From: a virus | Direction: 5' to 3' (one strand) | Length of the DNA: 64,000 bases | Virus record (IMG/VR): IMGVR_UViG_3300048904_000261 | In this document: one piece after another, positions 1-64,000 of the stretch | How positions within the stretch are numbered: the stretch's first letter is position 1 | Layout of the letters: each line of letters opens with the position of its first letter | Notes under the pieces: model-generated | What the model was told of the DNA's origin: nothing | Seen by the model: the letters and a program-made list of their open reading frames with translations, nothing else | Database searches by the model: none | Position numbers and translations under genes: made by a program

Positions 1-1172
1 ACCGATCGCCGCGCGGCAGCCAGGATCCTTTCGGAATGTTCCTTGGCGCGTTGCTGATCGCTGGCGTACTGGGCTGCCACGTCCGCCGCGGCCGGCGGAG
101 GCGGCGTGGTCGCCGTCGTTGCCGGCGTCCTCGCTTTGCCACCGATCGCCGATGCCGCGAGACTGAGGATGGCGCCCGAGATCGCGCCGATCGAAGCATC
201 CTCCGCGATGCTCGAGAAAAGTTTCCGGTCAGGTTCGTACTTGGCCAGCTTGGAAGCGATGACGTCGCCGGCAACTCCCTGGAAAGAATTCTGGATCGCT
301 TCTTCCAAACTCTCCACCCCCGCGTGGAGTAGGCTTTCCTTCAGCGTGCCTCCGCTCATCTCGTCGAGACGGTTAAGCATCTTGGCCAGTGGTACCGCTT
401 CGGTCATGCCGACCGGCAGGTTCAGGACATAGGCCAACATCCGATCGTGTTCGTTCGCCCCGGCCTTGCGCGCCTCCTCGTACCCCTGCTGCGCCTGGGA
501 GAGCGCGCCCAGGCCAGCGACATTCCCGTAGGAGAGACGGGTCGCCGCCGATTTCATTGCTTCCTGCCCGATCTTCAGCGCGGCTTCACGCGCAATTCCT
601 CCAGTCACCGCCCGCTCGAATGCCCGCGTCCCGATCGCCTGCACCAGCCCCCTCTCCGCCAGGCCGGCGGCACCGCCTCCGACGATGAACGCCGCGCCCG
701 ATGCCACCGCCGCCGGTAGCTTCGTGGCAAAGAAGCTTTTCTCGAGACCTGGGACTTCTTCCGGCGCGATCGCTTCGCCGGCGCGGGTCAGTGCGGTCTC
801 CGTTCCGCCGGGCTCGGTCTCGAAACGCATCGGCACGTATTCCGCATCGGGCACTGAGTAGGTACCGGCAATGCGCGCTGCGCTGCCGACTGCTTCGGGT
901 ATCGCGCCCAGCGTTCTGCTGAACCCGCGCACACCGCTGCCAAAGAATTGTTTCCCGTACTCGCCGATGGTTGGCGGGTAAGGCGTGATTTCCAGTGGTG
1001 CGTTCGGTTGGGGCTGCGCCCGCTTGGTCAGCGTTTGAAGGTCGGAGGCAAAGTCCGGAAAGCGGGTCTTGTAATCGGGGTAATTCGTGTCGATCGATTC
1101 CAGCAATTCAGCATCCGTGCGATCGTCGTTCGGATATTGTTTGCGGAAAGCCTCAATGACACGGTTGGCCAT
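1..1172 (-). CDS. Virion internal/ejection-type protein, N-terminal part; gene continues beyond the left window edge
   Basis: Absent from the ORF track because no stop lies in the window. ATG at 1172-1170 (rc) opens a frame that stays open to base 1 (MANRVIEAFRKQYPNDDRTDAELLESID...AAQYASDQQRAKEHSERILAAARR). Ala/Gly-rich. Last gene of the late chain. Confidence 0.6.
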   Translation of the reverse strand, partial: MANRVIEAFRKQYPNDDRTDAELLESIDTNYPDYKTRFPDFASDLQTLTKRAQPQPNAPLEITPYPPTIGEYGKQFFGSGVRGFSRTLGAIPEAVGSAARIAGTYSVPDAEYVPMRFETEPGGTETALTRAGEAIAPEEVPGLEKSFFATKLPAAVASGAAFIVGGGAAGLAERGLVQAIGTRAFERAVTGGIAREAALKIGQEAMKSAATRLSYGNVAGLGALSQAQQGYEEARKAGANEHDRMLAYVLNLPVGMTEAVPLAKMLNRLDEMSGGTLKESLLHAGVESLEEAIQNSFQGVAGDVIASKLAKYEPDRKLFSSIAEDASIGAISGAILSLAASAIGGKARTPATTATTPPPPAAADVAAQYASDQQRAKEHSERILAAARRS

Positions 1173-1205
1173 GGGTCAGACTATTCGCCGAAAGCGAACA
1201 TCCGG

Positions 1206-2954
1206 TCAACGCACAATCTCGGATGGAACGTCGATGACAGGCCCGGCGCGTGGAGGCCAAACGTCGAAAGGCAATCCAGCTCCGCCGCCGCCTGTCCTCT
1301 GGATTTCGCGCTCGTTGTAGATCCGCTGGAGATCTTCGACGGGTACCACGTCCAGATTCAGTCCGCGCTCAAGGTCCGGATACTTCAGCCGGATCGCCTG
1401 GCGGAGGCGCGCGGCGCGCACCGCTCGAGCGTTCATAACTTCGGGGGCCGGCGCCGTCAAAGCAACTTCAGCCGGGCTCGGAGAGAGTCGGACGGTGCTT
1501 GGCGGTGGACCACCAATAAGCCCAAAACTCGGGGCAGCCCGCATGTATCCCATCATCGGCCCGATCTCAGCCGGTACTGGTACGGTCCGATTAACGGATG
1601 CCATGTCTTCGGCACCGAATGCAGCGTTGCCAGCGGCAGTGCCAAGGCCAGGAATGACGGCGGCAGGCATGGCCCTTGGTGCAGGCGGATTCACAGCGGA
1701 AAATAATGGAGGCACGTCCTGGTCCGCACCGCCAAGATCACCAACTGATAGAGCCAGGGGGATTCCAGGTCCAAATAGGAATTCGCCAGCACTCGCCAAG
1801 TTGCTTCCAACCCTGCCAGCAATATCACTTGGCCGCACGCTCAACGCCGATCTTGCATTCCACAGAGCGGGAATGAGCCCGCGTTGCTTCACCTCCAGAC
1901 CGAACGGCATCACCTCGGCTGGCGTGCGTAGGGTAGCTGGCGCGCCCGCGGCAGCAGGTGCGCCAGCTTTGGTTGGCGCGGCAGCGCCGGCGGCACCCGG
2001 CTTTGCCGACTTCGAAAAATCAAGAGCGCCTTCGCCTTTACCTTTTCCACCTCCGCCGATGTCTGAGGGCATGTCCTCACCGATCTGCCGGCTGTATTCA
2101 GGGATCGCCGAAGCGTAACCCGGCCGCGAGATTAGAACCTCGAAAGCTTTAGAAGCCGCGCTGCTTTGAGCTTCCAATCGTTTCACCTCGATCTGTTGCC
2201 TGGGCTCCAGAAAAGTCACGGCGCCTTTAGTCGCAGCGGTGTCATGCTCCAGATCGTACGTCGTGCGCAACGTCCTGCCAGCATCGCCTTTTAGCTGAGC
2301 GAGAATGGCGTCTCGTTCAGCCGGAGTCTTCGCGGCCGCAAGCTGCGAACGGCGCTTTGGATCCTGCTCGGTCGCCAGCACACGTTGCCACGCGTAATCG
2401 GAGAGGCGCTGCGCATAGGTTCCGGCTGCCTCCTTGGCGATGTCGTTGATCTGATTGACGTAACCCTGAGCGCGACGATCTTCCCGGACCAAGTGGCCGG
2501 CCCTGATCTCGATTGCCTTGGGTTGCGCCCGTTCGATGTATTGATCGTCGGTCTCGTCTTTCTTCCTGGTGATTCCAAGCTCCAGGAAATCTCCGATGAG
2601 CGCCTGCTTCTCCCGATCGCTCTGCACCCTGCCGCGCGCCTGCTCGGCGATCTCCGCAACTTTGATCCGGCTGCGCCCCTCCTCCTGTGTGCGTTCCATC
2701 GCGCCTTTTTCCCTGGCAGCTTCGATCTCAGCCGCCGCTCTCTGTGTCGAGCTGATGATCTCTTTCTGCCCGGCGAGATGGGACGCGGCCTGGCGCTCGG
2801 CGAATAGCTGTTGCTCCGCCTGCTGCTGCTGGATGAAGCGTTGCTGCGCCTGGTACCTGGCAAGGTCCACGAGGCCGGCGGAGTAGTCATCCACCGGATT
2901 GCGCCGGGACCGTTCCAGATCCTTCTGCAAAAGAATTTCGTATTGGGTCGCCAT
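1206..2954 (-). CDS. Virion-associated protein, coiled-coil N-terminal half with Gly/Ala/Pro-rich centre (internal virion protein candidate)
   Basis: 582-aa ORF. Q/E/R-rich stretch QQQQAEQQLFAERQAAS and low-complexity PGAAGAAAPTKAGAPAAAGAP. Position after the fibre genes resembles the T7-type internal protein block. Confidence 0.55.
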   Translation of the reverse strand: MATQYEILLQKDLERSRRNPVDDYSAGLVDLARYQAQQRFIQQQQAEQQLFAERQAASHLAGQKEIISSTQRAAAEIEAAREKGAMERTQEEGRSRIKVAEIAEQARGRVQSDREKQALIGDFLELGITRKKDETDDQYIERAQPKAIEIRAGHLVREDRRAQGYVNQINDIAKEAAGTYAQRLSDYAWQRVLATEQDPKRRSQLAAAKTPAERDAILAQLKGDAGRTLRTTYDLEHDTAATKGAVTFLEPRQQIEVKRLEAQSSAASKAFEVLISRPGYASAIPEYSRQIGEDMPSDIGGGGKGKGEGALDFSKSAKPGAAGAAAPTKAGAPAAAGAPATLRTPAEVMPFGLEVKQRGLIPALWNARSALSVRPSDIAGRVGSNLASAGEFLFGPGIPLALSVGDLGGADQDVPPLFSAVNPPAPRAMPAAVIPGLGTAAGNAAFGAEDMASVNRTVPVPAEIGPMMGYMRAAPSFGLIGGPPPSTVRLSPSPAEVALTAPAPEVMNARAVRAARLRQAIRLKYPDLERGLNLDVVPVEDLQRIYNEREIQRTGGGGAGLPFDVWPPRAGPVIDVPSEIVR

Positions 2955-2957
2955 GGC

Positions 2958-4031
2958 TCAGTATCCAAGGTCTGCGCCGACGAAGGCCGCATCGCCGGCT
3001 GCTGTGCCCAGGCCAGCCCCGTAATCAATGGTGTCCGCGTACCCATTGTAAGGCGTGTAACCGGGGTAACCTGCTGCGCTTCCACCGCCGTAACCGTACT
3101 GCTGTGCTGCGGGATAACCAGAACGCCAGCCGCCATTGTTGCCGTACTGGTTGGCGAGATTCCGGTTCAGGAAATATCTGCCGGCTGTGTTGCCAGCTTC
3201 CGCCCCCGCGTTGGCCAGGATCTGTCCGATGCTGGCATTGGGTTGGATCCACGGCGCCATCTCGGGCCGGCCGGGTTGCCCCACGCCGATCCTGAAATAA
3301 TCCAGCGGCGACAATTCGCCGCGGGAGATTGCCCCGGCCACGTCCGCCGGAAGAGTTTCGAACCGGATCGCCTGCGCGGCCAGTGCGCCCGCCAGCTCGG
3401 GGCTTTGCAGTTCCAGCTTCAGGATCTCGTCTCGGATCGATTGCCGTTCCTGGGCGTTCTGCAGCTCGGCCGTCGCCCTTGCCGCGCCCGCTGCCTGGTT
3501 CCCCTCGATGGACGTGCGGAAGGCAAGATTCTCCGCCGCGCTGCCGCTCCCCACAAACCCTTTGCCAGCATTCGACGCGCTGATGGCGTTGAGCCGGTCC
3601 CTGATTCCCTTGTAGATCCCGGTCGCCGTCGTGTCCGCCAGCGCAGTGCGCGCCTGGAACGTAGGCTCGGCATTGGCGAGCCGCCGCCGTTCCAGATCTC
3701 CGCTGAAAATTCCGTAGGCAGCCTTGGTGCCTTCATCCAGGAGCGGTTTGTACCGCCCGGCGACGGCGGCTCCTCGCGCAACCACGTCCGCCGGATTGCC
3801 GTAGTAATCCTTGAGCGCTCTGGAAACGTCGGCGGAGTCGGTCGCGAATTCCTTTTCGGTACCGCCAAGGTATTCAGGAAGGATGGCGTGGCCGGTTGAC
3901 CCGCGGGACTGGGCGAATTGATCCGCCAGAAGCTGGTTGTATTCCCTGGCCTGCTGGGCCTGGGCCTGGGTAGCCCGGTTCTGAGCCTTTGACGAAAGGA
4001 TCGCGCCAACCGTTCCACTCACGATGCTCAT
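2958..4031 (-). CDS. Virion-associated protein with Gly/Tyr-rich C-terminus (internal virion protein candidate)
   Basis: 357-aa ORF. Start overlaps the stop of the upstream GNAT gene (ATGA at 4031-4028). C-terminus is GGWRSGYPAAQQYGYGGGSAAGYPGYTPYNGY. Confidence 0.5.
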   Translation of the reverse strand: MSIVSGTVGAILSSKAQNRATQAQAQQAREYNQLLADQFAQSRGSTGHAILPEYLGGTEKEFATDSADVSRALKDYYGNPADVVARGAAVAGRYKPLLDEGTKAAYGIFSGDLERRRLANAEPTFQARTALADTTATGIYKGIRDRLNAISASNAGKGFVGSGSAAENLAFRTSIEGNQAAGAARATAELQNAQERQSIRDEILKLELQSPELAGALAAQAIRFETLPADVAGAISRGELSPLDYFRIGVGQPGRPEMAPWIQPNASIGQILANAGAEAGNTAGRYFLNRNLANQYGNNGGWRSGYPAAQQYGYGGGSAAGYPGYTPYNGYADTIDYGAGLGTAAGDAAFVGADLGY

Positions 4032-4477
4032 AGGGCTTTCAGGTAATTGCTTTCGATGAGGCGATACCCCAGCCGAAGGTAAAGCTGACCGAGTGCTTCT
4101 GGTTGCAATTTTTGCAGGTGAATCATGCAGATAAAATCCGCCCCGCGTTCAGCCGCCCATGCTTCGAATGCTCGAAGGAGTTTGATCCCATGCCCTCGAT
4201 GATCGGGCAAGACGTACCAGAAAAGTTCAATCGCGCTGACTGTTTCATTGAACGGACTTGGGGCGAGAACGGCACCGAGCGCCCCGGTGATGACCTTCTT
4301 ATCCCCTTGAAGCTCGAATGAGGCAAGCACCATTCCGCGGCCGGATTCGATCAGGTCGGTGAACGTGGTCAGGAATACCGTGGCATCAAACCCGCCGGGC
4401 ATCTTCCCCTCCTCGAAGAAAAGCCGGCCGCCCTCAATACACAAGTGGAGCTGTTCTGGCTTTAAGCGCTCGATCAT
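4028..4477 (-). CDS. GNAT-family N-acetyltransferase
   Basis: 149 aa. Acetyl-CoA motif A-like VLPDHRGHGIKLLRAFEAWAAERGADFI (R-x-x-G-x-G/A) at the expected position. Confidence 0.7.
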   Translation of the reverse strand: MIERLKPEQLHLCIEGGRLFFEEGKMPGGFDATVFLTTFTDLIESGRGMVLASFELQGDKKVITGALGAVLAPSPFNETVSAIELFWYVLPDHRGHGIKLLRAFEAWAAERGADFICMIHLQKLQPEALGQLYLRLGYRLIESNYLKAL

Positions 4478-4946
4478 GTTCCTCGCTCAACGGTGGGCCG
4501 ATCCAATTTGTTTCAACGCTTTTCGGAGTCCCTTGCAGCCAGTGCTGAATGGACAGGAACGCGCCGCCGGTCTCTCCGAAGGTTGCACCGTGCAGCATTC
4601 CCGGGATGACGCGAAGGGCTCTGCCACGATGAGACGATAGGTTGTCCGAAGTCTTTACCACACTCCCGCGTTCCCACGCGTCCTTGCCGTCCAGCCGGAA
4701 ATAAATCTCGCCGGTCAGGTAAACGAGGATCGTGTCCACGTCCGGATGCCGGTGATCGGGGATCTCCGCGAAGGATTTCCCCAGCCCGAGCTGCACCTGG
4801 TATTGGCCCTGCCGGTAGAGAACGAGTTGGGCGAAATCGCCGACGAACGCCGCGCCTTCAAAGGGGCACGACAGAATCATTGGCTGCTGGTGGAACCACG
4901 AAGCGAATTGCTCCAGGTAATCAAGTGGTCGGAATTGCTCGCTCAT
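4434..4946 (-). CDS. Cupin-fold protein
   Basis: ORF 4434..4979. The likely start is the internal ATG at 4946 (MSEQFRPLDY). Cupin motif 1 is PDHRHPDVDTILVYLTGE and motif 2 is RVIPGMLHGATF. Confidence 0.6.
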   Translation of the reverse strand: MSEQFRPLDYLEQFASWFHQQPMILSCPFEGAAFVGDFAQLVLYRQGQYQVQLGLGKSFAEIPDHRHPDVDTILVYLTGEIYFRLDGKDAWERGSVVKTSDNLSSHRGRALRVIPGMLHGATFGETGGAFLSIQHWLQGTPKSVETNWIGPPLSEEHDRALKARTAPLVY

Positions 4947-5697
4947 TGAAATACTTCTCCTGATGTCGGAAGGCGCCATTCAGCAGCTCCGGGTTCGCGA
5001 AGACGGCGCGGTGCTTCTCGCTGATGCCTGGGATCGCCTCCTCTGCAAGATCGCTGTAGGTGCCAGCGTGAAGGTGATCGAAGGCGGCATTCTGTTGGTC
5101 GTTGAACTTCTGTCCGCCGATGCAGTGATAAAGCTGCGCGCACGTGTCGTAAAGATAATGGCGGACCAGCCCGCAGTTTTCCCTGTGTGAATGCAGGACC
5201 GGCGCGAAGTAAGAGATCGGAGTTTTGCATGGGTGTCTCTCGCTCAGCGCGTCGATCGTCCGGATCCCATTCCTGATCATCACCGGATTCATCCAGAGCA
5301 ATGACGTGTGCAGCCGGCCATGGGTGATCCTTCGGGTGAAAGCATCAACGAATTCGGGGATCCACCGTCCGGCAATCGGCGCGTCGAACGTCCAAGTCTC
5401 AACCGCATTGTGTAACACAATGTCCGTGTCGCAAATCCAGAATGGTTCCGCACCCACCCGAACCTTGGTTTCAATCCAGGTGTGGTGCTGCATGAATTCG
5501 TAAGGAAGGTACACCGACGCGTTGACCCGCTTCGCCGCCTCGTGAAGCTCGGTCCAATCGACGTTTTTGTTCGGGTTGCACCGGACCATGATCCTGGCGG
5601 TTGGGAACCCAACGCGGATGGTGTCGAAGACAAGCAGGGTTGCCGGCATCAGCTCCGGCTTCCTGCAGGTTGCAAGGATGTGGACTACGGTGCTCAC
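4921..5697 (-). CDS. Glycosyltransferase-like protein (GT-A-type DxD candidate)
   Basis: 258 aa. An N-terminal beta-alpha pattern is followed by WICDTDIVLH (DxD-like). Overlaps both neighbours. Contains an orphan junction-motif copy at 5407-5421. Confidence 0.4.
   Translation of the reverse strand: MSTVVHILATCRKPELMPATLLVFDTIRVGFPTARIMVRCNPNKNVDWTELHEAAKRVNASVYLPYEFMQHHTWIETKVRVGAEPFWICDTDIVLHNAVETWTFDAPIAGRWIPEFVDAFTRRITHGRLHTSLLWMNPVMIRNGIRTIDALSERHPCKTPISYFAPVLHSHRENCGLVRHYLYDTCAQLYHCIGGQKFNDQQNAAFDHLHAGTYSDLAEEAIPGISEKHRAVFANPELLNGAFRHQEKYFNERAIPTT
5407..5421. repeat. Junction-motif copy (perfect palindrome) inside the GT-like gene
   Basis: ATTGTGTAACACAAT followed by G. Identical to the copy at 48044. 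Encodes I-V-L-H-N on the minus strand. Confidence 0.8.
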
Positions 5698-6665
5698 TGC
5701 GACAGCTCGGTGATGGTCATGGTGCTGCTCAACACCCCACCGAACTTGGCGCCCACTGCGCTTTGATTGACGAAGACTGTCGGGGATCCGGATGGATTCG
5801 TCGAACCGAACCGGACCTTGTAGGTGCGCGCGGTCGTGCTGCCGGCGTCGATGATCGCCATGAGATTCGCTTCGTTGTCGAAGTTGGCCGGGATGCTCGT
5901 CATGGATGCGGCGATCGCGAACTGGTCCGAATCCACGAACAAGGCGATGACGAAGGATGTCCCCACGTCCGCCGCCGCCTGCATGAAGACTTCGATCAGC
6001 AGCTTGGATGTCGCCTTCTTTGGCGTGTAGGTGATGTCCAGGTCCGCGAACGCTTTCCCTTCGGTGTTCTCCGGTACCGTGTTGTCGTAAGGGATGATTG
6101 TCGCCGTGCTATCCAGGGTTACTGACGTCGCGCTTACGATATTCGATGGCGTCCCGGGATCCACTGTTGGGAACGTGGAGATGATCTGGAAGTTGGTGCC
6201 GTCGTAGGCCAGCAGGTGGATGCTGCCGGCGATGATCTCTCCGCCGATCAACGCTTCGCCTGTCATCTTCTTCACGTCCTTGGCGCCTTCGCTGTTCACG
6301 TCCAGGCTAACCGCTCCCGTGTTCGCGTTCGTGAATTTGACGATGCAGAAGAAGGTCGTCGCCGCGCCGTCGCCGTAATCGAAATTGCCGGTGGGATTGA
6401 ACGTCACCGTGTAGTTATCCACGCCGCTTGCCACCCCGTAGAAATTCGCAAACCAATCCAGCTTGGCCTGGGTCACCGCGCGGTCTTTGATGGAGGCTGT
6501 CCCAACCGAATCGTTCTTGAGCGTCCCATCCGCGTTGAAGACAATCTCGAAAAGCTTTGCCAACCCATCGGCGAAGTCGCGCAGCAGCTTTAGGTTGTCG
6601 TCGTGCTCTTCGCTGGTGAGCGGGGAACCCTTCGGTATTCTCAGGGTCAGAGGAGGAACTTGCAT
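5694..6665 (-). CDS. Tail fibre-like protein
   Basis: 323 aa. N-terminal PLTSEEHDDNLKLL, then SIKDRAVTQAKL and SLDVNSEGAKDVKK...LLAYDGTNFQI, patterns common in phage fibre proteins. GGAG lies 5 nt upstream of the ATG. Confidence 0.6.
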   Translation of the reverse strand: MQVPPLTLRIPKGSPLTSEEHDDNLKLLRDFADGLAKLFEIVFNADGTLKNDSVGTASIKDRAVTQAKLDWFANFYGVASGVDNYTVTFNPTGNFDYGDGAATTFFCIVKFTNANTGAVSLDVNSEGAKDVKKMTGEALIGGEIIAGSIHLLAYDGTNFQIISTFPTVDPGTPSNIVSATSVTLDSTATIIPYDNTVPENTEGKAFADLDITYTPKKATSKLLIEVFMQAAADVGTSFVIALFVDSDQFAIAASMTSIPANFDNEANLMAIIDAGSTTARTYKVRFGSTNPSGSPTVFVNQSAVGAKFGGVLSSTMTITELSQ

Positions 6666-6674
6666 GGCTCCGGA

Positions 6675-8285
6675 TTAGATACCTTCCCCGTTTTGTTGTC
6701 CAGCAGCCAGAACGCGCTTGATAGTCTTCAACAATTCCTCGATCGGGACTGGTTTCTTCAATACGGTCTCGCCTTCGAGTTCTTCAGGCAAGTCTGCTAT
6801 GCCTGATAAGAAGATGACCGGGAGATGGAACCCCTGCGCTCTGAGGTTCCGGACGATTTCCCGCCCGCACATGATCGGCATGAACAGGTCGGTGATCAGC
6901 AGGTCGATTTTTTCGCCCGTCCTAAAATACGCCAGCGCTTCGGGACCGTGGCCGGCGGTCATCGTCTTGAATCCACGCCCGTCCAGGTGCATCGCGATCG
7001 CCGTCCTGAACAGTTGCTCGTCGTCCACGAGAACGATTGTCTTCCCGGTGCCATCAACAATTTCCCGCGGCTGATCATCCTGCTTCGCATACAGCGGCAG
7101 ATAAACGCTGAAGGTTGTTCCGACGCCAGGCTCCGAGTTCACCGTGATGTCGCCGCCGTGGTCCTTCAGAATTTCGGAGACGATATGCAGACCGAGCCCA
7201 GTGCCATTCCCGCCCTTCTTGGTCGTGTAGAAGGGCTCAAAGACATGCGGCAAGATGCTCTGCGGAATACCCTGCCCGGTGTCGCGGACGGTGAACATGA
7301 CATACGGCTGGACCGAACTGCTGCCTTCCTTCGAGATCCGGATGTTCCTGGCGCCTAGGTGCAGATCGCCTCCGTTGGGCATGGCGTCCCGCGCGTTCAC
7401 GCACAGGTTTAGGAATACCTGGTAAAGCTGAGTCGTGTCACACTTCACGCTGCCGGTTTCCACGTCGGTTTGGCTGCTGATTTGCAGGTTTGTCGCGAAG
7501 CTTTTCTCGCGAATCGTGCGCCCGATTTCAGTCAGAAGATATTCGGCGGTGACAACCTTGTAGGGGGAACCTTCGGATCCCTTGGCGAAGGCCGTCATCT
7601 GCTTGACCATCTCTCCGCCGCGCATCGCATTTCCATGAATCAGGCTGATCAAATGCTCTGACTCCTCGACAAGCTCTAATCCTTTGACATTGAGTTCGAC
7701 GGTGATCAATTTAAGCAAGTCGGCAAACAGCCGGCGCAGCAGCTCGGCGCCGGCGGCGATGCCACCCAGCATGTTGTTCATGTCGTGAGCCACGCCAGCC
7801 AGGAGGAAACCCAACAGCTCGAGCCGCTGCGCCTTGATCTGTTTCTGGCGTTGCTCAATTTTCAGCCGCTCCTCCTCCTTTTGTTTCAACGCGTCTTGCC
7901 TGCGCATCCACGCCTTCTCCACCGCCGACACCAATCTGGCCGGCCGATCCTTCAAAATATAATCCGCGGCCCCGTACTGGCAGGCGACTGAAGCCGCCTG
8001 GTCATCTCCAAAACTGCCCGTCAGAATGATCACAGGAATTTCTGGATGCAGTTTTCTGATCGTCACCAGGGCTTCTTCCGCAGAAATCCCAGGCACTCTG
8101 CAATCCAGGAGGATGATGTCGATGTCGAGGTTTTCTCCCAGCATTTGGCGGAAACTGTCTCCCTGATTTGCATTGAAGAATTCGATCCCGTCGATGTTAT
8201 CCGCTCGAAAGTCTCGAAGCCGTCTCTTGAATTGTTCAATGTCCTCCTGATTGTCTTCCACGAACAATATTTTGAGGTGCTTCAT
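6675..8285 (-). CDS. Hybrid histidine kinase/response regulator (REC-HisKA-HATPase_c-REC), no TM or sensor domain
   Basis: 536 aa. REC1 has DIILLDCRVPG and ADYILKD. H-box is GVAHDMNNML. N-box is NLCVNARDAM, G1 is DTGQGI, F is FEPFYTTK and G2 is GTGLGLHIV. REC2 has VLVDDE and DLLITDLFMP. The gene is visibly AT-richer than its neighbours. Confidence 0.9.
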   Translation of the reverse strand: MKHLKILFVEDNQEDIEQFKRRLRDFRADNIDGIEFFNANQGDSFRQMLGENLDIDIILLDCRVPGISAEEALVTIRKLHPEIPVIILTGSFGDDQAASVACQYGAADYILKDRPARLVSAVEKAWMRRQDALKQKEEERLKIEQRQKQIKAQRLELLGFLLAGVAHDMNNMLGGIAAGAELLRRLFADLLKLITVELNVKGLELVEESEHLISLIHGNAMRGGEMVKQMTAFAKGSEGSPYKVVTAEYLLTEIGRTIREKSFATNLQISSQTDVETGSVKCDTTQLYQVFLNLCVNARDAMPNGGDLHLGARNIRISKEGSSSVQPYVMFTVRDTGQGIPQSILPHVFEPFYTTKKGGNGTGLGLHIVSEILKDHGGDITVNSEPGVGTTFSVYLPLYAKQDDQPREIVDGTGKTIVLVDDEQLFRTAIAMHLDGRGFKTMTAGHGPEALAYFRTGEKIDLLITDLFMPIMCGREIVRNLRAQGFHLPVIFLSGIADLPEELEGETVLKKPVPIEELLKTIKRVLAAGQQNGEGI

Positions 8286-8456
8286 TGTCCATTAGCGTGA
8301 CACCTTAACCGTGAGAAGCAACCGATTCCTTTGTGAAATGCCTGCTGGCACGCCTTCCGCTCACACACCAATGCCGGTCCTCATAGCCGGCGCGATTCAG
8401 TCTTGTTGCCTTCAACCATGGGGCGGTGAGCCTTGACAGCTTGCCGCCCTCCCGCC

Positions 8457-9422
8457 TCATCGCGAAGAAAAGAACAACTCATTCGAGTACCCTGTCACAT
8501 CGAAACTGTCCACCTGCCGCACGCGGAAGCGCCAGTCACGGTGCTTCTGAAGGTTGCTGGCCTTGTAGTGAATGGTGCCCGGTGTGACCGTTGCGATCTT
8601 CATGAAGGGCGCCAACTCCTTGGATTGCTCGACCTCGGTGCTCATGGCGAGCGTGCCATTCCAGGTCATGTCGATCCAGTTCCCGCCAACTTGAATCGCC
8701 TTGAGACCTGTCGGAGCCGGCGGGGTTGTCGGCGGCGGTGCTGCTGAAACAGTGAATGCAGTATTCGGCCCATCGGTGTAAACCCCATCAACTTTCACCG
8801 CGAGATGTGCCTGCCATATTCCGAACGGCGCGTCCGCGCGAACAGTCCACGAAGCAGTCACCATTGCAACGCCTCCGGGCGCCACTGTTTGAGGGATCAT
8901 GCCGGGGGTCCAATCGTCGAACGGGCCGGACGCATTCGACGCCCCAGGCTGCCGCGCCGTGAGCCAACCTTCATTGATCGTGACCGTTGCGCTCGTGCCG
9001 TTCGTTAGCTTGGCCGTTCCGGTGATTGACTGGCCACGCATGAGGTTGGTCGTCGTTAGGACCGGAGCCGACACGCTGAGCGATCCTGTCGGCGGCGGGA
9101 CGGCAATCGGCGGATTCGTCCAGGTCACGCTTGCCGGACTTTCGGCAGAGATCACCCCGTTCGAGATTTGCCGTGCCGTTAGCCACCAGCGAGTCATGAG
9201 GTTTAAGGGAATGTTCGAGACGGTTGTCTCCAGCGACGGCATCTGCACGTTCGTCACTACAATCGCCTGGTTGGTGCCGATCGCTTGATAGACCAGGTGC
9301 TCCGTTGCGCTCGGCGTTGGGTTCCAGGTCAGTTTCCAGTTTCCGGTCGTCTGAGCGTTTCCACTTGCGGTCAATAAGAGGGACACGATACCGACGCTTC
9401 TCAGCCATGTCCCCTGGCGCAA
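8457..9422 (-). CDS. Signal-peptide protein with two fibronectin type III-like domains; start uncertain
   Basis: ORF track 8457..9620. The upstream part looks non-coding. A TTG at 9422 would give MRQGTWLRSVGIVSLLLTASGNAQ (signal-peptide-like). FN3-like NWKLTWNPTPSATEHLVYQ and APTGLKAIQVGGNWIDMTWNG...FRVRQVDSFDVTGYSNE. Confidence 0.55.
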   Translation of the reverse strand: MRQGTWLRSVGIVSLLLTASGNAQTTGNWKLTWNPTPSATEHLVYQAIGTNQAIVVTNVQMPSLETTVSNIPLNLMTRWWLTARQISNGVISAESPASVTWTNPPIAVPPPTGSLSVSAPVLTTTNLMRGQSITGTAKLTNGTSATVTINEGWLTARQPGASNASGPFDDWTPGMIPQTVAPGGVAMVTASWTVRADAPFGIWQAHLAVKVDGVYTDGPNTAFTVSAAPPPTTPPAPTGLKAIQVGGNWIDMTWNGTLAMSTEVEQSKELAPFMKIATVTPGTIHYKASNLQKHRDWRFRVRQVDSFDVTGYSNELFFSSR

Positions 9423-9761
9423 GCATGGCGACGAGGGGAACGAACTTCCCGAAGGATTCAACGTCACAGACCCTAAGCCGCATCTGGTCACTTCCGCCAG
9501 CGCGTGGCATCGCGCCGTCCAACGTGAAAAAGCGCACCGTGTTAAAGCCTTCGCTACCATCGTGGATAATTGCATAATGCGGTTTCCAGTTGTCAAAGTC
9601 CGGGACGAATAGATAAGCACCGGGTTTCACTAACGGTTTGGATCATGTCAGCAGTGTTTTCACGGCCTTCCAATCATCCAACGGCTGACGTTTACGAAAC
9701 CCGAGCCGAACCAAGAGCCAGTGAAAAGGACGGAACCGACGCCGAAAGCCAATGTGGTAGT

Positions 9762-10568
9762 TCATAGTCCCCATCTCCGAAAATACACCTGCATCCACCT
9801 TAGCTCAGTTTCGCTCAGGTTCCGGTTATACAAAAGGATTTCAAAAGTGTACCCGCTGAATCGGACATTGGCCGTTCCGCTGCCGTTGATGTTTCCGGCA
9901 GTTCCCAAGTAGGCAACGTCCATGTAGCTAGGGATCACGTGCGAGGACAGGCTGCCTTGCGACACGTTATTGCGGAACATAAATGGGTTGCCCGAATTTT
10001 CCATGGCGCACACTGCAATCACAGTTCCCTTGTCGCTGGCCAATCCCGTGAGGACAGAGTTGTGAGTCCCCGCCGCCGCGCGCGTCGTTAGTAACATCGT
10101 CGTATCCTGATCTGCGAAACCGCCTCCAGCCGCGCCGACGATTGACCCGCCTTGAAATTCTCCCGCAGTCGTGCTCGCCTTGATCACGGCAATAACGGTC
10201 CAGAAGTTTGTGGCTATATTCGTTGAGCTTAAATAGAGGGTGTTTTGTGTCGCGAACGAAGTAAGGTTGGTCCACAGCACTCCCGGCAATCCGTTGGCGA
10301 TTCCCGTTTTGAATGTCGGCCTTTGCGCCGCCGTGACGTTGGTAGCGATGAGGCCATACGCTTGGTCGATCCATTCCGTGCCGGTGTTCCCGATCCGCGT
10401 CCCGTCTGTGAGCGCACTGAGGCTGTCGGCCTTCCACCACTGAATCAGACCTTGAGCGTCGTAGGGTTGCGCACCGAATTCTCTCCTCCGCGTTACCGCC
10501 ACAGACATTTGGGCCGTGGCTTCTGCAATCGACAGCAAGCAAAGCAAAAGGGAAAACAATCTTACCAT
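9762..10568 (-). CDS. Signal-peptide protein with concanavalin A-like/LamG-type domain
   Basis: ORF 9762..10682. The likely start is ATG 10568 (MVRLFSLLLCLLSIAEATAQ). C-terminal RFSGYTFEILLYNRNLSETELRWMQVYF is typical of LamG-type lectin folds. Confidence 0.55.
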   Translation of the reverse strand: MVRLFSLLLCLLSIAEATAQMSVAVTRRREFGAQPYDAQGLIQWWKADSLSALTDGTRIGNTGTEWIDQAYGLIATNVTAAQRPTFKTGIANGLPGVLWTNLTSFATQNTLYLSSTNIATNFWTVIAVIKASTTAGEFQGGSIVGAAGGGFADQDTTMLLTTRAAAGTHNSVLTGLASDKGTVIAVCAMENSGNPFMFRNNVSQGSLSSHVIPSYMDVAYLGTAGNINGSGTANVRFSGYTFEILLYNRNLSETELRWMQVYFRRWGL

Positions 10569-11860
10569 ACAGAGGGAGCGGTTGAGCTTTCCTTCCATTG
10601 GACTCGGGCCTTGAGCAAGCGCACCGGCACGTTGGTCCACGTATCCGACGCGTTCGCGCCCTGCCGCGCGACGTTGAACCAAATTGAATCACCCGCTGCA
10701 GGAGAGCCGCCCACCGTGATTGCCGGGGTTACAAAGACTTGTTCCACCTGGCCCGCGGTTGCCAATCCGTTCGTCACAAAAACTTCCGTTCCAAAGACGG
10801 CGTTCGTCATCGCCTCGCCCGGTGCCAGCGAACCCGCCTTGGCGCCCCACACCAGGTTGGTGATGCCGGAGGAGTTTGTGGAATCACACACGACATATAG
10901 CTTCAATTTCACCGTGCCCACGTCCCACACGTCAGGGAAAGTGAGGGAAAATCTCGTGCTCTGCGTCACACCATCAGCGAAAGTCCAGGCATCGCCAAGC
11001 GTGTCATTGACCAGGTTCGTGTAGGTTCCAACAACTGCGGGGGTTGGTCCGGCGTACATTGCGCCGGCCTCGAAGGCTTGATCCCGGTAGATGCCGGTGT
11101 AGGGGGCAGAAAGCGTTAGAGTCGCCGGATCCCATGCGAGGCCAGTGCCGTAATTCGCGTTCGTAACAAGCCCCGTCGAAGTCGTCGCCAGGAGATTTGT
11201 CTTCACCGCCTGGATAGCAATGGAGTTGGTGACGATCAGCGTGTTGTGGTTGCCGTTGACGGTGTAAAGATTACTGACTGTCAGGTTGTTCTGGACCGTC
11301 ACGTTGGACACCGTGATGTTGGAGACCGTAACATTGGTCACCGTGATGTTCGAGACGACGAGGTTGTTGGCGATATTTACGTTGGTAACGGTGATGTTAG
11401 AGACCACCAAATTGTTGGCGATGTTAACATTGGTCACGAGGATGTTGGAGACCGTCAGGTTGTTTACAACGGTCAGATTCGTGGTCACGAAATTGTTGAC
11501 GTTGATGGTCTGCGTGATGTTTGTCGAGAACCCCAAACCGCCCGAACCGTTGTTGGTGAGAATTCCCTCCGCATTGGGAATGCTCCCAAGGGTCGTGCTC
11601 GAAAGCCATCTGGTGACTGCGTTCGCGGTGCCTCCGGCCACATTCGTCACAGTGCCGCTGGAAACTGCGCCATTGGTCCACTTCTGCAATGAGGAATTAT
11701 ACACGAGCCCATCGCCATTGGCCGGCGGCTTGGCCGTCCTGACGTCCTGAAGATCGCCGATCCTGATTTGTGACGCCGGCTGAGCGAATGCCGTCCAAAT
11801 ACACATGCCGGCGAATACAACCAAGCCGAATAGGCCGAAAGCCTGCAGGAGCTTTTTCAT
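10562..11860 (-). CDS. Tail fibre-like protein with N-terminal signal-peptide-like segment and pentapeptide-periodic N-x-T/V repeats
   Basis: 432 aa. N-terminus is MKKLLQAFGLFGLVVFAGMCIWTAFAQ. Fibre-type motif IGDLQDVRTAKPPANGDGLVYNSSLQKWTNG. Repeat block NLTVSNILVTNVNIANNLVVSNITVTNVNIANNLVVSNITVTNVTVSNITVSNVTVQNNLTVSN. Confidence 0.6.
   Translation of the reverse strand: MKKLLQAFGLFGLVVFAGMCIWTAFAQPASQIRIGDLQDVRTAKPPANGDGLVYNSSLQKWTNGAVSSGTVTNVAGGTANAVTRWLSSTTLGSIPNAEGILTNNGSGGLGFSTNITQTINVNNFVTTNLTVVNNLTVSNILVTNVNIANNLVVSNITVTNVNIANNLVVSNITVTNVTVSNITVSNVTVQNNLTVSNLYTVNGNHNTLIVTNSIAIQAVKTNLLATTSTGLVTNANYGTGLAWDPATLTLSAPYTGIYRDQAFEAGAMYAGPTPAVVGTYTNLVNDTLGDAWTFADGVTQSTRFSLTFPDVWDVGTVKLKLYVVCDSTNSSGITNLVWGAKAGSLAPGEAMTNAVFGTEVFVTNGLATAGQVEQVFVTPAITVGGSPAAGDSIWFNVARQGANASDTWTNVPVRLLKARVQWKESSTAPSVW
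11341..11436 (-). repeat. 48-bp tandem duplication within a wider 15-nt periodic block (about 11262-11500)
   Basis: Units 11341-11388 and 11389-11436 differ at 10 of 48 positions yet both encode VTNVNIANNLVVSNIT. The flanks continue a 5-aa period (N-[ILV]-[TV]-V-[ST]). Confidence 0.8.
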
Positions 11861-11868
11861 AGAGAGAT

Positions 11869-12189
11869 TTATCCTGATAGGAGGCGCTGAGAGATTACCC
11901 TGATACCGTCCCCGTCATTTTCCACCCTGACTTTGAAATCAGTTGGGATGAAAAACGCTGCTTCGTAAGGAGGCATCGGCCAGGTCCGCTCCCGCTCCGG
12001 CTCAACCAGCAGAGCGTCCACGCCTCCAACCTGGATCCAAACATTGCCCGTGTTCGGCGTGTCGAGCCCCTTGTCCCCGTAGAATGTCAGACCGTACAGT
12101 TGCATGTTGCCGTCCGGGTCGATGTATTCCGGCGTGGCGGCGTCTGCGACTTCTTTGATCAACTGGAAAGGTTGGTATCGTCGGAGCAT
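11869..12189 (-). CDS. Hypothetical late protein
   Basis: 106-aa ORF in the late chain with balanced composition (MLRRYQPFQLIKEVADAATPEYIDPDGNMQLYG). Confidence 0.55.
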   Translation of the reverse strand: MLRRYQPFQLIKEVADAATPEYIDPDGNMQLYGLTFYGDKGLDTPNTGNVWIQVGGVDALLVEPERERTWPMPPYEAAFFIPTDFKVRVENDGDGIRVISQRLLSG

Positions 12190-12232
12190 TGGATTCCTTT
12201 TGGTTTGGTGAGGCTCGACACGCGCCCCTTAT

Positions 12233-12439
12233 CTACCCCGATTCCAACTTCGTCAACCGCGTTTCTATCTCCGCATCGCGCTTGCGGATGGAGTCGCGCG
12301 TGGATTCCCACAGTTCCCGCCATTGATCTTCCCACTTGGCCAGTGAAGGGAACCGGTCCAAAACCTCTTGCGGCAGCCTCGGAAGTTTGTCCGGAATATC
12401 CACCGGTACCGGCTCACGCTGCCCGGGCTTCTTGGTCAC
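12233..12439 (-). CDS. Hypothetical small helical protein
   Basis: 68-aa ORF. ATGA-type overlap with the upstream 952-aa gene (12439/12436). Confidence 0.5.
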   Translation of the reverse strand: MTKKPGQREPVPVDIPDKLPRLPQEVLDRFPSLAKWEDQWRELWESTRDSIRKRDAEIETRLTKLESG

Positions 12440-15294
12440 GACGTCACCCTCCTGGTGAAGCTGGCGCTGCGCACGCCGGAGATCTCCAGCACGCGCGCAG
12501 TAAGTTCAAACGGGTTATCGATCCCGGCGATCTCGATTTGATCGGCGAAATAATGGCTCCGGAAAAACATCGGGGCAAGATTCTCAACCGGGCTGATCAC
12601 GGCACTCATCAGCGCGGTCGGCGCCTCGACCGGGTTGCGCGTGCCGTATAGGGTCAGCGTCATGGATGTCTGCGCCGATTTGCTCGATAGGATCGGCACC
12701 CAGGAGCGGATGTCTTTCTCCGCCGAGATGCTGCCAAAATCGCTGAGACCGGATTTTAGCCGCGAAGTGTACGGCCCCTTCGTCAGCGAAACCGGGTTTG
12801 CGTCCCGCCGGAAAAAGATCTGCTTCGCCTGCTCGAAGGTCTGCGACTGGAGATAGACCAGGCCATAGAGGAGGACAACTCCCTTGGGCGTTCCCATGAG
12901 GAACCAATCCTCGATTTCACCAACGACCGGCCCGGCCGCCGGCCGCTTCACCGCCGCGGCCGCGCTGATCGTGATGTCGGACGTGGAGGCCGTCATCGGC
13001 TGGCTCAGGTAATCCAGGCAGATCACCCGATCGTCGCCTGTGTACGGGAAGTTTGAAAAGAAGACTTCCTTGGTGAGGATGTTGTTCGCCCCGAAGATCC
13101 ACTTCGAATTTTCCAGCTTCGCGCGGTCGAAGAATTTGTCCTTGCAGACTTCCATCTCCGACATCTCCGTTGGGTACAGGTCCACGATCTTGAACCGGTA
13201 AAAGGAATTTCTGCCGGCGAAAACGTGTTGCGTGTTGTTCACCATCACCAGGGTATTCCGGTAAAAGAGCGCGCGGCTCGCATCGATGCGGCGCAGCAGA
13301 AAGGAGAAAGGCGCTGCCACCTGCCCGGTGTAACGCGCCAGGACGATCGCCGTGTCCTTGTAGATCACCAGCGAACCGTCCAGCTCGAGCATCCCGACAA
13401 TTCCGGAAGTGTCATCCTGCAGATCTTCGAAGCCGACGATCGACGTAGCGGCATCGGCCTTGATGAGATCCGCGCTGGTGACCGCGGTTACCGCCCTTTG
13501 ATCCAGGGACAGCACCCTGTTCGCTGCCACGTAAACCACGTTCGCAGTCAGGTTGCCTCCGGCGGTACCGGCGCCGGCAACGGTCACCTGGTCTCCGATC
13601 TTGAACGACTTCGCCGGTTGATCCAGGAACAGCGTGAACCCGTTCACGGCCATGCTGCCTTTGTAGGTCGGCGCGAAGCGCGTTGGCAATTCGTTCATGC
13701 TCCACGTCAGCCGGTAGCTCACGCGATTGATGAATTGCTTCTCGGTATAGGCCGCGTAGGTGTCCGGGTTTTCGATCCCGATGATCGATGAGGCGATCGC
13801 CAGGTCCGAATCGACGTAAACATTTGTCGCGTCGATGAAGGCGACGATCCTCCGGACTGTGCCGTCTTCCCATGAGATTTCCCGGCCAACCATTTCCGAG
13901 GTGAATATCGTCGCCGCCGCTGTGACTTTGTAATCAGCCGAAGCCTGTTCCGGCTCCGAGGCGACGAAGAAGGACAAGGCCGTGAAGGTCTCCGGCGCGT
14001 TGTCATCCAGGACCACGTGTTGATTATCGGTGAACGTGATGATCACTGACGACCAGCCGTTGACGTAGCGCAGCCGCTTGCCGACCATCGGCGCGGAGAA
14101 TATTGGCGCGGACGCGGCCACGTTCGGGCTGCCGTTTGCCTGGGTACCGGAGATCGTTCCGGAAAAGAGCGAACCGGTTTGCGATGCCGGCGTCCTGAGC
14201 ATGAACCGTTGCGGGGGATTGTTGTTGCCGCCGGACAGGTTCACGTCACGAGCGTTGTTGAAGGCGATGATCGGCGCTGAGAAACCGTTCTCCAGGATGA
14301 TGAACCTGCCAACGTCGCTTGCGCTGAAAAAATCCTGGGTCGTCGTGAACGTGTCTCCAACCATCGTTCCCAGCATCGCCCCGCTTCGGCGCACACCGAT
14401 CGGATCAAACAGCTCGAGCAATTTTTCGGAATGGATCTCCGAGATGTCGCCGAGCATTTGGATCCCGAAGAATTCGGCGATCGCACCTACGGCGGCGATC
14501 CCGGCTTCGCGCAGCTCATAGACCGGCTTGGCCGTCAGATTCTCCGCGCGGAAGGTGAACTCCGGATCCCGGCCGTTGTTGAATACCGAATCGCCGTTGA
14601 TGCAGACGGCCTGCCACCGCTGCGCTTCCGGATCAAACCCATCGGCTATGATGATCCATTCGCCGGTATCCTCCGCGAAGCACGGCGCGTTCGGATTCGG
14701 CGGATCGTCATAAACCTCGTCCTCGTACACGTCGCCGTTTTCCAGGGCGAAAAACTTATAGAGCGTTGTTGGCGTCCCGATGATCAGAGCGCGTTGACCG
14801 TTGGGCCGGCGCGTCTCATGAATCAGCGTGATCGGCGCCCACTCAAGAAGCTGGTAGGTGCGCGGATCCCCGATCGCGTCTCCCTCCGGATAAATCCAGA
14901 TCTCGTCGGCAGCGGCCTGGATTAGTGTGCCGCTGGTAATCTCATCCCCCTCACCGTCACCTGGCCCATTGACTGCGTGATCCTCATTCTCACCGTCGAT
15001 GTAGAGATACGACCAACCTTTTTTAACGGCCACTTTGTCTGCCGTGCCGCCCCAGTTTCCGCCCGGGTTGATGTTGGTCGCGATGCCGTAGGGAAATGGT
15101 TGGTTCCCCAAAGCGGCGTCGGTGTTTCCCTGAAAATAATCGTGGCCTTCCCTCCGCAACTCTCGGTCGATGTAGCGTCTGAAGTTAAGCTTGGTGACAT
15201 AGTGAAGGATCCCCGCGGTGTCAGCCGACAGATTGGAGATGAGCGCCCCGCCCTGAGACGGCCGAACTTCGATTGGTTCGTAGCGCGCAGGCAT
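12436..15294 (-). CDS. Large tail structural protein (tail tubular B / nozzle-like by position and size)
   Basis: 952-aa ORF directly after the adaptor-like gene, sharing one base with it at 15294. No catalytic motifs seen. Assigned by gene order only. Confidence 0.45.
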   Translation of the reverse strand: MPARYEPIEVRPSQGGALISNLSADTAGILHYVTKLNFRRYIDRELRREGHDYFQGNTDAALGNQPFPYGIATNINPGGNWGGTADKVAVKKGWSYLYIDGENEDHAVNGPGDGEGDEITSGTLIQAAADEIWIYPEGDAIGDPRTYQLLEWAPITLIHETRRPNGQRALIIGTPTTLYKFFALENGDVYEDEVYDDPPNPNAPCFAEDTGEWIIIADGFDPEAQRWQAVCINGDSVFNNGRDPEFTFRAENLTAKPVYELREAGIAAVGAIAEFFGIQMLGDISEIHSEKLLELFDPIGVRRSGAMLGTMVGDTFTTTQDFFSASDVGRFIILENGFSAPIIAFNNARDVNLSGGNNNPPQRFMLRTPASQTGSLFSGTISGTQANGSPNVAASAPIFSAPMVGKRLRYVNGWSSVIITFTDNQHVVLDDNAPETFTALSFFVASEPEQASADYKVTAAATIFTSEMVGREISWEDGTVRRIVAFIDATNVYVDSDLAIASSIIGIENPDTYAAYTEKQFINRVSYRLTWSMNELPTRFAPTYKGSMAVNGFTLFLDQPAKSFKIGDQVTVAGAGTAGGNLTANVVYVAANRVLSLDQRAVTAVTSADLIKADAATSIVGFEDLQDDTSGIVGMLELDGSLVIYKDTAIVLARYTGQVAAPFSFLLRRIDASRALFYRNTLVMVNNTQHVFAGRNSFYRFKIVDLYPTEMSEMEVCKDKFFDRAKLENSKWIFGANNILTKEVFFSNFPYTGDDRVICLDYLSQPMTASTSDITISAAAAVKRPAAGPVVGEIEDWFLMGTPKGVVLLYGLVYLQSQTFEQAKQIFFRRDANPVSLTKGPYTSRLKSGLSDFGSISAEKDIRSWVPILSSKSAQTSMTLTLYGTRNPVEAPTALMSAVISPVENLAPMFFRSHYFADQIEIAGIDNPFELTARVLEISGVRSASFTRRVTS

Positions 15295-17315
15295 CAGGGA
15301 TCAATGGAGATAGTGTTCCCGTCCGAAATCAGCGAAGCAACATTGGCCTGGCCTTCCGCCGATAATGCGGACAGCAACGCGTTGGTTCCCCCGTTCAGGA
15401 AGACCGAAGCGCTGGTCACGCCGCTGGCCACGGTGCGCGTCAGGATATGCTCGGTCACGGCAGGCGGCAGCGCGTTGGTATCGAAGGCGTAGGTCTTTCC
15501 ATTCAGTAGCATCAGGACGGTGATGACAACGCTCGTCAACACGCAGTCATCCAATTCGATGTCGCCACCCAGCGTAGTGAACACAGGAGCGCTGAACGTA
15601 GTCAGGTTCGGGCAATTCGACGCGCCGATTTTACCGCCGATGCTTTTGCAGGACGGCAGCGAGATAACCGCCATCGCCGATGTGCTCACCAGGAAATCTC
15701 CCTCCACGGACTCCATCGCATCCAGGTTGATGCTGGTCACTGTCAGCATCGAATCCAGGAACACGCCGCCTCCAAACACCTTCATCGCCGGCAGGCTCAG
15801 TGACGTGACTTGATCTGAATTGGCCGCGCCGAAATCCCCATAGGCAATCACCCAGGTTGGCTTGGACACCTCGCCGATGTCCTCGAAAATCATCTCGTTG
15901 ACCGCGCAGACTTCATTGCTGAAATCCGACTCGACGTCATCGGTGACACCGCGCACCTTGTAGCAATAGACGTCCATTGCCGACATGACATCGGTATCGG
16001 TGTAGGTGGAGACATCGCCGTCCACGTCGGCGATCTTCGTCCATTCGCCGTCGTTGATTGAACGCCAGACCTCCGTGGTATCCCTGCCGGTGATCAGGTT
16101 CCAATCCAGGATGGTGGTACCGTTTGAGGAGCTGTTGCGCAGGTCCAGTACCGCGGCTTGATCCACGCAGCCAGGAATGACCGCGGTGCCAGCCACCAGA
16201 AGATCCAACGGGCAAAACTCGTCGGTGGTCTTGTTCCGCACCTTCAGGCACGGATCGAAGCGGTACCCGAACGCGGTCGTTGAGATGTTGCCTATCTCGC
16301 CTTTCTGCGGCTCGAATTCGAAAACCTTTTCGCTGCCGGATCCGATGATGGAGATTGCCACGAACTCCTCAGTCGTCTGATTGATCAGATGGAACCAGCC
16401 GCCAAAAAATCCGTACCCTTCGGCGGAGGCGGTGACACAATCGTCCCAAGTCGGCTGATCGATCGGCGGGCCGATGAGGAACTCTTCTTCGCCCAGCGTG
16501 CCTACGACGGTGATCTTGTGGTACGCCCCGCCTGTATCGAGTAGGTAAAAGAACCCTCCGGAAAATCCGCACGAGGCGCCGTCGAAGCAGCAGATCGTGG
16601 TCTTGCAATCGCAGTGCCCCATCCTCTCCGGTTGCGGAGATGAAGTTGCCGGCGGAGCTTCGGCGCGCCGTTTCCAGTCCAAGGTCAACCTCGTTCGTAT
16701 TCCCATCATGGACGGGTTGCCAGCGTAAGAAGTCCAATAGGAACCGGACAGCACCAGGTCTTTATCCACCTCCCTGGTAATGCGCGACTTCACAAAATAG
16801 GAAACGGCTTCCGCTTCCTCATCGCTGAACTTCACTTCATCGTCGTCATCGAAAACGCCTTTGATCCCCGACCAGTAGAGCCAGCATTCGCTGAGGGTCT
16901 TTAGCTTTGGAAAGATCACGAACTTGTCGGCGAACGGGCTGGTCGCGATGAAATACTGCCAGCCAACAATCCTGGGCTTGCCGCAAAACAGGTCGAAGCG
17001 ATTCTCCCAAGGGTAGGGCACGAAAGGTCTCCGAATGCAATGGCAGGTCTTGGTTACGTAGTAGGAGTCGGTGATGATCGCGCGATCGGGGATTTCACCG
17101 ATGGACGCTTCGCCCTCCTCCGTCACGTCGAATTCTTTGAACACGTTCCGGTGACCTTCCTTGAGCTGCGGGATAAACGACTGCATATCCAGGAGCGCGG
17201 CGGTGACCATTCGATCGAAGTACTTCGCGCTCCCGAGCGAGACGCCGTGGCGCGCGCCGTCAACGGTGATGAGATCCCTCACGGCGGTTTTGAAATCTGA
17301 AAATGGTTGGCTCAT
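15294..17315 (-). CDS. Tail structural protein (adaptor / tubular A-like N-terminus) with FN3-like and leucine-rich-repeat-like C-terminal extension
   Basis: 673 aa. FN3-like NGTTILDWNLITGRDTTEVWRSINDGEWTKIADVDGDVSTYTDTDV..YCYKVRGV. C-terminal repeats ISLPSCKSIGGKIGASNCPNLTTFSAPVFTTLGGDIELDDC. Confidence 0.4.
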   Translation of the reverse strand: MSQPFSDFKTAVRDLITVDGARHGVSLGSAKYFDRMVTAALLDMQSFIPQLKEGHRNVFKEFDVTEEGEASIGEIPDRAIITDSYYVTKTCHCIRRPFVPYPWENRFDLFCGKPRIVGWQYFIATSPFADKFVIFPKLKTLSECWLYWSGIKGVFDDDDEVKFSDEEAEAVSYFVKSRITREVDKDLVLSGSYWTSYAGNPSMMGIRTRLTLDWKRRAEAPPATSSPQPERMGHCDCKTTICCFDGASCGFSGGFFYLLDTGGAYHKITVVGTLGEEEFLIGPPIDQPTWDDCVTASAEGYGFFGGWFHLINQTTEEFVAISIIGSGSEKVFEFEPQKGEIGNISTTAFGYRFDPCLKVRNKTTDEFCPLDLLVAGTAVIPGCVDQAAVLDLRNSSSNGTTILDWNLITGRDTTEVWRSINDGEWTKIADVDGDVSTYTDTDVMSAMDVYCYKVRGVTDDVESDFSNEVCAVNEMIFEDIGEVSKPTWVIAYGDFGAANSDQVTSLSLPAMKVFGGGVFLDSMLTVTSINLDAMESVEGDFLVSTSAMAVISLPSCKSIGGKIGASNCPNLTTFSAPVFTTLGGDIELDDCVLTSVVITVLMLLNGKTYAFDTNALPPAVTEHILTRTVASGVTSASVFLNGGTNALLSALSAEGQANVASLISDGNTISIDP

Positions 17316-17851
17316 GGTTCATCCTTCGTAGGCACGTTGTACTTTCCTTTGCCATCCTGGGCGCGAAACGATCGCTCGCCCATATCCCTTTTCGGCGCCG
17401 CCTGTTTTATGATCGATGAAGCGCTGGGCTCAATGACGCCCACCTGAATGTCCGAAAGGTCGAAGACTTTTCCATTGGCCGTGGCCGCTGGAGGAGGAGG
17501 GGTAACCGGCTTGCCATTCTCAACCACGACCGCACGGCGTTGGGCAGGGTTGCCCACCAGATCGATTGGGACTGGAGGCGCTTGCGGTTGTGGCGATACG
17601 GGTAAGAGTCGCAAGTTCGGCTGATGAGTTTTTTTTTTGAGATTGGCGGCGTATTCCGCCTGCGTGATGCGCGTGATACCCGACTTCGGTTTCCGGACCA
17701 ACTCATCCAGTCCGCTCATTGTCTCCTTGTCCTCAACGGCGGCAACTCCAAGCCAGGCGCCGGCAAAGAATTTGTAAACGTCGAAAGTGAACCGTTTCCC
17801 GCCGGGTAGCTTCACCGCCCGGCTTGCATTCGCGGCGTGGTAGAAAGTCAC
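17312..17851 (-). CDS. Hypothetical late protein with Pro-rich centre
   Basis: 179-aa ORF with ATGA overlaps at both ends. Contains an A10 run (17638-17629 on the coding strand). Confidence 0.55.
   Translation of the reverse strand: MTFYHAANASRAVKLPGGKRFTFDVYKFFAGAWLGVAAVEDKETMSGLDELVRKPKSGITRITQAEYAANLKKKTHQPNLRLLPVSPQPQAPPVPIDLVGNPAQRRAVVVENGKPVTPPPPAATANGKVFDLSDIQVGVIEPSASSIIKQAAPKRDMGERSFRAQDGKGKYNVPTKDEP
17629..17638 (-). repeat. A10 homopolymer in coding sequence
   Basis: T10 on the plus strand. Encodes KKK-T in 17312..17851. Confidence 0.9.
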
Positions 17852-18507
17852 GATGCCGTTTTAGTCTCCAAAGGGCGGCGGCACAATGCGAAAATATCCT
17901 CCCCGCGCAAGTCGGTGTTGTAGCCAGCCTCCCTGATGAATTGGGCAATCTTCCGATGACTCTGTTTGCCGATCGCGTTGAGCCACACGTCCAGCGTTTC
18001 GCGCCGAACGATTTCGAAGCCGACCTGCCGGATCATTTCGTCCAATTCGTAGGGCGAGTACTCCCGAACGTGCGGCCTGAACAGCATCGGCGGGGCGAGC
18101 CCGAGCGCCTGGTGGATCACGGTGATTGAGCAAGGATTCGGCGTGGTCAGAAACAAATGCCCGCCCGGTTTGAGGCTCATCCAGCAACTTGCCAGGAGCA
18201 TGTGGGTACCGCTTCCCCTCCATTCGGTCTGGAGATCATCGCGCTCGATGTCGGCAATGTGCTCCAGGCATTCCATGCAGAGCACCAGGTCGCAGTCCGG
18301 AACGATGAATCCCTCCCGCAAATCGCCGTGGTAATACGCCGCCAGCTTCCCGGGCCAGCGATCTTGGATCATGTTTGTGAACGGGCTGATGCCGCCCAAG
18401 TCCAGGATTGAGTAAGGCCCGGCCGCTTCGGCGATCGGCGCGATCCAGTCCAGGCTCCATTTGTAGCGGCGCGCGTGGATGGCGGCGTAATCGTCGGCGG
18501 GGGTCAT
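17848..18507 (-). CDS. Class I SAM-dependent methyltransferase
   Basis: 219 aa. Motif I-like ILDLGGISPF, post-I CDLVLCMECLEHI and LKPGGHLFLTTPN. Confidence 0.7.
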   Translation of the reverse strand: MTPADDYAAIHARRYKWSLDWIAPIAEAAGPYSILDLGGISPFTNMIQDRWPGKLAAYYHGDLREGFIVPDCDLVLCMECLEHIADIERDDLQTEWRGSGTHMLLASCWMSLKPGGHLFLTTPNPCSITVIHQALGLAPPMLFRPHVREYSPYELDEMIRQVGFEIVRRETLDVWLNAIGKQSHRKIAQFIREAGYNTDLRGEDIFALCRRPLETKTAS

Positions 18508-18908
18508 GCAGGCAGTTTCTCCAGGTCCAGGGTGTATTTGAGGAAGCCGTCGCTCCAGGCTTTTTTTATGCGATCGTGATTCTTGCGATCAGTGAGAATG
18601 AGCGGAGCGTCTGAAAATCCTACGATCTTTTCCCCGAAGAACATTGAATTCAGCAGCAGTGAACCATTCCGGATTGGCTCTATCGGCCCAGCTATTGGTC
18701 CGCCGGAGGCCAGTAGTTTCTCCGTCGCTCGCAGATACCCTTCGTCAAAGCAGGTTGCCGCTCGGTTTGTCTGTTGCCAGAAGGTGAGGAGCCGGTAATC
18801 GATTTGTCTCTGCGCCCGCCAGACGCGCTGATAGGTCTTGGCCGGCGGCAGCACGGCGAACCCGAACAGTGCCAGCGCGGAGTTGCGTAGAAAGGAGCGA
18901 CGGTTCAT
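18504..18908 (-). CDS. Small protein with twin-arginine (Tat) signal peptide
   Basis: ORF 18504..18947. ATG 18908 gives MNRRSFLRNSALALFGFAVLPPA, matching the S/T-R-R-x-F-L-K Tat consensus. ATGA overlap with the upstream small ORF. Confidence 0.6.
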   Translation of the reverse strand: MNRRSFLRNSALALFGFAVLPPAKTYQRVWRAQRQIDYRLLTFWQQTNRAATCFDEGYLRATEKLLASGGPIAGPIEPIRNGSLLLNSMFFGEKIVGFSDAPLILTDRKNHDRIKKAWSDGFLKYTLDLEKLPA

Positions 18909-19069
18909 TTGATGCTCGCGATCTTCAGGTTTGTCGCCATCACGCATTCAATTCCATTCGGAACGTCGTTCCCTTTTTCATCTCTTGTGAAGCCCTCGAC
19001 TTTTACGAGATCAAAGGTGTACGTGACCGTCTTCGATTTGAGACGCTGCCTGCGCCTCGGCTTAACCAT
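18905..19069 (-). CDS. Hypothetical small basic protein
   Basis: ORF 18905..19120. The internal ATG 19069 (MVKPRRRQRLKSK) avoids overlap with the upstream gene, which ends at 19083. Confidence 0.35.
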   Translation of the reverse strand: MVKPRRRQRLKSKTVTYTFDLVKVEGFTRDEKGNDVPNGIECVMATNLKIASIK

Positions 19070-19082
19070 CACGCATTGGTAC

Positions 19083-20186
19083 TCACTTTCCCGCTTCAAG
19101 CTCGTTGAATTCTCTTTCACTGATTTCCTTCGTGTCCTTCCGGTTCTCGATCAGAGCGATGATGTTCGGATCGGCTGTGGCCATGTAACCCTTCTGCGGG
19201 TAGAAAGGCGAGCGCAGTCTTCGCAGCTTCCAGGGTATCGCGTGAGCCTTGTTCATCAGCGGCATCGGGCCGTTTTCCGCCAGGAAATACCGCATCTTCG
19301 GTTTCGAGTAGGTGCCAGGATCCTGCCAGTGGATCTCCGGAAACTCCGCGATCGCATCGAATGAATCGTTTACACCCAGCGCAACCTTGAACTCTTCCTC
19401 CTCCCAAAGCCCCACCGGGAAAACGACAATCGGCTTCCAGCCAGGCACCGAAGGATTGGGCAACGTCTCATCCTGCTCGCTCGCGCGCAGAAGCGCGGGA
19501 GAGATCGCTTTAATCGCAAACGGCGGCTTGGCCTCGAACATGTAAGCGCCCATCGCATAGCGCCGGTCCCGCTCCCTGTGGGCTGCGTGGCTGTGGAAGA
19601 AGGTCAGGAACCAATCACCGCGCCGGATCGGCGGGGTGCCGCCCCGGAGGATTTCCCCCCAAGGCCAGTGAAGCGGCAGCTCGCTTCGATACTCGTTGAC
19701 CGGTCTGAAACTGTTGTCCAGCTCAACGACGATGTGCGGAACGATCGAGTACACAAAAAATAAGCTGCCTTCGTGGCTGAAGAACTGCCAGTTTTTCTCC
19801 GAGCTTTTGCTGATGTTGCCGCCGTAGGGAATCGTTACCTTCTCCTCCGGCTGCCAGTCGGCCCCAAGCCTTGCTACCTGTTGGATTGAAAGGAACGGAA
19901 CCTTTTCATAGATCCCTTCGGTGAACGCGACGTAAAATCTTCCTTCGTGGCGGAAGACGCGGCCATCCTCGAAACTTCCCTTGCCGGCGATGTCCAATTC
20001 CTCTTCGACAATCAACTCGTTGTGGATTCTTCGCTGCCAGATCAGGCGCGCGCGTTTCTGCTGCGGGTCATAGACGCGCGAGCAAAACCGTTTCCCGTCG
20101 TGCGTGCCGGAATTGTAGCTGTGAAAGCAGGACAGCAGTTTTTTGACGGGGACACCTTGATTGAGGATCGACGGGATTGGATTCAC
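19083..20186 (-). CDS. Hypothetical protein, beta-propeller-like repeats (glycosidase/glycosyltransferase-like, weak)
   Basis: 367 aa with a GTG start. Repeated blade-like segments GRFYVAFTEG, GSLFFVYSIVPH, DWFLTFFHSH and YAMGAYMFEA, plus EKNWQFF. Family not identified with certainty. Confidence 0.3.
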   Translation of the reverse strand: MNPIPSILNQGVPVKKLLSCFHSYNSGTHDGKRFCSRVYDPQQKRARLIWQRRIHNELIVEEELDIAGKGSFEDGRVFRHEGRFYVAFTEGIYEKVPFLSIQQVARLGADWQPEEKVTIPYGGNISKSSEKNWQFFSHEGSLFFVYSIVPHIVVELDNSFRPVNEYRSELPLHWPWGEILRGGTPPIRRGDWFLTFFHSHAAHRERDRRYAMGAYMFEAKPPFAIKAISPALLRASEQDETLPNPSVPGWKPIVVFPVGLWEEEEFKVALGVNDSFDAIAEFPEIHWQDPGTYSKPKMRYFLAENGPMPLMNKAHAIPWKLRRLRSPFYPQKGYMATADPNIIALIENRKDTKEISEREFNELEAGK

Positions 20187-20220
20187 GGCGACGATAGTGA
20201 TATGGGAAATCCCATGTCAC

Positions 20221-20257
20221 AATAAAAAACCCGGCGCGCCTTGGGCAGCGCACCGGG
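20221..20257 (-). terminator. Rho-independent terminator downstream of the capsid gene
   Basis: Minus strand reads CCCGGUGCGC-UGCCCAAG-GCGCGCCGGG (10 bp including one G-U), followed by UUUUUUAUU. Confidence 0.65.
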
Positions 20258-20304
20258 ATCATCGAGACCACCTATCCGTTCACCGCAGCTTACTCAGGGC
20301 CGCG

Positions 20305-20334
20305 GCGCCATGATCTTCGGACAGATCATGGCGC
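20305..20334. other. Perfect 12-bp stem-loop just after the capsid stop
   Basis: GCGCCATGATCT-TCGGAC-AGATCATGGCGC. There is no U-tract on the minus-strand side. Confidence 0.5.
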
Positions 20335-20349
20335 GGAGCAACGCTTTTT

Positions 20350-22044
20350 TTAAGACGAGGCAGTGCAAGGCGTGGCCGTGAGCACAGCGCATTCGTCGCT
20401 GAAGTTTTCAACCACCAAATGCCGGTTGGCGTCACCGAGCTGGACCTGAATCGTTTTGCTCTGCAACTGGTAGTGATTCACGTTGGGCTGAATCACGCAG
20501 TTGTAGAGGTTGTCCGCGATGTTGGTCTGCCGGTTCACGCTGCGCGCGTCGGCCATGGCCACGGCGACATCGCTCCAGTCGATCGCCCAAAGCTGCCGGC
20601 CACGGCTCTTGATCGCGCTCGGGAACGCAGCCAGGTGATCGTCGAAATAATCATCGTGGAAAAAGTTGATGATAATTCCGTCTTCGGGGAATTCGAACTT
20701 GTCGTAATTCCACATGACCTGGTTGTTGAACACCAGCTTTTGGCCAGGCGTGTAAAACCTGGTTGTCTCCAACCCGTAGCGATCGCGCACATAGGCGATG
20801 AAGGCTGCCTGCCAGATCGAATAGGTGAACCGGTCGCCGAACAAGTCAATCTCGCCCATGCCTTCCAGGCCGCGATGCCGGCGCAGCGCGTAGAACATCG
20901 ATTTGATCATGTCGATGTCCAGAGCGGCGCCTTGCATGTCGATCACGCGGCCGCACTCGGAGAGCTGCGTGCGCGCGCCCAGCGTGTTGGCCTTGTATTC
21001 CAGGACGCAACCCGTATTGGCCGGATCCACGACTTGGGGCAGATCCTGGTAATCGTTGGACGTCTGGTTTTCGTTGATGCGCTGCCCGTAAAACAAGGTG
21101 TTAAACATGTCGCGCTCTTCCTGTTCGCCCTGGCGCTTGCGTTGGTCGGCCAGCGGCAAAGTCCGGAACTTCTGGAAGAAGGTTCCCGTGAGGGGCGCCT
21201 GCAGGGCTTTGACATACTCGTCGTTGTAGCACCAGGTCGAGCGGATCGTCTGCCACCAGAAATCGCGCAGCTTGAGCGTGTTCTCAGCGGGGTATTGGTA
21301 GCACCAGCTTTCGTAGTTGCTGACCGAATTGGCCAGGTTGATGACCACGCCGGTTTCAGGAGCGAACACGTCCTGATCATCGCCGCTCAGAGCGGCCCAG
21401 CCTGCGGAGCTATAGGGCGGCTCGACGTCCACGTCCGCTTTGCTTACGGGACCGGCATCGGCATTGATCGCGCCGAGCACCTTGAATTGCAGCGTGCGCG
21501 CAACCGCGGTCACCGGATCCAACGTCAGCACGGTGATGAATTTGCCGGGCAGGAAATACTTCTCGATGTTCACCAGCGCGGTAGCGAATGCGCCGGCTTC
21601 GTTGATCACAGTCAATCTCCACGCGCCGGCGTGCTGCGGCACGTAGGTCGCGCCAGGCGTTGCCGTCGCGGATTCGATGACGAAATAGTTGGAGTTGACC
21701 ACGCTGCGTTGCGGCACCAATGAGAAAGGCGCGATGACGCTGCGGTTGTGTTGATCGGTCCCGAGCACGCCCTGCTTGCCGGGACGAATGCGGGAAAGGA
21801 GAAGGTCCATCAGCGTGCGTTGCTTCACGCCGGTCATGCGCAGTTCTTTGGTCTGCGCGATGATGCGGTCCATGCCGACTTCCTTCAGACCCAGGTTTTC
21901 GATGTCTTCGGCGGTCCATGCCTGGATGTTGGCGCGCGTCAGCGTGCAGCCGCACGATTCATCGACGGTGATCAAACGGGGATTGCAATTATCAAGGAGA
22001 CTCATAATTTCATTGGCCTTTCGTTCCTCCAATTCTGAGGCCAA
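20350..22044 (-). CDS. Major capsid protein (by position, size and flanking terminator)
   Basis: 564-aa ORF after the scaffold-like gene. TTG start at 22044 is preceded by AGGTGG 4 nt upstream. A hairpin and a canonical terminator follow. Confidence 0.6.
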   Translation of the reverse strand: MASELEERKANEIMSLLDNCNPRLITVDESCGCTLTRANIQAWTAEDIENLGLKEVGMDRIIAQTKELRMTGVKQRTLMDLLLSRIRPGKQGVLGTDQHNRSVIAPFSLVPQRSVVNSNYFVIESATATPGATYVPQHAGAWRLTVINEAGAFATALVNIEKYFLPGKFITVLTLDPVTAVARTLQFKVLGAINADAGPVSKADVDVEPPYSSAGWAALSGDDQDVFAPETGVVINLANSVSNYESWCYQYPAENTLKLRDFWWQTIRSTWCYNDEYVKALQAPLTGTFFQKFRTLPLADQRKRQGEQEERDMFNTLFYGQRINENQTSNDYQDLPQVVDPANTGCVLEYKANTLGARTQLSECGRVIDMQGAALDIDMIKSMFYALRRHRGLEGMGEIDLFGDRFTYSIWQAAFIAYVRDRYGLETTRFYTPGQKLVFNNQVMWNYDKFEFPEDGIIINFFHDDYFDDHLAAFPSAIKSRGRQLWAIDWSDVAVAMADARSVNRQTNIADNLYNCVIQPNVNHYQLQSKTIQVQLGDANRHLVVENFSDECAVLTATPCTASS

Positions 22045-22139
22045 GTCGCCACCTGTGAAGAGTTGCGGGCGATTTCCTTGAAAATTTATTTAGCCCTCGT
22101 TAGCCCGGAGACTAAATTTGCGGATCTGCAAAAGACGCG

Positions 22140-22206
22140 GGCGGCGCCGGGATGGTCGGGAAAAGCCCGCTGCCAGAGCCTTCGGCGCCGCCTATTTTAC
22201 TTTTGG
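22140..22206. other. Stem-loop between the scaffold and capsid genes (possible attenuator)
   Basis: GGCGGCGCC (22140-22148) pairs with GGCGCCGCC (22184-22192) across a large loop. T-rich on the plus side. Only UCUUUUG on the minus side. Confidence 0.25.
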
Positions 22207-22230
22207 CTTGTGGGTTCGCCGTGTAAAAAT

Positions 22231-23811
22231 CTATGCCCGGGCGGGCAACCCAAGTATTTGCAGCTCAGAGTTTGACATGACGTGCTGCTGCCCAACGCTG
22301 CCAGCTCCCTGGCCTGGGGCCGCGCTCACCCCGGCGCGCGGGGATCCAACGGGCTCCGGAGGAGGCGTTGCTGCGCCTGGCGTGGGCGGCGGATTTGCAG
22401 CACCGGGAACCGGCGGAGGGGGAGTCGCGGGGGGCGGCTTGATGTAGCCGGCCTTCGTAAGGCGTTCGCGTTCGGCTTTTACCAGCGCGTCGATGTGGTC
22501 GCGCGTGTTGCGCTCCATCATGGCCAGGATGTCTTCCTGGGAGAACGTCCAGTGCTTCGCGGCCTCTGCGCGGTTATTCATCCAAAGCTCGTTGAACTTT
22601 CCTCGCGGAAGGAAACTCTGCGCGGTGCCATCCTCCCCGTTTCGAAATCGCTTGTCCCCGCCATGGGCTGCAAAAGTTTCACCAGCCCTGCGGATGAAAC
22701 GAATAACCCACTCCTGATCAGCATTCTGCGGGTTGTAGTCTTTGACGCCGTTTTCCATGGCCAGGAATTCAGCCGCGGCGCGTTCGCCGTGCCCATAGGC
22801 TTTGACCACGATCGGGACGAAGAGCGGATCGGCTTCAGTCGCTTTCTCGATGCCATTGGTTTCAATCGCCTTGGCGATCTCTGCGATCGGCGAGGCGGGA
22901 TCGGACGCCATCAGCTTGCCAACATTGGATTGGAAGGCGCCCAGGCGCCCTTCAATGATCGGGCGTTTCTCCATCAGATCCTGGCGCTTTTGGATCTCCT
23001 CGGTTTGCTTCGTAAACTTTTCGGTGACCTTTTGGGTGGTCGATTCCTCCACCTGGGCGATCAACCGATCGGTCTTGAGCTTATCCCACGCGGCTGGCGC
23101 GATCTCGGGACGCGCGCCTTGCACGAAAGTCTGGAACGCTTCGTCGTCATCGTCGAAGCTGCGGTTCGGATCCTTCTGCCGCTCGGTATTGACGTACTGA
23201 TCGACGGCCTTGTAAAAGTTCAGGAACTTTCCGGACAGCCCCTTGTATTCATCGCCTTTGCCTTCCGCCCACTTCGCCAGTTCGTAGGCTTCCTTCTCCG
23301 GCTGGAGCATCGTCGCGATGAACGGATCCTCGACCGGGGCGGCGGGTGCTGGAGCCGCCGGAGCGGCCGGCTGTGGACTTTCGCCAATTACCTTGCGCAG
23401 AACTTCCTCGACGACCGACGCAATAGGCTTCTCCCGTCGCACAGTGACCCCTGGCGGCGGCGTTGCTGGTGCTCCTGGTGTTCCAGGGGCGGGCGGGGCG
23501 CCTGGAGGCGTCCCCGGGGTTCCTGGCGGCGATGGCGGTGCTGTTGACGGCGTTACTGCCGCGCCGCCAGGGGTTCCCGGAGGCTGCCCTGGTGGGGGCG
23601 GGGTGGTTGCTCCCGGAGCCGGGGCAGCCGGCGAAGGCGGCGGAGGAGCTGCAACGACAACCCCGAGATCTTCGAAGATGGATTTTAGCTGCGGATCATC
23701 CGCGCCCTTTTCAACCGGAGGCGGAGTCGGCGGTACCGCTGGAGCGGCGGCGGGCGGGGGTGTCGTTGCTGCTGCTGGAGGTGCGGCCGGAGGTGCTGCT
23801 GCTGCGTTCAT
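22231..23811 (-). CDS. Scaffolding-like protein (Pro/Ala-rich termini, charged helical centre)
   Basis: 526 aa. Lies between the portal block and the capsid gene. Termini are PPAAPPAAATTPPPAAAP and PPPATPPPPVPGAANPPPTPGAATPPPEP. The centre is rich in E, K and Q. Confidence 0.5.
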   Translation of the reverse strand: MNAAAAPPAAPPAAATTPPPAAAPAVPPTPPPVEKGADDPQLKSIFEDLGVVVAAPPPPSPAAPAPGATTPPPPGQPPGTPGGAAVTPSTAPPSPPGTPGTPPGAPPAPGTPGAPATPPPGVTVRREKPIASVVEEVLRKVIGESPQPAAPAAPAPAAPVEDPFIATMLQPEKEAYELAKWAEGKGDEYKGLSGKFLNFYKAVDQYVNTERQKDPNRSFDDDDEAFQTFVQGARPEIAPAAWDKLKTDRLIAQVEESTTQKVTEKFTKQTEEIQKRQDLMEKRPIIEGRLGAFQSNVGKLMASDPASPIAEIAKAIETNGIEKATEADPLFVPIVVKAYGHGERAAAEFLAMENGVKDYNPQNADQEWVIRFIRRAGETFAAHGGDKRFRNGEDGTAQSFLPRGKFNELWMNNRAEAAKHWTFSQEDILAMMERNTRDHIDALVKAERERLTKAGYIKPPPATPPPPVPGAANPPPTPGAATPPPEPVGSPRAGVSAAPGQGAGSVGQQHVMSNSELQILGLPARA

Positions 23812-24086
23812 GTGAGTTTTCTTCCTCCGTGTTCGTCGTTATCGATGATGACGCCGGGAACGTAGGTAATGGCCTCCGCGATCGCGTAGCTGCCATCGGG
23901 ATTACGTTGCTGGGTTGTCACCTGGACGATCGCCCCACCGCCAACCGACATTGCCTTCGTCGATTTCATCCAGCCTTCAGTCTGGCTGGAAGCTTTGCAA
24001 AGAAGTTGCCACGCGTCTCCGTTGCCGAAGACTTTCAAGTCCGGAACATTCGCCTTCGCTCCGGATACGTCCGTCAGAGTTTTCAT
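23808..24086 (-). CDS. Hypothetical late protein
   Basis: 92-aa ORF with ATGA overlaps on both sides. Confidence 0.55.
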   Translation of the reverse strand: MKTLTDVSGAKANVPDLKVFGNGDAWQLLCKASSQTEGWMKSTKAMSVGGGAIVQVTTQQRNPDGSYAIAEAITYVPGVIIDNDEHGGRKLT

Positions 24087-25018
24087 AAGAACGGTAGTTT
24101 ATCGATCGTGAATCCGCACGCGCCTCTGTGCCCGCCGCCGCCGTACTTCACGGCGATCGCCGACAAGTCCAGGTCTTTCCGGTGCGCGGCGTGGTAGAGA
24201 GAAACTGTCCAGCGCTTGCCGTTGTAGAAGAACGCCATCAATGCGTCGTGCCCAGTCTCCGCCACGTCGCGCGCGGCGAATGTCTGCGAGTTACAACGCG
24301 CGGTTGTCAGCGCCAGAAATTTCAGCCCCTCCCAGTCCACCAGGAAACTGCGCTCGCGCATGATGTCACCATCGCGCTTCTTGTAGCACTGCATCGCTGC
24401 CCGGCCATAGCGAAGAATATCGGCGATGTATTCGCCTTCAGCGTCTGGTTCGCCAGTGGAAAGAAGTTTGTCCCACTGAATCGGAACCAAGCAATCCAAC
24501 CCAAACTGAAACTCCAAGTCGCCGTCTCCGCGATGATCCCAAATGTCGTACTCGCCGGCAAGACGAACGGAGAGCGGCTCGGTCACTTTGCGATCGATGT
24601 AGTCTTGTTTCGCTGGAAGGTTTAGGATGTGGCATTCCGGCCCTCCGAATGGAAATCGCTGCAAGAAATACTGCCACGCCAGCCTGCACGCGGCCACGCC
24701 GTCGATGCGGTAGCCGGGGATGTAGGTCGGGTGAGAGTCGATCGCGCTCTTGTGATGATCGATCCACGTGATTTCCCGGCCGTCAAAGTTGGATGGCAGG
24801 CCCGCTGGCGGAAGATCCTTGGGAAACTTGTAGCCGAACACCGCGTCCACCGGAAGATCCAGAACGTAAACTTTGCCCGGCGTGATCGCTGAAAGCTCCA
24901 ACGGCTTATTCGCAAAATCCCACCCGATCAGCTTCGCGTCCGGAAGAAACTTGCGCGCGATCTCGCGACAGAAAACTCCGTCGTAATCGGCGCTGTGATG
25001 AATGACGGTAGGGCTCAT
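24083..25018 (-). CDS. DHH/DHHA1-family phosphoesterase (NrnA-sized)
   Basis: ORF 24083..25108. ATG 25018 gives MSPTVIHHSADYDGVFC (DHH motif I/II-like HH..D.DG). WIDHHKS is the DHH motif. C-terminal GGGGHRGACGF is the DHHA1 GGGH signature. Confidence 0.7.
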   Translation of the reverse strand: MSPTVIHHSADYDGVFCREIARKFLPDAKLIGWDFANKPLELSAITPGKVYVLDLPVDAVFGYKFPKDLPPAGLPSNFDGREITWIDHHKSAIDSHPTYIPGYRIDGVAACRLAWQYFLQRFPFGGPECHILNLPAKQDYIDRKVTEPLSVRLAGEYDIWDHRGDGDLEFQFGLDCLVPIQWDKLLSTGEPDAEGEYIADILRYGRAAMQCYKKRDGDIMRERSFLVDWEGLKFLALTTARCNSQTFAARDVAETGHDALMAFFYNGKRWTVSLYHAAHRKDLDLSAIAVKYGGGGHRGACGFTIDKLPFL

Positions 25019-25224
25019 CCTCCCAAAATCTCCACGGCTTTCTTGGCGACTTCCACCCAGGCATCGCTCTGCTTTTGTTTCTTGGGATCCGACCGAAAGT
25101 CTTCCCAACTGGGAAGCGGATCGTTGTTGAACGCCTTGCCACCAACGGCAACGCAGTAGTGATCGTACAACTGCCCGGCGATGTCTTCGTAGTCTGGCAT
25201 AGCTTCAGTTGCGGTTGCGGTCAT
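25015..25224 (-). CDS. Hypothetical small protein
   Basis: 69 aa (MTATATEAMPDYEDIAGQLYDHYCVAVGGKAFNNDPLPSWEDF). This is the only protein-like part of shadow ORF 25015..26475. ATGA overlaps the portal stop (25224/25221) and the DHH start (25018/25015). Confidence 0.55.
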   Translation of the reverse strand: MTATATEAMPDYEDIAGQLYDHYCVAVGGKAFNNDPLPSWEDFRSDPKKQKQSDAWVEVAKKAVEILGG

Positions 25225-27590
25225 CTCCCCATTCCTGCCGGCTGCGGTACCCCTGGCGGCATCCCGTTGGGCATCCCGTTTCTTCCGCCACTGGCGATCT
25301 GGATGATCGTGCTGATCTGCTGGCTCTGTTGCTCCAATGTCGCGGTGAGGTGCTGAAGCACGCCTTCGATCTGCTGGATCGCTTTGCTGTGCTCCTCCAG
25401 CGTGGAGGCCATCTGCTGCATCGCCTGCTGGACTTGTTCGCCTGCCGATGGGCTCATTGGCTGGTTGCCTTTCGGGTCGTCGTCCGGCAGCTTCAAATCG
25501 TAGGCTCCGGACAGCCGCGAAAGTTCGTTGATGATTCCGGCTAGTTGATTCTTCGTCAAGGATTCCTGCACCGCCGGTATGGGCAAAATGGATTTGAGAA
25601 GTTCGCCCAGTGTCGCGGCGGCTTGCGTGTTGGAAGCGCGCTCCGCCCCGTCTCTGCTGGTGAAAATGAATTCGTGCTCGAGCCGGCCCTTGGCACCGAT
25701 GATCGTCCCGGTGTAACGGCCAAAAGCCTGGGTCGCTTCCTCCTCGTCCATGTCCTCGATCTGCAGGCCGGCCTTCGCGATCACTTCCTTGGAGTAACGC
25801 GCGATCACCGGCACGCGAAAGTTTTGTTCGCCGTGAAACATGTACGACTCGTAAATGATCTTCTTCTTTGCGGCCCTGAATTCGTCCAGCGCGTCGGAGA
25901 TGAAGTTGTAAACCGATTCCGTTGTTCCGGCGATCAGGTTGGTTTCCGTCGCGGAGATTTCCCGCGGGGCTGGCTGGCCCTGCTCCTGGGGCGACAGCGC
26001 CATCACGCGCTCCATGAGGCTCATCAAGCGGAGCATCGCCTCCATGACGAGCGTGATCTGCGTGGAGGATTTCGTTTCGATCAGGCTGATGATGTCCCCA
26101 ACCTTGAGGTGAAGTTCCTCGAGCTTCGCGCGCGAAATTTCCAACACGGTAATTTCGCTGCGCCATTTCTTGCCGTGCGCGCGTTTGCGAAACTCCGTGC
26201 GCTGCTCCGGGCTCAGCACGTCGATGTCGAGCACGAGGATTTTCTGGTTGTCGCCAGTGAGCGCCAGCAGGAGGTAGCTGACCAGGTTGGTCATGTGATC
26301 CTGCCACGCAAGCAGCTCGTGACCGACGCCCAGGTTGAGTTGCCGATCGTCCTTTTCGTTGTAGGAGAGGACCGCACCCGGCGTTGAAGGCAGGATCTCC
26401 GCGTAGATGATCGTGTCCCAGCCGGCGACTACAAATCGCACCCACACTGGGTAAGGGTAGCTTCCAAATCCCCACTCCGATGGGATCAGCTTTTCGTAGT
26501 AGTTGGCGATGACGACCGACGTGTCGTTCTGTTCGCCGGAATAGTAACCGATCAAATTCTTGCGATCGTTGCCTGCCGTCACGTCCAAGAACGTGGCCGG
26601 CACCGCCGGAGGAGTGATCGTCGTGTAGTACTGGGAAAAATATTGGGCGTAAGTCTGGAAGAGGGACAGGTAAACCTGATTGTAGCCGACTTCAGTGCGG
26701 TTGAAGTAAAGCGGGTTGTTGTGGATCGATCCGAAACGCGCGACATCCCAAAACCCGATGTACTCGCAGCCCGAATCGGAGTTGAGACTTGCGAGCGTGT
26801 AAGCGTTGTCGCAAAAAACGCGGGACGGATGCGGCTTCACCCAGGCGAGCCCTTCCCGGGTGACTACCGCCTCAAATTCCGGTTTACTCTTGTCCTCCGG
26901 CGCCTTCTTCTTTTCAGCCCAGTGCATGTCCCGCTCCCACGCGCACCGGACGAAATCAACGGTGTGCCCGTACATGAGCCCATCGCGGTAAGCCTGGACG
27001 TCGGTGTGCCGATAATCGAATTGATCGGCCATGATGTCCGCGCGCTGGCTCATAATGTCCGCGCGGAGCTTTCCGACCTGGCTGGTGGACCGGCTCTCGT
27101 ATTTGAAGTACGGAAAAAGGTTGTTGTACTTGTTGGACTGCGCGGCCAACCGGCGAGTCACCATCGAGCGCACCAGGTTGATGCTGACATCGAAGAAGCG
27201 CGGAAGGTCGATCCCGGTGATGTTCCCCTTCTCGTCTTTCTTGACAAATTCATCCGCGCACTTGAGATCCCTCAACTGATTCGCGCATGTGGCGGTGTCG
27301 ATCCGGTTTTGCCCGTAGAGAACGAGCGGATAAATCTTGTTTGAGAGCGGCGGCGGTTCCCAGGCCAGGTCAACGGCGGAATAGAACTGATAATTTTTCA
27401 GCGAGAAATTGATGTGCTCCATCAGCCGGTTGTTGATCCGGTCCTCGAAAGTTTTCCGGAGCTTGCACCGTGCTTCGCAGAGTTTCTTGTCTTCCTCCGT
27501 CGCATCGACTGCCGCCGGCTTTGCGGTGAAGATTTCGCGCAGCGCCTTGTTGGTGGTACCCGTCTTCTCCAACGCTGCTGGCGAGATCAT
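25221..27590 (-). CDS. Portal protein (by size and position)
   Basis: 789-aa ORF downstream of the terminase and upstream of the scaffold and capsid genes. No enzymatic motifs seen. Confidence 0.6.
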   Translation of the reverse strand: MISPAALEKTGTTNKALREIFTAKPAAVDATEEDKKLCEARCKLRKTFEDRINNRLMEHINFSLKNYQFYSAVDLAWEPPPLSNKIYPLVLYGQNRIDTATCANQLRDLKCADEFVKKDEKGNITGIDLPRFFDVSINLVRSMVTRRLAAQSNKYNNLFPYFKYESRSTSQVGKLRADIMSQRADIMADQFDYRHTDVQAYRDGLMYGHTVDFVRCAWERDMHWAEKKKAPEDKSKPEFEAVVTREGLAWVKPHPSRVFCDNAYTLASLNSDSGCEYIGFWDVARFGSIHNNPLYFNRTEVGYNQVYLSLFQTYAQYFSQYYTTITPPAVPATFLDVTAGNDRKNLIGYYSGEQNDTSVVIANYYEKLIPSEWGFGSYPYPVWVRFVVAGWDTIIYAEILPSTPGAVLSYNEKDDRQLNLGVGHELLAWQDHMTNLVSYLLLALTGDNQKILVLDIDVLSPEQRTEFRKRAHGKKWRSEITVLEISRAKLEELHLKVGDIISLIETKSSTQITLVMEAMLRLMSLMERVMALSPQEQGQPAPREISATETNLIAGTTESVYNFISDALDEFRAAKKKIIYESYMFHGEQNFRVPVIARYSKEVIAKAGLQIEDMDEEEATQAFGRYTGTIIGAKGRLEHEFIFTSRDGAERASNTQAAATLGELLKSILPIPAVQESLTKNQLAGIINELSRLSGAYDLKLPDDDPKGNQPMSPSAGEQVQQAMQQMASTLEEHSKAIQQIEGVLQHLTATLEQQSQQISTIIQIASGGRNGMPNGMPPGVPQPAGMGR

Positions 27591-27991
27591 GCGGCTTTCT
27601 CCTCTTCGTTGCGCGGCTCGTTGGCCAGCTTAAAAGTCTTCGCCGCCATCGCGTCTTGCAGGCCGAACTGCCCCAGCTTGAATTGCAGGAGCCGGTTCCA
27701 TTGGACCGTGAGTGTCATCGGCCAGTGATTATTCCGCGCGTAAATCGAGATCATGCTCGGCTCGAACTGCCCGGCCCAAGCGCACAATTCCCGGACTGAA
27801 CAACGCATCAGTCTGGAAAGCTCGCGCACCTTCGCATTATCCCATTGGTCCAAGCCGGCGGCTTTGTAGTGAAATCGGATCGCCGCCATTTTTGGCGTCG
27901 AGATCTTATCGAGCCGACCGCCGAAGTCCATTCTCGGAGCGAGATCGAACTTTCGGATTTTGTCGGCCATCGTTTTTCGCGTGTTACCCAT
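27587..27991 (-). CDS. Hypothetical protein (possible DNA-binding; small-terminase role not supported)
   Basis: 134-aa ORF. ATGA overlap with the portal start. Helix-turn-helix-like VRELSRLMRCSVRELCAW. Confidence 0.45.
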   Translation of the reverse strand: MGNTRKTMADKIRKFDLAPRMDFGGRLDKISTPKMAAIRFHYKAAGLDQWDNAKVRELSRLMRCSVRELCAWAGQFEPSMISIYARNNHWPMTLTVQWNRLLQFKLGQFGLQDAMAAKTFKLANEPRNEEEKAA

Positions 27992-28263
27992 TACGGCGCG
28001 ACGTAGGGTTCCTTGGCTCCGCCGGCGCCCATGACGATCATCACGGGTTCCTTGCTGGCGTCTGGCGTGATCGGCTCGGTCTCGTCGGACTCCTCGGACG
28101 CGACTTCCTGAACGGTTGCAGTGGCGCCGTTCTCATCCATCGAATCCAGTTGGAACTTGATCGTGAGCTCGTAGGACTCGCCGACGTTCCAACCGCCGAA
28201 GAGCGCTTTGAGATCCGGGTTGTTGGCGAAGTCGAAGGAGATTTTGTTTTTTTCGCTGGTCAT
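27991..28263 (-). CDS. Hypothetical acidic protein
   Basis: 90-aa ORF. Its stop shares one base with the next start (TAATG). Confidence 0.5.
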   Translation of the reverse strand: MTSEKNKISFDFANNPDLKALFGGWNVGESYELTIKFQLDSMDENGATATVQEVASEESDETEPITPDASKEPVMIVMGAGGAKEPYVAP

Positions 28264-28299
28264 AACACCGGAGAGTTGAACGCTCGCGCTTGCCGGAAG

Positions 28300-29844
28300 T
28301 CAAGCGGCATAAACCTGCGGGGTGACCACCTCGCCCACCTGCGGCCTCATCGATCCCTCGCCGCGCGCGGAGTAGTAGAGGAACGGATAGCTCCACGCGG
28401 AGAAGGCGTGGCCGAACCTGGACTTTGGTTTAGGTATCATCGCGTTATTCGGAGCGCATTCCAATTTCATGAAACTTTCCCGGCATCGTGTGCACGTGGC
28501 GCTGACGAGAACGTCGGCTTCCTGGAGTTTCTCCTTGGTCAACCGCACGCGCGTTTCAATGGAGAACGGCCCCTTCGGCGCGGCAACCATTTTGATCGTC
28601 ATGCCGTGCTTTTTCGCGATGTCCTCCACGTCCTTGCAGTCGAAGGATCCCTTGGCCGCGCGGAACTGGTTGAAAGCCGAATCGTCGGAGATGTGCTGGA
28701 AACGAAACTCGGTTTTCTGCCGTTCGTTCCAATACTTCATCCGCTTGATGACGATGGGGACCAGGCGCGAGTAGGGCATGTACCGATCGATGTAAACGCA
28801 CTCATCGAACATGATCCACTTGATCGCGGAGACGGTCGGGATGAATTGCTCGAAGATAATCGCGGAGTGCGCCTGGCCCAAGTCCCAGCCCAGTACGATC
28901 GGCTGGCCGACGATCGGCAGGATCCCCTCGTTTTTGAGCGCGTTGCCCCGGACGTGAACGGTCTCGTTGTAATCCTCGTGGAAGAGCGCGTCTTCGGTGC
29001 TGGCCTCCACCCATTCGCCCAGGACGTTGCGCCGGTACTCGGTGTCGTCGCCCTTCGTCGCGTCGAGGAGCCGCTCCCAATACTTTGGCGGCAGATTCTT
29101 TTTGTTGTCGTTGATCGGCAGGTGCAGGACGAAATAATTGTCGTTCCAGGATCCATCCGCGTTCACCGGCTGGATGAAGAACCGGATGTAAAGCCAGTGC
29201 GACGGCCCGGCCGGGTTGGCGGTGTAAACGATCGGTTGATGCGCGATGTGCGTGTCGCGCCCAAGCTGCTGGACCAGGTGCTTGAAGTAGGTGTCGGTTT
29301 CCAGCGTCTGCGCTTCGTCAACGAGAACGAACGTCGGCTCGATTCCCTTCACGCGCGGGGCGACGAACCCTTCGTAGGGCATGGAGACCAGGACGACGCG
29401 AGACCAGCCTCCAAACTTATTGCTGATCCAAATGTAGGTGTCCTTGTATTTGTTCTGGCGCGGTTCGGTGAACACGGCGCCCCCGCCCTGCTCCCATTCC
29501 GCGCGGATGAAGGTGTTGAGCTTGTGCCACGCGCCGCCTTCCTCGCCCTGCCGGCCCGTGGGAACGATCATCAGCGCGCGCGCGTTGTAATTCTCGCGGC
29601 AGTGATGAACCAGCGCGTGAGTGCCAACGACCGATTTCCCTGAATAGCGTTCCCCAAACAACAGCGTGTAAAGGTGCTTCTGGATTCTGTCGAAGGCGTG
29701 GCTCTGCAGGGGATTCAACTTCGGGCGGTACGGCCGGTAGAAAATTCCCTTGGGCTCACTGTCCGGCGCGACGTAGCCTTCCTCCTCGAAGATCTCCGAC
29801 ATAGCCAACATCTGTTCGGAGGATGGGAGACGATGATTTGCCAT
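28300..29844 (-). CDS. terL: Terminase large subunit
   Basis: 514 aa. Walker A-like FGERYSGKSVVG, Walker B-like TFVLVDEAQ, and a C-terminal nuclease-like acidic region (WDLGQAHS...FDECVYID). Confidence 0.8.
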   Translation of the reverse strand: MANHRLPSSEQMLAMSEIFEEEGYVAPDSEPKGIFYRPYRPKLNPLQSHAFDRIQKHLYTLLFGERYSGKSVVGTHALVHHCRENYNARALMIVPTGRQGEEGGAWHKLNTFIRAEWEQGGGAVFTEPRQNKYKDTYIWISNKFGGWSRVVLVSMPYEGFVAPRVKGIEPTFVLVDEAQTLETDTYFKHLVQQLGRDTHIAHQPIVYTANPAGPSHWLYIRFFIQPVNADGSWNDNYFVLHLPINDNKKNLPPKYWERLLDATKGDDTEYRRNVLGEWVEASTEDALFHEDYNETVHVRGNALKNEGILPIVGQPIVLGWDLGQAHSAIIFEQFIPTVSAIKWIMFDECVYIDRYMPYSRLVPIVIKRMKYWNERQKTEFRFQHISDDSAFNQFRAAKGSFDCKDVEDIAKKHGMTIKMVAAPKGPFSIETRVRLTKEKLQEADVLVSATCTRCRESFMKLECAPNNAMIPKPKSRFGHAFSAWSYPFLYYSARGEGSMRPQVGEVVTPQVYAA

Positions 29845-29846
29845 GC

Positions 29847-31247
29847 CTAATCATTGTGCGGCAGGTTGGGTTGGTCTGGCAAGTCATCGGCGGAAACTTT
29901 CGCCGCCGATTCGAAGCGCGTGTAACCGCGGAGGAAGGTCAGACGAACCTCCGGATAGGTAGGGCCGTTGCGTTGTTTGGCGATTAACAAATTCACCGCG
30001 GTTACTTCCGCGTTGTCCACTTCTTCGTCGTCATCGGCCTTCGGTTTGTAGAGCAGGCCGACAAAATCCGCGTCCTGTTCAATCGCGCCGGACTCGCGAA
30101 GGTCCGACATGCGCGGCCTTCGTTTCCCGTCGCGTTCCACGTCGCGGTTCAACTGGGATAGCACGATCACAGGGATAGCCAACTCCTTTGCCAGTGATTT
30201 TATCCCGCTGGAAATGTCGGCGATCTCCTGCTGGCGATTGTCCGCCTTCCGGTTGCTGGAATGCAGGAGTTGGAGGTAATCGATCACGAGAAGTTTGATC
30301 CCGAACTGCGCCGCCATGCGCCGCGCCTTGGTGCGAAGCTGGAAGATGGACAGAGACGACGAATCGTCGATGTGGATTGACGCCGATGAAAGTTTGCCGG
30401 CAGCTCCGGTGATCTTCGGGAAGTCCCGCTCGGCCAGGAATCCTTCACGGATGTTTCGAAGGTTCACACGCGCGCGCGAACAGAGCATCCGGAGCATCAG
30501 CGAATCAGCCGTCATTTCCAGGCTGAAAATTCCGACCGGAAGCTTCTGATCAACGGCGACGTGTTCGGCGATCTGAACGGCCAGGGCGGTTTTGCCCATC
30601 GACGGCCTCGCGGCAATGACGATCATTTCGCTGGTTTGAAAACCGAAGGTCATTTTGTCCAGATCGGGGAACCCGGTTGGTAACCCTGTCAGCAAACCCT
30701 GATGGGCGTGATAATGTTCGATGGTGGCGATCGCGCGCTGCGCCAGCTCCTTCGCTGTTGGAAGAACCTTGATGGTTGTCTGATCGCCCAGCTTCAGGAT
30801 CGATTGTTCGGCCTCGTCGATAATGTCCTCGACGTCCTCCTCGCCGGCCTCGTAGGCCGCGCCGACAATGCTGGTGGCAACCTGGATAATTTTTCGAAGG
30901 CGCGCCTTCTGTGACACCATTTTCACGTACCACGCGACGTTGCCTGGAGATGGCGCGGCATCCGGGAGCGCCGAAATGTAGGCAACCCCACCGACTTCAT
31001 CCAGTTTACGCATGGCCTTCAATCGTTCGCACAAGGTCAGCAGGTCGATCGGGACACGCTCATCGTGCATGGCCAGGCAATGGGCGAACAGGGTTCGGTG
31101 CCGAAGATCGTACATGGATTCGGGGCCGATCGTCCCACACTCGGGAATTGCCAGCCCGGGATCCAGGAGGATGCAGCCCAGGATGCCGCGCTCTGCATCG
31201 ATGCTGTGCGGGGGAAGCCGATCTGTGGTTGGTGTGCCGTTTTTCAT
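29847..31247 (-). CDS. dnaB: Replicative DNA helicase DnaB
   Basis: ORF 29847..31301. ATG 31247 overlaps the upstream stop (ATGA). N-terminal DAERGILGCILLDP. Walker A AARPSMGKTALA. Also LVIDYLQLL and SQLNRDVE. Confidence 0.9.
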   Translation of the reverse strand: MKNGTPTTDRLPPHSIDAERGILGCILLDPGLAIPECGTIGPESMYDLRHRTLFAHCLAMHDERVPIDLLTLCERLKAMRKLDEVGGVAYISALPDAAPSPGNVAWYVKMVSQKARLRKIIQVATSIVGAAYEAGEEDVEDIIDEAEQSILKLGDQTTIKVLPTAKELAQRAIATIEHYHAHQGLLTGLPTGFPDLDKMTFGFQTSEMIVIAARPSMGKTALAVQIAEHVAVDQKLPVGIFSLEMTADSLMLRMLCSRARVNLRNIREGFLAERDFPKITGAAGKLSSASIHIDDSSSLSIFQLRTKARRMAAQFGIKLLVIDYLQLLHSSNRKADNRQQEIADISSGIKSLAKELAIPVIVLSQLNRDVERDGKRRPRMSDLRESGAIEQDADFVGLLYKPKADDDEEVDNAEVTAVNLLIAKQRNGPTYPEVRLTFLRGYTRFESAAKVSADDLPDQPNLPHND

Positions 31248-31882
31248 CGCTTCGTCTCCGGTTTGAGTTGGTTCCAGCGAATGTTGGCGATCGCAGCCCA
31301 AGACTGCGTTCGCTTTTTACCCGGGCAACGGCGCGAATGGTCGAGATCCAGCAGAAGGCGCTTGAACTTTTCGGGACACTCCCTGTAACGCAGCCGCCAG
31401 TTGGCCCCATAGGCACTGCACTCGTCGGGAGTGAAATACCCAGTGAGTTCAAAGATCGCTTCCTCCTCCCCTTTCAAAGGTACCTTTGAATCTGTACCTT
31501 TAATACAGTCCTTATTAGGGTACCGAAAACCTGAGTCTCTGGTTTCCTTAATCTCTGAACTTTCAGAGATTAAGGTTTTATTGATCTCTGACAGGTCTGT
31601 GGATTCGTAGATAACCCAACCGCTTCCACCCGTCTTACCGCCACAAAACTTCAACTCTGCATATCCAACCGAGCGCAACTCTTTCAGAGCTGATCGGACA
31701 GCAGTAGGACCATCCGGCCCCATTTTGGAAAGCTGTTCAGAACTCACAACCCAGTTTGGAGGGCGACTGAGAAGATAGGCCAGAAGCCCCCTGGCTTTCC
31801 AACTCAGGCGCTCGTCTGCGAGCGCCTTGTTTTGAATCATCACGTATCCGTGATCGTGGCGGGCGACTTTAATTATCGGCAT
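31244..31882 (-). CDS. Replication initiator / helicase-loader-like winged-helix protein
   Basis: 212 aa. N-terminal YVMIQNKALADERLSWKARGLLAYLLSRPPNWVVSSEQLSKMGPDGPTAVRSALKELRSVGY. Directly upstream of dnaB. Confidence 0.5.
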   Translation of the reverse strand: MPIIKVARHDHGYVMIQNKALADERLSWKARGLLAYLLSRPPNWVVSSEQLSKMGPDGPTAVRSALKELRSVGYAELKFCGGKTGGSGWVIYESTDLSEINKTLISESSEIKETRDSGFRYPNKDCIKGTDSKVPLKGEEEAIFELTGYFTPDECSAYGANWRLRYRECPEKFKRLLLDLDHSRRCPGKKRTQSWAAIANIRWNQLKPETKR

Positions 31883-32118
31883 AGTGCCTCCGGAGCTGTT
31901 GGAATTCCTTCTGATTCCAGGTACCTGTCCGCTATCTCCAATTTGGCAATTTCGATGTCGGAGTAGCTAGGACCAAGCGGGCCTAACGCTCCTATTTCGT
32001 AATTCTTCTTCAGGGCAAGGTAGGTCTCAACCGCTTTGTGAAGTTCCACGAGTTTATCCCATCGCGTTGGTCTAGGCATAATTCTACATGCAAAAAGCTG
32101 CCGCTGGTTCCGAGTCAA
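31873..32118 (-). CDS. Hypothetical small protein
   Basis: 81-aa ORF. Overlaps the downstream start by 10 nt. Confidence 0.5.
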   Translation of the reverse strand: MTRNQRQLFACRIMPRPTRWDKLVELHKAVETYLALKKNYEIGALGPLGPSYSDIEIAKLEIADRYLESEGIPTAPEALCR

Positions 32119-32259
32119 AGATGTGGATTGGCAACGGTAGGAACCAAACCCACCACGGAACCAACGGCAAAGTTAGTGTATCAGAACGACAGGTCTTTGA
32201 AACCCGGCGTCAGACTACCAAAGCGTTTGCACAGACGGCAACCCGGACTTATTGGAAAG

Positions 32260-32460
32260 TTATTCACAGGCTTTTCCCAATGGTATGACCAACCAGAGCA
32301 ACGGGTTAATCTTCCTGGACCGGATCTTATACCCCATCTCTTTTGCCTCGACGTAAACGCGCGACGGTGACCGCGGCCACTCGAAGCATTCACCGCGCTG
32401 GATCATCCGGCGCGCGTGCGCGATTGAATCCGGAGCGAAGCAGGCGTCGAAGATGTTCAC
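32260..32460 (-). CDS. Possible small protein with GTG start
   Basis: GTG at 32460 overlaps the stop of the upstream gene (GTGA). 66 codons (VNIFDACFAPDSIAHARRMIQRGECFEW...). The upstream part of ORF 32260..32676 is a shadow frame. Confidence 0.3.
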   Translation of the reverse strand: MNIFDACFAPDSIAHARRMIQRGECFEWPRSPSRVYVEAKEMGYKIRSRKINPLLWLVIPLGKACE

Positions 32461-32735
32461 GGCCAGTCTTTGTAAAGCACGACGCCGTGCTTTTCCGGAT
32501 CCAGAACCTCGACGGCGTTGACACATGGATCGGCGTCGAGAATCAATTTCGCTATGACCAGCGGATCGCTCACACCGACGTCGTTGATTTTGCGTTCGAC
32601 CTTCAGCAACGCCGATTTGTCGAAAACCACGAAGCAACCACCGGGATCGGCATTTGGCATAGTCTCCTGGCGCCACACCCTCACATTGTAGCCGCAGACC
32701 TTCAACGGCGTCATCGATTCAAGGAGAAGATTCAT
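32457..32735 (-). CDS. Hypothetical small protein
   Basis: 92-aa ORF (MNLLLESMTPLKVCGYNVRVWRQETMPNADPGGCFVVFDK). Confidence 0.5.
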   Translation of the reverse strand: MNLLLESMTPLKVCGYNVRVWRQETMPNADPGGCFVVFDKSALLKVERKINDVGVSDPLVIAKLILDADPCVNAVEVLDPEKHGVVLYKDWP

Positions 32736-32740
32736 AAAGA

Positions 32741-33391
32741 TTATTTTTCCAACGGGTTAAGGTGAATTGAAGACAATGCTTGTTCGAGCGCTTGCTGCAA
32801 TGCCAGCCAGCCTTCCTGGGTACCGCCTTTGTCCGGATGCTCCGTCTGCGATCGGATTCGATACGCCTCCCTGATCGCCGTTTCGTTGGCCCACGAGCTG
32901 ACGCCCAGGATCACCCACCATGCGCTGCCTCCAGTCCGCTCGGGGATCGCCAGGTACCCGCGAAACGCCTGTTCGACGTTGGTGCAGCCCCAGCGGTGCC
33001 GTCCGCGCTGCGCCTCGATGTCCTTGCCGATCGCGTAAATGTTCCAGGCCACGCGGTTCCATTTGTCACAGGAAAGAACGACCGGCCGTTGATGATTCTT
33101 CCCGCCGCGCGAGAACACCAGGTTGAAGTAGATCGCAACGCCAGGATCGGCAGGTTCACTCTGGTCGGAGTACGGCGTCCCGTCGCGTTTGTAGCGTAAG
33201 TTGCTGGAAATAATTACAGTTCCGTCTTCGAAATCATAACGCCTGGTATTCAATCGGTTGATCTCCTGCAGGACGAAATCCACGGCGCCGGCGACAGTCT
33301 TCAGATCGAACCGCGCATAGCCGCGCTGATGTGGCGGCGTCCTGGCAATGTTCTCAGGCCAAGACAATGGAAATCTGGTGATCTCGCTCAC
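32741..33391 (-). CDS. J-domain (DnaJ-like) protein
   Basis: 216 aa. C-terminal WWVILGVSSWANETAIREAYRIRSQTEHPDKGG carries the HPD tripeptide in a J-domain helix II/III context. Confidence 0.7.
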   Translation of the reverse strand: MSEITRFPLSWPENIARTPPHQRGYARFDLKTVAGAVDFVLQEINRLNTRRYDFEDGTVIISSNLRYKRDGTPYSDQSEPADPGVAIYFNLVFSRGGKNHQRPVVLSCDKWNRVAWNIYAIGKDIEAQRGRHRWGCTNVEQAFRGYLAIPERTGGSAWWVILGVSSWANETAIREAYRIRSQTEHPDKGGTQEGWLALQQALEQALSSIHLNPLEK

Positions 33392-34581
33392 GGCAACGCC
33401 TTGCGCACCAGGGACGGCCCCTTCCTCTTGCGCTCAATCAAACCGTGAAGCGTCACGTTCACAATCTGTTTGGCCTCCTTTTGCGTGATCTTCTGCGGGG
33501 TGTTCCTGCGCGCTTGGTAGATGACTTCCTCCATATCGCCGACGCTCACGCGGCAGCAGCCGGAGAATTGCTTCGCGTCCATGATCCCCTTGAACGCGGT
33601 GTACGCGGCCGGGATGTCCGTGACGTGCCGGACCTCATCCCCAGGCTCCAGCACCCAGCCCGGGATCGTGTCTGGCATCGCTTCGATGATTTTCTTCGCG
33701 TCCTCGTAACGGTCCTCCAGGAACTTGGCCAGCTCCCTACGGCGGGACAGGAACATGTCCCATTGCTCGCTCGTCCACGTGACCGATGGCATGTGCTGGA
33801 GTTTCTCGAGGGCCATGATCCAGGACCGGTACTCCCCGCAGATCGGTTTGCACGGGCAGAATTGACATTGGATTTCCCCGGCGTAACGCGGGGCGTTCTC
33901 CTGATGGGCGGCGTCCCAAATCTCGTCAATCTCCTTCTTCGCCGTGGCGATGTCGTCCCCGGTGTAGAAAACGATGTCGGCCTTGTTGGCGCATCGCGGC
34001 TGGATGATCGCCCCGTAGAATGGCAGCAACGGATCCTGGGCCAGGATGAATTCGAAGAAGTCGGCCTCCATCCTCTCCGACTTCTCCACGACATCCATCT
34101 GTTCGGGCTTCAAATCGTCCCGGGGCGAAAGCGGCTCAGAGGCGGCTCTGTGAAGCCGGGTGCCCTCCGCCGCGTCTTCAGACCGGTCATCCTTCCAAAG
34201 CCCCTGGGCGGTCATGCTGCGCTCCAAGGCCAGTGAACCAGGACAAAGACTGAACCGTAAAAGCGAGCTTGGGCGGAATTCCTCCTCAACCCCGATCGCC
34301 GGGGCTTTGCCTTCCGCATCCTCCAGCTCCGCGAGCGGCAACATCACCAGGTAACACCTGAGCTGCATGTTGACGTCGGCTGGTGGGACTTCGCCCCGGC
34401 CGAACTTGCGGTCCAGGACCACGGTGACACCCAGCTTTGGGTACCGGCGCACCAGATCGGGCCGGCCCAGGAATATCGGCTTGCCGTCCCTCATGTAAAC
34501 GTGGCGTTCCTCGTTCAACTCAACGTAGAAGGGTGGTTTCATGGTTTGTCTGTTATCAGGGCAAGTCGCACTGTTAATCAA
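33388..34581 (-). CDS. PD-(D/E)xK nuclease with Cas4/AddB-type four-cysteine cluster
   Basis: 397 aa. N-terminal Cys in RFSLCPGSL. C-terminal IQCQFCPCKPIC fits C-x2-C-x5-C. Acidic/Lys motifs lie between them. Confidence 0.65.
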   Translation of the reverse strand: MINSATCPDNRQTMKPPFYVELNEERHVYMRDGKPIFLGRPDLVRRYPKLGVTVVLDRKFGRGEVPPADVNMQLRCYLVMLPLAELEDAEGKAPAIGVEEEFRPSSLLRFSLCPGSLALERSMTAQGLWKDDRSEDAAEGTRLHRAASEPLSPRDDLKPEQMDVVEKSERMEADFFEFILAQDPLLPFYGAIIQPRCANKADIVFYTGDDIATAKKEIDEIWDAAHQENAPRYAGEIQCQFCPCKPICGEYRSWIMALEKLQHMPSVTWTSEQWDMFLSRRRELAKFLEDRYEDAKKIIEAMPDTIPGWVLEPGDEVRHVTDIPAAYTAFKGIMDAKQFSGCCRVSVGDMEEVIYQARRNTPQKITQKEAKQIVNVTLHGLIERKRKGPSLVRKALP

Positions 34582-34814
34582 TGGTTCTGCTGCTTCGGTT
34601 CAGCGATGTCGCGAAAGCGATGCACTCTACAATCGGGGTTAAAACATTGACGGTGCGGCCAGTCACCCATGACCGACATTCCCTCAAAGCCGCAGGCCGG
34701 ACAGCATTCCAAAGACTCATCCGCAGCAGAACAAACCGGCTGGAGCGAACCGGGCTGAGCTTTCTCTTTTTCAGAGTCCAGCGGCCAGCAATCTCCTGGG
34801 TGTGCTAGTGCCAT
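34578..34814 (-). CDS. Small zinc-ribbon protein (tandem relative of the next gene)
   Basis: 78 aa. CCPACG...CFNPDC. Shares the N-terminal GSLQPV segment and upstream flank with 34815..35075. Confidence 0.55.
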   Translation of the reverse strand: MALAHPGDCWPLDSEKEKAQPGSLQPVCSAADESLECCPACGFEGMSVMGDWPHRQCFNPDCRVHRFRDIAEPKQQNH

Positions 34815-34838
34815 TTATGTCTTTCCGCCCGGTCGCTC
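34743..34838 (-). promoter_or_regulatory. Long-range stem enclosing the start codon of 34578..34814
   Basis: On the minus strand, GAGCGACCGGGC (34838-34827) pairs with GCCCGGTTCGCTC (34755-34743). 12 bp with one bulged T. The ATG at 34814 lies in the loop. Confidence 0.5.
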
Positions 34839-35075
34839 ACCCGGGGCGTTAGCCCGCCGATTCCATTCCGTGAGTTGGAAGTCATAGACGAGTTGGCCAC
34901 GCAGAAGACAGGTCGAGTCGTGCTTGCAGTAGATGCGCGGTCCATGTGGCGCGTTCACCAATGCCGCTTCCACTCCGCAGAATGGACACGGCAGAGGACG
35001 CGGCGGGCTAACCACCGGCTGGAGCGAACCGGCAGCCCGCTGGTCTTCATTAGGATTTCTCGATGTCATACTCAT
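34815..35075 (-). CDS. Lar-like (restriction-alleviation family) zinc-ribbon protein
   Basis: 86 aa. LPCPFCGVEAALV...YCKHDSTC...LTEWNRRA matches the CPFCG...WNRRA pattern of Lar-family proteins. Confidence 0.55.
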   Translation of the reverse strand: MSMTSRNPNEDQRAAGSLQPVVSPPRPLPCPFCGVEAALVNAPHGPRIYCKHDSTCLLRGQLVYDFQLTEWNRRANAPGERPGGKT

Positions 35076-35096
35076 GGGTCATTCTACCGGTCGCTC
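35022..35096 (-). promoter_or_regulatory. Long-range stem enclosing the start codon of 34815..35075
   Basis: GAGCGACCGG (35096-35087) pairs with CCGGTTCGCTC (35032-35022). 10 bp with the same bulged T. Confidence 0.45.
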
Positions 35097-35115
35097 ACCC
35101 GGAGCGTTCGGCGAA

Positions 35116-35409
35116 TCACGGACAGCAATAACCATCGTCAGTAACAAGCCATTTCCTGCGATGCGGGTCATAAATGGCACCCGTCGATGCTATCCACGTC
35201 TCGACGGCTTTCTTAATGCACCGATCATATTCCTCTCTTCTCATGCACCCCATGAGGTCCGTAAAATTGCCCACGATGAGACACCTTGCCACGACCGCTG
35301 TGCATTGCCTCGCCACCGCTGCCGCCGCTTCATGGCGTTCATTCTCTGTCAGCAGAACTTTTCCGGCCTGCTCCTCAATTTCCGCCTCCGACCACCACTT
35401 GTTTGCCAT
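35116..35409 (-). CDS. Hypothetical small protein
   Basis: 97-aa ORF (MANKWWSEAEIEEQAGKVLLTENERHEAAAAV). Confidence 0.5.
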   Translation of the reverse strand: MANKWWSEAEIEEQAGKVLLTENERHEAAAAVARQCTAVVARCLIVGNFTDLMGCMRREEYDRCIKKAVETWIASTGAIYDPHRRKWLVTDDGYCCP

Positions 35410-35421
35410 AGTGATTCGCTT

Positions 35422-35724
35422 TCAATATCCATCGTAGAACGGGCTTCCGTATTGCTCGGAGAGCGCCACCAAAAAATGAGCCAGTGCCCTGGCCTTGGCG
35501 ATTACGGTTTCCCGCATGTGACTCTTCCACTCATCCGGGATGGTTCCGAAGTCCTCGTAGAATACCATGTCTCCCCTCGTGTCCTTCACGCATACGCCAG
35601 CAGCGTTGTCTTGGTCGAGATACCACGGTAAGGGACAGACTCGTTTCAGTTGCTCCCAATTCGCCGAACACTGCGCTCCAGCGAACCGGCGCGCGCCTTC
35701 GGGTTTATCTGTGGTCTCTGGCAT
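35422..35724 (-). CDS. Hypothetical small protein
   Basis: 100-aa ORF. Its start codon lies inside a 15-bp long-range stem (35679-35694 / 35745-35759). Confidence 0.55.
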   Translation of the reverse strand: MPETTDKPEGARRFAGAQCSANWEQLKRVCPLPWYLDQDNAAGVCVKDTRGDMVFYEDFGTIPDEWKSHMRETVIAKARALAHFLVALSEQYGSPFYDGY

Positions 35725-35759
35725 ATTCAGGAGTCTCCGGTTGTGCGCGCCGGTCGCTG
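35679..35759 (-). promoter_or_regulatory. Long-range stem enclosing the start codon of 35422..35724
   Basis: CAGCGACCGGCGCGC (35759-35745) pairs with GCGCGCCGGTTCGCTG (35694-35679). 15 bp with the same bulged T. The outer G/C swap relative to the other two stems is compensatory. Confidence 0.5.
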
Positions 35760-36059
35760 AGCTTGGTCGTTAGCTGGCAGAGCACGCACGTAGGATTCGA
35801 TGAGCTTCGCCTTCCAGTCTCGCCGGCCATGTTCGAGGTCGCAGACATACATTGCGCTGTATCCCATTCGCCGCGCCATCTCGCGGCCAGATATTCCAGC
35901 GGCTTCGCGTGCCGTTTTCATCCGCAGACCGATTTGCGCCGGGTCACACACCGTCCCGCTTCCGCCGCATTGCGGGCAGACACGCTCCGGGATGCCAGCT
36001 AACAACTCACTGGAGCGAACCCGGCCATTGCGTTTTGGTTTCAATTCGGGAGTCTTCAT
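35727..36059 (-). CDS. XRE-family helix-turn-helix protein with N-terminal CxxCxGxG zinc ribbon
   Basis: ORF 35727..36119. ATG 36059 overlaps the upstream stop (ATGA). CPQCGGSGTVC. HTH LRMKTAREAAGISGREMARRMGYSAMYVCDLEHGRRDW. Confidence 0.65.
   Translation of the reverse strand: MKTPELKPKRNGRVRSSELLAGIPERVCPQCGGSGTVCDPAQIGLRMKTAREAAGISGREMARRMGYSAMYVCDLEHGRRDWKAKLIESYVRALPANDQAQRPARTTGDS
36010..36026 (-). repeat. Orphan copy of the downstream-arm element
   Basis: Plus strand CTGGAGCGAACCCGGCC. 33-49 nt inside the XRE gene. No upstream partner found. Confidence 0.5.
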
Positions 36060-36460
36060 GGCACTTCCGACCAGATCGGTGCATTGCGGTCTTTTGGCGC
36101 GAAAGAACTGGTGCGCCATTCGATCAAGATACCCTTCCGTTTCAGAGCACGCGCCGCCGATATGATGGGCAGTCGGCCATTTCCGCCGAGATCGGCTTGC
36201 ATATTGCAGGCGTGCTTTACCGCCCTGAGCACGCGCTGTTGAGTAGGCGAAACCGTGCCATAACCAATCGCTCCAGCGAACCCGGCTTTTGCGTTTACGA
36301 CATGGGTTTCCAGCACTGAGACTAGAAATTCATTTTTGCCCCTGTCCTGCGAGAGTTGCAGCCACCCATTGCGTTTGCCACAACATTTCCACCAACCCCG
36401 TTCATCAGTGATTTTGACCAGATCACCAACGCGCACAACACGGCGACGACTTGGTTTCAT
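36056..36460 (-). CDS. Hypothetical protein (possible winged-helix C-terminal half)
   Basis: 134-aa ORF. VSPTQQRVLRAVKHACNMQADLGGNGRLPIISAARALKRKGILIEW. Confidence 0.5.
   Translation of the reverse strand: MKPSRRRVVRVGDLVKITDERGWWKCCGKRNGWLQLSQDRGKNEFLVSVLETHVVNAKAGFAGAIGYGTVSPTQQRVLRAVKHACNMQADLGGNGRLPIISAARALKRKGILIEWRTSSFAPKDRNAPIWSEVP
36271..36286 (-). repeat. Orphan copy of the downstream-arm element
   Basis: Plus strand CTCCAGCGAACCCGGC. Shares the extended flank ..TTGCGTTT with the 36010 copy. Lies in a different reading frame. Confidence 0.5.
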
Positions 36461-36741
36461 GGTTTGTCTCTGTCGCAGAATGCGGTTGGGCAGTCGGAAA
36501 AGGTGCAGTGGTCCGGATCGGGGCAGTATTTATGGCCCTTCGGCTTGGGATGCCAGGGAGCTTGGTGTCCATGAATCGCGCACAGGATGTTTGCCGTTGC
36601 GGCCATGCAGCCGGCTGCGATCCATTCCACTGTGTCATCGTCCGATTTCGCAGCGGCCGCGCGCCAGTATTTGTATTCCGCAAGGACGATGGCTTCGATC
36701 TCTTCAGGAGTCATAAAAAATCCGCCGGGCGCTCCTATCAC
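36457..36741 (-). CDS. Hypothetical Cys/His-rich small protein; start uncertain (GTG 36741 or ATG 36714)
   Basis: 94-aa ORF. MTPEEIEAIVLAEYKYWRAAAA...HGHQAPWHPKPKGHKYCPDPDHCTFSDC. ATGA overlap with the downstream gene. Confidence 0.5.
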   Translation of the reverse strand: MIGAPGGFFMTPEEIEAIVLAEYKYWRAAAAKSDDDTVEWIAAGCMAATANILCAIHGHQAPWHPKPKGHKYCPDPDHCTFSDCPTAFCDRDKP

Positions 36742-37012
36742 TCCTGGGTTACGGGAGTGAGCCCCGGAGCGCCCGGGTCAGTGACAAACGGGTCACCAAA
36801 TTGGCGTTACGGTTGGATTCTATCCGTAACCTGGGCGGATGCTGCAGACAGAGCCATCCCAGGCCGAAGCCTTTCACTTCCCCGTAACATTTGCGACGGT
36901 TTCGCGTGCGCCTTTCTCCCTTGCGGGGTGGTGGACAGGCGCGCAATGCCACCGCCTTTCGGCTCGGCCACCGACAACGCTTTCTGCCCAGCAGACGCCT
37001 CGCGTGAATTGT

Positions 37013-38389
37013 TCATTTCCTCGCCGCGTGCCTTCGGTTAATCCGGATCTGCCCGGCGATCGCCTCGATGTTCTCCGCGAGATCCTCCAGCACGTCATCG
37101 GGCAACTGGACGATCTGTTCGGTGGTAGGCTCGCAGAGCTTCCGGAATTTCAGCACGTCCAGAACTTCGGTTTCCGTGATTTTCTGCGCGCCGATCAACT
37201 CGTAGCATTTTGCTGCAAGGACGTTGGACGGAGCCGCCGGAGCGCTGCCGAATAGTTCGCCTGCAGGAGCGGCAGGAGCTTCTGGCGCCTTCGGCGGTTC
37301 CGGTTCCTGGGGCGGGGCTGCCATGGCCGCTTTCTTGGCCGCACGCGCATCGCGCGCCTTGGCCATACGCGCCTGGGCTTCGGTCATCACCGGATCCCCA
37401 GCCTGCGGGGTAGTTGCTGCCGGATCTTTGGCCGGTTCAGTCTTCGCAGGTTCAGTCTTTGCCCCTTCGCTGGCAGGGGCCAGACCGGCGGCAGCTTCCG
37501 CTTTCTTATCCGCTTCGGCCTTCTTCGCGGCCGCTTCCGCTTCGGCCTTCTTTTTCTTTTCCTCATCGAACTTGGCCGCTTGTGGGGCCGATGGGGTTGC
37601 GATGTCGAAGAAATCCTCTCTTTTACCCATGCCATCCTTCAGGGACGTGAAGATCTTCCGGAGAATGACCATTTCCTGCTCCGAAACTGCGCTCAACTTG
37701 TGTTGCAATCGGCGCTCCAACATCTCCACGGACACCTGGAAGTCGGCGAACGCCGTCACCATCTTGCGAACGCGATCCACCAGCGGTTCGGTATGCCCGG
37801 TCTTCAGGGTTTTATCGCATTGCTCGATCGCGGAGTCGATGATGTCGCGAGGAATCACCGCTTCCATGCAGGCCCGCTTCCGGCGCGCGGCGAAATTGGC
37901 GACGTGCTCGTATTGGTCCCTTGGATCGGTCAGCTTCTCGATCCCGGCGGTCTTCGTGTAGCGTTCGTGCCGCACGGTGAAGGTTTTGAAGTCGTGCGCG
38001 TTAGTCTCCAAGTCCCAGGCGATCGCCATAACGCGGCTTTCCCCGTCCACGTTGTCCAGCTCGATGACGCCACTCTGGAAATTCCCCCATTGCTGGGCGA
38101 TCACCTCCAGAAGTCTGATGGATGCGCCGCTGATTTGCGTCCCGCCGCGCGCGTAAAGGTAGGTTGCCTCCTCCGCGAGCCCGGGCCGCTTGCACGCCTC
38201 GATGATTCGCTGGAAGGCGGCGTGCTGATCGCGCGGGAATTTTTTGGCGACAACCAGGGCAGCCTGGATCTGCTGCGCTTCACGGGATTGGGCGAGCTGG
38301 ACAAGCGCAGACTGGTCATTAGCTGCCACGGCGAAAGGGTTTTCACTCATAGTGCCGATGAGATTCAAACCCGCCTTGTAATTTTGCAA
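37013..38389 (-). CDS. Putative recombination / ssDNA-annealing-type protein (family not resolved) with K/A/E-rich disordered linker
   Basis: 458 aa. Start is TTG 38389 or ATG 38350. Conserved-looking core ATYLYARGGTQISGASIRLLEVIAQQWGNFQSGV...VMAIAWDLETN. First gene of the minus arm. A Cas4-type nuclease lies downstream. Confidence 0.35.
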   Translation of the reverse strand: MQNYKAGLNLIGTMSENPFAVAANDQSALVQLAQSREAQQIQAALVVAKKFPRDQHAAFQRIIEACKRPGLAEEATYLYARGGTQISGASIRLLEVIAQQWGNFQSGVIELDNVDGESRVMAIAWDLETNAHDFKTFTVRHERYTKTAGIEKLTDPRDQYEHVANFAARRKRACMEAVIPRDIIDSAIEQCDKTLKTGHTEPLVDRVRKMVTAFADFQVSVEMLERRLQHKLSAVSEQEMVILRKIFTSLKDGMGKREDFFDIATPSAPQAAKFDEEKKKKAEAEAAAKKAEADKKAEAAAGLAPASEGAKTEPAKTEPAKDPAATTPQAGDPVMTEAQARMAKARDARAAKKAAMAAPPQEPEPPKAPEAPAAPAGELFGSAPAAPSNVLAAKCYELIGAQKITETEVLDVLKFRKLCEPTTEQIVQLPDDVLEDLAENIEAIAGQIRINRRHAARK

Positions 38390-38409
38390 GCGAAAAAGCG
38401 AAAATTTCG

Positions 38410-38438
38410 TTGACCGCGCTTTGAAGGCGGCGGATAGT
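38410..38438 (+). promoter_or_regulatory. Sigma70-like promoter of the plus-arm operon (near-leaderless)
   Basis: TTGACC (38410-38415), a 17-nt spacer and GATAGT (38433-38438). The ATG follows 8 nt later at 38447. Confidence 0.35.
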
Positions 38439-38446
38439 CACTGGCC

Positions 38447-38641
38447 ATGCCAGCGTATTACACACGGCGAAAGGATGACCGGAAATTTTTAAGCTACACC
38501 ATCCGGCTGCCGGAGGAGATGGACGGTCAACTGAGCAAGCTGTGCGCTGGCGGCAAGACCAAATCGCGGATGCTGGCCGAAATCTGCGAGCGCGCGCTGC
38601 GCAAGCCGAAGCTGCTGGTTATCCTGATGAATTCCCGATGA
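38447..38641 (+). CDS. Ribbon-helix-helix (CopG/Arc-type) DNA-binding protein
   Basis: 64 aa. LSYTIRLPEEMDGQLSKLCAG..SRMLAEICERAL fits a strand-helix-helix layout. First gene of the plus arm, immediately after a sigma70-like promoter. Confidence 0.55.
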   Translation: MPAYYTRRKDDRKFLSYTIRLPEEMDGQLSKLCAGGKTKSRMLAEICERALRKPKLLVILMNSR

Positions 38642-38916
38642 ACGCGCAATCCCTAGCGAAGTCGTTGCAGAACGAGCTGGCCTCCTACAAAGCGGACATC
38701 GTAGTGACAGCGAACCTGTCCGCGCCTTCGGCCATCCGGTTAATCGCGATCCTGCAAGTTGCCTCCCGGCATCCGGAGATGCCGCCGTCGGAATTTGACT
38801 TCATCAAGATGATGGTCGAGAAGACCGCGCAAGGCTTCAAGCCGGAGCATACGGCGATCGCCGAAGTGATCCGGCGCGGCTGGGACCAACAGTACGACAA
38901 ATCCTTTGACGCATGA
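38638..38916 (+). CDS. Hypothetical protein
   Basis: Internal ATG of ORF 38542..38916, overlapping the upstream stop (ATGA 38638-38641). 92 aa. Confidence 0.55.
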   Translation: MNAQSLAKSLQNELASYKADIVVTANLSAPSAIRLIAILQVASRHPEMPPSEFDFIKMMVEKTAQGFKPEHTAIAEVIRRGWDQQYDKSFDA

Positions 38917-39263
38917 CCACCCAGGAAGAGATTGCCCAAAAGATCCACGATAAATGCGACGAACTGACGCTGCTTTTACGGGACGCCAGGCACGTGGGGT
39001 TGAAGGCCGTCATCACGCACCGGGATTCGGATGAGATCTTGGAGATCTTGGCTAGAGTGCGCGATGACTACGTGTTCGCCGTGATCATTGAGCGCCGGTC
39101 TCCGCCAAAGAAGTTCCTCCGACGTCCTCCGCCGCCGGAACCTGGCAGCCTGGCCGGGGGAGCGGGGGTGTCCGGCACCTGGGTCGACACTGAGACGGTT
39201 ACCACCCAAACCCCTGTCGCTCCTCCGCCGGCAGATTCTCCGTCGCCCAGCAGTGCTTTTTGA
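38913..39263 (+). CDS. Hypothetical protein with Pro-rich tail
   Basis: 116-aa ORF with an ATGA overlap. Confidence 0.55.
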   Translation: MTTQEEIAQKIHDKCDELTLLLRDARHVGLKAVITHRDSDEILEILARVRDDYVFAVIIERRSPPKKFLRRPPPPEPGSLAGGAGVSGTWVDTETVTTQTPVAPPPADSPSPSSAF

Positions 39264-39266
39264 ACA

Positions 39267-39521
39267 ATGCCAGAAAAGGAACATAGCAGCCGCAGCCCAA
39301 AGGCGAGCCCGAATACGGACGGCAGCGTCGAAGATCTTTTCCGTAGATTGGACACTTCGGACAAACTTTTATCTTTCCTCTCCATTTACGTCGCCTATTT
39401 GCGGAGAAGAACTGGAGGAGAGATCCACGCCACAGCATGGCCCATAGCAGAGACACAGTTGAAGCAAACCGGGATTCTTCCCGGAGGACTTCCCGCCATT
39501 CCGCGAAGCGGGCGGGCTTGA
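39267..39521 (+). CDS. Hypothetical protein (weak)
   Basis: 84-aa ORF in an AT-richer patch. A competing antisense Cys-rich ORF (39199..39537) cannot be excluded. Confidence 0.35.
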   Translation: MPEKEHSSRSPKASPNTDGSVEDLFRRLDTSDKLLSFLSIYVAYLRRRTGGEIHATAWPIAETQLKQTGILPGGLPAIPRSGRA

Positions 39522-39537
39522 AACCGAAGATTCGCAT

Positions 39538-40068
39538 GTGAAGATCCTACTCGCCATCGACCCGGGAGCAAGCGGAGGCATCGCGTATATGCTGGGCAAT
39601 TCGATCGCCAGTTGCACCGTCTTCCCGCGGCCCGACACGGAGGGCGAGCTGCTGGACCTGATCCGCTCCATCGTCGAGGAGACTGGCGGAGAAGAGGCCC
39701 GGGCCGTGGTTGAGGAAGTCGGCGGATACATCGGGGAGGACCAGCCGGCCTCCAGGGCGTTTACTTTCGGGCGTGGGTACGGTTACATCCTGGGCGTGCT
39801 GGGCGCGCTCAACGTGCGCGTGGAACTGATCAAACCGCAAGCCTGGCAGAAGGCGCTCGGGCTCGGAACTTCGGGCCGGACCAGGGCATCGCGTGGGGCC
39901 AGTGAAGCGGAGAGGAAAGCCGTGCGCGATTTCAACGCCGGGGCGAAACGGGATTGGAAGAACAAGCTGAAGGAAAAGGCGCAGCAGCTTTTTCCGACGA
40001 TACCCGTGACGCTGAAGACGTGCGATGCGCTCCTGCTGCTGGAGTACGGGCGGAGGACCGGCGGATGA
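39538..40068 (+). CDS. RuvC-like Holliday junction resolvase
   Basis: 176 aa with a GTG start. KILLAIDPGASGGIAY (Asp), VVEEVGGY (Glu) and C-terminal KTCDALLLLEYG (Asp). Confidence 0.7.
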   Translation: MKILLAIDPGASGGIAYMLGNSIASCTVFPRPDTEGELLDLIRSIVEETGGEEARAVVEEVGGYIGEDQPASRAFTFGRGYGYILGVLGALNVRVELIKPQAWQKALGLGTSGRTRASRGASEAERKAVRDFNAGAKRDWKNKLKEKAQQLFPTIPVTLKTCDALLLLEYGRRTGG

Positions 40069-40346
40069 AAACCGAAGCTGAAATCCAGAAGGCGCACGAC
40101 ATCCTGGTCGAGATAATTCTCAACCGCGTTCCCAATCCGTTCCCGCCGAAGACGCGGGAATTGCTGATGGCACGGATGGATGTCCTGTGCTGGGCATTGG
40201 ATCATGACCACAACAAGAGCTTCGAAGAGAATCTGGAGAAGATTCAGAAATTCCTGGCGCAACTGGGCTACTCGCTGAACACAGCCGCCGCGCCATTCAC
40301 CGAGGACACGCATCCGATGGGGCCGACCACGGGAATACCTACGTGA
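40065..40346 (+). CDS. Hypothetical protein
   Basis: Internal ATG of ORF 39954..40346 with an ATGA overlap. 93 aa. Confidence 0.55.
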   Translation: MKTEAEIQKAHDILVEIILNRVPNPFPPKTRELLMARMDVLCWALDHDHNKSFEENLEKIQKFLAQLGYSLNTAAAPFTEDTHPMGPTTGIPT

Positions 40347-40558
40347 GCCGAAACCGAAAACCGCTGGACATCTCCAGTTTCACTTTGCTGCCCTGCCCGT
40401 TCTGCGGCGGGAAGGCTGACATCGAGCTTATCGAAAACGGAATCGAGACCCGGAAGGTTGCGGGCTGCAACACCAAATTTTGCCAGGGCTATCAATCGGC
40501 GCACGCCTTCGCTACCTACAAGGAAGCTGCCGCTGCATGGAACCGTAGAGCCAAGTGA
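40343..40558 (+). CDS. Lar-like (restriction-alleviation family) zinc-ribbon protein
   Basis: 71 aa with a GTGA overlap. LLPCPFCGGKADIE...CNTKFC...YKEAAAAWNRRAK. Confidence 0.65.
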   Translation: MSRNRKPLDISSFTLLPCPFCGGKADIELIENGIETRKVAGCNTKFCQGYQSAHAFATYKEAAAAWNRRAK

Positions 40559-40565
40559 AGAAGTT

Positions 40566-41414
40566 ATGGGAGACAAGACTGCAATTCAATGGACCGATCA
40601 CACGTTCAATCCGTGGATCGGTTGTGCCAAGGTCTCCGCCGGCTGCACGCACTGTTACGCCGAGGAGCTGATGGACAAGCGGTACGGCCGCGTGCATTGG
40701 GGCAAGGGCCAGCCGCGCGATCGGACGAGCGCGGAGAACTGGAAGCTGCCGCTGCGCTGGAACGCGGATGCGCTGAAGGCGAATCGTTTCGACCGCGTAT
40801 TCTGCGCGTCCCTGGCCGACTGGCTGGATGAGGAAGTGGACGCGAATTGGCTGGCAGATTTGCTGGGGCTGATCGGGCGGACACAAAATCTGCATTGGCA
40901 ACTTCTCACCAAGCGGCCGGAGAATTGGGAAAGCCGCATGGGGATCGTTCAGGGATTATTTCATCAACCGAGCACGGAGGCGGCGATTGCGAAGGGATGG
41001 CTGGCCGGAACGCCGCTGCGCAACGCGTGGATCGGCGTCAGCGCGGAGGACCAGGGGAACTACGCTCTCCGGATCCCGCGCATGTTCAAGATCCCGGCGA
41101 AGACCTACTTCGTATCGGCGGAACCGCTCCTGGGGCCGATCAAGCTTGAAGGTTACAGAAGGCCGGACTGGCTGATCATCGGCGGGGAGAGCGGGGACAA
41201 GGCCAGGGAGTGCCGCGTTGAATGGATCAGCGATTTGCTACGGCAATGCCGGCAGCTTGGTATCGCGCCGTTCGTGAAGCAGATTGGATCGTATCACTCC
41301 TGGCCCTTCGGCACAGATCAGAGCGCGACTCTTCTGAAGCTCAAGGACAAAAAAGGCGGCGATCCTTCGGAATGGCCGGAGGAGCTGCGCGTGAGGGAGT
41401 TCCCGAAATCATGA
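40566..41414 (+). CDS. DUF5131 (phage Gp37/Gp68-family)-like protein
   Basis: Internal ATG of ORF 40458..41414. MGDKTAIQWTDHTFNPWIGCAKVSAGCTHCYAE and later FVSAEPLLGPI...IIGGESG are hallmarks I associate with this family. Confidence 0.6.
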   Translation: MGDKTAIQWTDHTFNPWIGCAKVSAGCTHCYAEELMDKRYGRVHWGKGQPRDRTSAENWKLPLRWNADALKANRFDRVFCASLADWLDEEVDANWLADLLGLIGRTQNLHWQLLTKRPENWESRMGIVQGLFHQPSTEAAIAKGWLAGTPLRNAWIGVSAEDQGNYALRIPRMFKIPAKTYFVSAEPLLGPIKLEGYRRPDWLIIGGESGDKARECRVEWISDLLRQCRQLGIAPFVKQIGSYHSWPFGTDQSATLLKLKDKKGGDPSEWPEELRVREFPKS

Positions 41415-41599
41415 TGACGCGCGTTGACATCGAGAAGAACATCGAGGCGGATGACACCCCGTTCACGCTGCCGTTCTGGCTGGCAGGTCTGCTGGTCAAA
41501 GAATGCCGGCGCCAGGGATTGACCACCTTCGGGTACCACAGCGAAGGAGTCTTCGAAGTCGCTTTCACGGTCAAGATCACGAAGAAGGAAAAGAAATGA
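41411..41599 (+). CDS. Hypothetical small protein
   Basis: ATGA overlap. 62 aa. Confidence 0.5.
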   Translation: MMTRVDIEKNIEADDTPFTLPFWLAGLLVKECRRQGLTTFGYHSEGVFEVAFTVKITKKEKK

Positions 41600-41808
41600 G
41601 CAATGGCACGATCATGAAGAAGGAGAAAAAGACATTCATCGTGACGGCGACTGTCAACGGCAAGCTGGTTGGAACAAAGCATGTCACGTTCACGGACGAG
41701 AAAGGCACCGGCTTCGAAGGCGCGGCGTTCGCCTGTGCGCTTCTGCAGACCGAGCAAAGGCTCAGGGAGGAGTTGCTGAAATTGAAATGGGAGGAGGAAA
41801 AGAAATGA
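41596..41808 (+). CDS. Hypothetical small protein
   Basis: ATGA overlap. 70 aa. GAAGGAAAAG lies upstream. Confidence 0.5.
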   Translation: MSNGTIMKKEKKTFIVTATVNGKLVGTKHVTFTDEKGTGFEGAAFACALLQTEQRLREELLKLKWEEEKK

Positions 41809-42125
41809 GCGATGAATCCAAAGGCGGCATAGCTTTTCAGAAGGGACCGCCGTGCTCGGTCTGCGGCGGTACCGGCAAACCCGGCGGCAACGACGCGTCC
41901 TGCATCTGCATGGGAGCGGGTACCATGGAGGCGGAGATCAAGAATCTCCGGGACGGGTTCAACGCGCTGCGCCTGGAATTCAACGCGATCACGACGGCCC
42001 TTCGCCTGCTGGGCTACCGGATCGATAAACCGTCTCAGATCCTGGGCTGCGTGGAATCGCTTGCCAAACAGCTCAAGGAAGCGGAAGACGAATACGTGAA
42101 ACTCAAAAGGCAGAGGGTCAAATGA
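41805..42125 (+). CDS. Small CxxCxGxG zinc-finger / coiled-coil protein
   Basis: ATGA overlap. 106 aa. PPCSVCGGTGKPGG. GGAGGAGG lies upstream. Confidence 0.5.
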   Translation: MSDESKGGIAFQKGPPCSVCGGTGKPGGNDASCICMGAGTMEAEIKNLRDGFNALRLEFNAITTALRLLGYRIDKPSQILGCVESLAKQLKEAEDEYVKLKRQRVK

Positions 42126-42532
42126 GCGAACCAACTTTTCCGGAGTGCTCTAATTACGAACAATTCCGCGCTGAATTGGGGAAGCTGCCGATGACATGGT
42201 ATCCTGACTTGTTGCGGGCGATGACGGTTTACGCGGTTCACAAGAAGGTGTTCCGGCCTGGAAGGCTGGCTGACTTTGTTGCCGAAGTTGAACGGATTGC
42301 TCCGATGGTTTCCGGCGAGGAGCCCGGCCGGCAGCTTTGCCCGCATCATCCGAACGTGGATTACCGGGCGGCCTGGGGATGTCCGGATTGCGTTGAGGAG
42401 CTGCGCGTCAAACTCGCCGTGACGCGCGGCCTGCTGGCAGAGGCACGCCCGCTCGTGATGGGTTTCCTCTGCGATTGCGCCAACCCGGGGAACGGCGATC
42501 TGCTGAACCGAATCGAAGCGGATCTGAAATGA
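42122..42532 (+). CDS. Hypothetical protein
   Basis: 136-aa ORF with an ATGA overlap. Confidence 0.55.
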   Translation: MSEPTFPECSNYEQFRAELGKLPMTWYPDLLRAMTVYAVHKKVFRPGRLADFVAEVERIAPMVSGEEPGRQLCPHHPNVDYRAAWGCPDCVEELRVKLAVTRGLLAEARPLVMGFLCDCANPGNGDLLNRIEADLK

Positions 42533-42726
42533 GCCCGGGCATCTACCAGCGCGAGGACGGCACCGTTTACTGGCTTCGCCAGGACGGGCGCTGGCAGTAT
42601 CTTTCGCCGCTGTTCGGCGAGTGGCTAGACGTATTCGACCAACCCAACAACGAACTGGCGCGCTACCCGAGGAACCTTGGAAGGTTTATTAACGACCTTA
42701 ACGATGGCCCACGTCCTAATTCGTAA
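42529..42726 (+). CDS. Hypothetical small protein
   Basis: ATGA overlap. 65 aa. Confidence 0.5.
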   Translation: MSPGIYQREDGTVYWLRQDGRWQYLSPLFGEWLDVFDQPNNELARYPRNLGRFINDLNDGPRPNS

Positions 42727-42991
42727 ACGGTTTGATCTTCCGGAGCCGACGAGCTGGATTCTGTATTGCGAATGCGGCCAGATCTTCGGTTCGGTCAACG
42801 CCAACACCATCGAGAATTGTGTCGGCGACATCCTCGACACGCACCGCGAGCACGTGCGGACTGTCACCGGGTACCTCGCCCTTGAACTTGACGTGGAACC
42901 GCTCAACCCGAACCGCACGCTTATCCAGCGCGCCTGCGACGTGAATCAAAAACTTTACGATCTGCCGGAGAGCAAGGAAGGTTACCCATGA
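42704..42991 (+). CDS. Hypothetical protein
   Basis: Internal ATG of ORF 42677..42991. 95 aa. Confidence 0.45.
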   Translation: MAHVLIRKRFDLPEPTSWILYCECGQIFGSVNANTIENCVGDILDTHREHVRTVTGYLALELDVEPLNPNRTLIQRACDVNQKLYDLPESKEGYP

Positions 42992-43215
42992 CATTCGCCG
43001 AAGCTGAGGCCGCGCTGAAGATGGCGCCAGAGGACGATCAACTCTCCCAGGTCGAGCCGAACATGACGCGGCGAAATCTCAAATACAACGCGCTGCGCGC
43101 CCTGAACAATCTGAAGCACCGCTTCGCCGTCACCCCGATTCAGGATAACTTCGCGCATTACATCGCGCAGATCGCCCAGGACTGGACCGATCCAGTGACC
43201 CTCTACTATTTATGA
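42988..43215 (+). CDS. Hypothetical small protein
   Basis: 75-aa ORF with an ATGA overlap. Confidence 0.5.
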   Translation: MTFAEAEAALKMAPEDDQLSQVEPNMTRRNLKYNALRALNNLKHRFAVTPIQDNFAHYIAQIAQDWTDPVTLYYL

Positions 43216-43234
43216 CCCTCACCAATTCGGCGGG

Positions 43235-43771
43235 GTGCTCTGCACCTGGAACACGGAGGAGCTGGCGAAGAGGAAAGCCAAGGTGGAAAGCGGTTACCAG
43301 AACGCCGCCGAATTCCTGGGCTCGCACTTCGGACCAAACGAGGTGATCAAAACCGCCAAGCAAAAAATGATGGAGGCGGCACAGGAGCGCGCCGAAACCG
43401 CCCAGGCCCGGGCAGCGAACAAGATCATCGCCGAACAGGAAACGCGCATCAGGAACATGGCTTACGGCGCAATGGGCGCGCCGGCCCCCGGAACCGATCC
43501 CTATTGGGATTCGCTGCGTGAGAAACAGCTTCGCGGGATGGCCAACTTCATGCCGAAGTTTGATCCCACCGTGATTGAGAACGTGCCGATGACCGATGAG
43601 ATCCTGGCGAAGCTTCGTCAACTTCGTCAACTCCAGGCCGCAGCTTCCACAGGTAATACGCAGAAGCGTGACAATCCGCCATCTCCACCGCCGGAACCGG
43701 AGAAGAAGCCGGAGCCCAAGCCCGATCCGAAGTCGCCCACGTTCGTTCTGAAGCGGCCGAAGCTGTGTTGA
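43235..43771 (+). CDS. Hypothetical protein, helical with Pro/Lys-rich tail
   Basis: 178-aa ORF with a GTG start. Confidence 0.5.
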   Translation: MLCTWNTEELAKRKAKVESGYQNAAEFLGSHFGPNEVIKTAKQKMMEAAQERAETAQARAANKIIAEQETRIRNMAYGAMGAPAPGTDPYWDSLREKQLRGMANFMPKFDPTVIENVPMTDEILAKLRQLRQLQAAASTGNTQKRDNPPSPPPEPEKKPEPKPDPKSPTFVLKRPKLC

Positions 43772-43796
43772 AAACGCGGGACCAACGGCTGATAAA
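43768..43796 (+). promoter_or_regulatory. Possible internal promoter ahead of the 43842 gene and the DNA methyltransferase
   Basis: TTGAAA (43768-43773), a 17-nt spacer and GATAAA (43791-43796). Confidence 0.3.
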
Positions 43797-43841
43797 AAGC
43801 CGCCCTGTCAAGTTTGGCCGGGCAAGTTACAAAGGATTTTT

Positions 43842-44075
43842 ATGAACCAGCAAAATATCTCTACGTGCGGGCTCCCGTTCGACACCCCGGAGGCAATGGT
43901 CCGAATGTTCAAGGCGCAACGATCCGGCGCCTCCCCGGAGTTTCGTCGTGTGTTGGATGGCTTGATTGAAAAGTGGGAAGGCTGGCACGGCACGACCTTT
44001 CGTTACCTCTGGCTCGGCGGCAGTGTTCGCATTGTGAATTTCGATGAGCTGAAACGGATGGTGGTGATGCTATGA
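43842..44075 (+). CDS. Hypothetical small protein
   Basis: 77-aa ORF. AAGGA lies 5 nt upstream. Preceded by promoter-like TTGAAA-17-GATAAA. Confidence 0.5.
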   Translation: MNQQNISTCGLPFDTPEAMVRMFKAQRSGASPEFRRVLDGLIEKWEGWHGTTFRYLWLGGSVRIVNFDELKRMVVML

Positions 44076-45418
44076 ACGGTGAGCCCGCAACCTACACCCT
44101 GCTGGAAGGGGACGCGCTGGAGAAACTGCGCTGGCTCGCCGATGATTCGGTTCACTGTGTCGTCACCTCACCGCCCTACTGGGGGCTGCGCGATTACAAG
44201 ACCGCCGGCCAGATTGGCCTGGAGAAAACCCCGGAGCTTTGGGTTGCGCGCCTGGTGGAAGTCTTCCGCGAAGTCCGCCGCGTCCTTCATCCGAGCGGTA
44301 CGCTCTGGCTCAACGTGGGTGACAGTTACTCTTCCGGCGATCGCGCGACGTGGCGCAGCGGAGTCTCCGACAACAAGGGCCAGCAGGTTCTTGATGACAT
44401 GCCGCGACCGAAGACCCCGCCAGGAATGAAGGCGAAGGATCTCATTGGCCTTCCCTGGATGCTCGCCTTCGCGCTGAGAGCTGATGGATGGTATCTGCGC
44501 CAAGACATCGTTTGGGCCAAGCCCTCCTGTATGCCCGAATCGGTCACCGATCGCTGCACCAAAAGCCACGAATATATTTTCCTCCTCACAAAGGAACCGC
44601 AGTATTTCTACGACATGGAAGCGATCAAGGAGCCGGTCACCGGAGGAACGCACCCGCGGCGTGAGGGAGCCAACTCGCGCATGAGCGTCGAGCGTCAACC
44701 TGGCAAGGAGAATTCCAAACCCAACCCGTCGCGCTACTCGCGGATCCCAAGCGGCTGGGACACCGGGCCTGGCAATCATCACGGGCGCTACGAGCATCAG
44801 CAGCCGAAGCTCCCCGGTGTCACCCCGAAATCGGCGCCGGCAGGCAGCGGCACCAAGGCCAACGAATCCTTTCACGCCGCTTGCGTCGATCTTGTCTCCA
44901 ACCGAAATAAGAGAAGCGTCTGGACCATCGCCAGCGAGCCTTACCCAGGCGCGCACTTCGCCACCTTCCCGACCGAGCTGCCCAAACTCTGCATTCTCGC
45001 CGGCACCAGCGCGCGCGGCGTCTGCCCTTCCTGCCTGGCGCCGTGGGAGCGTATCCTCGAGGACGGCCAGCCCGATCTCGCCCACCAGCAGGCGTGCGGC
45101 GGAGATGGCAACGGCGATTACTTCGGCAAAGCCACCAAGGATTATTCCTCCGCCAACGCCCAGGATCCAGCGGCTACCAAAGCGCGCATCCTCCGCGGCA
45201 TGGTCGAAAAGAAAACCATCGGCTGGAAACCCACGTGCGATTGTTCCGAACCTCCAATCCCCGCCACCGTCCTGGATCCTTTCGCCGGCAGCTTTACCAC
45301 GTGCGCCGTCGCCCTGGAACTTGGCCGCTCCGCCATCGGCATCGAGCTTAATCCCGACTACATCGCCCAAGGCCAGGAGCGCCTCGCCAAGGTCACACCG
45401 GGGCTGAAGCTTTTTTGA
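44072..45418 (+). CDS. DNA methyltransferase (beta-class N6-adenine/N4-cytosine type)
   Basis: 448 aa. Catalytic VVTSPPYWGLRDY (SPPY) near the N-terminus and AdoMet motif VLDPFAGSFTTCAVALELGRSAIGIE near the C-terminus. Confidence 0.85.
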   Translation: MNGEPATYTLLEGDALEKLRWLADDSVHCVVTSPPYWGLRDYKTAGQIGLEKTPELWVARLVEVFREVRRVLHPSGTLWLNVGDSYSSGDRATWRSGVSDNKGQQVLDDMPRPKTPPGMKAKDLIGLPWMLAFALRADGWYLRQDIVWAKPSCMPESVTDRCTKSHEYIFLLTKEPQYFYDMEAIKEPVTGGTHPRREGANSRMSVERQPGKENSKPNPSRYSRIPSGWDTGPGNHHGRYEHQQPKLPGVTPKSAPAGSGTKANESFHAACVDLVSNRNKRSVWTIASEPYPGAHFATFPTELPKLCILAGTSARGVCPSCLAPWERILEDGQPDLAHQQACGGDGNGDYFGKATKDYSSANAQDPAATKARILRGMVEKKTIGWKPTCDCSEPPIPATVLDPFAGSFTTCAVALELGRSAIGIELNPDYIAQGQERLAKVTPGLKLF

Positions 45419-45421
45419 ACC

Positions 45422-45706
45422 ATGACCATCGAGGCAATCGACGCAAACATAAAGTGGCTCCAGGATCGCCTCTACATGGCGCGCCGAATCCTCATGGCCG
45501 ATGGCGTCGAGCATCCCGTATTCGTCCTGCTGACAAAAACGCCGGAGGAACGCGCCAAGATCGAAAATCTTTTCCTCAACTACTACCGGTCCATGTACGG
45601 CGACATCCAATTTGTGAAGTCCATCCGGCCAGGCTCAAATTGCGCGGGCATCACCCACCTCGAATTGCCCGAACTTTGCGCCTCCATCGCTCTCATCGAC
45701 ATCTGA
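45422..45706 (+). CDS. Hypothetical protein
   Basis: 94-aa ORF. Last gene of the 38.4-45.7 kb operon. Confidence 0.5.
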   Translation: MTIEAIDANIKWLQDRLYMARRILMADGVEHPVFVLLTKTPEERAKIENLFLNYYRSMYGDIQFVKSIRPGSNCAGITHLELPELCASIALIDI

Positions 45707-45714
45707 GTAAATCG

Positions 45715-46284
45715 TCATGCCGGCGGCTGACTTTTGAATGACTCGGTGATCCTGCGCACCCGCTTCCCAACCGGCATCCCGTCCCGGTCGATCTCCCCTG
45801 CCTCCAGCTTCCGCACATACTCCCGTTCCCCAGGCAATGGCTTTCCAGACCCGCCACCTGCCGCAGCCACCTGCGCCTTTTGCCTCTCCCGCCATCGCGC
45901 CTGCGCTTCCTTGTTCTGCTGTCGCCGTTTCTCAGGATCCCTCGTCGCCCGATACTTCGCCCCGTTCACCACCAGGTAATCAAATTGCCCGATCCGCACC
46001 AGCCTCCGCCCGTCCGATTCCTTGCTCCGCGATTCTCCATCCGGCGAACACAGCATCTCGATCGCCCCTGCCACTTCCTTCTCAGGCTCCCCCAATATGA
46101 ACGCCAGCAGCTTCGGGTTCAGTTCCACCTCCATCCGCTCTCCTCCATCCCCCCGCGGCACCATGTTCGCGATCACATAACCCATAACCGCAAAGACCAC
46201 CGCCCCCTTCCCGATCATCGATCCTGTGTACATGCTCGCGTGATGCTTCCCAAACCCGACCAACGCCGGTAATGGTGATGTCAT
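45715..46284 (-). CDS. Winged-helix-like DNA-binding protein (replisome-organizer N-terminal-like / regulator candidate)
   Basis: ORF 45715..46293 (TTG). ATG at 46284. LNPKLLAFILGEPEKEVAGAIEMLCSPD...RLVRIGQFDYLVVNGAKYRATRDPEKRRQQNKEAQARWRER. The only minus-strand gene in the plus arm. Confidence 0.45.
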   Translation of the reverse strand: MTSPLPALVGFGKHHASMYTGSMIGKGAVVFAVMGYVIANMVPRGDGGERMEVELNPKLLAFILGEPEKEVAGAIEMLCSPDGESRSKESDGRRLVRIGQFDYLVVNGAKYRATRDPEKRRQQNKEAQARWRERQKAQVAAAGGGSGKPLPGEREYVRKLEAGEIDRDGMPVGKRVRRITESFKSQPPA

Positions 46285-46295
46285 TCTTCCCAACC

Positions 46296-46325
46296 CCTAT
46301 ACCAGAACCTTAAAACCGTAAGCAA
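46296..46325 (-). promoter_or_regulatory. Possible promoter of the reverse gene 45715..46284
   Basis: Minus strand TTGCTT (46325-46320), an 18-nt spacer and TATAGG (46301-46296). Confidence 0.25.
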
Positions 46326-47220
46326 GCAATAATCCGATGTAAGCACGTAATCGGCATATCAGCCGCAATCCGCCCAAGCAGAAGCAGAAGCAGAGGGGGT
46401 ACAGGGGGAGACTATCTCTCTATCCCAAAATCACCCCAAAATCGTAACTTCTCCCCAACCGCATTTTCAAGAGAGTAGAGAAGAGGGGCTTGTCAAGGAT
46501 CCCGGCGCGCGCCCGCGACCCCGGAACCCCCCCTGGGTCGAAGCCGAAATCGGCCTGGAATAGGGCTTTGGAACGTCAATTCATTCTGTAAACCCTTGCA
46601 ATCCAGCCTTGTGTGGCTTTGTCATGCCGCGGCATCCCGTCAAACCAACGGTTTCAGGCAAAAAGCCCAGTAAAATCAATGCCATGTAGCCGGTGACATG
46701 GTGAAGGAACACCGCACTCCGCCAGACCAAGCGCTGGAATACGGCATTCGTGGCAAGCGAAAACTTGCTAGTCTCTTCCCCATACAAGACTGAAAACAAC
46801 GTGGGCGTTGTAAAGTTCCAATGCCGTGGGATAACGAACCTTGCCAAAGGGATACTGAAGCAGTCAAGCCAGTCACTTCTCCCCGATAGCTGACGTTGCA
46901 AGTAAAGTTTCGAAAAGTAGCAGCAAAACACCTAGAAAGGCCAACGACACAAGCGCAATGGGCATTGTCCGAAAGGTTGCGTGATTGAGCAAAGCCGAAA
47001 GTATGGGTGAACAGGGAGTAGGGGAAAATTGCACTTTGAAACCTGGCAATACGAAGTTCCGTATACATCTTAAACTGTTACTTGCCACGCGGCATGTCAG
47101 ACAGACGGGTAAACTCACGAAGGGTACCGCTGAAAAAAACACCTAGCAAACAAGCGAACGACGGCAGGGAAAAATCATAGTAGGCCATTGAATTGGCTGA
47201 ATCCAATCTGCCGTCTGTTC

Positions 47221-47341
47221 GTTCCAATCCAATCTGAGCGCGCAAGTTCTCAGTGTGGATTGGAACTAACAAGTTCCCGATTCTGTTACACAATAAGCCA
47301 GAGTCGAAACAATCGGTACAAACCAGAAAGTACAAACAGTT
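47221..47341 (+). promoter_or_regulatory. Early leader unit 1
   Basis: Interrupted 18-bp stem 47221-47238 / 47249-47266 (GTTCCAATCCA..TGGATTGGAAC). Motif copy 1. CCAGAAAG at 47323-47330. ACAGTTATGA at 47336-47345. Confidence 0.5.
47280..47294. repeat. Junction-motif copy 1
   Basis: ATTCTGTTACACAAT followed by A (no ATG). Lies in the leader of the 47342 gene. Confidence 0.85.
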
Positions 47342-47914
47342 ATGATCAAAGAGTTAATTCAAGCGGCCGGCGCAAGTCGGAATGGCAAGTCCAAGGTTGC
47401 ATCCCTCGTGAATGCGAGCCCAGCAGTGAACGCGCGGCGCGCTCAGCCTGCATCGGTTGCGGCGCCGAAAGTCGAAGAGCCCAGTGACGCGGATATTGAC
47501 AATGGTTCGGAAGATTCGTTCGGTGACGAAGAGCACACTGCGTTGAAAGCGCGGTTCATCGATGCTTTGACCGCGCATTGCAAGGCGACGGCGCCGTTGA
47601 GTGAAGTAGTCGCCGAAATGATCGGGCAGGACATTGAAAGGGACGAAGCAATCGATTGGGGGATTGAGTCGGGATTGAGTGAAGGCTATGTCCGCTCGAC
47701 AGTCAGCAGCTTGTATATCGCGCTCACTGGCAAGCGCCAAGTCAAAGCGGGCGGCGGCCGCAAGGCGAACAAGGGCGCAAGGGCTTGCGCGATTCGGGCT
47801 CTGAAGGAATGCGAGACCGTTTCCGATGCGAAGGCATTGCTTCTCGCGGCGCGCCGGCTGATCGAAAAGTGGGAGAAGGCCGGCTCGACTGAGAAGGAAT
47901 TGGCCAAAGGATAA
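47342..47914 (+). CDS. Hypothetical early protein
   Basis: 190-aa ORF preceded by the conserved leader ACAGTTATGA. Confidence 0.6.
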   Translation: MIKELIQAAGASRNGKSKVASLVNASPAVNARRAQPASVAAPKVEEPSDADIDNGSEDSFGDEEHTALKARFIDALTAHCKATAPLSEVVAEMIGQDIERDEAIDWGIESGLSEGYVRSTVSSLYIALTGKRQVKAGGGRKANKGARACAIRALKECETVSDAKALLLAARRLIEKWEKAGSTEKELAKG

Positions 47915-47930
47915 TCCCTGGTTCCGGCTG

Positions 47931-47945
47931 ATTCTGTTACAGAAT
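47931..47945. repeat. Junction-motif copy 2 (perfect palindrome)
   Basis: ATTCTGTTACAGAAT plus G. 16 nt after the stop of the 47342 gene. Confidence 0.9.
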
Positions 47946-48043
47946 GGTGCGCTCTGCCCCGGATGTTCCACGTGGAACGTCTGCTGGGCAGAGCGCGGCA
48001 TTCACCCAAGGTGAAACCGTCGCAAGTCAAATAAACCAAGCCC

Positions 48044-48058
48044 ATTGTGTAACACAAT
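48044..48058. repeat. Junction-motif copy 3 (perfect palindrome)
   Basis: ATTGTGTAACACAAT plus G. Its ATG opens a 9-codon ORF ending in an ATGA overlap with the 48083 start. Confidence 0.9.
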
Positions 48059-48082
48059 GGCAATTCCGAAAGAACCACAGTT

Positions 48083-48457
48083 ATGAAGAACAACACCAAC
48101 ACCAACGGCACGGACAACACCAACGGCATCACGGCGGCGCTGAGCGCGGATGGCAAGTGCCTCGTGGTCTCGCTGCCCCTCATCCTGGACCAGGGCAAGA
48201 AGACCAAGAACGGCCGGAACTACGTGGCGGCGTCGAGCGGCGACTTCCCCAAGAACTGGGTCACGCTGGTCGTGGATGGGGAAGAGATCGGGTTCAACGC
48301 CATCGCGTTGGTCAAAGACCCGACGCATCCCGACAATCAGCCCAAGGTCGAGCCGGTCAAGCCCGCGATGCCCAAATTCTTCCAGAAGAAGGCCAGCTCG
48401 GGCAAGGTGCAGGGCAATGGCACGGTCAATCGCCTGAAGCCGGCCAGTGTCCAGTAA
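48083..48457 (+). CDS. Hypothetical early protein
   Basis: 124-aa ORF (MKNNTNTNGTDNTNGITAALSADGK...). Conserved leader. Its start overlaps the stop of a 9-codon upstream ORF. Confidence 0.6.
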   Translation: MKNNTNTNGTDNTNGITAALSADGKCLVVSLPLILDQGKKTKNGRNYVAASSGDFPKNWVTLVVDGEEIGFNAIALVKDPTHPDNQPKVEPVKPAMPKFFQKKASSGKVQGNGTVNRLKPASVQ

Positions 48458-48576
48458 TCGGCGGCATTGTGTGACAGAATGATCTGAGTCATGCGGTCTG
48501 CCCGGGACAGTGCACCGGGCAGCACGCAGCACTCACGCTGCAGATCAACAACCAAACCGAAAGCGAGAAAACAGTT
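48458..48576 (+). promoter_or_regulatory. Early leader unit 3
   Basis: Motif copy 4. Stem CTGCCCGG / CCGGGCAG at 48498-48505 / 48515-48522, extendable to 48492-48528. CCGAAAG at 48557-48563. ACAGTTATGA at 48571-48580. Confidence 0.55.
48466..48480. repeat. Junction-motif copy 4
   Basis: ATTGTGTGACAGAAT plus G. 9 nt after the stop of the 48083 gene. Confidence 0.9.
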
Positions 48577-48777
48577 ATGAGGAGAGTCACTGAAACCACG
48601 TGGACCTGGAGGGTGAATACACCCAACGGGATAGTCCTGATACCGGATGTCCCGGTGTCTGTCGCAATCAGACGGGCCGGGATGTTCGGGCCGGAGTCAG
48701 TCACGCCGGCGACCGAGGAAGAACACCGGAGCGCCGTCCATTCTGTCACACAATGCCAGGAAGGAGCGGGGCGATGA
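48577..48777 (+). CDS. Hypothetical early small protein
   Basis: 66-aa ORF with the conserved leader. Confidence 0.5.
   Translation: MRRVTETTWTWRVNTPNGIVLIPDVPVSVAIRRAGMFGPESVTPATEEEHRSAVHSVTQCQEGAGR
48740..48754. repeat. Junction-motif copy 5
   Basis: ATTCTGTCACACAAT plus G. Its ATG is the start of 48753..49052. Confidence 0.9.
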
Positions 48778-49052
48778 TCACCTACAAATACGACGGCGAA
48801 CCGCTCGAATGCCTGGCCAGAACGGTCGAGTTCCTGGTGATGAGCACCGATTCATGGGACGTGAACTTCGCCGTGGTCAAGGCGCTGTCTGAAACCCGGC
48901 CGTTCATCGACCAGTTCCCGGACTGGGAAGTGGACCGGCTGTTCGCGGCGGAGCTGAAGAAGAGCATCGGGTTCCGCAGTCAACGGCTCATGGCTATCCG
49001 CACCGTGCTGGGCAACCGCGTGTTCAAGGATAGCTGGTCATCCATTCTGTAA
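48753..49052 (+). CDS. Hypothetical protein
   Basis: Internal ATG of ORF 48600..49052, coinciding with junction motif 48740-48754. 99 aa. Stop TAA lies inside the next motif. Confidence 0.55.
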   Translation: MPGRSGAMITYKYDGEPLECLARTVEFLVMSTDSWDVNFAVVKALSETRPFIDQFPDWEVDRLFAAELKKSIGFRSQRLMAIRTVLGNRVFKDSWSSIL

Positions 49053-49058
49053 CACAAT
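49044..49058. repeat. Junction-motif copy 6
   Basis: ATTCTGTAACACAAT plus G. Contains the upstream stop TAA (49050-49052) and the start at 49057. Confidence 0.9.
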
Positions 49059-49485
49059 GAACACCATCACCTACACCGACGACGAAGAAGCCCGGTTCGG
49101 CCTGATCTCTGGACCATTCTGGCAAGACTGCTGCCACCATGAACCGGGCTCATACGTGGCATCGTTCGAAATCTGCAAGCCCAGCCCGATGGTCAAAGGC
49201 GGGTACAAGCAGGAGTTTTACGATCTCTACGTGTTTGAGAACCGCGGGCAGGAAATCTGCATCCGGTACGGGGCGGAGTGCTCGGAGTATATCTCGCCCG
49301 GTCACCTGGGCCAGTTCCTCACCAGGTTCACGGTGCATGAGCCATATCAGACGGCAGCCAGCATCCTGCTGCACTTCGGCATGGTTGAGTGGCGCAAGAA
49401 GGCAGCCGAAATCCTGGGCGAATTGTTCCCGCCAGCCGTGCCCCTGAACCCGGCTGATTGTGCGACACAATCGGCCGGCATTTGA
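49057..49485 (+). CDS. Hypothetical protein
   Basis: 142-aa ORF. Its start is the motif ATG (49044-49058 plus G). Confidence 0.6.
   Translation: MNTITYTDDEEARFGLISGPFWQDCCHHEPGSYVASFEICKPSPMVKGGYKQEFYDLYVFENRGQEICIRYGAECSEYISPGHLGQFLTRFTVHEPYQTAASILLHFGMVEWRKKAAEILGELFPPAVPLNPADCATQSAGI
49457..49471. repeat. Junction-motif copy 7
   Basis: ATTGTGCGACACAAT followed by C. Lies at the 3-prime end of the 49057 gene, ahead of the fourth leader. Confidence 0.8.
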
Positions 49486-49617
49486 TCCAGGACGAGCCAG
49501 ACCACCATCTTACCCCGGCATGGGGTATCAAAGCCACGCTCAGCCAAACGTCGCGAGCTGAGCGGGGCTTAATGCGGAGCGACACCAAACAGTCCGACAC
49601 CGAAAGACACCACAGTT
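49486..49617 (+). promoter_or_regulatory. Early leader unit 4
   Basis: Preceded by motif copy 7. Stems ACCCC/GGGGT (49512-49526) and CGCTCAGC/GCTGAGCG (49537-49564). CCGAAAG at 49600-49606. ACAGTTATGA at 49612-49621. Confidence 0.55.
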
Positions 49618-49917
49618 ATGAAGAACTCCACCTATCAAGATCGCGTTGACCGGATCATCGCGAAAGACCAGCTCACCGTCACGAACATGAAGGCGCTTTA
49701 CGCCGTCACCGGGGAGCGTTACCGCAACGCCGAGACTCCGGCCGATGAAGAGCGGGCAACCATCATCGCCGACAACATCAACTCCTGGCTGATCAAGGTC
49801 GCGCTGCGCCGGCACCGCAAGGAAGTGGCCGCGGCGACGGGCCCCCTCAACAATACCCTGGCTGCGCTCACCATCGGCAGGATCAAGGCGCGCCGGTTCA
49901 ACGGCAGCAAGGGATAA
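49618..49917 (+). CDS. Hypothetical early protein
   Basis: 99-aa ORF with the conserved leader. Confidence 0.6.
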   Translation: MKNSTYQDRVDRIIAKDQLTVTNMKALYAVTGERYRNAETPADEERATIIADNINSWLIKVALRRHRKEVAAATGPLNNTLAALTIGRIKARRFNGSKG

Positions 49918-49925
49918 CCTCAGCG

Positions 49926-49940
49926 ATTCTGTCACACAAT
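49926..49940. repeat. Junction-motif copy 8
   Basis: ATTCTGTCACACAAT plus G. Its ATG is the start of the unlisted 59-codon ORF. Confidence 0.9.
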
Positions 49941-50118
49941 GAACCCCGCTGAAGAGAAATACAAAGCGGCCCGGCAAGCGCACCTTGACTGTGTGCGCCG
50001 TCTCAACGTGGCCGATGGACAGAAGGCATCGGCCCAACTGCTGGCCAAGCTGCAACACGAAGTTGACGAGGCGTGGAAGGAACGCTGCCGCTGCTTCAAC
50101 GCTTACATGGAGAGCTGA
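49939..50118 (+). CDS. Hypothetical small helical protein (below ORF-track cutoff)
   Basis: 59 codons from the motif ATG (49926-49940 plus G): MNPAEEKYKAARQAHLDCVRRLNVADGQKASAQLLAKLQHEVDEAWKERCRCFNAYMES. Its stop abuts the next start at 50119. Confidence 0.5.
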   Translation: MNPAEEKYKAARQAHLDCVRRLNVADGQKASAQLLAKLQHEVDEAWKERCRCFNAYMES

Positions 50119-50448
50119 ATGAACCTGAGAATCGTCGAGGACGGGGAAGGTCCAACCAAAACCTTCCTCGTCATCGACCCAAGTGAAGGCGTCCCATTAG
50201 TTCTGGATGCCTACGAAACCGAGGCTGAAGCGCGGAGCTTCATCCAATTCATCGGGCAGAGCGACATCGCCATCCCTGTGCCCGCTGTTACCAAGAACCT
50301 GATCGAAACCCAAGGCGAAACCTGTGCGGTGTGCGGAGCCCCGCTCTACCGTGAAACCCCGGGCCAGTGCGCCCCGTGCAAGCAATACTTCCCCGCTTGC
50401 CCCGATCCTAACAACAACGGGGAGGAACCAGACAGCGAGTGGATATGA
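50119..50448 (+). CDS. Hypothetical protein with C-terminal Cys cluster
   Basis: 109-aa ORF. CAVCGAPLYRETPGQCAPCKQYFPAC. Confidence 0.55.
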   Translation: MNLRIVEDGEGPTKTFLVIDPSEGVPLVLDAYETEAEARSFIQFIGQSDIAIPVPAVTKNLIETQGETCAVCGAPLYRETPGQCAPCKQYFPACPDPNNNGEEPDSEWI

Positions 50449-50723
50449 AACCAAGGACCAGAACCTACGAGGCAATCGGTGATGCCGACCGGTACGTCCG
50501 GCGCGTCATCTGCACCGAAACCTACCGTGATAGCCAGCATTGGTGGGTGGTCATCATCCCCGAGGGATACGGCTCCGACCCGCAGCCGATTGTCTTCGCA
50601 AAGAAAACTGAAAGCGGGTGGAGCGTCGAACAAGAGGAAGGCTACGGACATTTCCGTCCGGAGTACGCCTTCGCCATCGCCCGACTGCTCACCGGCAACA
50701 CTGCTTATTCTGAGACACAATGA
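50445..50723 (+). CDS. Hypothetical protein
   Basis: ATG 50445 overlaps the upstream stop (ATGA). 92 aa. The ORF track lists a GTG at 50439. Confidence 0.55.
   Translation: MKPRTRTYEAIGDADRYVRRVICTETYRDSQHWWVVIIPEGYGSDPQPIVFAKKTESGWSVEQEEGYGHFRPEYAFAIARLLTGNTAYSETQ
50707..50721. repeat. Junction-motif copy 9
   Basis: ATTCTGAGACACAAT plus G. Its ATG is the start at 50720. Confidence 0.9.
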
Positions 50724-50983
50724 GCAAAACCAACAGGACAGATAGGACTGGAGAAACCGAGCATCAGAACTATCACCAATCGACGGTGAAGGTCATCCAC
50801 TACTACCGGCGCGAGTGCTACGGCACTCAGTTGGAGATTGTCGTCGATGAAGGCGACCGCAAGGTGCTGGCCCAACTTACAGGCCGGACCAAAACCATCA
50901 ACGGGACCATCCGGGAATTGCTGCGCGACCTGAGCGGGGGACGCATCCAGTTCCAGGAAGTGCTCGCACCCAAACAACCCTGA
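50720..50983 (+). CDS. Hypothetical protein
   Basis: 87-aa ORF. Its start is the motif ATG (50707-50721 plus G). Confidence 0.55.
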   Translation: MSKTNRTDRTGETEHQNYHQSTVKVIHYYRRECYGTQLEIVVDEGDRKVLAQLTGRTKTINGTIRELLRDLSGGRIQFQEVLAPKQP

Positions 50984-50997
50984 TTCTGTGACACAAT
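50983..50997. repeat. Junction-motif copy 10
   Basis: ATTCTGTGACACAAT plus G. Its first base is the last base of the upstream TGA. Its ATG is the start at 50996. Confidence 0.9.
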
Positions 50998-51145
50998 GAA
51001 ACTCGTAGAGATCATCACTAACATCCTCACGTTCATCGCCGGCGCCGCCTTAATGGTGCTGGTGTGGGCGGTACAACTGTTCCTGTTCGGAGCAACCATC
51101 ATGCTGGCCCTGTGGGTATTCTTCAAAATCATCAGCTTATTCTGA
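50996..51145 (+). CDS. Small two-helix membrane protein (below ORF-track cutoff)
   Basis: 49 codons from the motif ATG: MKLVEIITNILTFIAGAALMVLVWAVQLFLFGATIMLALWVFFKIISLF. Stop TGA lies inside the next motif. Confidence 0.5.
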   Translation: MKLVEIITNILTFIAGAALMVLVWAVQLFLFGATIMLALWVFFKIISLF

Positions 51146-51153
51146 GACACAAT
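51139..51153. repeat. Junction-motif copy 11
   Basis: ATTCTGAGACACAAT plus G. Contains the upstream TGA (51143-51145) and the start at 51152. Confidence 0.9.
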
Positions 51154-51856
51154 GAAAACCGTAGCATCAATACTCAAGGCCAGTGAGCTGGCCTACACAC
51201 TCAGCGACGATTGGAACTGGCAACGGCGTGGCGAACGCCCGCTTGATCTCCACATCCAGGCATACCAAACCTACGGTGATGGGACGGTCCAACACAGCGG
51301 CGCCTGGGCTCCGCAATTCCACGACATCATCGACGTGTGCCTCTCGTTCACCGCTGCCATCCTCGCCGACCCGTTCGCCGAAGAGTGGAAGCTGTTGACC
51401 CGATCACTGTGCCGGACGCAGCCGTGCTTCCTCCGCTTCGCCCTGTCGGTGAAGTATAAGGAGGGAGTCAGTCAGTATTACAACATCACCGACATGAAGT
51501 TGGGTAAGTCGGAGAAGCTACGCCATGACAAGCGCTGGGAAGAAGTCTGGTCCGCGTGCAATGGGACGCCGGCCAGTGCGCTGACGATTCTCTATCACCG
51601 GAAGGAATCAATGGACTGGTTCGAGCGCGTGGATCTGGCGATGCGGCTCACGGCATTGGCGCAGGCCGATGGCTGGGGCTACCAACCCATCGAGGAAGTG
51701 TTCGCTCCGCTCGCCGATCTGGAACGGCTTGGCGATTGGCGCCAGGCATTCGAGGGGTACCGCCGTGCCGTCGAAGCAGCCGAGTCACTGGACCTGGCGC
51801 GCCGGCTCAGCGCCAACGCGCTGGAGAACACCAACAGAAGCAAGGCCGCGGCCTGA
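51152..51856 (+). CDS. Hypothetical protein
   Basis: 234-aa ORF. Its start is the motif ATG (51139-51153 plus G). Confidence 0.6.
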   Translation: MKTVASILKASELAYTLSDDWNWQRRGERPLDLHIQAYQTYGDGTVQHSGAWAPQFHDIIDVCLSFTAAILADPFAEEWKLLTRSLCRTQPCFLRFALSVKYKEGVSQYYNITDMKLGKSEKLRHDKRWEEVWSACNGTPASALTILYHRKESMDWFERVDLAMRLTALAQADGWGYQPIEEVFAPLADLERLGDWRQAFEGYRRAVEAAESLDLARRLSANALENTNRSKAAA

Positions 51857-51870
51857 TTGTGAGACACAAT
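51856..51870. repeat. Junction-motif copy 12
   Basis: ATTGTGAGACACAAT plus G. Abuts the upstream TGA. Start at 51869. Confidence 0.9.
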
Positions 51871-52210
51871 GAGTAACATCACACCCGGAGAATGGATCGC
51901 ACTCAACGGCGGTCCCTACATCGTAGCCCAAGGTGAGGACGGCGGCTATCGAGTCGTCGCCATCACCGCCAACACGTTCAACGAAGTCACCTTCGCCGCT
52001 GGCGTAGGCACCATCGAAGACAAGGCCAATGCCAAAGTGCTGGCCGCATCCCCGGCTCTGTTCACCGCCTGCAAAGACGCGCTCGAATGGATATGGGGCG
52101 AGATCGGTAACGACCAGGAGAGCCTTGCCAATCACGGCAAAGAGGGACACGACTCCGACACTTGCATCGTTTGCACACTGCGCGATGCACTCAAGAAAGC
52201 GACACCATGA
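51869..52210 (+). CDS. Hypothetical protein (paralog family with 54816..55103)
   Basis: 113-aa ORF. Its start is a motif ATG. TPGEW...ANAKVLAASPALFTACKDAL parallels TPKPW...DDAMLISAAPELLAACKAVV. Confidence 0.6.
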   Translation: MSNITPGEWIALNGGPYIVAQGEDGGYRVVAITANTFNEVTFAAGVGTIEDKANAKVLAASPALFTACKDALEWIWGEIGNDQESLANHGKEGHDSDTCIVCTLRDALKKATP

Positions 52211-52407
52211 AACTCGAAGAAGCAAAAGAGGAAGCCAAGTCCGCAGCTATCAAATCCAAAATGCCCATCGCCCTCGTCAACGAGGGACTTCACGCCGACG
52301 AATTCGCCGAGCGTGAAGAGGACGGCACTAGCTACGGTTACTGCCCCGAGCTGGCCGTGCCGATCCTGTATCGGTACGGCACCGTCGTTGAAATCATCAA
52401 CCCATGA
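52207..52407 (+). CDS. Hypothetical small protein
   Basis: Internal ATG of ORF 52162..52407 with an ATGA overlap. 66 aa. Confidence 0.5.
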   Translation: MKLEEAKEEAKSAAIKSKMPIALVNEGLHADEFAEREEDGTSYGYCPELAVPILYRYGTVVEIINP

Positions 52408-52598
52408 AGCGCTACCTGCTGTTCGCCGGGATGACCTACTATCCGCTGCCAGGGTGGGAAGGTTTCATCGGCAGCTTCGACACCGCCGATGAGGCACAGG
52501 CCGAAGGTGAGAGGAGACAAAACCAATCCGCGTTCACCGACTGGTGGCAGGTCGTTGACTCAACCACCGGACAGATCGTTGTCCAATGCGAATCGTGA
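52404..52598 (+). CDS. Hypothetical small protein
   Basis: 64-aa ORF with an ATGA overlap. Confidence 0.55.
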   Translation: MKRYLLFAGMTYYPLPGWEGFIGSFDTADEAQAEGERRQNQSAFTDWWQVVDSTTGQIVVQCES

Positions 52599-52795
52599 AG
52601 ACATCAACCATCATCACCGTCGAGTTTCTCCCGATGTTCAAACGCATCTGGATTACTCGCCGGCTGAAGAACGGGATCAACTTGTCCCGTCAATACCCGC
52701 TGCACAGCAGAAGCCTGACCCGCATCTTCAAGGTGGCAGGGCACTGGCGTTGGGTGCAACCGCACGTATCAACACCGAGATTGGAGAGACCATGA
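52586..52795 (+). CDS. Hypothetical basic small protein (weak)
   Basis: 69-aa ORF. Its stop overlaps the next ATG (ATGA). Confidence 0.35.
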   Translation: MRIVKTSTIITVEFLPMFKRIWITRRLKNGINLSRQYPLHSRSLTRIFKVAGHWRWVQPHVSTPRLERP

Positions 52796-52965
52796 GACTA
52801 CACCCACAACTCAAACCCATCATCGATGCCATCACGAAGGACAACCCTTCGCTGCGCCTCGTAACGAAACCCGACCCGACTCATCCCTTGCTGGAATCAG
52901 GCGGGAACGGAAAGCCAATAGCTATGCTGAAGGGAGTTTCAAAATTTCGGAAAGGCGGAACATGA
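52792..52965 (+). CDS. Hypothetical small protein
   Basis: Internal ATG of ORF 52489..52965, preceded by GGAGAG. 57 aa ending KFRKGGT. Confidence 0.5.
   Translation: MRLHPQLKPIIDAITKDNPSLRLVTKPDPTHPLLESGGNGKPIAMLKGVSKFRKGGT
52940..52958 (+). repeat. 19-bp direct repeat, left copy
   Basis: CAAAATTTCGGAAAGGCGG. Identical copy at 53158-53176. Confidence 0.9.
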
Positions 52966-53186
52966 AAATGTTGGTTATGAGAAACTCTATAGGAGGGATG
53001 ATCTGGCAAGCCTATAGAGTAGAAAATGCGGAAGAGGAAACAATACTAATTAGGAACGCTAACCAAAATGGCTTCCTAGTTGAAACTCAACCAGAAGGCT
53101 ACACCACGGAAACAACACCAGGTTGGAGAGACACTCCAGAATGGAAAGTATGCCTAGCAAAATTTCGGAAAGGCGGGAAGTCTTAA
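52962..53186 (+). CDS. Hypothetical small protein in an AT-rich insert
   Basis: 74-aa ORF. Clearly lower GC than its surroundings. Flanked by a 19-bp direct repeat. Ends KFRKGGKS. Confidence 0.5.
   Translation: MKMLVMRNSIGGMIWQAYRVENAEEETILIRNANQNGFLVETQPEGYTTETTPGWRDTPEWKVCLAKFRKGGKS
53158..53176 (+). repeat. 19-bp direct repeat, right copy
   Basis: CAAAATTTCGGAAAGGCGG. The two copies bracket the AT-rich ORF 52962..53186. Confidence 0.9.
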
Positions 53187-53187
53187 T

Positions 53188-53325
53188 ATGAACAGGTATG
53201 TAACATTAAGACAGGTAGTAATAGCCTATACGGTCTTAATGACCTTCATACAGTGCCAAGATTGCCAAACTGCTGACCCGACTGCGCAACGGCTGCAACT
53301 GGTCAGTCCCGTGGTAATTCTGTAA
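53188..53325 (+). CDS. Possible small protein (below ORF-track cutoff)
   Basis: 45 codons: MNRYVTLRQVVIAYTVLMTFIQCQDCQTADPTAQRLQLVSPVVIL. Stop TAA lies inside junction motif 53317-53331. Confidence 0.35.
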   Translation: MNRYVTLRQVVIAYTVLMTFIQCQDCQTADPTAQRLQLVSPVVIL

Positions 53326-53331
53326 CACAAT
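53317..53331. repeat. Junction-motif copy 13
   Basis: ATTCTGTAACACAAT plus G. Start at 53330. Confidence 0.9.
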
Positions 53332-53659
53332 GAGAGTCCGAGTTCACTTCAACTTACATCGGCGTGACTTCAGCGTCATCGATCCTTCGACCGGCCGAGT
53401 CATCCGCAACACCGACACCATCACCCTTCGAGACGTGGAGTTCCGCGTCTCGGAGAAGGGACGGCAGCGTGTCATCCGTACCAGGTGCCGGATGGTCCAT
53501 GCCTATGCGATCGGCACCATCACCGAGCACCAACCACTGAAGACAGCCTGCACCTACAACCCATATCGCGCTGGACATTTCCACCGTCGAGGCTATCCCG
53601 ACCAGCCAGTCTGGACGGCCGACGTGGTTACGTTCAGCGGCGGTTACTGCTGGATATGA
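53330..53659 (+). CDS. Hypothetical protein
   Basis: 109-aa ORF. Its start is a motif ATG. Confidence 0.6.
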   Translation: MRVRVHFNLHRRDFSVIDPSTGRVIRNTDTITLRDVEFRVSEKGRQRVIRTRCRMVHAYAIGTITEHQPLKTACTYNPYRAGHFHRRGYPDQPVWTADVVTFSGGYCWI

Positions 53660-53660
53660 A

Positions 53661-53987
53661 ATGAAACTGGAAATGAAATCCAAATGCGACAACTGCGACT
53701 GGGTCGGCGAGCCGGAGGACAAGGAGATCCCCGGCCTGCATGAGCGGGTTGATCCCGGTGGCACCATGCCATCGGGTGAATGCCCTGAATGCGGATGCCT
53801 GTGCTACCCGGACGTGGACACACGATACCTGCTGACACCAACCGACAAAGTTTGGTGCCCGAAGTGTGAGCGGAAAGTATCCATGCTCGCCACTCAGGAA
53901 CTGGACGGCCCTGCATTCTACATCTGCTTTTCGTGCCGTCACGTTGCGCAGATCGGAGTGGGGCCAGTCAATACTGTAACAGAATGA
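53661..53987 (+). CDS. Multi-CxxC zinc-ribbon protein
   Basis: 108 aa. CDNC, CPECGC, CPKC and CFSC pairs. Confidence 0.55.
   Translation: MKLEMKSKCDNCDWVGEPEDKEIPGLHERVDPGGTMPSGECPECGCLCYPDVDTRYLLTPTDKVWCPKCERKVSMLATQELDGPAFYICFSCRHVAQIGVGPVNTVTE
53971..53985. repeat. Junction-motif copy 14 (variant)
   Basis: ATACTGTAACAGAAT plus G. Start at 53984. Confidence 0.8.
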
Positions 53988-54604
53988 GCCTACCATCCAC
54001 GTTCAGACCGAAGACATCGGCTGACTTCATCGGCCCGGCTGGCAAGTGGGCGGCGCACCTCGAGAAGCTGGTGCGCCTGGCCCTGCCTACCGGGGATCCA
54101 CTCCGCATCATGCTGCTCGGTGCCTCCGGCGTCGGCAAGAGCCAGCTCGCCGAACACCTGGTCCGCACGACCGGCGCCGGCAAGTTCAGCATCAGCCGGT
54201 ATAACGGCAAACGCTTCCGCATCGAGGACGTTGCCGACATCAGCAGCCGGTTCCAACTGCGCGATATGTTCGGCGGGTTCCGCGTTCTCCAACTGGAGGA
54301 AGTCGATCAGGTACCGCCGGGCACACAGATCGCCCTGCTCACCATGCTGGATGATCTGCCACCGTTCACGGCCTGCATTGCCACGAGTAATTGCAGCGTC
54401 AAACAATTCGAGGTCCGGTTTCAACGGCGGTTCACCGTCTGCGAGATCGATCCTCCCACCGAGAAGGATATTCTGGCCATGCTCCAGTTGCGCTGGCCAG
54501 TGATCCCGAAGAAACGCGCCGTCGAGATCGCAACTTTCTGTTGCGGCTCGGTCGGCCAGGCATTAACCGATGCGGACAATGCTTACGCGGAGTTCGCAGC
54601 ATGA
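53984..54604 (+). CDS. AAA+ ATPase, clamp-loader (RFC/DnaX small subunit)-like
   Basis: Internal ATG of ORF 53933..54604 at motif 53971-53985. Walker A LLGASGVGKS, Walker B VLQLEEVD and sensor-1-like CIATSN. Confidence 0.55.
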   Translation: MSLPSTFRPKTSADFIGPAGKWAAHLEKLVRLALPTGDPLRIMLLGASGVGKSQLAEHLVRTTGAGKFSISRYNGKRFRIEDVADISSRFQLRDMFGGFRVLQLEEVDQVPPGTQIALLTMLDDLPPFTACIATSNCSVKQFEVRFQRRFTVCEIDPPTEKDILAMLQLRWPVIPKKRAVEIATFCCGSVGQALTDADNAYAEFAA

Positions 54605-54819
54605 AGATCATCCGAAGCCGGGTCATCCGGTTCAACGTGGTCCACGACAACGGGCATCACGACACCATTGACTTCATCCCTTACGACAACGTGCCGGGAT
54701 GGACGCACCGCATTGCCTATAACGGCAGGCTCACGGCGCACTGGGTCTGCGACAAATTCAAACCGAGCGTCGAGGTAGCACAATTCTTCCTCGACAAAAT
54801 TCTGGCCACAAAACCATGA
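54601..54819 (+). CDS. Hypothetical small protein
   Basis: Internal ATG of ORF 54391..54819 with an ATGA overlap. 72 aa. Confidence 0.5.
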   Translation: MKIIRSRVIRFNVVHDNGHHDTIDFIPYDNVPGWTHRIAYNGRLTAHWVCDKFKPSVEVAQFFLDKILATKP

Positions 54820-55103
54820 GCAAACACACACCAAAACCGTGGAGCTACGCTTGCGATAGCGGCCACTCAACGCCGTGTCTTCGCGGGGTTCAACACTCCA
54901 AGAAGGCAGTGGTCTATTCCGAAGACCGGACGATTGCCAGTCACATTGCAAACTGGGATGACGCCATGCTGATCTCGGCCGCGCCTGAGTTGTTGGCCGC
55001 GTGCAAAGCCGTGGTCGGCTTGATCGAAGCGATGCACGAAGTTCCACCAACGCGCGCAAATATGCTCCGCGCTGCCATCCGCAAGTCCGAAGGGCACCAA
55101 TGA
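54816..55103 (+). CDS. Hypothetical protein (paralog family with 51869..52210)
   Basis: 95-aa ORF with an ATGA overlap. Confidence 0.55.
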   Translation: MSKHTPKPWSYACDSGHSTPCLRGVQHSKKAVVYSEDRTIASHIANWDDAMLISAAPELLAACKAVVGLIEAMHEVPPTRANMLRAAIRKSEGHQ

Positions 55104-55189
55104 ACTACATCATCGCCATCCTGCTGGCTGCCATCGGCACCACCATCTGGCTATACCTATACCGCCGGTTCATCGAGCCGCGCGGTTGA
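55100..55189 (+). CDS. Possible 29-aa single-pass membrane peptide
   Basis: ATG 55100 overlaps the upstream stop. MNYIIAILLAAIGTTIWLYLYRRFIEPRG. The last base of its TGA stop (55187-55189) is the first base of junction motif 55189-55203. Confidence 0.4.
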   Translation: MNYIIAILLAAIGTTIWLYLYRRFIEPRG

Positions 55190-55203
55190 TTCTGTGACAC
55201 AAT
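55189..55203. repeat. Junction-motif copy 15
   Basis: ATTCTGTGACACAAT followed by C. Abuts the upstream TGA. 56 nt before the 55259 start. Confidence 0.85.
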
Positions 55204-55258
55204 CACCCACGCTTAACCACGTTCAACCATACACAACCACAGGTACCCATAGATACCC

Positions 55259-56155
55259 ATGAGTAACAACGGACAAGCACAGACACAGGCGCTCCTGGTC
55301 TCCCTCTCCTTCACCCTCTGCCGTCAAAGCAGGGAGTCCAAGAAGGAAGCGAAGCGGAGCGAGGACGCCAACAATGCGCACCGCGGGGTGTGCAAGACAT
55401 CGGTCTTCTACTTCAAGGAGATCGTCGGCAAGCAAACCAATGACGCGCTCTTCGACCTGCGCCAATACACCAACGCCTGGAGGAGCGAGCACAACAGGCT
55501 GACCAGGCCGTGGGATGGCAACAACGTCCGGCTCCTGCCGGCGGCACTCGTCGCCCAGTACATCGACGCCAAGTCCAAGTTCGAGGAAGGGTTCCCCGCC
55601 GTCCTGCAGGGGTTCCTCGAAGTTTACCAGGACTGGTTCGTCACGGCCCCTCACCGGATGGGCGAGCTGTATGACGTCGCCGACTTCCCGTCCTTCGACG
55701 AGGCGCGCACCGCCATCGGCTTCGATGTCCACATGCTGCCGCTCCCTGAAGCGGAGCAATGGAAGAAAATCTCCATCATCAGCCCCGACCTGGCGCAGAC
55801 GATGGAGGCAAGCACCAACGCACGCATCGCCAAGGCAGTCGAGGCGGCGCGCAAACAGACATGGGTTGACCTGATCGAACCGGTCCAGCACATCGTCACC
55901 ACGCTGAGCAAGGACAAGGGCAAGATCTTCGACAGCCTGATCGGCAACCTCGTCAACATCCTGGACCTGGCGCCGGCATTCAACCTGAGCGGGGACCAGC
56001 AGATGAGTCAGTTCATCACCGAAGCGAAGGCGAGCCTGGCCGTCATCAACCCGGACGATTTGCGGAACGACCCGGAGATCCGCAAGACCACATGCAAGAA
56101 GGCCGAGGCCATCCTCGCCAAGTTCGGTCAACTCGGTAACAGGAAGTTCGCATGA
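55259..56155 (+). CDS. Hypothetical protein (resembles DUF3150-type phage/plasmid proteins, weak)
   Basis: 298-aa ORF with a CA-rich 56-nt leader that lacks a Shine-Dalgarno site. Confidence 0.5.
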   Translation: MSNNGQAQTQALLVSLSFTLCRQSRESKKEAKRSEDANNAHRGVCKTSVFYFKEIVGKQTNDALFDLRQYTNAWRSEHNRLTRPWDGNNVRLLPAALVAQYIDAKSKFEEGFPAVLQGFLEVYQDWFVTAPHRMGELYDVADFPSFDEARTAIGFDVHMLPLPEAEQWKKISIISPDLAQTMEASTNARIAKAVEAARKQTWVDLIEPVQHIVTTLSKDKGKIFDSLIGNLVNILDLAPAFNLSGDQQMSQFITEAKASLAVINPDDLRNDPEIRKTTCKKAEAILAKFGQLGNRKFA

Positions 56156-56445
56156 GAAAAGAAGAGAGAGCCGACGCACTGCGCGAGAAGTTTCGAGAGA
56201 AGCTTCTGGCCCACGTTCAACAAGACGACGCCCACCGCCTATTGGCCATTGCCACCATCGAAGCGCAACGGAAGGAAGCGGACTCCAGAGAGAAACTGGT
56301 GGCCTCCGCCAGAGACGTCGCTGAACTATGCCGGTTGGTTCACGGCGATCGGTATTTGTGCGACACCAAATACCAACTGCCTGATGGTCGCATCGCGGAG
56401 ATCACCGACCGGGGAATCTTCGTCCTCAACGTCAACAAAATCTAA
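56152..56445 (+). CDS. Hypothetical protein
   Basis: 97-aa ORF with an ATGA overlap. Confidence 0.55.
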   Translation: MRKEERADALREKFREKLLAHVQQDDAHRLLAIATIEAQRKEADSREKLVASARDVAELCRLVHGDRYLCDTKYQLPDGRIAEITDRGIFVLNVNKI

Positions 56446-56449
56446 TGAC

Positions 56450-56704
56450 ATGGACACCAAACCAAGCACCGACGCTGAGCGTTGCCAACTGGCGCGCGAG
56501 GTGTTCAATACATGCTTCAATAACACGGAGGCTTTCAGAGAGAATCATTTCGGATCGGACCTTTCCTATCTGATTGGCGCCATAGTGGATGACGTCAATT
56601 CCTTTGTGGATTGGACCGAGTGCCAAACCATTCTTGCGAAGTTCCGCGAATGGTTCCCACCGGAACATAAGGTGTGGCTCTACATCGTCGAAGGGGAATA
56701 CTGA
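56450..56704 (+). CDS. Hypothetical protein
   Basis: Internal ATG of ORF 56249..56704. 84 aa. Confidence 0.5.
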   Translation: MDTKPSTDAERCQLAREVFNTCFNNTEAFRENHFGSDLSYLIGAIVDDVNSFVDWTECQTILAKFREWFPPEHKVWLYIVEGEY

Positions 56705-56905
56705 ATGGACACCTGGTTAGTCATTCACCATCAGCACGGCGGCGCCTTTGCCGCTGCGCTGGTGGAATCCGATCACGAACCCAAGGATGATGAAGTCATC
56801 CGCGCCCTGGACCTGGAGCACGCTCCCGGCCAGGGCGAATCCATCACCGTCCAACTGGTGGACAAGGCCGACGTGCCGGTCCTGCCAGCAACGCAACCGA
56901 AGTAG
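56705..56905 (+). CDS. Hypothetical acidic small protein
   Basis: 66-aa ORF starting immediately after the upstream stop. Confidence 0.5.
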   Translation: MDTWLVIHHQHGGAFAAALVESDHEPKDDEVIRALDLEHAPGQGESITVQLVDKADVPVLPATQPK

Positions 56906-56908
56906 GGC

Positions 56909-56945
56909 TTGACAGTGTATGGCGGTTAGCATACAAACGCCATAC
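56909..56945 (+). promoter_or_regulatory. Promoter with overlapping inverted-repeat operator ahead of the RHH gene
   Basis: TTGACA (56909-56914), a 17-nt spacer and TACAAA (56932-56937). The inverted repeat GTATGGCG (56917-56924) / CGCCATAC (56938-56945) flanks the -10 and ends at the ATG. Confidence 0.45.
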
Positions 56946-57092
56946 ATGAAAACGCCAAGCACAATCCGCTTCTCTTACGGTGCCAAGAAAATCCTTGCCC
57001 GGTTGACGCGCAAGTTAGGCGTCAGCCAGTCGGCAATCATCGAGATGGCTATTCGCCAGTTCGACGAAACAAGTAGAGCAAAATCCAAATGA
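56946..57092 (+). CDS. Ribbon-helix-helix (Arc/MetJ/CopG-type) regulator (below ORF-track cutoff)
   Basis: 48 codons: MKTPSTIRFSYGAKKILARLTRKLGVSQSAIIEMAIRQFDETSRAKSK. Preceded by TTGACA-17-TACAAA, which overlaps an 8-bp inverted repeat. Its stop overlaps the next ATG. Confidence 0.6.
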   Translation: MKTPSTIRFSYGAKKILARLTRKLGVSQSAIIEMAIRQFDETSRAKSK

Positions 57093-57559
57093 GTCATGTC
57101 GTCACATCGGAAATCAAGATCAAGGATCTTGAAGCGCTCCGTAAAGCAGTCGAGTCATTCGGCTGTGTCATGGTGCGGAAACCCAAATACAACTGGTTCG
57201 GTCGCAGCGTCGGGGATTACCCGCTGCCCAAAGGAATGACCGAAGCACAACTCGGGAAGTGCGAGTGGGCAATCCAAGTGCCCGGTGCCTACTACGAAGT
57301 CGGAGTCGTCCGCCTGCCGGACGGCAGCTACACGCTGGCCTTCGACTTCTATGGATCGTCCACTCGGGATTACGTCCCCGGCGCGTCCATGCAGCACGAC
57401 GGCCAGAAGTTGAAGACTAAGTTCGGGGATAAGCTGTGTCTGCTGGCGCAGCAATACAGCAAGCAGGTCACCCTCGCCGCTGCAAAGAAGGCCGGCTACT
57501 CCGTGATGCAGAAGGTCACGCCGGAAGGAAAGATAAAACTCCAGCTCATCCAGTTATGA
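57089..57559 (+). CDS. DUF1257 (Ycf35-like)-type protein
   Basis: 156 aa. The N-terminal pattern VVTSEIKIKDLEALRKAVESFG and the adjacency to a DUF2997-like gene resemble the DUF1257/DUF2997 pairing known from bacterial genomes. Confidence 0.45.
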   Translation: MSHVVTSEIKIKDLEALRKAVESFGCVMVRKPKYNWFGRSVGDYPLPKGMTEAQLGKCEWAIQVPGAYYEVGVVRLPDGSYTLAFDFYGSSTRDYVPGASMQHDGQKLKTKFGDKLCLLAQQYSKQVTLAAAKKAGYSVMQKVTPEGKIKLQLIQL

Positions 57560-57807
57560 GCAGCGAGGCAGCGAAGAAAGCCTGGGCCACGCGCCGGGCC
57601 AGGACGAAGAAGCGCACGCCGGTCCAGCGTCTTACCACGCTGGCCAATGAGCTGGTCCGCTGGCGCCGGAAGGAAACGATCGCCCGAAACAAACTCAAGA
57701 AGCTGAACTTCCAGTTGGAACAGCTCGTCGAGGAAGTTCTCATTCCTCCGCTGGTACCAGACGGCACGTTCAGCACCATGTTCAAAGGAAGGAAGATCAC
57801 CAAATGA
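57556..57807 (+). CDS. Hypothetical basic helical protein
   Basis: Internal ATG of ORF 57436..57807 with an ATGA overlap (CAGTTATGA). 83 aa. Confidence 0.5.
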   Translation: MSSEAAKKAWATRRARTKKRTPVQRLTTLANELVRWRRKETIARNKLKKLNFQLEQLVEEVLIPPLVPDGTFSTMFKGRKITK

Positions 57808-57998
57808 AGAAGGGAATCATTCACGTCACAATCAATCCGGACGGCACCGTCGAGGTTGCTCCGGTAGGATTCAAGGGCCGTCAGTGCAAGGACAAGACCA
57901 AGTTCCTTGAGCAAGCGCTCGGGCTGGATGGCAGCAACTCGAAGAACACGTCCGAGTATTACGAAAGCGAGCAGGTGAAGATCGGACAACGGACATGA
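57804..57998 (+). CDS. DUF2997-type small protein
   Basis: 64 aa. MKKGIIHVTINPDGTVEVAPVGFKGRQCKDKTKFLEQALG matches the pattern I associate with DUF2997. Confidence 0.5.
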   Translation: MKKGIIHVTINPDGTVEVAPVGFKGRQCKDKTKFLEQALGLDGSNSKNTSEYYESEQVKIGQRT

Positions 57999-58198
57999 CC
58001 AAACGAATCGAGTGGGCCTATCCGACATCCGACAACGCGGAGCGATTCGGATTCAAGGACGGGTGTTACACGGTCGAGATGGTTGAACGCACGCCAGAGC
58101 AGCAGCCAGCAATCGCCGTGGCAGCCTTCGCAACGCTGGCCGAAGCGAAGGATCACGCGCATAAAATCGGTGCTGCGTGGGATCGAATCACCAAATGA
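57995..58198 (+). CDS. Hypothetical small protein
   Basis: 67-aa ORF with an ATGA overlap. Confidence 0.5.
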   Translation: MTKRIEWAYPTSDNAERFGFKDGCYTVEMVERTPEQQPAIAVAAFATLAEAKDHAHKIGAAWDRITK

Positions 58199-58479
58199 AA
58201 TCAATCACCATCACCATAGAGGACTGGACTCCGAACATAAGATACACTAACCCGTGCGGTTGCCTATTGCACCGCGCGGCAGTCAGGGAATTCAAACCAA
58301 GGCGCGCCGATCTTCTAGTCGTCTGCCCCGGCCGTCTGGTCGTTGACGTGTCGAAGAAGAACCCGGAGAAGTATCGCTACGACCCGAAGTGGGAGGACCA
58401 GTTGAAGCTGGCGCATGCAGACCCGTGCTACCTGCCACTGACAATCCCGATCTGGAAAGATGAAAACGATAACGATTAA
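58195..58479 (+). CDS. Hypothetical protein
   Basis: Internal ATG of ORF 58177..58479 with an ATGA overlap. 94 aa. Confidence 0.5.
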   Translation: MKSITITIEDWTPNIRYTNPCGCLLHRAAVREFKPRRADLLVVCPGRLVVDVSKKNPEKYRYDPKWEDQLKLAHADPCYLPLTIPIWKDENDND

Positions 58480-58765
58480 CACCGATGGCAGCATCGAGTT
58501 CCTGGGCGACACCTGCCCGCTCGACCTGCCGTTGGCCAACGCTGTGCGGCGGCGCGTCTCGGTCATAGAACCAACAAAGTTCTGGAAAAAGAAAGCATTC
58601 CAAATCCTCCGCCGTGTGGCGGGGGAGACCGGGGCCGCCGCCGCCTTCACTCGGAGGTGGTCTGGCCCGTGGCGGGTGACAATTCTCGCCACTGGGCAGA
58701 CCGAAGTATTCCAGGAGCGCAGCGATGCGATCGCCTGGGAGATCAACCTACTCAATGAGCTATGA
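58460..58765 (+). CDS. Hypothetical protein
   Basis: 101-aa ORF. Confidence 0.5.
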   Translation: MKTITINTDGSIEFLGDTCPLDLPLANAVRRRVSVIEPTKFWKKKAFQILRRVAGETGAAAAFTRRWSGPWRVTILATGQTEVFQERSDAIAWEINLLNEL

Positions 58766-59016
58766 CCATCTGGAAATTCCCACTTCAAGTGGCAGACAGG
58801 CAGACAGTGATGATGCCTGGCGGCGCTGCAATTCTCACCGCGCAAATGCAGAGCGGACAGCTTTGCTTATGGGCACAGGTAGAGGCCACGCAAACCAAGA
58901 CACCGCGCGTTATCAGAATCTTCGGTACCGGGCATGGTATACCTGACGCTGATAACGATTACATCGGGACAGTTCAGATGGGGCCGCTCGTCTGGCATGT
59001 CTTCGAGGAACTGTGA
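58762..59016 (+). CDS. Hypothetical protein (widespread small phage protein pattern)
   Basis: 84 aa. MTIWKFPLQV...MPGGAAILTAQMQSGQLCLWAQV...IFGTGHGIP...YIGTVQMGPLVWHVFE. Confidence 0.55.
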   Translation: MTIWKFPLQVADRQTVMMPGGAAILTAQMQSGQLCLWAQVEATQTKTPRVIRIFGTGHGIPDADNDYIGTVQMGPLVWHVFEEL

Positions 59017-59020
59017 ACAA
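59011..59020 (+). repeat. Degenerate junction-like decamer CTGTGAACAA (left)
   Basis: Contains the stop TGA of 58762..59016. Repeated at 59186-59195. Confidence 0.6.
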
Positions 59021-59185
59021 TTTGATTTGTCCAGTAGCCCACGTGGCTGGCGCGATCCATAACTGGCGCGCATCAGTCTGGAATGGGTGCAACAGCGTAG
59101 CGGTGCGGGATCGCACGCCTGGTTTTGGCCGGCCATAGCTGTCCTTTCGCCGGGCCTCCGCTGTGCTGGGCAAATCATTCTTAAT

Positions 59186-59195
59186 CTGTGAACAA
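59186..59195 (+). repeat. Degenerate junction-like decamer CTGTGAACAA (right)
   Basis: Contains the GTG start of 59188..59703. Confidence 0.6.
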
Positions 59196-59703
59196 GGAAA
59201 CCATCTATCAACAAACCGTCGCTCAGTATAACGAGTGGTACGGAGACGACCCGTCGCACAAGATCAACGGGTGCTGCCTCTACTGGGCGCTGACCGGAGC
59301 GATCATCTTCCAACGGCACGGCATCAGGTCAATCATTCAGGCCGGGACAATGCAATGGCCCGGCCGCGAGGACGACGGAGTTAACGACACACACTTCGGC
59401 TACGTCTGGAGTCCGGAACGGGAGGAGTCACAGGCCGCGCTAAGGGCTGGCATCTTTCCTGAAATCCATATCTGGCTGGCGCTGCCGGAGCGCGGCGAGA
59501 TCGTGGACTTCTCGGTATCCTTCCTGCCCGGGCTGGCGGAGCGCGACGGGTTCAAGTGGACACTGCCGCCTCCGCCTCAGTACCTGTGGTCCACCAAGGA
59601 TGAGATGCCCGAAGGGGTGATCTACTCGCCGAAGTTCCAGGCGATTGCCTGGCTCACTGGCAAACTCGAAGCAGACGGTTTAATCCAATCACGCGCGGCG
59701 TGA
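59188..59703 (+). CDS. Hypothetical protein with Cys...His...Asp arrangement (papain/transglutaminase-like candidate)
   Basis: 171 aa with a GTG start. NGCCLYWALTGAIIF, EIHIWLALPERGEIVDFS. Similar layout in the partial gene at 63579. Confidence 0.4.
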   Translation: MNKETIYQQTVAQYNEWYGDDPSHKINGCCLYWALTGAIIFQRHGIRSIIQAGTMQWPGREDDGVNDTHFGYVWSPEREESQAALRAGIFPEIHIWLALPERGEIVDFSVSFLPGLAERDGFKWTLPPPPQYLWSTKDEMPEGVIYSPKFQAIAWLTGKLEADGLIQSRAA

Positions 59704-59717
59704 TTATGTAACACAAT
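59703..59717. repeat. Junction-motif copy 16 (variant)
   Basis: ATTATGTAACACAAT plus G. Abuts the upstream TGA. Start at 59716. Confidence 0.8.
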
Positions 59718-60240
59718 GACCGCCGGTGAAGCCATCAAGATTCTGAACGGGGTTAAGCCAAGCGATTCACCCTGGAAAAAGAATCCGCATCTCACGGAGA
59801 AGCAGGCGCACAAGATCGTATTGGATCACGTGCAATCCCTGAAGCCAGAGTTCGTGCTGGTTCCGTGGATGGTTCGCCGGTTGGTTCAGGTCACGAAGTT
59901 GAAGAAGGTAAAGAAGGAGCAGGCCGAAATGAAAACCATTGCGAAGGTGTTCACCTTCGCGTCCAGCTCAGGGAGCGGGGCATACGAGACCCTTCAGTAC
60001 GACGATGGGTCAACGTCATGCGCCTGCCCCGGCTGGTGCCGACGAGTAGCTGCCGATGGCAGCCGCTCCTGTAAACACACTCGGTTCATCGACCAGGGGA
60101 TTGCTGAGGCCAACTGCGTCAGCAGCCACGATTACACAACTCAAACCACCAAGCAGAAAATCACAACCACCAAATCCAATGGCACCGAAAAAGAAAACTC
60201 AGACCGAAAGCTCGGGCAACGCAAGTTCCAACTCGACTAA
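59716..60240 (+). CDS. SWIM-type zinc-finger protein
   Basis: 174 aa. Its start is a motif ATG. CACPGWCRRVAADGSRSCKHT fits C-x-C-x(n)-C-x-H. Confidence 0.6.
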   Translation: MTAGEAIKILNGVKPSDSPWKKNPHLTEKQAHKIVLDHVQSLKPEFVLVPWMVRRLVQVTKLKKVKKEQAEMKTIAKVFTFASSSGSGAYETLQYDDGSTSCACPGWCRRVAADGSRSCKHTRFIDQGIAEANCVSSHDYTTQTTKQKITTTKSNGTEKENSDRKLGQRKFQLD

Positions 60241-60247
60241 ACCTGTC

Positions 60248-61780
60248 ATGTCACAACTCACCGCATATCTCCGCTCTGGCAGGGCTGGGATCAATGTCCA
60301 GTCCTTCGAGGAGGTCCGCGTGGAATTGGAACTGAAGACAATCGCCAGCCAGCTTGGCTGGTCGGTTTACATCTGGTCCTGCACCGATGGCGTCATCTGC
60401 GTCTCGGGCAGCAAGCCGACGTCGATCTCCGATACGGAAGATCCGATGCTCATGCTCCAGGCATTCGAGAAGCTGCCGCAGAAATCCCTGCTGATTGCCC
60501 GGGACTTCCACATGTTCATCAAGAGCACCCATGGTGATCCGAACCCGGTCCTTGTCCGCAAGATCAAGGACGTGCTCAGCACGGCGCAGTCCGAGAACCG
60601 CGCCTTCATCATCGTCGGGTGCCAGGTCCATCTGCCGGCTGAACTTCAGAAGGAAGTCAGCGTGGTTGAGTTCAAGCTGCCCGGTCGGGACTTGCTCCGG
60701 ACCACGGCGGAAAACATCGGCACCGCCGGCGGCGTTGACACGCCGGAGAACGGCGTCATGGAAAAGCTGGTCGATGCCTGCTGCGGATTGACCACCACAG
60801 AGGCGGCGGATGCGCTGGCCCTGTCCATCGTGGAGGCTCACGCCCTGGTCCCTGAGATCGTGGCGCGGGAGAAGGCGTTGACCGTCAAAAAGAATGGGGT
60901 GCTCGAGATCTTCGAGACCCTGGTTAGCGCGAAAGACATCGGCGGGTTGCAGATCCTGAAGCACTGGATCGGCCGGCGCAAGCTGGCGTTCACGAAGAAG
61001 GCCAAGGAGTACGGCCTTCCCACGCCGAAGGGTGTCCTGATCGTCGGGATCCCCGGCTCCGGCAAATCCCTCACGGCCAAGGCGACTGCCTCCATCATGG
61101 AGGTGCCGTTGCTGAAGCTGGATGCCGGCAACCTGTTCGCCAGCCACGTTGGCGAGAGCGAGCGCAACATGCGGATCGCGATTCAGACGGCGGAGGCCGT
61201 CGCGCCGTGCGTCCTGTGGGTGGATGAGATCGAGAAAGGGTTCAGCGGTTCGAAGTCCAGCGGTTCGACGGACGGCGGCACCAGTGCCCGAGTCTTCGGC
61301 ACGTTCCTCAACTGGATGCAGGAGAAGACCGCCCCGGTCTTCGTCTTCGCCACGGCCAACGACATCAGCCAGCTCCCGCCGGAGTTCCTGCGCAAGGGCC
61401 GGTTCGATGAGCTGTTCTTCGTGGACCTGCCGGACGGTGGAGAGCGCCGGGAAATATGGACGGTGCACCTGGGCAAGCGCAACCGGACGGACGGCGAGTT
61501 CGAAATCGACATCGCCGACTTGGCCAGCCGAACCAACGGGTTCACTGGCGCTGAGATCGAGGCCGCGGTGAATGAGGCCATGTTCGCGGCGTTCGACGAG
61601 GACGTCCCGATGGGCAACAAACACCTGCAGGACGCGGTTGCCAACACCGTGCCGTTGTCCAAGACGATGGCGGCTGACATCGAGCGGCTCCGCGGCTGGG
61701 CTGAAGGCCGCGCCCGCCGTGCCTCCGAAGACACGACGGTCAAGAGCGCCACGCAGAAGGGGATGCGGAAGATCTCCTGA
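60248..61780 (+). CDS. Classical AAA ATPase (Ycf46-like architecture: N-terminal domain plus C-terminal AAA module)
   Basis: Internal ATG of ORF 60056..61780. 510 aa. Walker A GIPGSGKSLTAKA, Walker B CVLWVDEIEK, sensor-1 VFATAND and second region of homology LRKGRFDELFFVDLP. Confidence 0.8.
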   Translation: MSQLTAYLRSGRAGINVQSFEEVRVELELKTIASQLGWSVYIWSCTDGVICVSGSKPTSISDTEDPMLMLQAFEKLPQKSLLIARDFHMFIKSTHGDPNPVLVRKIKDVLSTAQSENRAFIIVGCQVHLPAELQKEVSVVEFKLPGRDLLRTTAENIGTAGGVDTPENGVMEKLVDACCGLTTTEAADALALSIVEAHALVPEIVAREKALTVKKNGVLEIFETLVSAKDIGGLQILKHWIGRRKLAFTKKAKEYGLPTPKGVLIVGIPGSGKSLTAKATASIMEVPLLKLDAGNLFASHVGESERNMRIAIQTAEAVAPCVLWVDEIEKGFSGSKSSGSTDGGTSARVFGTFLNWMQEKTAPVFVFATANDISQLPPEFLRKGRFDELFFVDLPDGGERREIWTVHLGKRNRTDGEFEIDIADLASRTNGFTGAEIEAAVNEAMFAAFDEDVPMGNKHLQDAVANTVPLSKTMAADIERLRGWAEGRARRASEDTTVKSATQKGMRKIS

Positions 61781-61794
61781 GCAGTAACCCCGCT

Positions 61795-61825
61795 GGCAGA
61801 CCGGGCAAAGTCTGCCGCATTTGAT
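61795..61825 (+). terminator. Weak terminator-like hairpin after the AAA ATPase gene
   Basis: GGCAGAC-CGGGCAAA-GTCTGCC followed by GCATTTGAT. Confidence 0.3.
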
Positions 61826-61827
61826 CA

Positions 61828-62578
61828 ATGATACCACTCATCCTATCAATCGACTTCGACTTCTGCATTCAGGAAGATCGGCAACTGGACATGGGACACG
61901 GCGACAACAACCTATTCAACACCGTGCTCTGGCAAGTGCGCCAGCAAATGTGGGCCGCGCAAGGCAAGACCGTGCAGCAACTGTGCCCGATGGCGCACCA
62001 TCCGGTTGGGCTCGCCATCTCGTTGGCAAATAGATTCATCGTCAACAACTGTGATTGCGCCTGGGGAGAAAGCCACATTGGCATCCTCGAACCTCGAATT
62101 CCTCGACCGGTTCCATCCGAAGGGGCCGATCGAGGTTATCAACTTCGATGCGCACCATGACCTGGGTTACAACGGCGACGATTACAAAGCAGACTACAAA
62201 CCCAACTGTGGTAACTGGGCGATGCAACTGCTTCGGCAGAATCGCCTGCAGAAATACACGCTGGTTTATCCGGAATGGCGCAAGGCGCATCCGGAACCAG
62301 GATCGGCCGCGCTCATCCGGGGGTACCAGAAACATCTGCCCGACCGGATCCTCGTCAACCGGTGGAAGGCGTGGCTCAAGCTGCTGACGAGCAAACGAAA
62401 GATTGACGGCCTGTTCATCTGCAGGTCCGGACCTTGGGTGCCTCCGTGTTACGACGGTGACTTCAACGACATGGTTCGGTTCCTGACAGGGACAAAGGAA
62501 GCCATCGCTCAACGCGCCACGTCGCCGCCACCCGACCCGAACACAATGGAAGGCGTGCTCGCCTCACTCGTGAAATGA
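61828..62578 (+). pseudogene. Gene split into two frames by a 7-bp tandem duplication (product has an FDAHHDLGY metal-site-like motif)
   Basis: ORFs 61828..62160 and 62006..62578 overlap in frames +1 apart. CCTCGAA occurs twice in tandem (62085-62091, 62092-62098). Removing one copy joins ..SHIGIL to EFLDRFHPKGPIEVINFDAHHDLGY.. in frame. Confidence 0.6.
62085..62098 (+). repeat. 7-bp tandem duplication CCTCGAA-CCTCGAA
   Basis: Read directly. It causes the frame change between ORFs 61828..62160 and 62006..62578. Confidence 0.9.
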
Positions 62579-62609
62579 ACTTGGACATTCAAATCAAAAA
62601 GGAGAGACC

Positions 62610-62996
62610 ATGATCACCAAAGTAGCACTATCAATCCGCCAGCCTTGGGCCTGGCTAATCGTCAACGGCCACAAGGACATTGAGAATCGTGAGTGGGGCA
62701 CGGGCTTTCGCGGCCCGCTCTTCATCCACGCCGGCAAGACAATGACCAAGGATGACTACGCCGCCTGCACCTACTTCCTCGCCGGGATGAAGACGACGTG
62801 GCGCCTGCCTGCCTACGATGTCCTGCTCAAACAACAGTGCGGGGGCATCGTCGGTGAAGCGAAGATGATCGGCTGCGTCAGCTTCAGCGGCAGCCCATGG
62901 TTCACCGGCAAGTACGGTTTCGTCCTGCGCGATGCCAAGGTTCTGCCGTTCCAACCGTGCAAAGGTAAACTCGGATTCTTCAGACCAGAGGTATGA
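62610..62996 (+). CDS. ASCH-domain protein
   Basis: 128 aa. ALSIRQPWAWLIVNGHKDIENREW...GGIVGEAKMIGCV...FVLRDAKVLPF is a typical ASCH pattern. AAGGAGAGA lies upstream. Confidence 0.65.
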   Translation: MITKVALSIRQPWAWLIVNGHKDIENREWGTGFRGPLFIHAGKTMTKDDYAACTYFLAGMKTTWRLPAYDVLLKQQCGGIVGEAKMIGCVSFSGSPWFTGKYGFVLRDAKVLPFQPCKGKLGFFRPEV

Positions 62997-63018
62997 ACAT
63001 CAACAAGACCAAGCTGCA

Positions 63019-63186
63019 ATGAGAAGTTGGAAGAAAGGTGACAGATGGAAGACCCGGCATGGCATTGTCTTTGTCGTCGAGATTGTCAGACGCGACGGTT
63101 CGGCAATGCTTCAGATGATCAAGCCGATGGTCAACCGGCTATTCCGCCAAAAGTTAATCCCTCCTGATTGGAGGAGAACGAAATGA
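63019..63186 (+). CDS. Hypothetical small protein
   Basis: Internal ATG of ORF 62932..63186. 55 aa. Confidence 0.45.
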   Translation: MRSWKKGDRWKTRHGIVFVVEIVRRDGSAMLQMIKPMVNRLFRQKLIPPDWRRTK

Positions 63187-63407
63187 GCACCATACCAAAA
63201 TCAAACCTGCTGTGCCCCGAGTGCCAGCAACCGTTATCCAAACTGCCCGGGCTTGGCAGCACCGTGATCCTCTTCTGCGCGCGAGGCCCGTGCCCGAGCC
63301 AGGCCGCGAACGACGGCGCGCAAGGCCCGACCGAGGAGGCTGCCTACGCCAAGCTCACGGCCTACATCAAGAACGATCAACGACCAAGACCGAGTGAAGA
63401 GAATTAA
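63183..63407 (+). CDS. Small zinc-ribbon protein
   Basis: Internal ATG of ORF 63168..63407 with an ATGA overlap. CPECQQ...CARGPC. Confidence 0.5.
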   Translation: MSTIPKSNLLCPECQQPLSKLPGLGSTVILFCARGPCPSQAANDGAQGPTEEAAYAKLTAYIKNDQRPRPSEEN

Positions 63408-63582
63408 AGTGAAAGTCGAACTGACCGAACTGGAAGCCAGCGCGCTCCTCTTTGCTGCCGGGAATATCCTTGATGCCGGCGGTGATGAGGTCTTGGACTT
63501 TTACAACGATGCCAAGCAAGACCGGAACGCCGCGTACCGAGCGACGGCGAAAATCAAATCGGCATTACGAAAGGCACAATGA
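63394..63582 (+). CDS. Hypothetical small protein; start uncertain (GTG 63394 or GTG 63409)
   Basis: 62-aa ORF. Confidence 0.45.
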   Translation: MKRIKVKVELTELEASALLFAAGNILDAGGDEVLDFYNDAKQDRNAAYRATAKIKSALRKAQ

Positions 63583-64000
63583 TGGGAGAAACAATGACCC
63601 GCCTTGCCAAAGCCGCTGCCTTCCTGGCTGCGAACGCACCGGAGAAAATCCTGAAAAACTTCCGGCCTGACTGCTGCATCGCCGCCACCAATGTAGCGCT
63701 GAAGTTCCTTGGGCAGTTGGAATTCTCCACGCTGCCGCAAGTGACACAGCTAGCGGTTTACACCATGCCGCTGTGGAAGAGAGTCGCCGATGGAACTTAT
63801 CTCCCTCCAATGCGAGACGGGGAATGGAGTGTAGGTTCAGGGTTCGGTGAAGACCCGCGTAAAGATCCGGAACACGAACGATACGACCCGACCTGGGCTG
63901 GATTCGCCGGACACCTGGTTGCGCTGGCATCCGAGAAGGATGAGACCTTCCTGGTGGACCTGTCCTTCGGGCAAGTCTCACGCCCAGCCAAAGGGATGAC
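63579..64000 (+). CDS. Hypothetical protein with Cys...His...Asp arrangement; runs off the right edge
   Basis: Absent from the ORF track because no stop lies in the window. ATG 63579 overlaps the upstream stop. MMGETMTRLAKAAAFLAANAPEKILKNFRPDCCIAATNVALKF...FAGHLVALASEKDETFLVDLSFGQ. Confidence 0.5.
   Translation, partial: MMGETMTRLAKAAAFLAANAPEKILKNFRPDCCIAATNVALKFLGQLEFSTLPQVTQLAVYTMPLWKRVADGTYLPPMRDGEWSVGSGFGEDPRKDPEHERYDPTWAGFAGHLVALASEKDETFLVDLSFGQVSRPAKGM

Follow-up and report, generated by a model that had tools for sequence, protein, structure and literature searches.

A predicted Rec-controlled hybrid histidine kinase conserved in a lineage of uncultured phages

Two-component signalling is usually treated as a cellular system. 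The prototype of a Rec-controlled histidine kinase is LvrB of pathogenic Leptospira (PDB 8vc9, 9qqw and 9qr2; PMC13269768). Phosphorylation of its Rec domain leads to coiled-coil formation and to release of the CA domain (PMC13269768). LvrB stops after the CA domain, and the phosphate goes to a separate regulator, LvrC. A second reference is the cell-cycle kinase CckA of Caulobacter and Brucella (PDB 5idj and 5idm), which belongs to the AHDxNNxL H-box subfamily and has a DHp-CA-REC core. Among phages, phiCDHM1 of Clostridioides difficile carries an AgrC histidine kinase without a cognate response regulator, for which an interface with host signalling was proposed (PMC3901668). This AgrC is a membrane quorum-sensing receptor of another kinase class and is accompanied by agrB and agrD (PMC3901668).

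AgrC of phiCDHM1 is the single clear precedent found for a phage histidine kinase, and a literature search on phage-, prophage- or virus-encoded histidine kinases and two-component systems under those names returned no paper. Kinase-like genes are already catalogued in viral sequence sets, as the significant PHROG matches of the kinase described here demonstrate (phrog_5982, 2e-74; phrog_20458, 2e-37; phrog_731, 1e-34). These three are unannotated kinase or receiver families of phage and prophage genomes without a described function. Their profiles either span 829-1030 positions with extra N-terminal regions or are receiver-only, and none has the REC-HK-REC architecture end to end. Phage-borne kinases are catalogued yet essentially undescribed.

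The kinase gene studied here lies in a 64,000-nt stretch of viral DNA (IMG/VR record IMGVR_UViG_3300048904_000261), referred to as the window. Its coordinates and those of its neighbours are listed in Table 1. The open reading frame encodes 536 aa, begins at the earliest in-frame start (ATG at 8285) and ends with a stop codon at 6675-6677. The domain order is REC1, signalling helix, DHp, CA and REC2, and the protein is predicted to be soluble: the highest 19-residue Kyte-Doolittle mean is 1.32, with no transmembrane segment, and no sensor domain, PAS included, was found in Pfam and NCBIfam scans. An AF2 monomer model (mean pLDDT 87) places H167 in one 80-residue helix between REC1 and the CA domain, followed by a flexible linker and REC2.

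Table 1 Features of the kinase locus in the window (residue numbers refer to the kinase)
Feature	Coordinates	Strand	Evidence
Hybrid histidine kinase gene	6675..8285	(-)	ORF, translation, Pfam/PHROG/NCBIfam matches, AF2 model
N-terminal receiver (REC1), residues 2-113	7947..8282	(-)	Pfam Response_reg; aligns to LvrB receiver
Signalling helix and DHp, residues 114-236	7578..7946	(-)	AF2 model; weak HisKA match
Catalytic ATP-binding (CA) domain, residues 243-399	7089..7559	(-)	HATPase_c; N/G1/F/G2 boxes
C-terminal receiver (REC2), residues 415-533	6687..7043	(-)	Pfam Response_reg, best stretch 417-522
323-aa tail-fibre or receptor-binding-like protein, directly downstream	5694..6665	(-)	phrog_4900 and BFVD matches
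9-nt spacer, kinase stop to next gene	6666..6674	(-)	Sequence
171-nt intergenic region upstream of the kinase	8286..8456	(-)	Sequence
367-aa protein, directly upstream	8457..9560	(-)	Sequence; homologues in relatives
432-aa protein with tandem NNLxVSNxTVTNV-type repeats	10562..11860	(-)	Fibre-like by eye alone
Giant 3286-aa gene, first ~390 codons, running off the window start	1..1172	(-)	Gene calls

The residues expected of a working kinase are present throughout, and both the catalytic set and the two receiver sets are invariant or near-invariant among relatives. REC1 has the acidic pair E10/D11, the phospho-acceptor D61 (8103-8105), T89 and K112, all invariant across three homologue alignments. 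The H-box reads AHDMNNML, and its phospho-acceptor H167 (7785-7787) is invariant in relatives. The same holds in the CA domain for N293, N297, D335, G337, G339, G361, G363 and G365; the F box reads FEPFYTTK. REC2 retains D421/D422, the phospho-acceptor D466 (6888-6890), S494 and K511, which are conserved in relatives. Response_reg is matched twice (Pfam, 1.1e-30) and HATPase_c once at residues 283-399 (7.6e-28; 97.6 bits against a cut-off of 26.4). Only the HisKA profile falls short, with 21.3 bits against a cut-off of 26.9, probably because the DHp hairpin is longer by 19 residues than that of cellular relatives; in the AF2 model the DHp is canonical. With a GHKL ATP-binding domain and an H-box DHp hairpin, the protein has the features of a class I histidine kinase, and catalysis is predicted. 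An earlier sequence-only reading of this DNA had described a complete soluble REC-HisKA-HATPase-REC kinase within the phage structural arm, with intact catalytic boxes, intact receiver aspartates and lysines, and neither a transmembrane nor a sensor domain. All of this is borne out, apart from the sub-threshold HisKA match.

LvrB is the best match of the kinase both by PDB sequence (8vc9, E 9e-44 across residues 3-399) and by structure (Foldseek with the kinase model, E 1e-28). The two proteins have in common an N-terminal receiver, a long signalling helix and the DHp-CA core, and neither of these soluble proteins has a sensor domain. In the AF2 model a continuous helix (115-194), a turn (195-199) and a second helix (200-234) form a helix-turn-helix from 115 to 234. 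The distance from the receiver lysine K112 to H167 is 55 residues, and it is likewise 55 in LvrB, counted from the sequence alignment. In 35 of 40 REC-HK-REC relatives this distance is 41, 48, 55 or 62, which indicates that the linker changes by whole heptads; this argument rests solely on length, and a strong a/d hydrophobic heptad pattern was not seen in a simple count. The N-terminal receiver, which the sequence-only reading had not connected with LvrB, is what makes the phage protein a predicted LvrB-type Rec-controlled kinase, and its mechanism can be predicted from this newly solved paradigm.

The phage kinase differs from LvrB in that it is phage-encoded, has an additional C-terminal receiver and a DHp hairpin longer by 19 residues, and has no LvrA-like partner encoded nearby. 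It is not an LvrB orthologue: its score with NCBIfam NF047466 is 183 bits where the cut-off is 500, and the C-terminal receiver is extra. CckA is the best NCBIfam match (216 bits) and the second-best PDB sequence match, and the CA domain superimposes on that of CckA (5idm) with a target-normalised Foldseek TM-score of 0.79-0.80. Orthology to CckA was likewise rejected, since NF046020 and NF046026 score 216 and 180 bits against an equivalog cut-off of 1000; CckA is anchored in the membrane, contains PAS sensor domains and does not begin with a receiver, whereas the phage kinase has no transmembrane segment and no PAS domain. Compared with AgrC of phiCDHM1, the phage kinase is a soluble hybrid of predicted Rec-controlled type and is conserved across a lineage. 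Only this phage and its two closest relatives have the DHp extension, which could change partner choice or autophosphorylation mode.

In a neighbour-joining tree (345 columns), the kinase falls into a clade of 19 distinct sequences with 100% bootstrap support, while nodes outside this phage clade reach at most 37%. Whether the nearest relatives would prove to be host genes had been raised by the sequence-only reading; they are the members of this phage clade. In all clade members whose neighbours were examined (8 of 19), the kinase lies among phage-type genes, and the clade contigs share the giant protein, an AAA ATPase, fibre genes and the terminase. Cellular REC-HK-REC kinases, namely P0013 and P0045 from Verrucomicrobiota MAGs as well as P0024 and P0108, have the same four domains, catalytic residues and heptad-stepped linker and are 33-37% identical to the phage kinase over the full length. 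In the two cellular loci examined, P0024 and P0108, the gene has as neighbours a sensor kinase of CHASE3-PAS or CHASE8-HAMP type and a stand-alone receiver. The phage copy, in contrast, is alone, and the phage copies form their separate clade; what the phage is missing is the upstream half, namely the sensor kinase and stand-alone receiver of the cellular loci.

Searches by hmmsearch with clade REC/HK profiles detected no further REC or HK gene in the window and two flanking stretches (L140 and L001), which together cover ~76.7 of 77.6 kb, nor in the flanks of six relatives. Precomputed Pfam lists contain no Hpt or REC elsewhere in the phage genome; a small Hpt-like protein of the phage may have diverged beyond the reach of Pfam. 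The kinase is hence an orphan in its phage, and from this we naturally infer a host partner, in line with the host Hpt or response regulator that the sequence-only reading had suggested.

A working model can be drawn from LvrB, the sequence and the monomer model, from which kinase activity, Rec control and phosphotransfer are predicted. Asp61 of REC1 would receive its phosphoryl group from a sensor kinase or phosphotransfer protein of the host, or else from a small phosphodonor. An LvrB-like rearrangement of the long helix between receiver and DHp would then free the ATP-binding domain, so that His167 could be autophosphorylated. The phosphoryl group would pass from His167 to Asp466 of the C-terminal receiver and from there to an Hpt protein or a response regulator of the host. 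As the searches detected no further receiver, kinase or Hpt gene in the phage, the input as well as the output would have to be host components. The kinase would then be an additional downstream module attached to a multi-kinase pathway of the host, and the phage could use it to read that pathway, or to override it, in lysogens or in late infection. An active Rec-controlled hybrid kinase, retained in the lineage and fed and drained by host phosphorelay proteins, is on balance the reading we favour, with modest confidence, and the phage probably plugs into host phosphorylation signalling. A more specific version is put forward tentatively: the temperate-type lineage as a whole may have kept, across deep divergence, just the downstream half of a bacterial kinase cascade, with a host sensor kinase charging the N-terminal receiver. 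The phage could in this way read a signal from the environment or the envelope that the host perceives and convert it into a phosphorelay output of its own, which could time the lysis-lysogeny decision or reprogramme the host.

The protein might instead be a phosphate sink or a phosphatase. Receivers of hybrid kinases can act as phosphate sinks, and the two receivers, or a DHp phosphatase activity, could mainly drain a host kinase or Hpt protein and thereby switch off, instead of drive, a pathway of the host such as a stress, envelope or abortive response. Both receivers are intact and the phage has no cognate output gene, which would suit such a role, as would the symmetric state of LvrB, which has been proposed to be phosphatase-active (PMC13269768). 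For a pure sink, however, an intact ATP-binding domain is superfluous, whereas all clade sequences keep the N, G1, F and G2 boxes unchanged, and the CA domain is under selective constraint (dN/dS 0.088). A sink is therefore considered rather unlikely.

The genomic neighbourhood bears on when the kinase would be made. The 323-aa protein encoded directly downstream matches phrog_4900 ('tail protein', 9.2e-8) and, with an AF2 model of pLDDT 82, has 487 BFVD matches at E<=1e-3, including T7, lambda Stf, C1q-type and Pseudomonas tail fibres. Its homologues have a common N-terminal half and swapped C-termini. The spacer to this gene, whose 9-nt length had been given correctly before, contains GGAG two bases before the next ATG, which suggests co-transcription and re-initiation with the downstream fibre gene. 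There is no terminator between the two genes, and the kinase is probably co-transcribed with the late structural genes. Late co-transcription with structural genes is odd timing for host reprogramming.

Upstream of the kinase, the picture is less clear-cut. The 367-aa protein has, by eye, a signal-peptide-like N-terminus and an FN3-like C-terminus (secreted type), and no Pfam, PHROG or NCBIfam match; homologues with 33-43% identity are located upstream of the kinase in five relatives (L007, L016, L018, L019 and L026). The sequence-only reading had placed the kinase between tail-fibre genes, which applies to the downstream side, while the immediate upstream neighbour is this protein without a family match. 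The repeat protein of 432 aa is encoded two genes further upstream and also has no family match; residues 265-450 are 73% identical to a gene of L012. The giant protein is 64-66% identical to those of L006 and L015, and its L006 orthologue has no Pfam or PHROG match. In relatives, a small TM protein and a lipoprotein flank the kinase, again without Pfam or PHROG match, and spanin, holin or exclusion functions are guesses.

The 171-nt intergenic region had been singled out as the largest gap in this part of the late arm and as a place to look for a promoter. Its size is right, but it is not the largest, since gaps of 201, 163, 186 and 497 nt lie just upstream. It contains a local GC hairpin after the upstream stop, without a U-tract, and no Shine-Dalgarno sequence ahead of the kinase ATG. 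Sequence scans gave no promoter or terminator signal above shuffled expectation (two sigma-70-like sites against 1.3 expected, zero terminators against 5 expected; sigma-70 may not suit the host), and the fold z-score is -0.63. Neither a remnant of the small TM gene that relatives have at this place nor homology to the equivalent spacer of the relative L141 was found in the gap.

Given its location on the structural-gene strand and its probable co-transcription with the fibre gene, the kinase could be made late with the tail genes, packaged and injected, so as to act as soon as the next infection begins. A REC-HK-REC gene directly upstream of a baseplate-hub gene in L021, a different phage lineage, points the same way, and the giant protein encoded in this arm is a hint that internal proteins are ejected. 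The kinase, however, has no packaging signal and no virion-protein homology. Moreover, in three relatives it is located right where the late arm ends, next to the integrase, a position typical of accessory or lysogenic-conversion genes. Delivery with the virion is accordingly quite unlikely.

The position has also moved within the lineage: the kinase is found downstream of the giant gene in relatives and upstream of it here. Together with the gap upstream of the kinase and its slightly low GC content, this variability would fit a moron, that is, a host kinase recently taken up by illegitimate recombination as a passenger without a phage-specific role. The sequence-only reading had suggested a moron and had called the gene visibly AT-richer than its flanks. 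Among 39 genes of at least 150 aa, the difference is marginal (55.4% GC against 59.2 +/- 3.2%; z -1.2, fourth lowest), and both GC3 (z -0.37) and synonymous codon fit (z -0.07) are typical of the genome, contrary to the foreign composition expected of a recent capture. The phage clade is monophyletic, and the best cellular matches reach at most 39% identity, over the core only. Divergence of the kinase is about equal to that of core phage genes (38-50% identity); compared with L012, the kinase is even better conserved (38%) than the terminase (26%). The kinase is under strong purifying selection, with a dN/dS of 0.087 between two phage copies and values below 0.2 wherever estimable, the REC2 segment and a second pair (L016 and L017, at synonymous sites) being saturated.

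It is present in every related phage locus retrieved, although these loci were found with the kinase itself as query. A marker census of the lineage in IMG/VR, based on the 432-aa fibre-like protein and the N-terminus of the giant protein, yielded nothing with single proteins and at most one contig more with an alignment. The passenger reading is largely refuted and must be regarded as very improbable. Judged by these sequence relationships, the kinase is a long-retained accessory gene in a lineage of uncultured integrase-carrying phages and not a stray host gene.

The first 20 kb of the window have no near-identity match among isolated phages. In tblastn against the same set, matches that cover most of the kinase do not exceed 33% identity, several of them on records titled bacterial whole-genome contigs, and the terminase and AAA ATPase have distant matches alone (26-31% identity). 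Sixteen contigs, drawn from JGI and several Logan runs, carry the gene; the source samples are JGI 3300048909 and 3300048903 and SRR35925348, SRR35925496 and SRR35925497. Breakpoints differ between contigs of 77,746 and 77,590 bp, from which a circularly permuted genome of ~77.6 kb is deduced. Besides TerL, it carries DnaB, an exonuclease, a methyltransferase, an integrase, a virion structural protein and a fibre-like protein; no major capsid or portal gene was recognised, a tRNA scan found none, and PADLOC defence models gave nothing meaningful. An assembly chimera with joins at 6666-6675 and 8286-8456, which had been named as a possible error, or a cellular locus mistaken for phage, is suggested by the unusual gene content alone and has a negligible probability, because five retrieved contigs from independent JGI and Logan assemblies have at most one mismatch to the window across both kinase junctions, the contigs are circularly permuted and the phage genes listed above are present.

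The phage kinase is, as far as sequence comparison can tell, a conserved gene under purifying selection on a phage-specific branch. The idea that a virus adds a module to a host phosphorelay can be tested on it in a concrete setting, and it lends itself to natural studies of the way in which orphan kinases gain their partners. A further lesson is that kinase genes on viral contigs should not be written off as contamination from the host. If the phage does eavesdrop on a host sensor kinase, the recurrent placement in the tail module of unrelated phages (the window and L021) would mean that expression or delivery is coupled to virion genes, and the system would be a phosphorylation-based counterpart to the quorum-sensing eavesdropping of phages.

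The kinase gene in the late arm encodes the soluble hybrid histidine kinase that the sequence-only reading had proposed (see table). Its ATG at 8285 is the first in-frame start, and the N-terminus lines up with those of all aligned homologues. Pfam detects Response_reg twice (1.1e-30) and places HATPase_c at residues 283-399 (7.6e-28). The HisKA match is weak (21.3 bits vs a cut-off of 26.9), probably because of 19 additional residues in the DHp hairpin; the distance from the His to the N-box is 130 residues, compared with 111 in cellular relatives. All catalytic residues listed earlier were found and are invariant or near-invariant across alignments of up to 40 relatives. The protein indeed lacks a membrane segment (top 19-residue hydropathy 1.32), and no sensor domain was found in Pfam and NCBIfam family searches. 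The AlphaFold2 model, based on 33 input sequences, has a pLDDT of 87.

Features of the kinase, its gene neighborhood and related contig loci (L-numbers; L001 and L140 extend the window genome, L006-L008 are from relatives)
Feature	Location	Strand	Source
Hybrid kinase ORF, 536 aa	window 6675-8285	-	translation, domain search
REC1	residues 2-111		AlphaFold2 model
REC1 residues	E10, D11, D61, T89, K112		alignment
Single helix carrying H167	residues 115-194		AlphaFold2 model
H-box	H167 (AHDMNNML)		alignment
Turn, then second helix	residues 195-199, then 200-234		AlphaFold2 model
CA domain	residues 243-398		AlphaFold2 model
ATP-binding domain residues	N293, N297, D335-G337-G339, G361-G363-G365		alignment
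Disordered linker	residues 399-415		AlphaFold2 model
REC2	residues 416-533		AlphaFold2 model
REC2 residues	D421, D422, D466, S494, K511		alignment
Kinase cassette with small membrane and lipoprotein-like genes	L006 9482-11973; L008 4112-6485; L007 9672-11952		
Lipoprotein gene and candidate membrane gene	L140 14766-15746, ~14.8-15.7 kb past window position 52609		
Giant gene, 3286 codons, closing the late arm	window 1-1172, running off the window start; L001 17114-21611	-	
Giant gene, relative copy, at least 2987 codons	L006 2-8965		
Large terminase	window		PHROG match; Pfam Terminase_6N + Terminase_3
DnaB helicase; PD-(D/E)XK/DUF2800 exonuclease; N6/N4 methyltransferase	window		
'Virion structural protein'	window		PHROG
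Near-identical ~77.6-kb contigs with differing breakpoints, from many runs	jgi 3300048909 Ga0496106_0000078; logan SRR35925348_60159		

The identical kinase protein is found on 16 contigs (JGI and several Logan runs). Mis-assembly is excluded, as the retrieved JGI and Logan kinase loci differ from the window by no more than one mismatch across both junctions. Contigs of 77,746 bp and 77,590 bp hold the window at incompatible offsets, and in one of them it would overrun the contig end, so the genome is complete and either circular or circularly permuted, with a length of ~77.6 kb. Minus-strand genes follow one another without interruption from the replication module, via the terminase, up to the giant gene. 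Several small phage-specific families are also encoded, and an integrase lies ~2.4 kb beyond the window end. No close isolated phage was found when the first 20 kb of the window, the terminase and the AAA ATPase were searched against isolated phages.

The earlier suggestion of a moron, taken in the sense of a recently captured host gene, is not supported by the relatives of the kinase. Its best database matches apart from itself (P0001) are the homologous proteins P0002 and P0003 (51% identity), followed by P0004-P0012 (36-41%), all with the same four-domain layout. P0003, P0011 and P0006 are located on phage-type contigs that have in common with the window the giant-protein N-terminus (64%), the AAA ATPase (80% and 48%) and the FN3-like gene (33%). 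More full-length relatives (31-41% identity) are encoded on IMG/VR viral contigs, some of which also share a 432-aa protein (73%, C-terminus), the terminase (26%) and a 789-aa structural-arm protein (28%). In GTDB, sampled at one genome per species, nothing is closer than 39% (kinase core) and full-length matches reach at most 34%. A neighbour-joining tree (345 core columns, 237 sequences, 100 bootstraps) groups P0001-P0012 with the kinases of L012-L017 and L026 in one clade with 100% support; its deeper nodes are without resolution. The related loci were recovered by searching with the kinase itself, and the clade members examined (8/19) all sit among phage-type genes. The kinase has diverged similarly to, or less than, the core genes of the genomes that carry it, and dN/dS is 0.087 between two phage copies and <0.2 wherever estimable. 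To judge from these sequence comparisons, the kinase is a phage gene kept over a long time, with no recent capture.

The gene was also described as AT-richer than its neighbors, which is true only marginally: among 39 genes of ≥150 aa, its GC content is 55.4% vs 59.2 ± 3.2% (z -1.2), while GC3 is ordinary (z -0.37), as is the agreement of synonymous codon choice with the remaining genome (z -0.07). A 212-aa gene adjoining DnaB (31244-31882, -) is more foreign in composition than the kinase, with the lowest GC of the window (51.5%), a GC3 of 55% and a poor codon fit. The 9-nt spacer between the kinase and the next gene is confirmed and contains GGAG. The upstream gap does measure 171 nt but is not the largest nearby, with gaps of 201, 163, 186 and 497 nt just upstream. 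It holds a short GC hairpin past the stop of the upstream gene, without a U-tract; neither promoter-like nor terminator-like sites exceed their frequency in shuffles, and the overall fold is unremarkable (z -0.63). A 497-nt gap in the late arm is occupied by a called 165-aa opposite-strand ORF (23318-23815, +) with a GC of 69.9%, a GC3 of only 54% and the worst codon fit of the window. Since this ORF is probably not a genuine gene, the interval could have a regulatory function.

The 323-aa protein encoded downstream of the kinase (5694-6665, -) is tail-fibre-like. PHROG gives it a weak 'tail protein' match, and its confident AF2 model (pLDDT 82) yields 487 viral-structure matches at E≤1e-3, including T7, lambda Stf, C1q-type and Pseudomonas tail fibres. 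Its homologues have the N-terminal half in common and swapped C-termini. The 367-aa FN3-like gene product directly upstream seems, by eye, to begin with a signal-peptide-like stretch and to finish in an FN3-like one, with no family match in Pfam, PHROG or NCBIfam; the 432-aa protein two genes further upstream contains long tandem NNLxVSNxTVTNV repeats. Describing the kinase gene as embedded in a fibre cluster is thus fair; a location flanked by fibre genes on both sides is backed on the downstream side only, the upstream protein being without a family match. Signal-peptide-like hydrophobic N-termini occur on three successive late-arm proteins of 367, 278 and 432 aa (8457-9560, 9762-10598 and 10562-11860, all -), which is unusual for virion proteins. 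Three small ORFs (242, 170 and 149 aa; 4028-5649, -) separate the fibre-like gene from those of 357- and 582-aa proteins; the 149-aa ORF has a weak Acetyltransf_7 (GNAT) match, and the 170- and 149-aa genes are kept at the equivalent place in the relative L141. The giant protein shows 64-66% identity to its counterparts in relatives over the N-terminus but matches nothing in Pfam or PHROG. That a ~78-kb genome encodes so large a protein is reminiscent of virion proteins or of internal proteins that are ejected.

The position of the kinase shifts between relatives. In L006, L015 and L008 it follows the giant gene at the extreme end of the late arm, and in L006 and L008 an integrase comes next on the opposite strand. 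Most relatives examined have a small membrane-protein gene directly upstream, and a gene for a ~150-aa lipoprotein-like protein usually adjoins the kinase, mostly on its downstream side but on the upstream side in L013 and L014. Within this cassette, neighboring genes in L006, L007 and L008 overlap or directly adjoin. The order in L007, L016 and L026 is FN3-like gene, small membrane gene, kinase. Synteny between L141/L015 and the window extends from a 106-aa gene to the giant gene; in L141/L015 no kinase separates the FN3-like and fibre genes, and it is found after the giant gene instead. In the window genome, a lipoprotein gene (68% identical to that of L008) adjoins the integrase without a kinase, together with a gene that is a candidate equivalent of the small membrane gene (weak, 26-residue match), so the kinase has become separated from both. 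No membrane-gene remnant is detectable in the 171-nt gap. Neither cassette partner matches a known family, and to call either a spanin, a holin or an exclusion protein would be guesswork. The late-arm end carries the cassette in three relatives and, in the window genome, a 179-aa Glyco_transf_29 (sialyltransferase-family) gene after the giant gene (L140 15727-16266, -, beyond the window end). Between the integrase and the early genes, L006 (13349-16794) and L008 (8941-12432) encode a ~290-aa RVT_1 reverse transcriptase and a CxxCxxCC protein; RVT_1 is not listed in the syntenic region of L140.

In a different phage lineage (L021 9998-13637, IMGVR_UViG_3300005177_000001), a REC-HK-REC gene (33% identical) lies directly upstream of a baseplate-hub gene (Phage_BR0599 + phiJL001_Gp84_N), and kinases in tail modules may therefore be a recurring pattern. 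In L023 and L024 a REC-HK-REC gene is directly upstream of genes for ~1250-aa proteins.

Among solved structures, Leptospira LvrB comes closest both in sequence (E 9e-44, residues 3-399) and in fold (E 1e-28). It is the published prototype of Rec-controlled kinases, in which phosphorylation of the receiver drives the signalling helices into a coiled coil and so frees the ATP-binding domain for autophosphorylation (PMC13269768). The receiver Lys and the H-box His are 55 residues apart in both proteins (LvrB counted from the alignment), and 41, 48, 55 or 62 apart in 35/40 REC-HK-REC relatives; such whole-heptad steps are predicted for a rigid helical transmission element. By this analogy, the kinase most likely works as a Rec-controlled kinase of the LvrB type, and with its extra C-terminal receiver it is a hybrid kinase. 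It is no LvrB orthologue (183 bits vs a cut-off of 500) given that receiver, nor is it CckA, whose H-box subfamily it shares (216 vs 1000; no PAS or TM). Phosphate would pass from His167 to Asp466 and on to an Hpt or response regulator. Clade-specific profiles found no other REC or HK gene in the window, two flanking stretches and six relatives, and precomputed Pfam lists for the window genome contigs contain no Hpt. The cellular homologues P0024 and P0108, in clearly cellular surroundings such as an ATP synthase operon, adjoin a sensor kinase with CHASE3-PAS or CHASE8-HAMP domains and a receiver encoded on its own. The phage thus encodes just the downstream module of such a cascade.

Phage-borne kinases are not unprecedented, since unannotated families of kinases and receivers that match this one are already present in PHROG and phage phiCDHM1 carries an AgrC kinase (PMC3901668). 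In the literature collection searched, none of the phrases tried for histidine kinases or two-component systems encoded by phages, prophages or viruses occurred in any paper, and PADLOC gave no defence-system link. Beyond sequence and structure conservation, we infer the functional steps: a host sensor pathway would charge the kinase, which would feed a host regulator, and the pay-off could be lysogenic conversion, induction timing or late-infection reprogramming. The kinase is notable in that it defines a conserved, phage-specific branch.

What the first reader, a model, noticed from the sequence alone, without database searches (positions are those of the whole stretch)
34743..36286. Start codons of three consecutive small genes are enclosed by GC-rich long-range stems that show compensatory changes
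On the minus strand, three genes share the same arrangement.

- Gene 34578..34814: GAGCGACCGGGC ... ATG ... GCCCGGTTCGCTC.
- Gene 34815..35075: GAGCGACCGG ... ATG ... CCGGTTCGCTC.
- Gene 35422..35724: CAGCGACCGGCGCGC ... ATG ... GCGCGCCGGTTCGCTG.

All three share the same bulged T. The outer pair switches together (GAGCG:CGCTC versus CAGCG:CGCTG), and the inner extension differs yet stays complementary (GGGC:GCCC versus GCGCGC:GCGCGC). The downstream arm lies 30-70 nt inside the coding sequence and is read in different frames (GSLQP in the first two genes, RRFAGA in the third). Two further downstream-arm copies (36010-36026, 36271-36286) lie in two more frames, and I could not find partners for them.

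The 50-70 nt loops contain the ribosome-binding region and the ATG. This suggests translational occlusion, an RNase III site, or a DNA cruciform or protein-binding element. The first two genes are tandem paralogs, so part of the repetition is duplication. The third gene is unrelated in protein sequence.
Basis: partly seen in the sequence, partly recalled or inferred. Interest (0 to 1): 0.62.

Follow-up and report, generated by a model that had tools for sequence, protein, structure and literature searches.

The report
Integron attC sites in a phage
The GC-rich stems around the three start codons are integron recombination sites (attC hairpins) that mark swappable gene cassettes in a phage genome. 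They are unusual because each gene lies on the strand that recombines and starts inside its own hairpin loop.

Summary
Three long imperfect hairpins (minus strand 34723-34855, 35001-35116, 35659-35779) each enclose a ribosome site and ATG. Two more 3'-arm copies lack partners. The stems are about 30 nt per arm, not 10-16, and run from ...CTAAC to GTTAG...

They are integron attC sites:
- The same hairpin family forms same-strand arrays of 8-17 sites that end just upstream of integron-integrase genes in other viral contigs (TIGR02249 hits at 312 and 275 bits, cut-off 265).
- The stems covary.
- Two bulged bases sit on the 3' arm, as in attC bottom strands.
- Each gene body is flanked by its own 10-14 nt GTT.../...AAC complement.
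- A relative with about 99% identical flanks lacks one cassette exactly from AA|C to AA|C, and a second to within 2 nt.

The window has no integrase, so this is an integrase-less attC cluster (CALIN) in a phage, a kind published in 2023.

The unusual part is that the genes lie on the recombining (bottom) strand and start inside the attC loop, the reverse of a class 3 integron control. I found no published report of this layout. Two earlier notes of this scan describe the same reversed layout on other DNA.

An RNA-level effect on translation is possible but secondary and untested.

The parts
34723..34855 (-). attC site 1, belonging to the Lar-like 1 cassette. R' box GGGCTAA|C (crossover between 34849 and 34848), core GAGCGACCGG 34838-34829, loop with TAAATG (ATG at 34814), 3' arm CCGG-T-TCGCTC 34753-34743. 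Bulged T at 34749 and bulged C at 34742. R'' box GTTCTGCTGC 34732-34723.
   Evidence: Model R1 scores 76.2 bits, E 4e-17. The stem is in the RNA and DNA MFE folds. The L001 relative lacks 34848->34586 exactly.
35001..35116 (-). attC site 2, belonging to the Lar-like 2 cassette. R' box ATTCGCCGAA|C (35116-35106), core GAGCGACCGG 35096-35087, ATG at 35075 in the loop, 3' arm CCGG-T-TCGCTC 35032-35022. Bulges at T 35028 and C 35021. R'' box GTTAGCCCGCCG 35012-35001.
   Evidence: R1 scores 81.9 bits, E 1e-18. The stem is in the RNA MFE. It is not the MFE with DNA parameters.
35659..35779 (-). attC site 3, belonging to a two-gene cassette. R' box TGCCAGCTAA|C (35779-35769), core CAGCGACCGG 35759-35750 plus CGCGC extension, ATG at 35724 in the loop, 3' arm CCGG-T-TCGCTG 35689-35679. 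Bulges at T 35685 and G 35678. R'' box GTTCGGCGAAT 35669-35659.
   Evidence: R1 scores 84.6 bits, E 3e-19. Folds.
35992..36103 (-). Decayed attC site 4. The 3' arm is intact (CGGGTTCGCTCCAG 36023-36010, R'' GTTAGCTGGCA 36003-35993). The 5' arm has been replaced, leaving only a remnant R' GTGCCATGAAG at 36064-36054. The HTH gene's ATG (36059) lies in what was the loop.
   Evidence: R1 scores only 17.2 bits, E 0.1. No stem in the fold. The same site is complete in L001 8461-8581 at 61 bits.
36255..36286 (-). 3'-arm-only half site 5, inside ORF 36056..36460: CCGGGTTCGCTGGAG followed by R''-like GTTATGGCAC (36264-36255). The R''-like box complements the remnant GTGCCAT at 36064. In L001 the sequence diverges directly after ...TTCGCTG.
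34585..34848 (-). Cassette 1: attC site 1 plus the Lar-like zinc-ribbon gene 34578..34814. Its own ends are GTTCTGCTGC ... GCAGCAGAA|C. It is present in the window and absent from L001, and it sits next to the attI-like end.
   Evidence: L001 reads GGGCTAAC|CATTGA where the window has 264 extra bases.
34849..35106 (-). Cassette 2: attC site 2 plus Lar-like gene 34815..35075. Its own ends are GTTAGCCCGCCG ... CGGCGGGCTAA|C. The ORF's stop codon is supplied by the next element: it ends NRRANH* in L001 and NRRANAPGERPGGKT* in the window.
   Evidence: PF14354 Lar_restr_allev E 0.0012 and phrog_599 E 4e-6. The complement across the gene body is 12 nt. L001 ORF.
35107..35769 (-). Cassette 3: attC site 3 plus two ORFs (35422..35724 and 35116..35409, no family match). 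Its own ends are GTTCGGCGAAT ... ATTCGCCGAA|C. It is absent from L001, with a junction within 2 nt of AA|C.
   Evidence: 11-nt complement across the gene bodies. No Pfam or PHROG hit.
35727..36059 (-). HTH (HTH_31) gene of the cassette behind decayed site 4. The body is flanked by GTTAGCTGGCA ... TGCCAGCTAA|C.
   Evidence: PF13560 E 3.6e-8. Inverted repeat I16, 14 nt at 93%.
34568..34586 (-). attI-like end of the array: AA|C CATTGATTAACAGTGCG, followed by the PD-(D/E)XK exonuclease gene (ATG 34541) where relatives have intI.
   Evidence: The same C-nn-TGATTAAC-A motif follows the last cassette and precedes intI in L038 and L053, with a TCATTAAC variant in L133.

Best explanation
The stems are attC recombination sites of an integron-type gene-cassette array carried in the early region of an uncultured phage of about 78 kb, probably a phage of Verrucomicrobiota.

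Read on the minus (coding) strand, each cassette has this layout:
- C of the R' box
- 5' arm
- loop holding the ribosome site and ATG
- 3' arm with two bulged bases
- R'' box GTT...
- gene body
- ...AA

How it is expected to work: when this strand is single-stranded it folds. An integron integrase recognises the bulged bases and cuts between A and C of the 5' AAC. Cassettes are then excised (attC x attC) or inserted at the attI-like end (AAC|CATTGATTAAC).

Shown: the structure, its covariation, its identity with sites arrayed next to intI genes elsewhere, and cassette-exact differences between near-identical phages.

Inferred: that an integrase made these changes, and which one. No integrase lies in the 64-kb window, so the enzyme would be the host's or one encoded in the unseen rest of the phage.

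The genes lie on the recombining (bottom) strand, so every gene begins inside its own attC loop and translates the 3' arm as a short leader in whichever frame applies. This is the reverse of textbook cassettes.
For: 1. Family and enzyme. The pattern AGCGACCGG-N40-70-CCGGTTCGCT finds about 20 unrelated viral contigs with the full architecture. Model R1 finds same-strand arrays of 8-17 sites spaced about 220-770 nt (a few up to about 1.7 kb) in L026, L027, L038, L039 and L053. In L027, L038, L053 (same contig as L030), L024 and L133 (genome G004) the array ends 180-260 nt to about 1.8 kb upstream of a tyrosine recombinase on the same strand. These recombinases hit NCBIfam TIGR02249 integron integrase at 312, 275, 256 and 250 bits against a cut-off of 265. 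They carry the IntI-specific insertion, and one is 43% identical to IntI3.

2. Structure. 80% of cells are paired, and the covariation score is 0.248 against 0.076 in shuffles (0 of 500 reach it). Sliding the 3' partner by 1-3 columns drops pairing to 29-38%. Both bulges sit on the 3' arm. That is where the extrahelical bases of attC bottom strands lie (PMC2727003), and where the bulged G of attC(blaGES-1) lies on the intI3-sense strand of a class 3 integron control.

3. Complements across gene bodies. The R'' box after each site complements the R' box before the next site over 11, 12, 10 and 13 nt in four of eight neighbouring pairs tested (window and L047). Same-hairpin pairs give 3-7 nt, and only 5 of 749 unrelated pairings reach 9 nt. 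Three further window pairs read from the sequence give 10-14 nt.

4. Cassette borders. L001 (flanks mostly 98-100% identical) lacks cassette 1 exactly from AA|C to AA|C and cassette 3 to within 2 nt. The same cassette sits in different contexts with homology starting at the AAC of the 5' arm: L035 against L045, and L024 against L038 and L039.

5. A conserved attI-like motif follows the last cassette, both in the window and in arrays that carry intI.

6. Complete or nearly complete phage genomes carry the same sites: G004 (96% complete, 3 sites plus IntI), G005 and G006 (100% complete, no IntI).
Against: - No integrase was found in the window (tblastn) or in the 34.6-kb relative. About 14 kb of the phage was not seen.
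- Recombination was not observed directly.
- The bulged bases are T and C/G rather than the usual G and T, and there is an extra helix between the L and R boxes.
- With DNA parameters site 2 does not fold into the long stem as its MFE.
- Two breakpoints between the window and L001, at sites 4 and 5, fall inside the loop or just after the core rather than at AA|C. They look like ordinary homologous or illegitimate recombination.
- Four of the eight neighbouring pairs tested showed only the 3-7 nt background complement (L001, L026, L027 and one L047 pair). Two of these have a likely cause: the wrong GTT was picked in L001, and the L027 pair is 3.3 kb apart with other sites between.
- The cassette 3 junction in L001 carries 2 extra A.
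- Some of the array-rich 'viral' contigs could be misclassified bacterial DNA.
Confidence: 0.9

Rival explanations
1. The hairpins are primarily mRNA structures that control translation of each small gene. Options are occlusion or coupling (the upstream ribosome melts the 5' arm) or RNase III processing. Under this reading their similarity to attC is incidental.
For: - The hairpin strand is the sense strand.
- The RNA MFE folds contain the stems.
- The RBS and AUG lie in the loop in 23 of 29 family members.
- Upstream ORFs often stop inside the loop right before the next ATG (TAAATG at 34817-34812; TGAatATG at 35729-35722).
- attC hairpins in mRNA are reported to interfere with translation of downstream cassettes (PMC8876359).
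Against: This reading does not explain the 10-14 nt complements that span whole gene bodies. It does not explain the arrays ending at integron-integrase genes, the cassette-exact indels at AA|C, or the strand-specific bulges matching attC bottom strands. At most it is an added effect of the site lying on the coding strand.
Confidence: 0.05
2. The repeats are conserved linker sequences at which general homologous recombination shuffles modules, for example by the phage's own RecT-like annealase (37013..38389) and PD-(D/E)XK exonuclease (33388..34581). No site-specific enzyme would be involved.
For: The array lies between the annealase and exonuclease genes. The breakpoints at sites 4 and 5 fall in a shared 22-nt stretch AAACGCAA..GCCGGGTTCGCT or just after the core, not at AA|C. 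Other window/L001 differences are plain mosaic replacements without any arm.
Against: Cassette 1 is bounded by only 3 shared bases (AAC), too few for homologous exchange. Homology of shared cassettes starts at the AAC, not in the highly conserved core. Conserved bulges, stem covariation and the linkage to IntI are not expected of simple linkers.
Confidence: 0.04
3. Each gene body is a miniature transposon bounded by 30-38 nt terminal inverted repeats (MITE-like with cargo). Under this reading the apparent hairpins are just the neighbouring ends of adjacent elements.
For: Inverted repeats I1, I2 and I16 flank gene bodies.
Against: The unit missing from L001 is hairpin plus gene, not gene between repeats. 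Gene 1 has no full repeat at its 3' end. The stem extensions next to the loop are specific to the hairpin partner (GGGC:GCCC, CGCGC:GCGCG), which adjacent independent elements would not give. There are no target-site duplications and no transposase.
Confidence: 0.01

Closest known systems
Integron attC sites and gene cassettes (IntI, attI, attC; Bouvier et al. 2009, PMC2727003)
   Same: - Imperfect palindrome about 105-135 nt long with AAC/GTT boxes at the ends.
- Internal unpaired spacer and variable loop.
- Two bulged bases on the 3' arm of one strand.
- Crossover at AA|C of the 5' arm.
- The cassette's own ends are complementary over 10-14 nt.
- Same-strand arrays end at attI and intI, with intI sense on the bottom strand, as in the class 3 control.
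   Different: - Genes are on the bottom strand, pointing toward intI, and start inside the attC loop. In the class 3 control, blaGES-1 and aac(6')-Ib are on the opposite strand with attC after the gene.
- The bulges are T and C/G rather than G and T.
- There is an extra covarying helix between the L and R boxes.
- The core sequence is strongly conserved (SAGCGACCGG / CCGGTTCGCTS).
CALINs and integrons in bacteriophage genomes (Qi et al. 2023, PMC9892861)
   Same: A cluster of attC sites without an integrase inside a phage genome. Cargo is small early genes, with methyltransferases in related arrays (MT-A70 and C-5 methylase in L034 and L039).
   Different: That study covered 21 sequenced phages. 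By term search the paper does not mention start codons inside attC or genes on the opposite strand. This family comes from uncultured phages, and its bacterial copies are mostly in Verrucomicrobiota genomes.
Inverted integron-integrase group (Treponema and others; mentioned in Cury et al. 2016, PMC4889954)
   Same: The integrase and the cassette genes are transcribed in the same direction.
   Different: There the integrase is inverted relative to the attC sites. Here the attC-to-intI geometry is the classical one (bottom strand is intI sense, array at the 5' side of intI), and it is the genes that are reversed.
attC hairpins acting on translation of downstream cassettes (Jacquier et al., as summarised in PMC8876359)
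   Same: A transcribed attC folds in the mRNA and can affect ribosomes entering the next gene.
   Different: There the site lies between genes on the top-strand transcript. Here the initiation region itself is in the loop, and the 3' arm is translated.

Membership tests
Integron attC site | R' and R'' boxes with conserved AAC and GTT at the two ends of an imperfect palindrome 57-142 nt long | tested here: met
   The three sites span 133, 116 and 121 nt from ...CTAAC/GAAC to GTTAG/GTTC/GTTCT. The AAC:GTT columns pair in 21-25 of 28 family members. Definition taken from PMC2727003.
Integron attC site | Extrahelical bases on one arm only (the R''-L'' arm, which is the 3' arm of the bottom strand), 6-8 nt apart | tested here: met
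   A bulged T and a bulged C/G, 7 nt apart (six paired bases between them), both lie on the 3' arm in all three sites and across the family. The control attC(blaGES-1) shows its bulge on the 3' arm of the intI3-sense strand. The base identities differ from the usual G and T.
Integron attC site | Conserved structure with a variable sequence (covarying stems) and a variable terminal loop | tested here: met
   Covariation score 0.248 against a shuffled mean of 0.076, with 0 of 500 shuffles reaching it. 11 of the 21 pairs of the main helix (12 of all 26) change on both sides. Loops are 39-80 nt.
Integron attC site | Marks cassette borders, with crossover at G|TT (AA|C on the bottom strand), and the cassette's first bases complement its own inverse core | tested here: met
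   Cassette 1 is absent from L001 exactly from AA|C to AA|C. Shared cassettes begin at the AAC. Complements across gene bodies are 10-13 nt, against a 3-7 nt background.
Integron attC site | Occurs in same-strand arrays next to an integron integrase (IntI with its extra segment) | tested here: met
   Met for the family: L030/L053 at 312 bits and L038 at 275 bits exceed the TIGR02249 cut-off of 265, while L133 (256) and L027 (250) fall just below it. Arrays. Not met for the window itself, which has no IntI.
Integron attC site | Recombined by IntI as a folded bottom strand | not testable with these tools
   This needs a suicide-conjugation or excision assay.
Complete integron (intI + attI + Pc + cassettes) | An intI gene adjacent to the array | tested here: not met
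   tblastn with the L027 IntI at E up to 10 found nothing in the window. TIGR02249 found nothing in the nearest record. The window's element is therefore filed as a CALIN. About 14 kb of the phage was not seen.
Complete integron (intI + attI + Pc + cassettes) | An attI site at the integrase-proximal end of the array | tested here: inconclusive
   The window has AAC|CATTGATTAACAG after its last cassette. The same TGATTAAC motif precedes intI in L038 and L053, with a TCATTAAC variant in L133. Its function is untested.
CALIN (cluster of attC sites lacking an integrase) | At least two attC sites on one strand within 4 kb and no intI nearby | tested here: met
   Three sites with E below 1e-16 lie on the minus strand within 1.1 kb, with no IntI. 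The definition follows Cury et al. 2016. IntegronFinder's own model was not available.
Textbook cassette layout | The gene lies on the top strand with attC downstream of it | tested here: not met
   The genes (HTH_31, Lar-like) are on the strand that carries the bulges in its 3' arm, and they start in the loop. In the class 3 control the genes are on the other strand. This is a usual feature of cassettes, not a defining one.

The most novel reading that the evidence does not exclude
A phage-adapted form of the integron. In phages probably of Verrucomicrobiota, cassettes use the same attC type as chromosomal arrays of that phylum, but they carry their gene on the recombining bottom strand. Each cassette therefore begins with its own attC, whose loop holds the ribosome site and start codon. 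The whole array is read toward attI and, where present, intI. New cassettes would then land at the promoter-distal end and borrow their stop codon from the neighbouring element. Bacterial contigs with the same site (L205, L143) appear to keep the classical gene orientation.
Probability: 0.6. Interest if true: 0.65.

Novelty: new variant of a known kind. Interest (0 to 1): 0.55.

Why it matters
Integrons are best known as bacterial gene-capture platforms, and their presence in phages was reported only in 2023. This array suggests that a phage lineage uses integron cassettes for its early accessory genes (Lar-like restriction-alleviation proteins and an HTH regulator here; methyltransferases and a likely PAPS-reductase-like protein in relatives). 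Near-identical phages differ by whole cassettes.

The reversed layout, with the gene starting inside its own attC, would change how such cassettes are expressed and how annotation tools should call them. It also offers a natural system for asking how one sequence serves as both recombination site and translation start.

For genome annotation, it explains a class of 'conserved N-terminal motifs in three frames' as DNA-level sites.

Tried and rejected
Searches that found nothing:
- Close relatives in the phage database.
- Exact-protein look-ups for the annealase and the exonuclease.
- A metagenome scan with the exonuclease and a genome scan with the annealase.
- Rfam on the region at E up to 1.
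- tRNA genes in the window, which removes a tRNA or attP reading of the GGTTCG motif.

Searches that gave mostly chance matches:
- The exact 16-mer CCGGTTCGCTCCAGCC in viral contigs. Only the near-identical relative was real.
- The two-arm pattern in bacterial genomes. Only 9 loci passed the model.

Other negative results:
- Pfam on 38 window ORFs showed no recombinase.
- Among 80 loci fetched with an IntI alignment, none but L053 (the same contig as L030) carries this attC core.
- The more distant annealase relatives L002-L004 have no such sites.

Readings considered and dropped:
- Replication-origin iterons: the spacing of 260-660 nt is too wide.
- Restriction site CTGGAG/CTCCAG: the switch is simply the covarying pair.
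- REPIN or MITE elements: see the rival explanations.
Full report
**What is in the sequence**

The region is part of a phage early block on the minus strand. A RecT-like annealase gene (37013..38389, phrog_3657) is followed by several small genes and then a PD-(D/E)XK/DUF2800 exonuclease gene (33388..34581). The same window holds a terminase, a DnaB helicase and other phage genes.

Five exact copies of CSGGTTCGCTSSAG lie on the minus strand within 1.55 kb. Three of them have an upstream partner, SAGCGACCGG. RNA folds of these three regions contain the long stem around the ribosome site and ATG, with z-scores of -2.1 to -2.9. The other two copies have no partner.

The arms are longer than described. 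Each is about 30 nt and runs from ...CTAAC on the 5' side to GTTAG... or GTTC... on the 3' side. A second bulged base lies 7 nt after the bulged T.

**The first clue: differences from a near-identical phage**

A viral contig, L001, has flanks that are mostly 98-100% identical to the window. It differs from the window in this block by whole units:

- Window 34848->34586 (hairpin 1 plus its gene) is absent. L001 reads GGGCTAAC|CATTGA, so the unit runs exactly from one AAC to the next.
- Window 35750->35108 (hairpin 3 plus two genes) is absent, with a junction within 2 nt of the same position.
- The stretch between the two orphan copies is replaced by another gene. That gene brings a complete 5' arm for the copy at 36010.

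Other differences between the two genomes are ordinary replacements with no arms involved.

**The second clue: complements that span each gene body**

The sequence just after each 3' arm complements the sequence just before the next 5' arm, across the whole gene body:

- GTTAGCTGGCA...TGCCAGCTAAC
- GTTCGGCGAAT...ATTCGCCGAAC
- GTTAGCCCGCCG...CGGCGGGCTAAC
- GTTCTGCTGC...GCAGCAGAAC

The two window pairs that were scored, together with three from the L047 array, give 11, 12, 10, 7 and 13 nt. Within one hairpin the run is 3-7 nt, and only 5 of 749 unrelated pairings reach 9 nt. Three other neighbouring pairs (L001, L026, L027) gave only 3 nt. Two of these have a likely cause: the wrong GTT was picked in L001, and the L027 pair is 3.3 kb apart with other sites between.

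This is the signature of integron cassettes: the first bases of a cassette match the inverse core of its own attC. The literature gives 9-11 nt of such pairing for most cassettes (PMC2727003).

**The family and its enzyme**

A two-arm pattern search of viral contigs gave 30 loci. About 20 have the full architecture, including an ATG in the loop. An alignment of 28 sites shows strong covariation outside the selected cores. The pair next to the core is G:C in 14 sites and C:G in 13. The overall score exceeds all 500 shuffles, and sliding the 3' partner by 1-3 columns drops pairing from 80% to 29-38%.

A covariance model built from this alignment (R1) finds arrays of 8-17 sites on one strand, mostly about 220-770 nt apart, in several contigs. 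In the window it finds exactly the three sites (76-85 bits) plus the decayed fourth at 17 bits.

In five contigs the array ends upstream of a tyrosine recombinase gene on the same strand. These proteins score 312 and 275 bits on NCBIfam TIGR02249 (integron integrase, cut-off 265), and 256 and 250 bits for two others. They contain the IntI-specific segment, and one is 43% identical to the class 3 integrase. The hairpins are therefore attC sites of a true integron lineage.

Two phage genomes rated 100% complete (G005, G006) carry such sites without an integrase. One rated 96% complete (G004) has three sites followed by IntI.

Among bacterial genomes, 7 of the 9 loci that pass the model are Verrucomicrobiota.

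**Which strand recombines**

Three lines of evidence agree that the coding (minus) strand is the attC bottom strand:

1. The bulged bases lie on its 3' arm. The extrahelical bases of the bottom strand lie on that same arm, the R''-L'' arm.
2. The cassette border lies at AA|C of its 5' arm. This is seen in the window-L001 comparison and in the same cassette found in different contexts: L035 against L045, and L024 against L038 and L039.
3. In all five integrase-linked contigs, intI is sense on this strand and lies downstream of the array.

As a control I examined a class 3 integron plasmid. The bulge of attC(blaGES-1) is also on the 3' arm of the intI3-sense strand, but blaGES-1 and aac(6')-Ib are on the other strand.

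So the site-to-integrase geometry here is classical, and the genes are reversed. In 23 of 29 sites an ORF of at least 40 codons starts in the loop and reads through the 3' arm. All three frames are used: 11 in frame 0, 9 in frame 1 and 3 in frame 2. These ORFs include recognisable proteins, such as a DPPW-motif (MT-A70-type) methyltransferase and an SGGKDS-motif (likely PAPS-reductase-like) protein.

In two Verrucomicrobiota contigs (L205, L143) the longer ORFs between sites are on the opposite, classical strand. This rests on ORF length only and is weak evidence.

**Ends of the array**

After the last cassette the window reads AA|C CATTGATTAACAG. Arrays with an integrase read C-AGTGATTAAC, C-AGGTGATTAAC or C-AATCATTAAC just before intI. 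The window therefore keeps an attI-like end, but the exonuclease gene stands where intI would be.

The cassette present in the window and absent from L001 is the one next to this end, which is where an attI x attC insertion is expected. At the other end, sites 4 and 5 are decayed. Their breakpoints against L001 fall in the loop or right after the core, which looks like ordinary recombination between the conserved cores.

ORFs commonly run over the cassette border and stop in the neighbour. The Lar-like 2 protein ends NRRANH* in L001 and NRRANAPGERPGGKT* in the window.

**Comparison with what is known**

attC sites, CALINs and their presence in phages are published (PMC4889954; PMC9892861). The window's element is a CALIN in a phage.

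I found no report of cassettes whose gene lies on the bottom strand and starts in the attC loop. This rests on literature searches and term look-ups in three papers. Two earlier notes of this scan (e1-3581676 and e1-3541052) reached the same reading on other DNA. I arrived at it independently before reading them, but they are not independent evidence.

They are untested and cannot account for the cassette evidence.

**Limits**

- No integrase was seen in the window, and about 14 kb of the phage was not available.
- The cassette-border evidence comes from a handful of comparisons.
- With DNA parameters site 2 does not fold into the long stem as its MFE.
- IntegronFinder itself could not be run.

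Noticed in passing
window 34534-34551 and 36452-36469: An exact 18-nt direct repeat (minus strand AGACAAACCATGAAACCA) supplies the ribosome site, the ATG and the first codons (MKP) of both the exonuclease gene and ORF 36056..36460. It therefore brackets the whole cassette block (repeat D16). It may be the phage's standard CA-rich leader, or a trace of how the block was inserted.
   Followed up: no
L133 (G004:C1:1701-5636) and G004:C1:524-2956: A 52-kb viral genome rated 96% complete has three attC sites of this family directly followed by an IntI-like gene (256 bits on TIGR02249). This is an apparently complete phage-borne integron with all genes co-directional.
   Followed up: partly
L205 6275-7843, L143 7001-7619 (Verrucomicrobiota MAG contigs): The same attC type occurs in bacterial contigs. 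There the longer ORFs between sites lie on the opposite (classical) strand, unlike the viral arrays. Judged by ORF length only.
   Followed up: partly
window 36056-36460 against L001 7906-8184: One ORF keeps an identical 65-residue N-terminal part in both phages, but continues differently right after the attC core TTCGCTG (134 aa in the window, 92 aa in L001). It appears to be a gene fusion made at a half attC site.
   Followed up: partly
window 40329-40565, 36888-37006, 36720-36722, 32192-32473: Four further replacement or indel differences from the near-identical contig have no hairpin arms at the junctions. This is ordinary phage mosaicism.
   Followed up: partly
L038 705-2452, L039 4778-5689, L034 4611-5252: Cargo in or beside related arrays includes an MT-A70 and a C-5 DNA methyltransferase. 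This matches the methyltransferase cargo reported for phage CALINs (PMC9892861).
   Followed up: no
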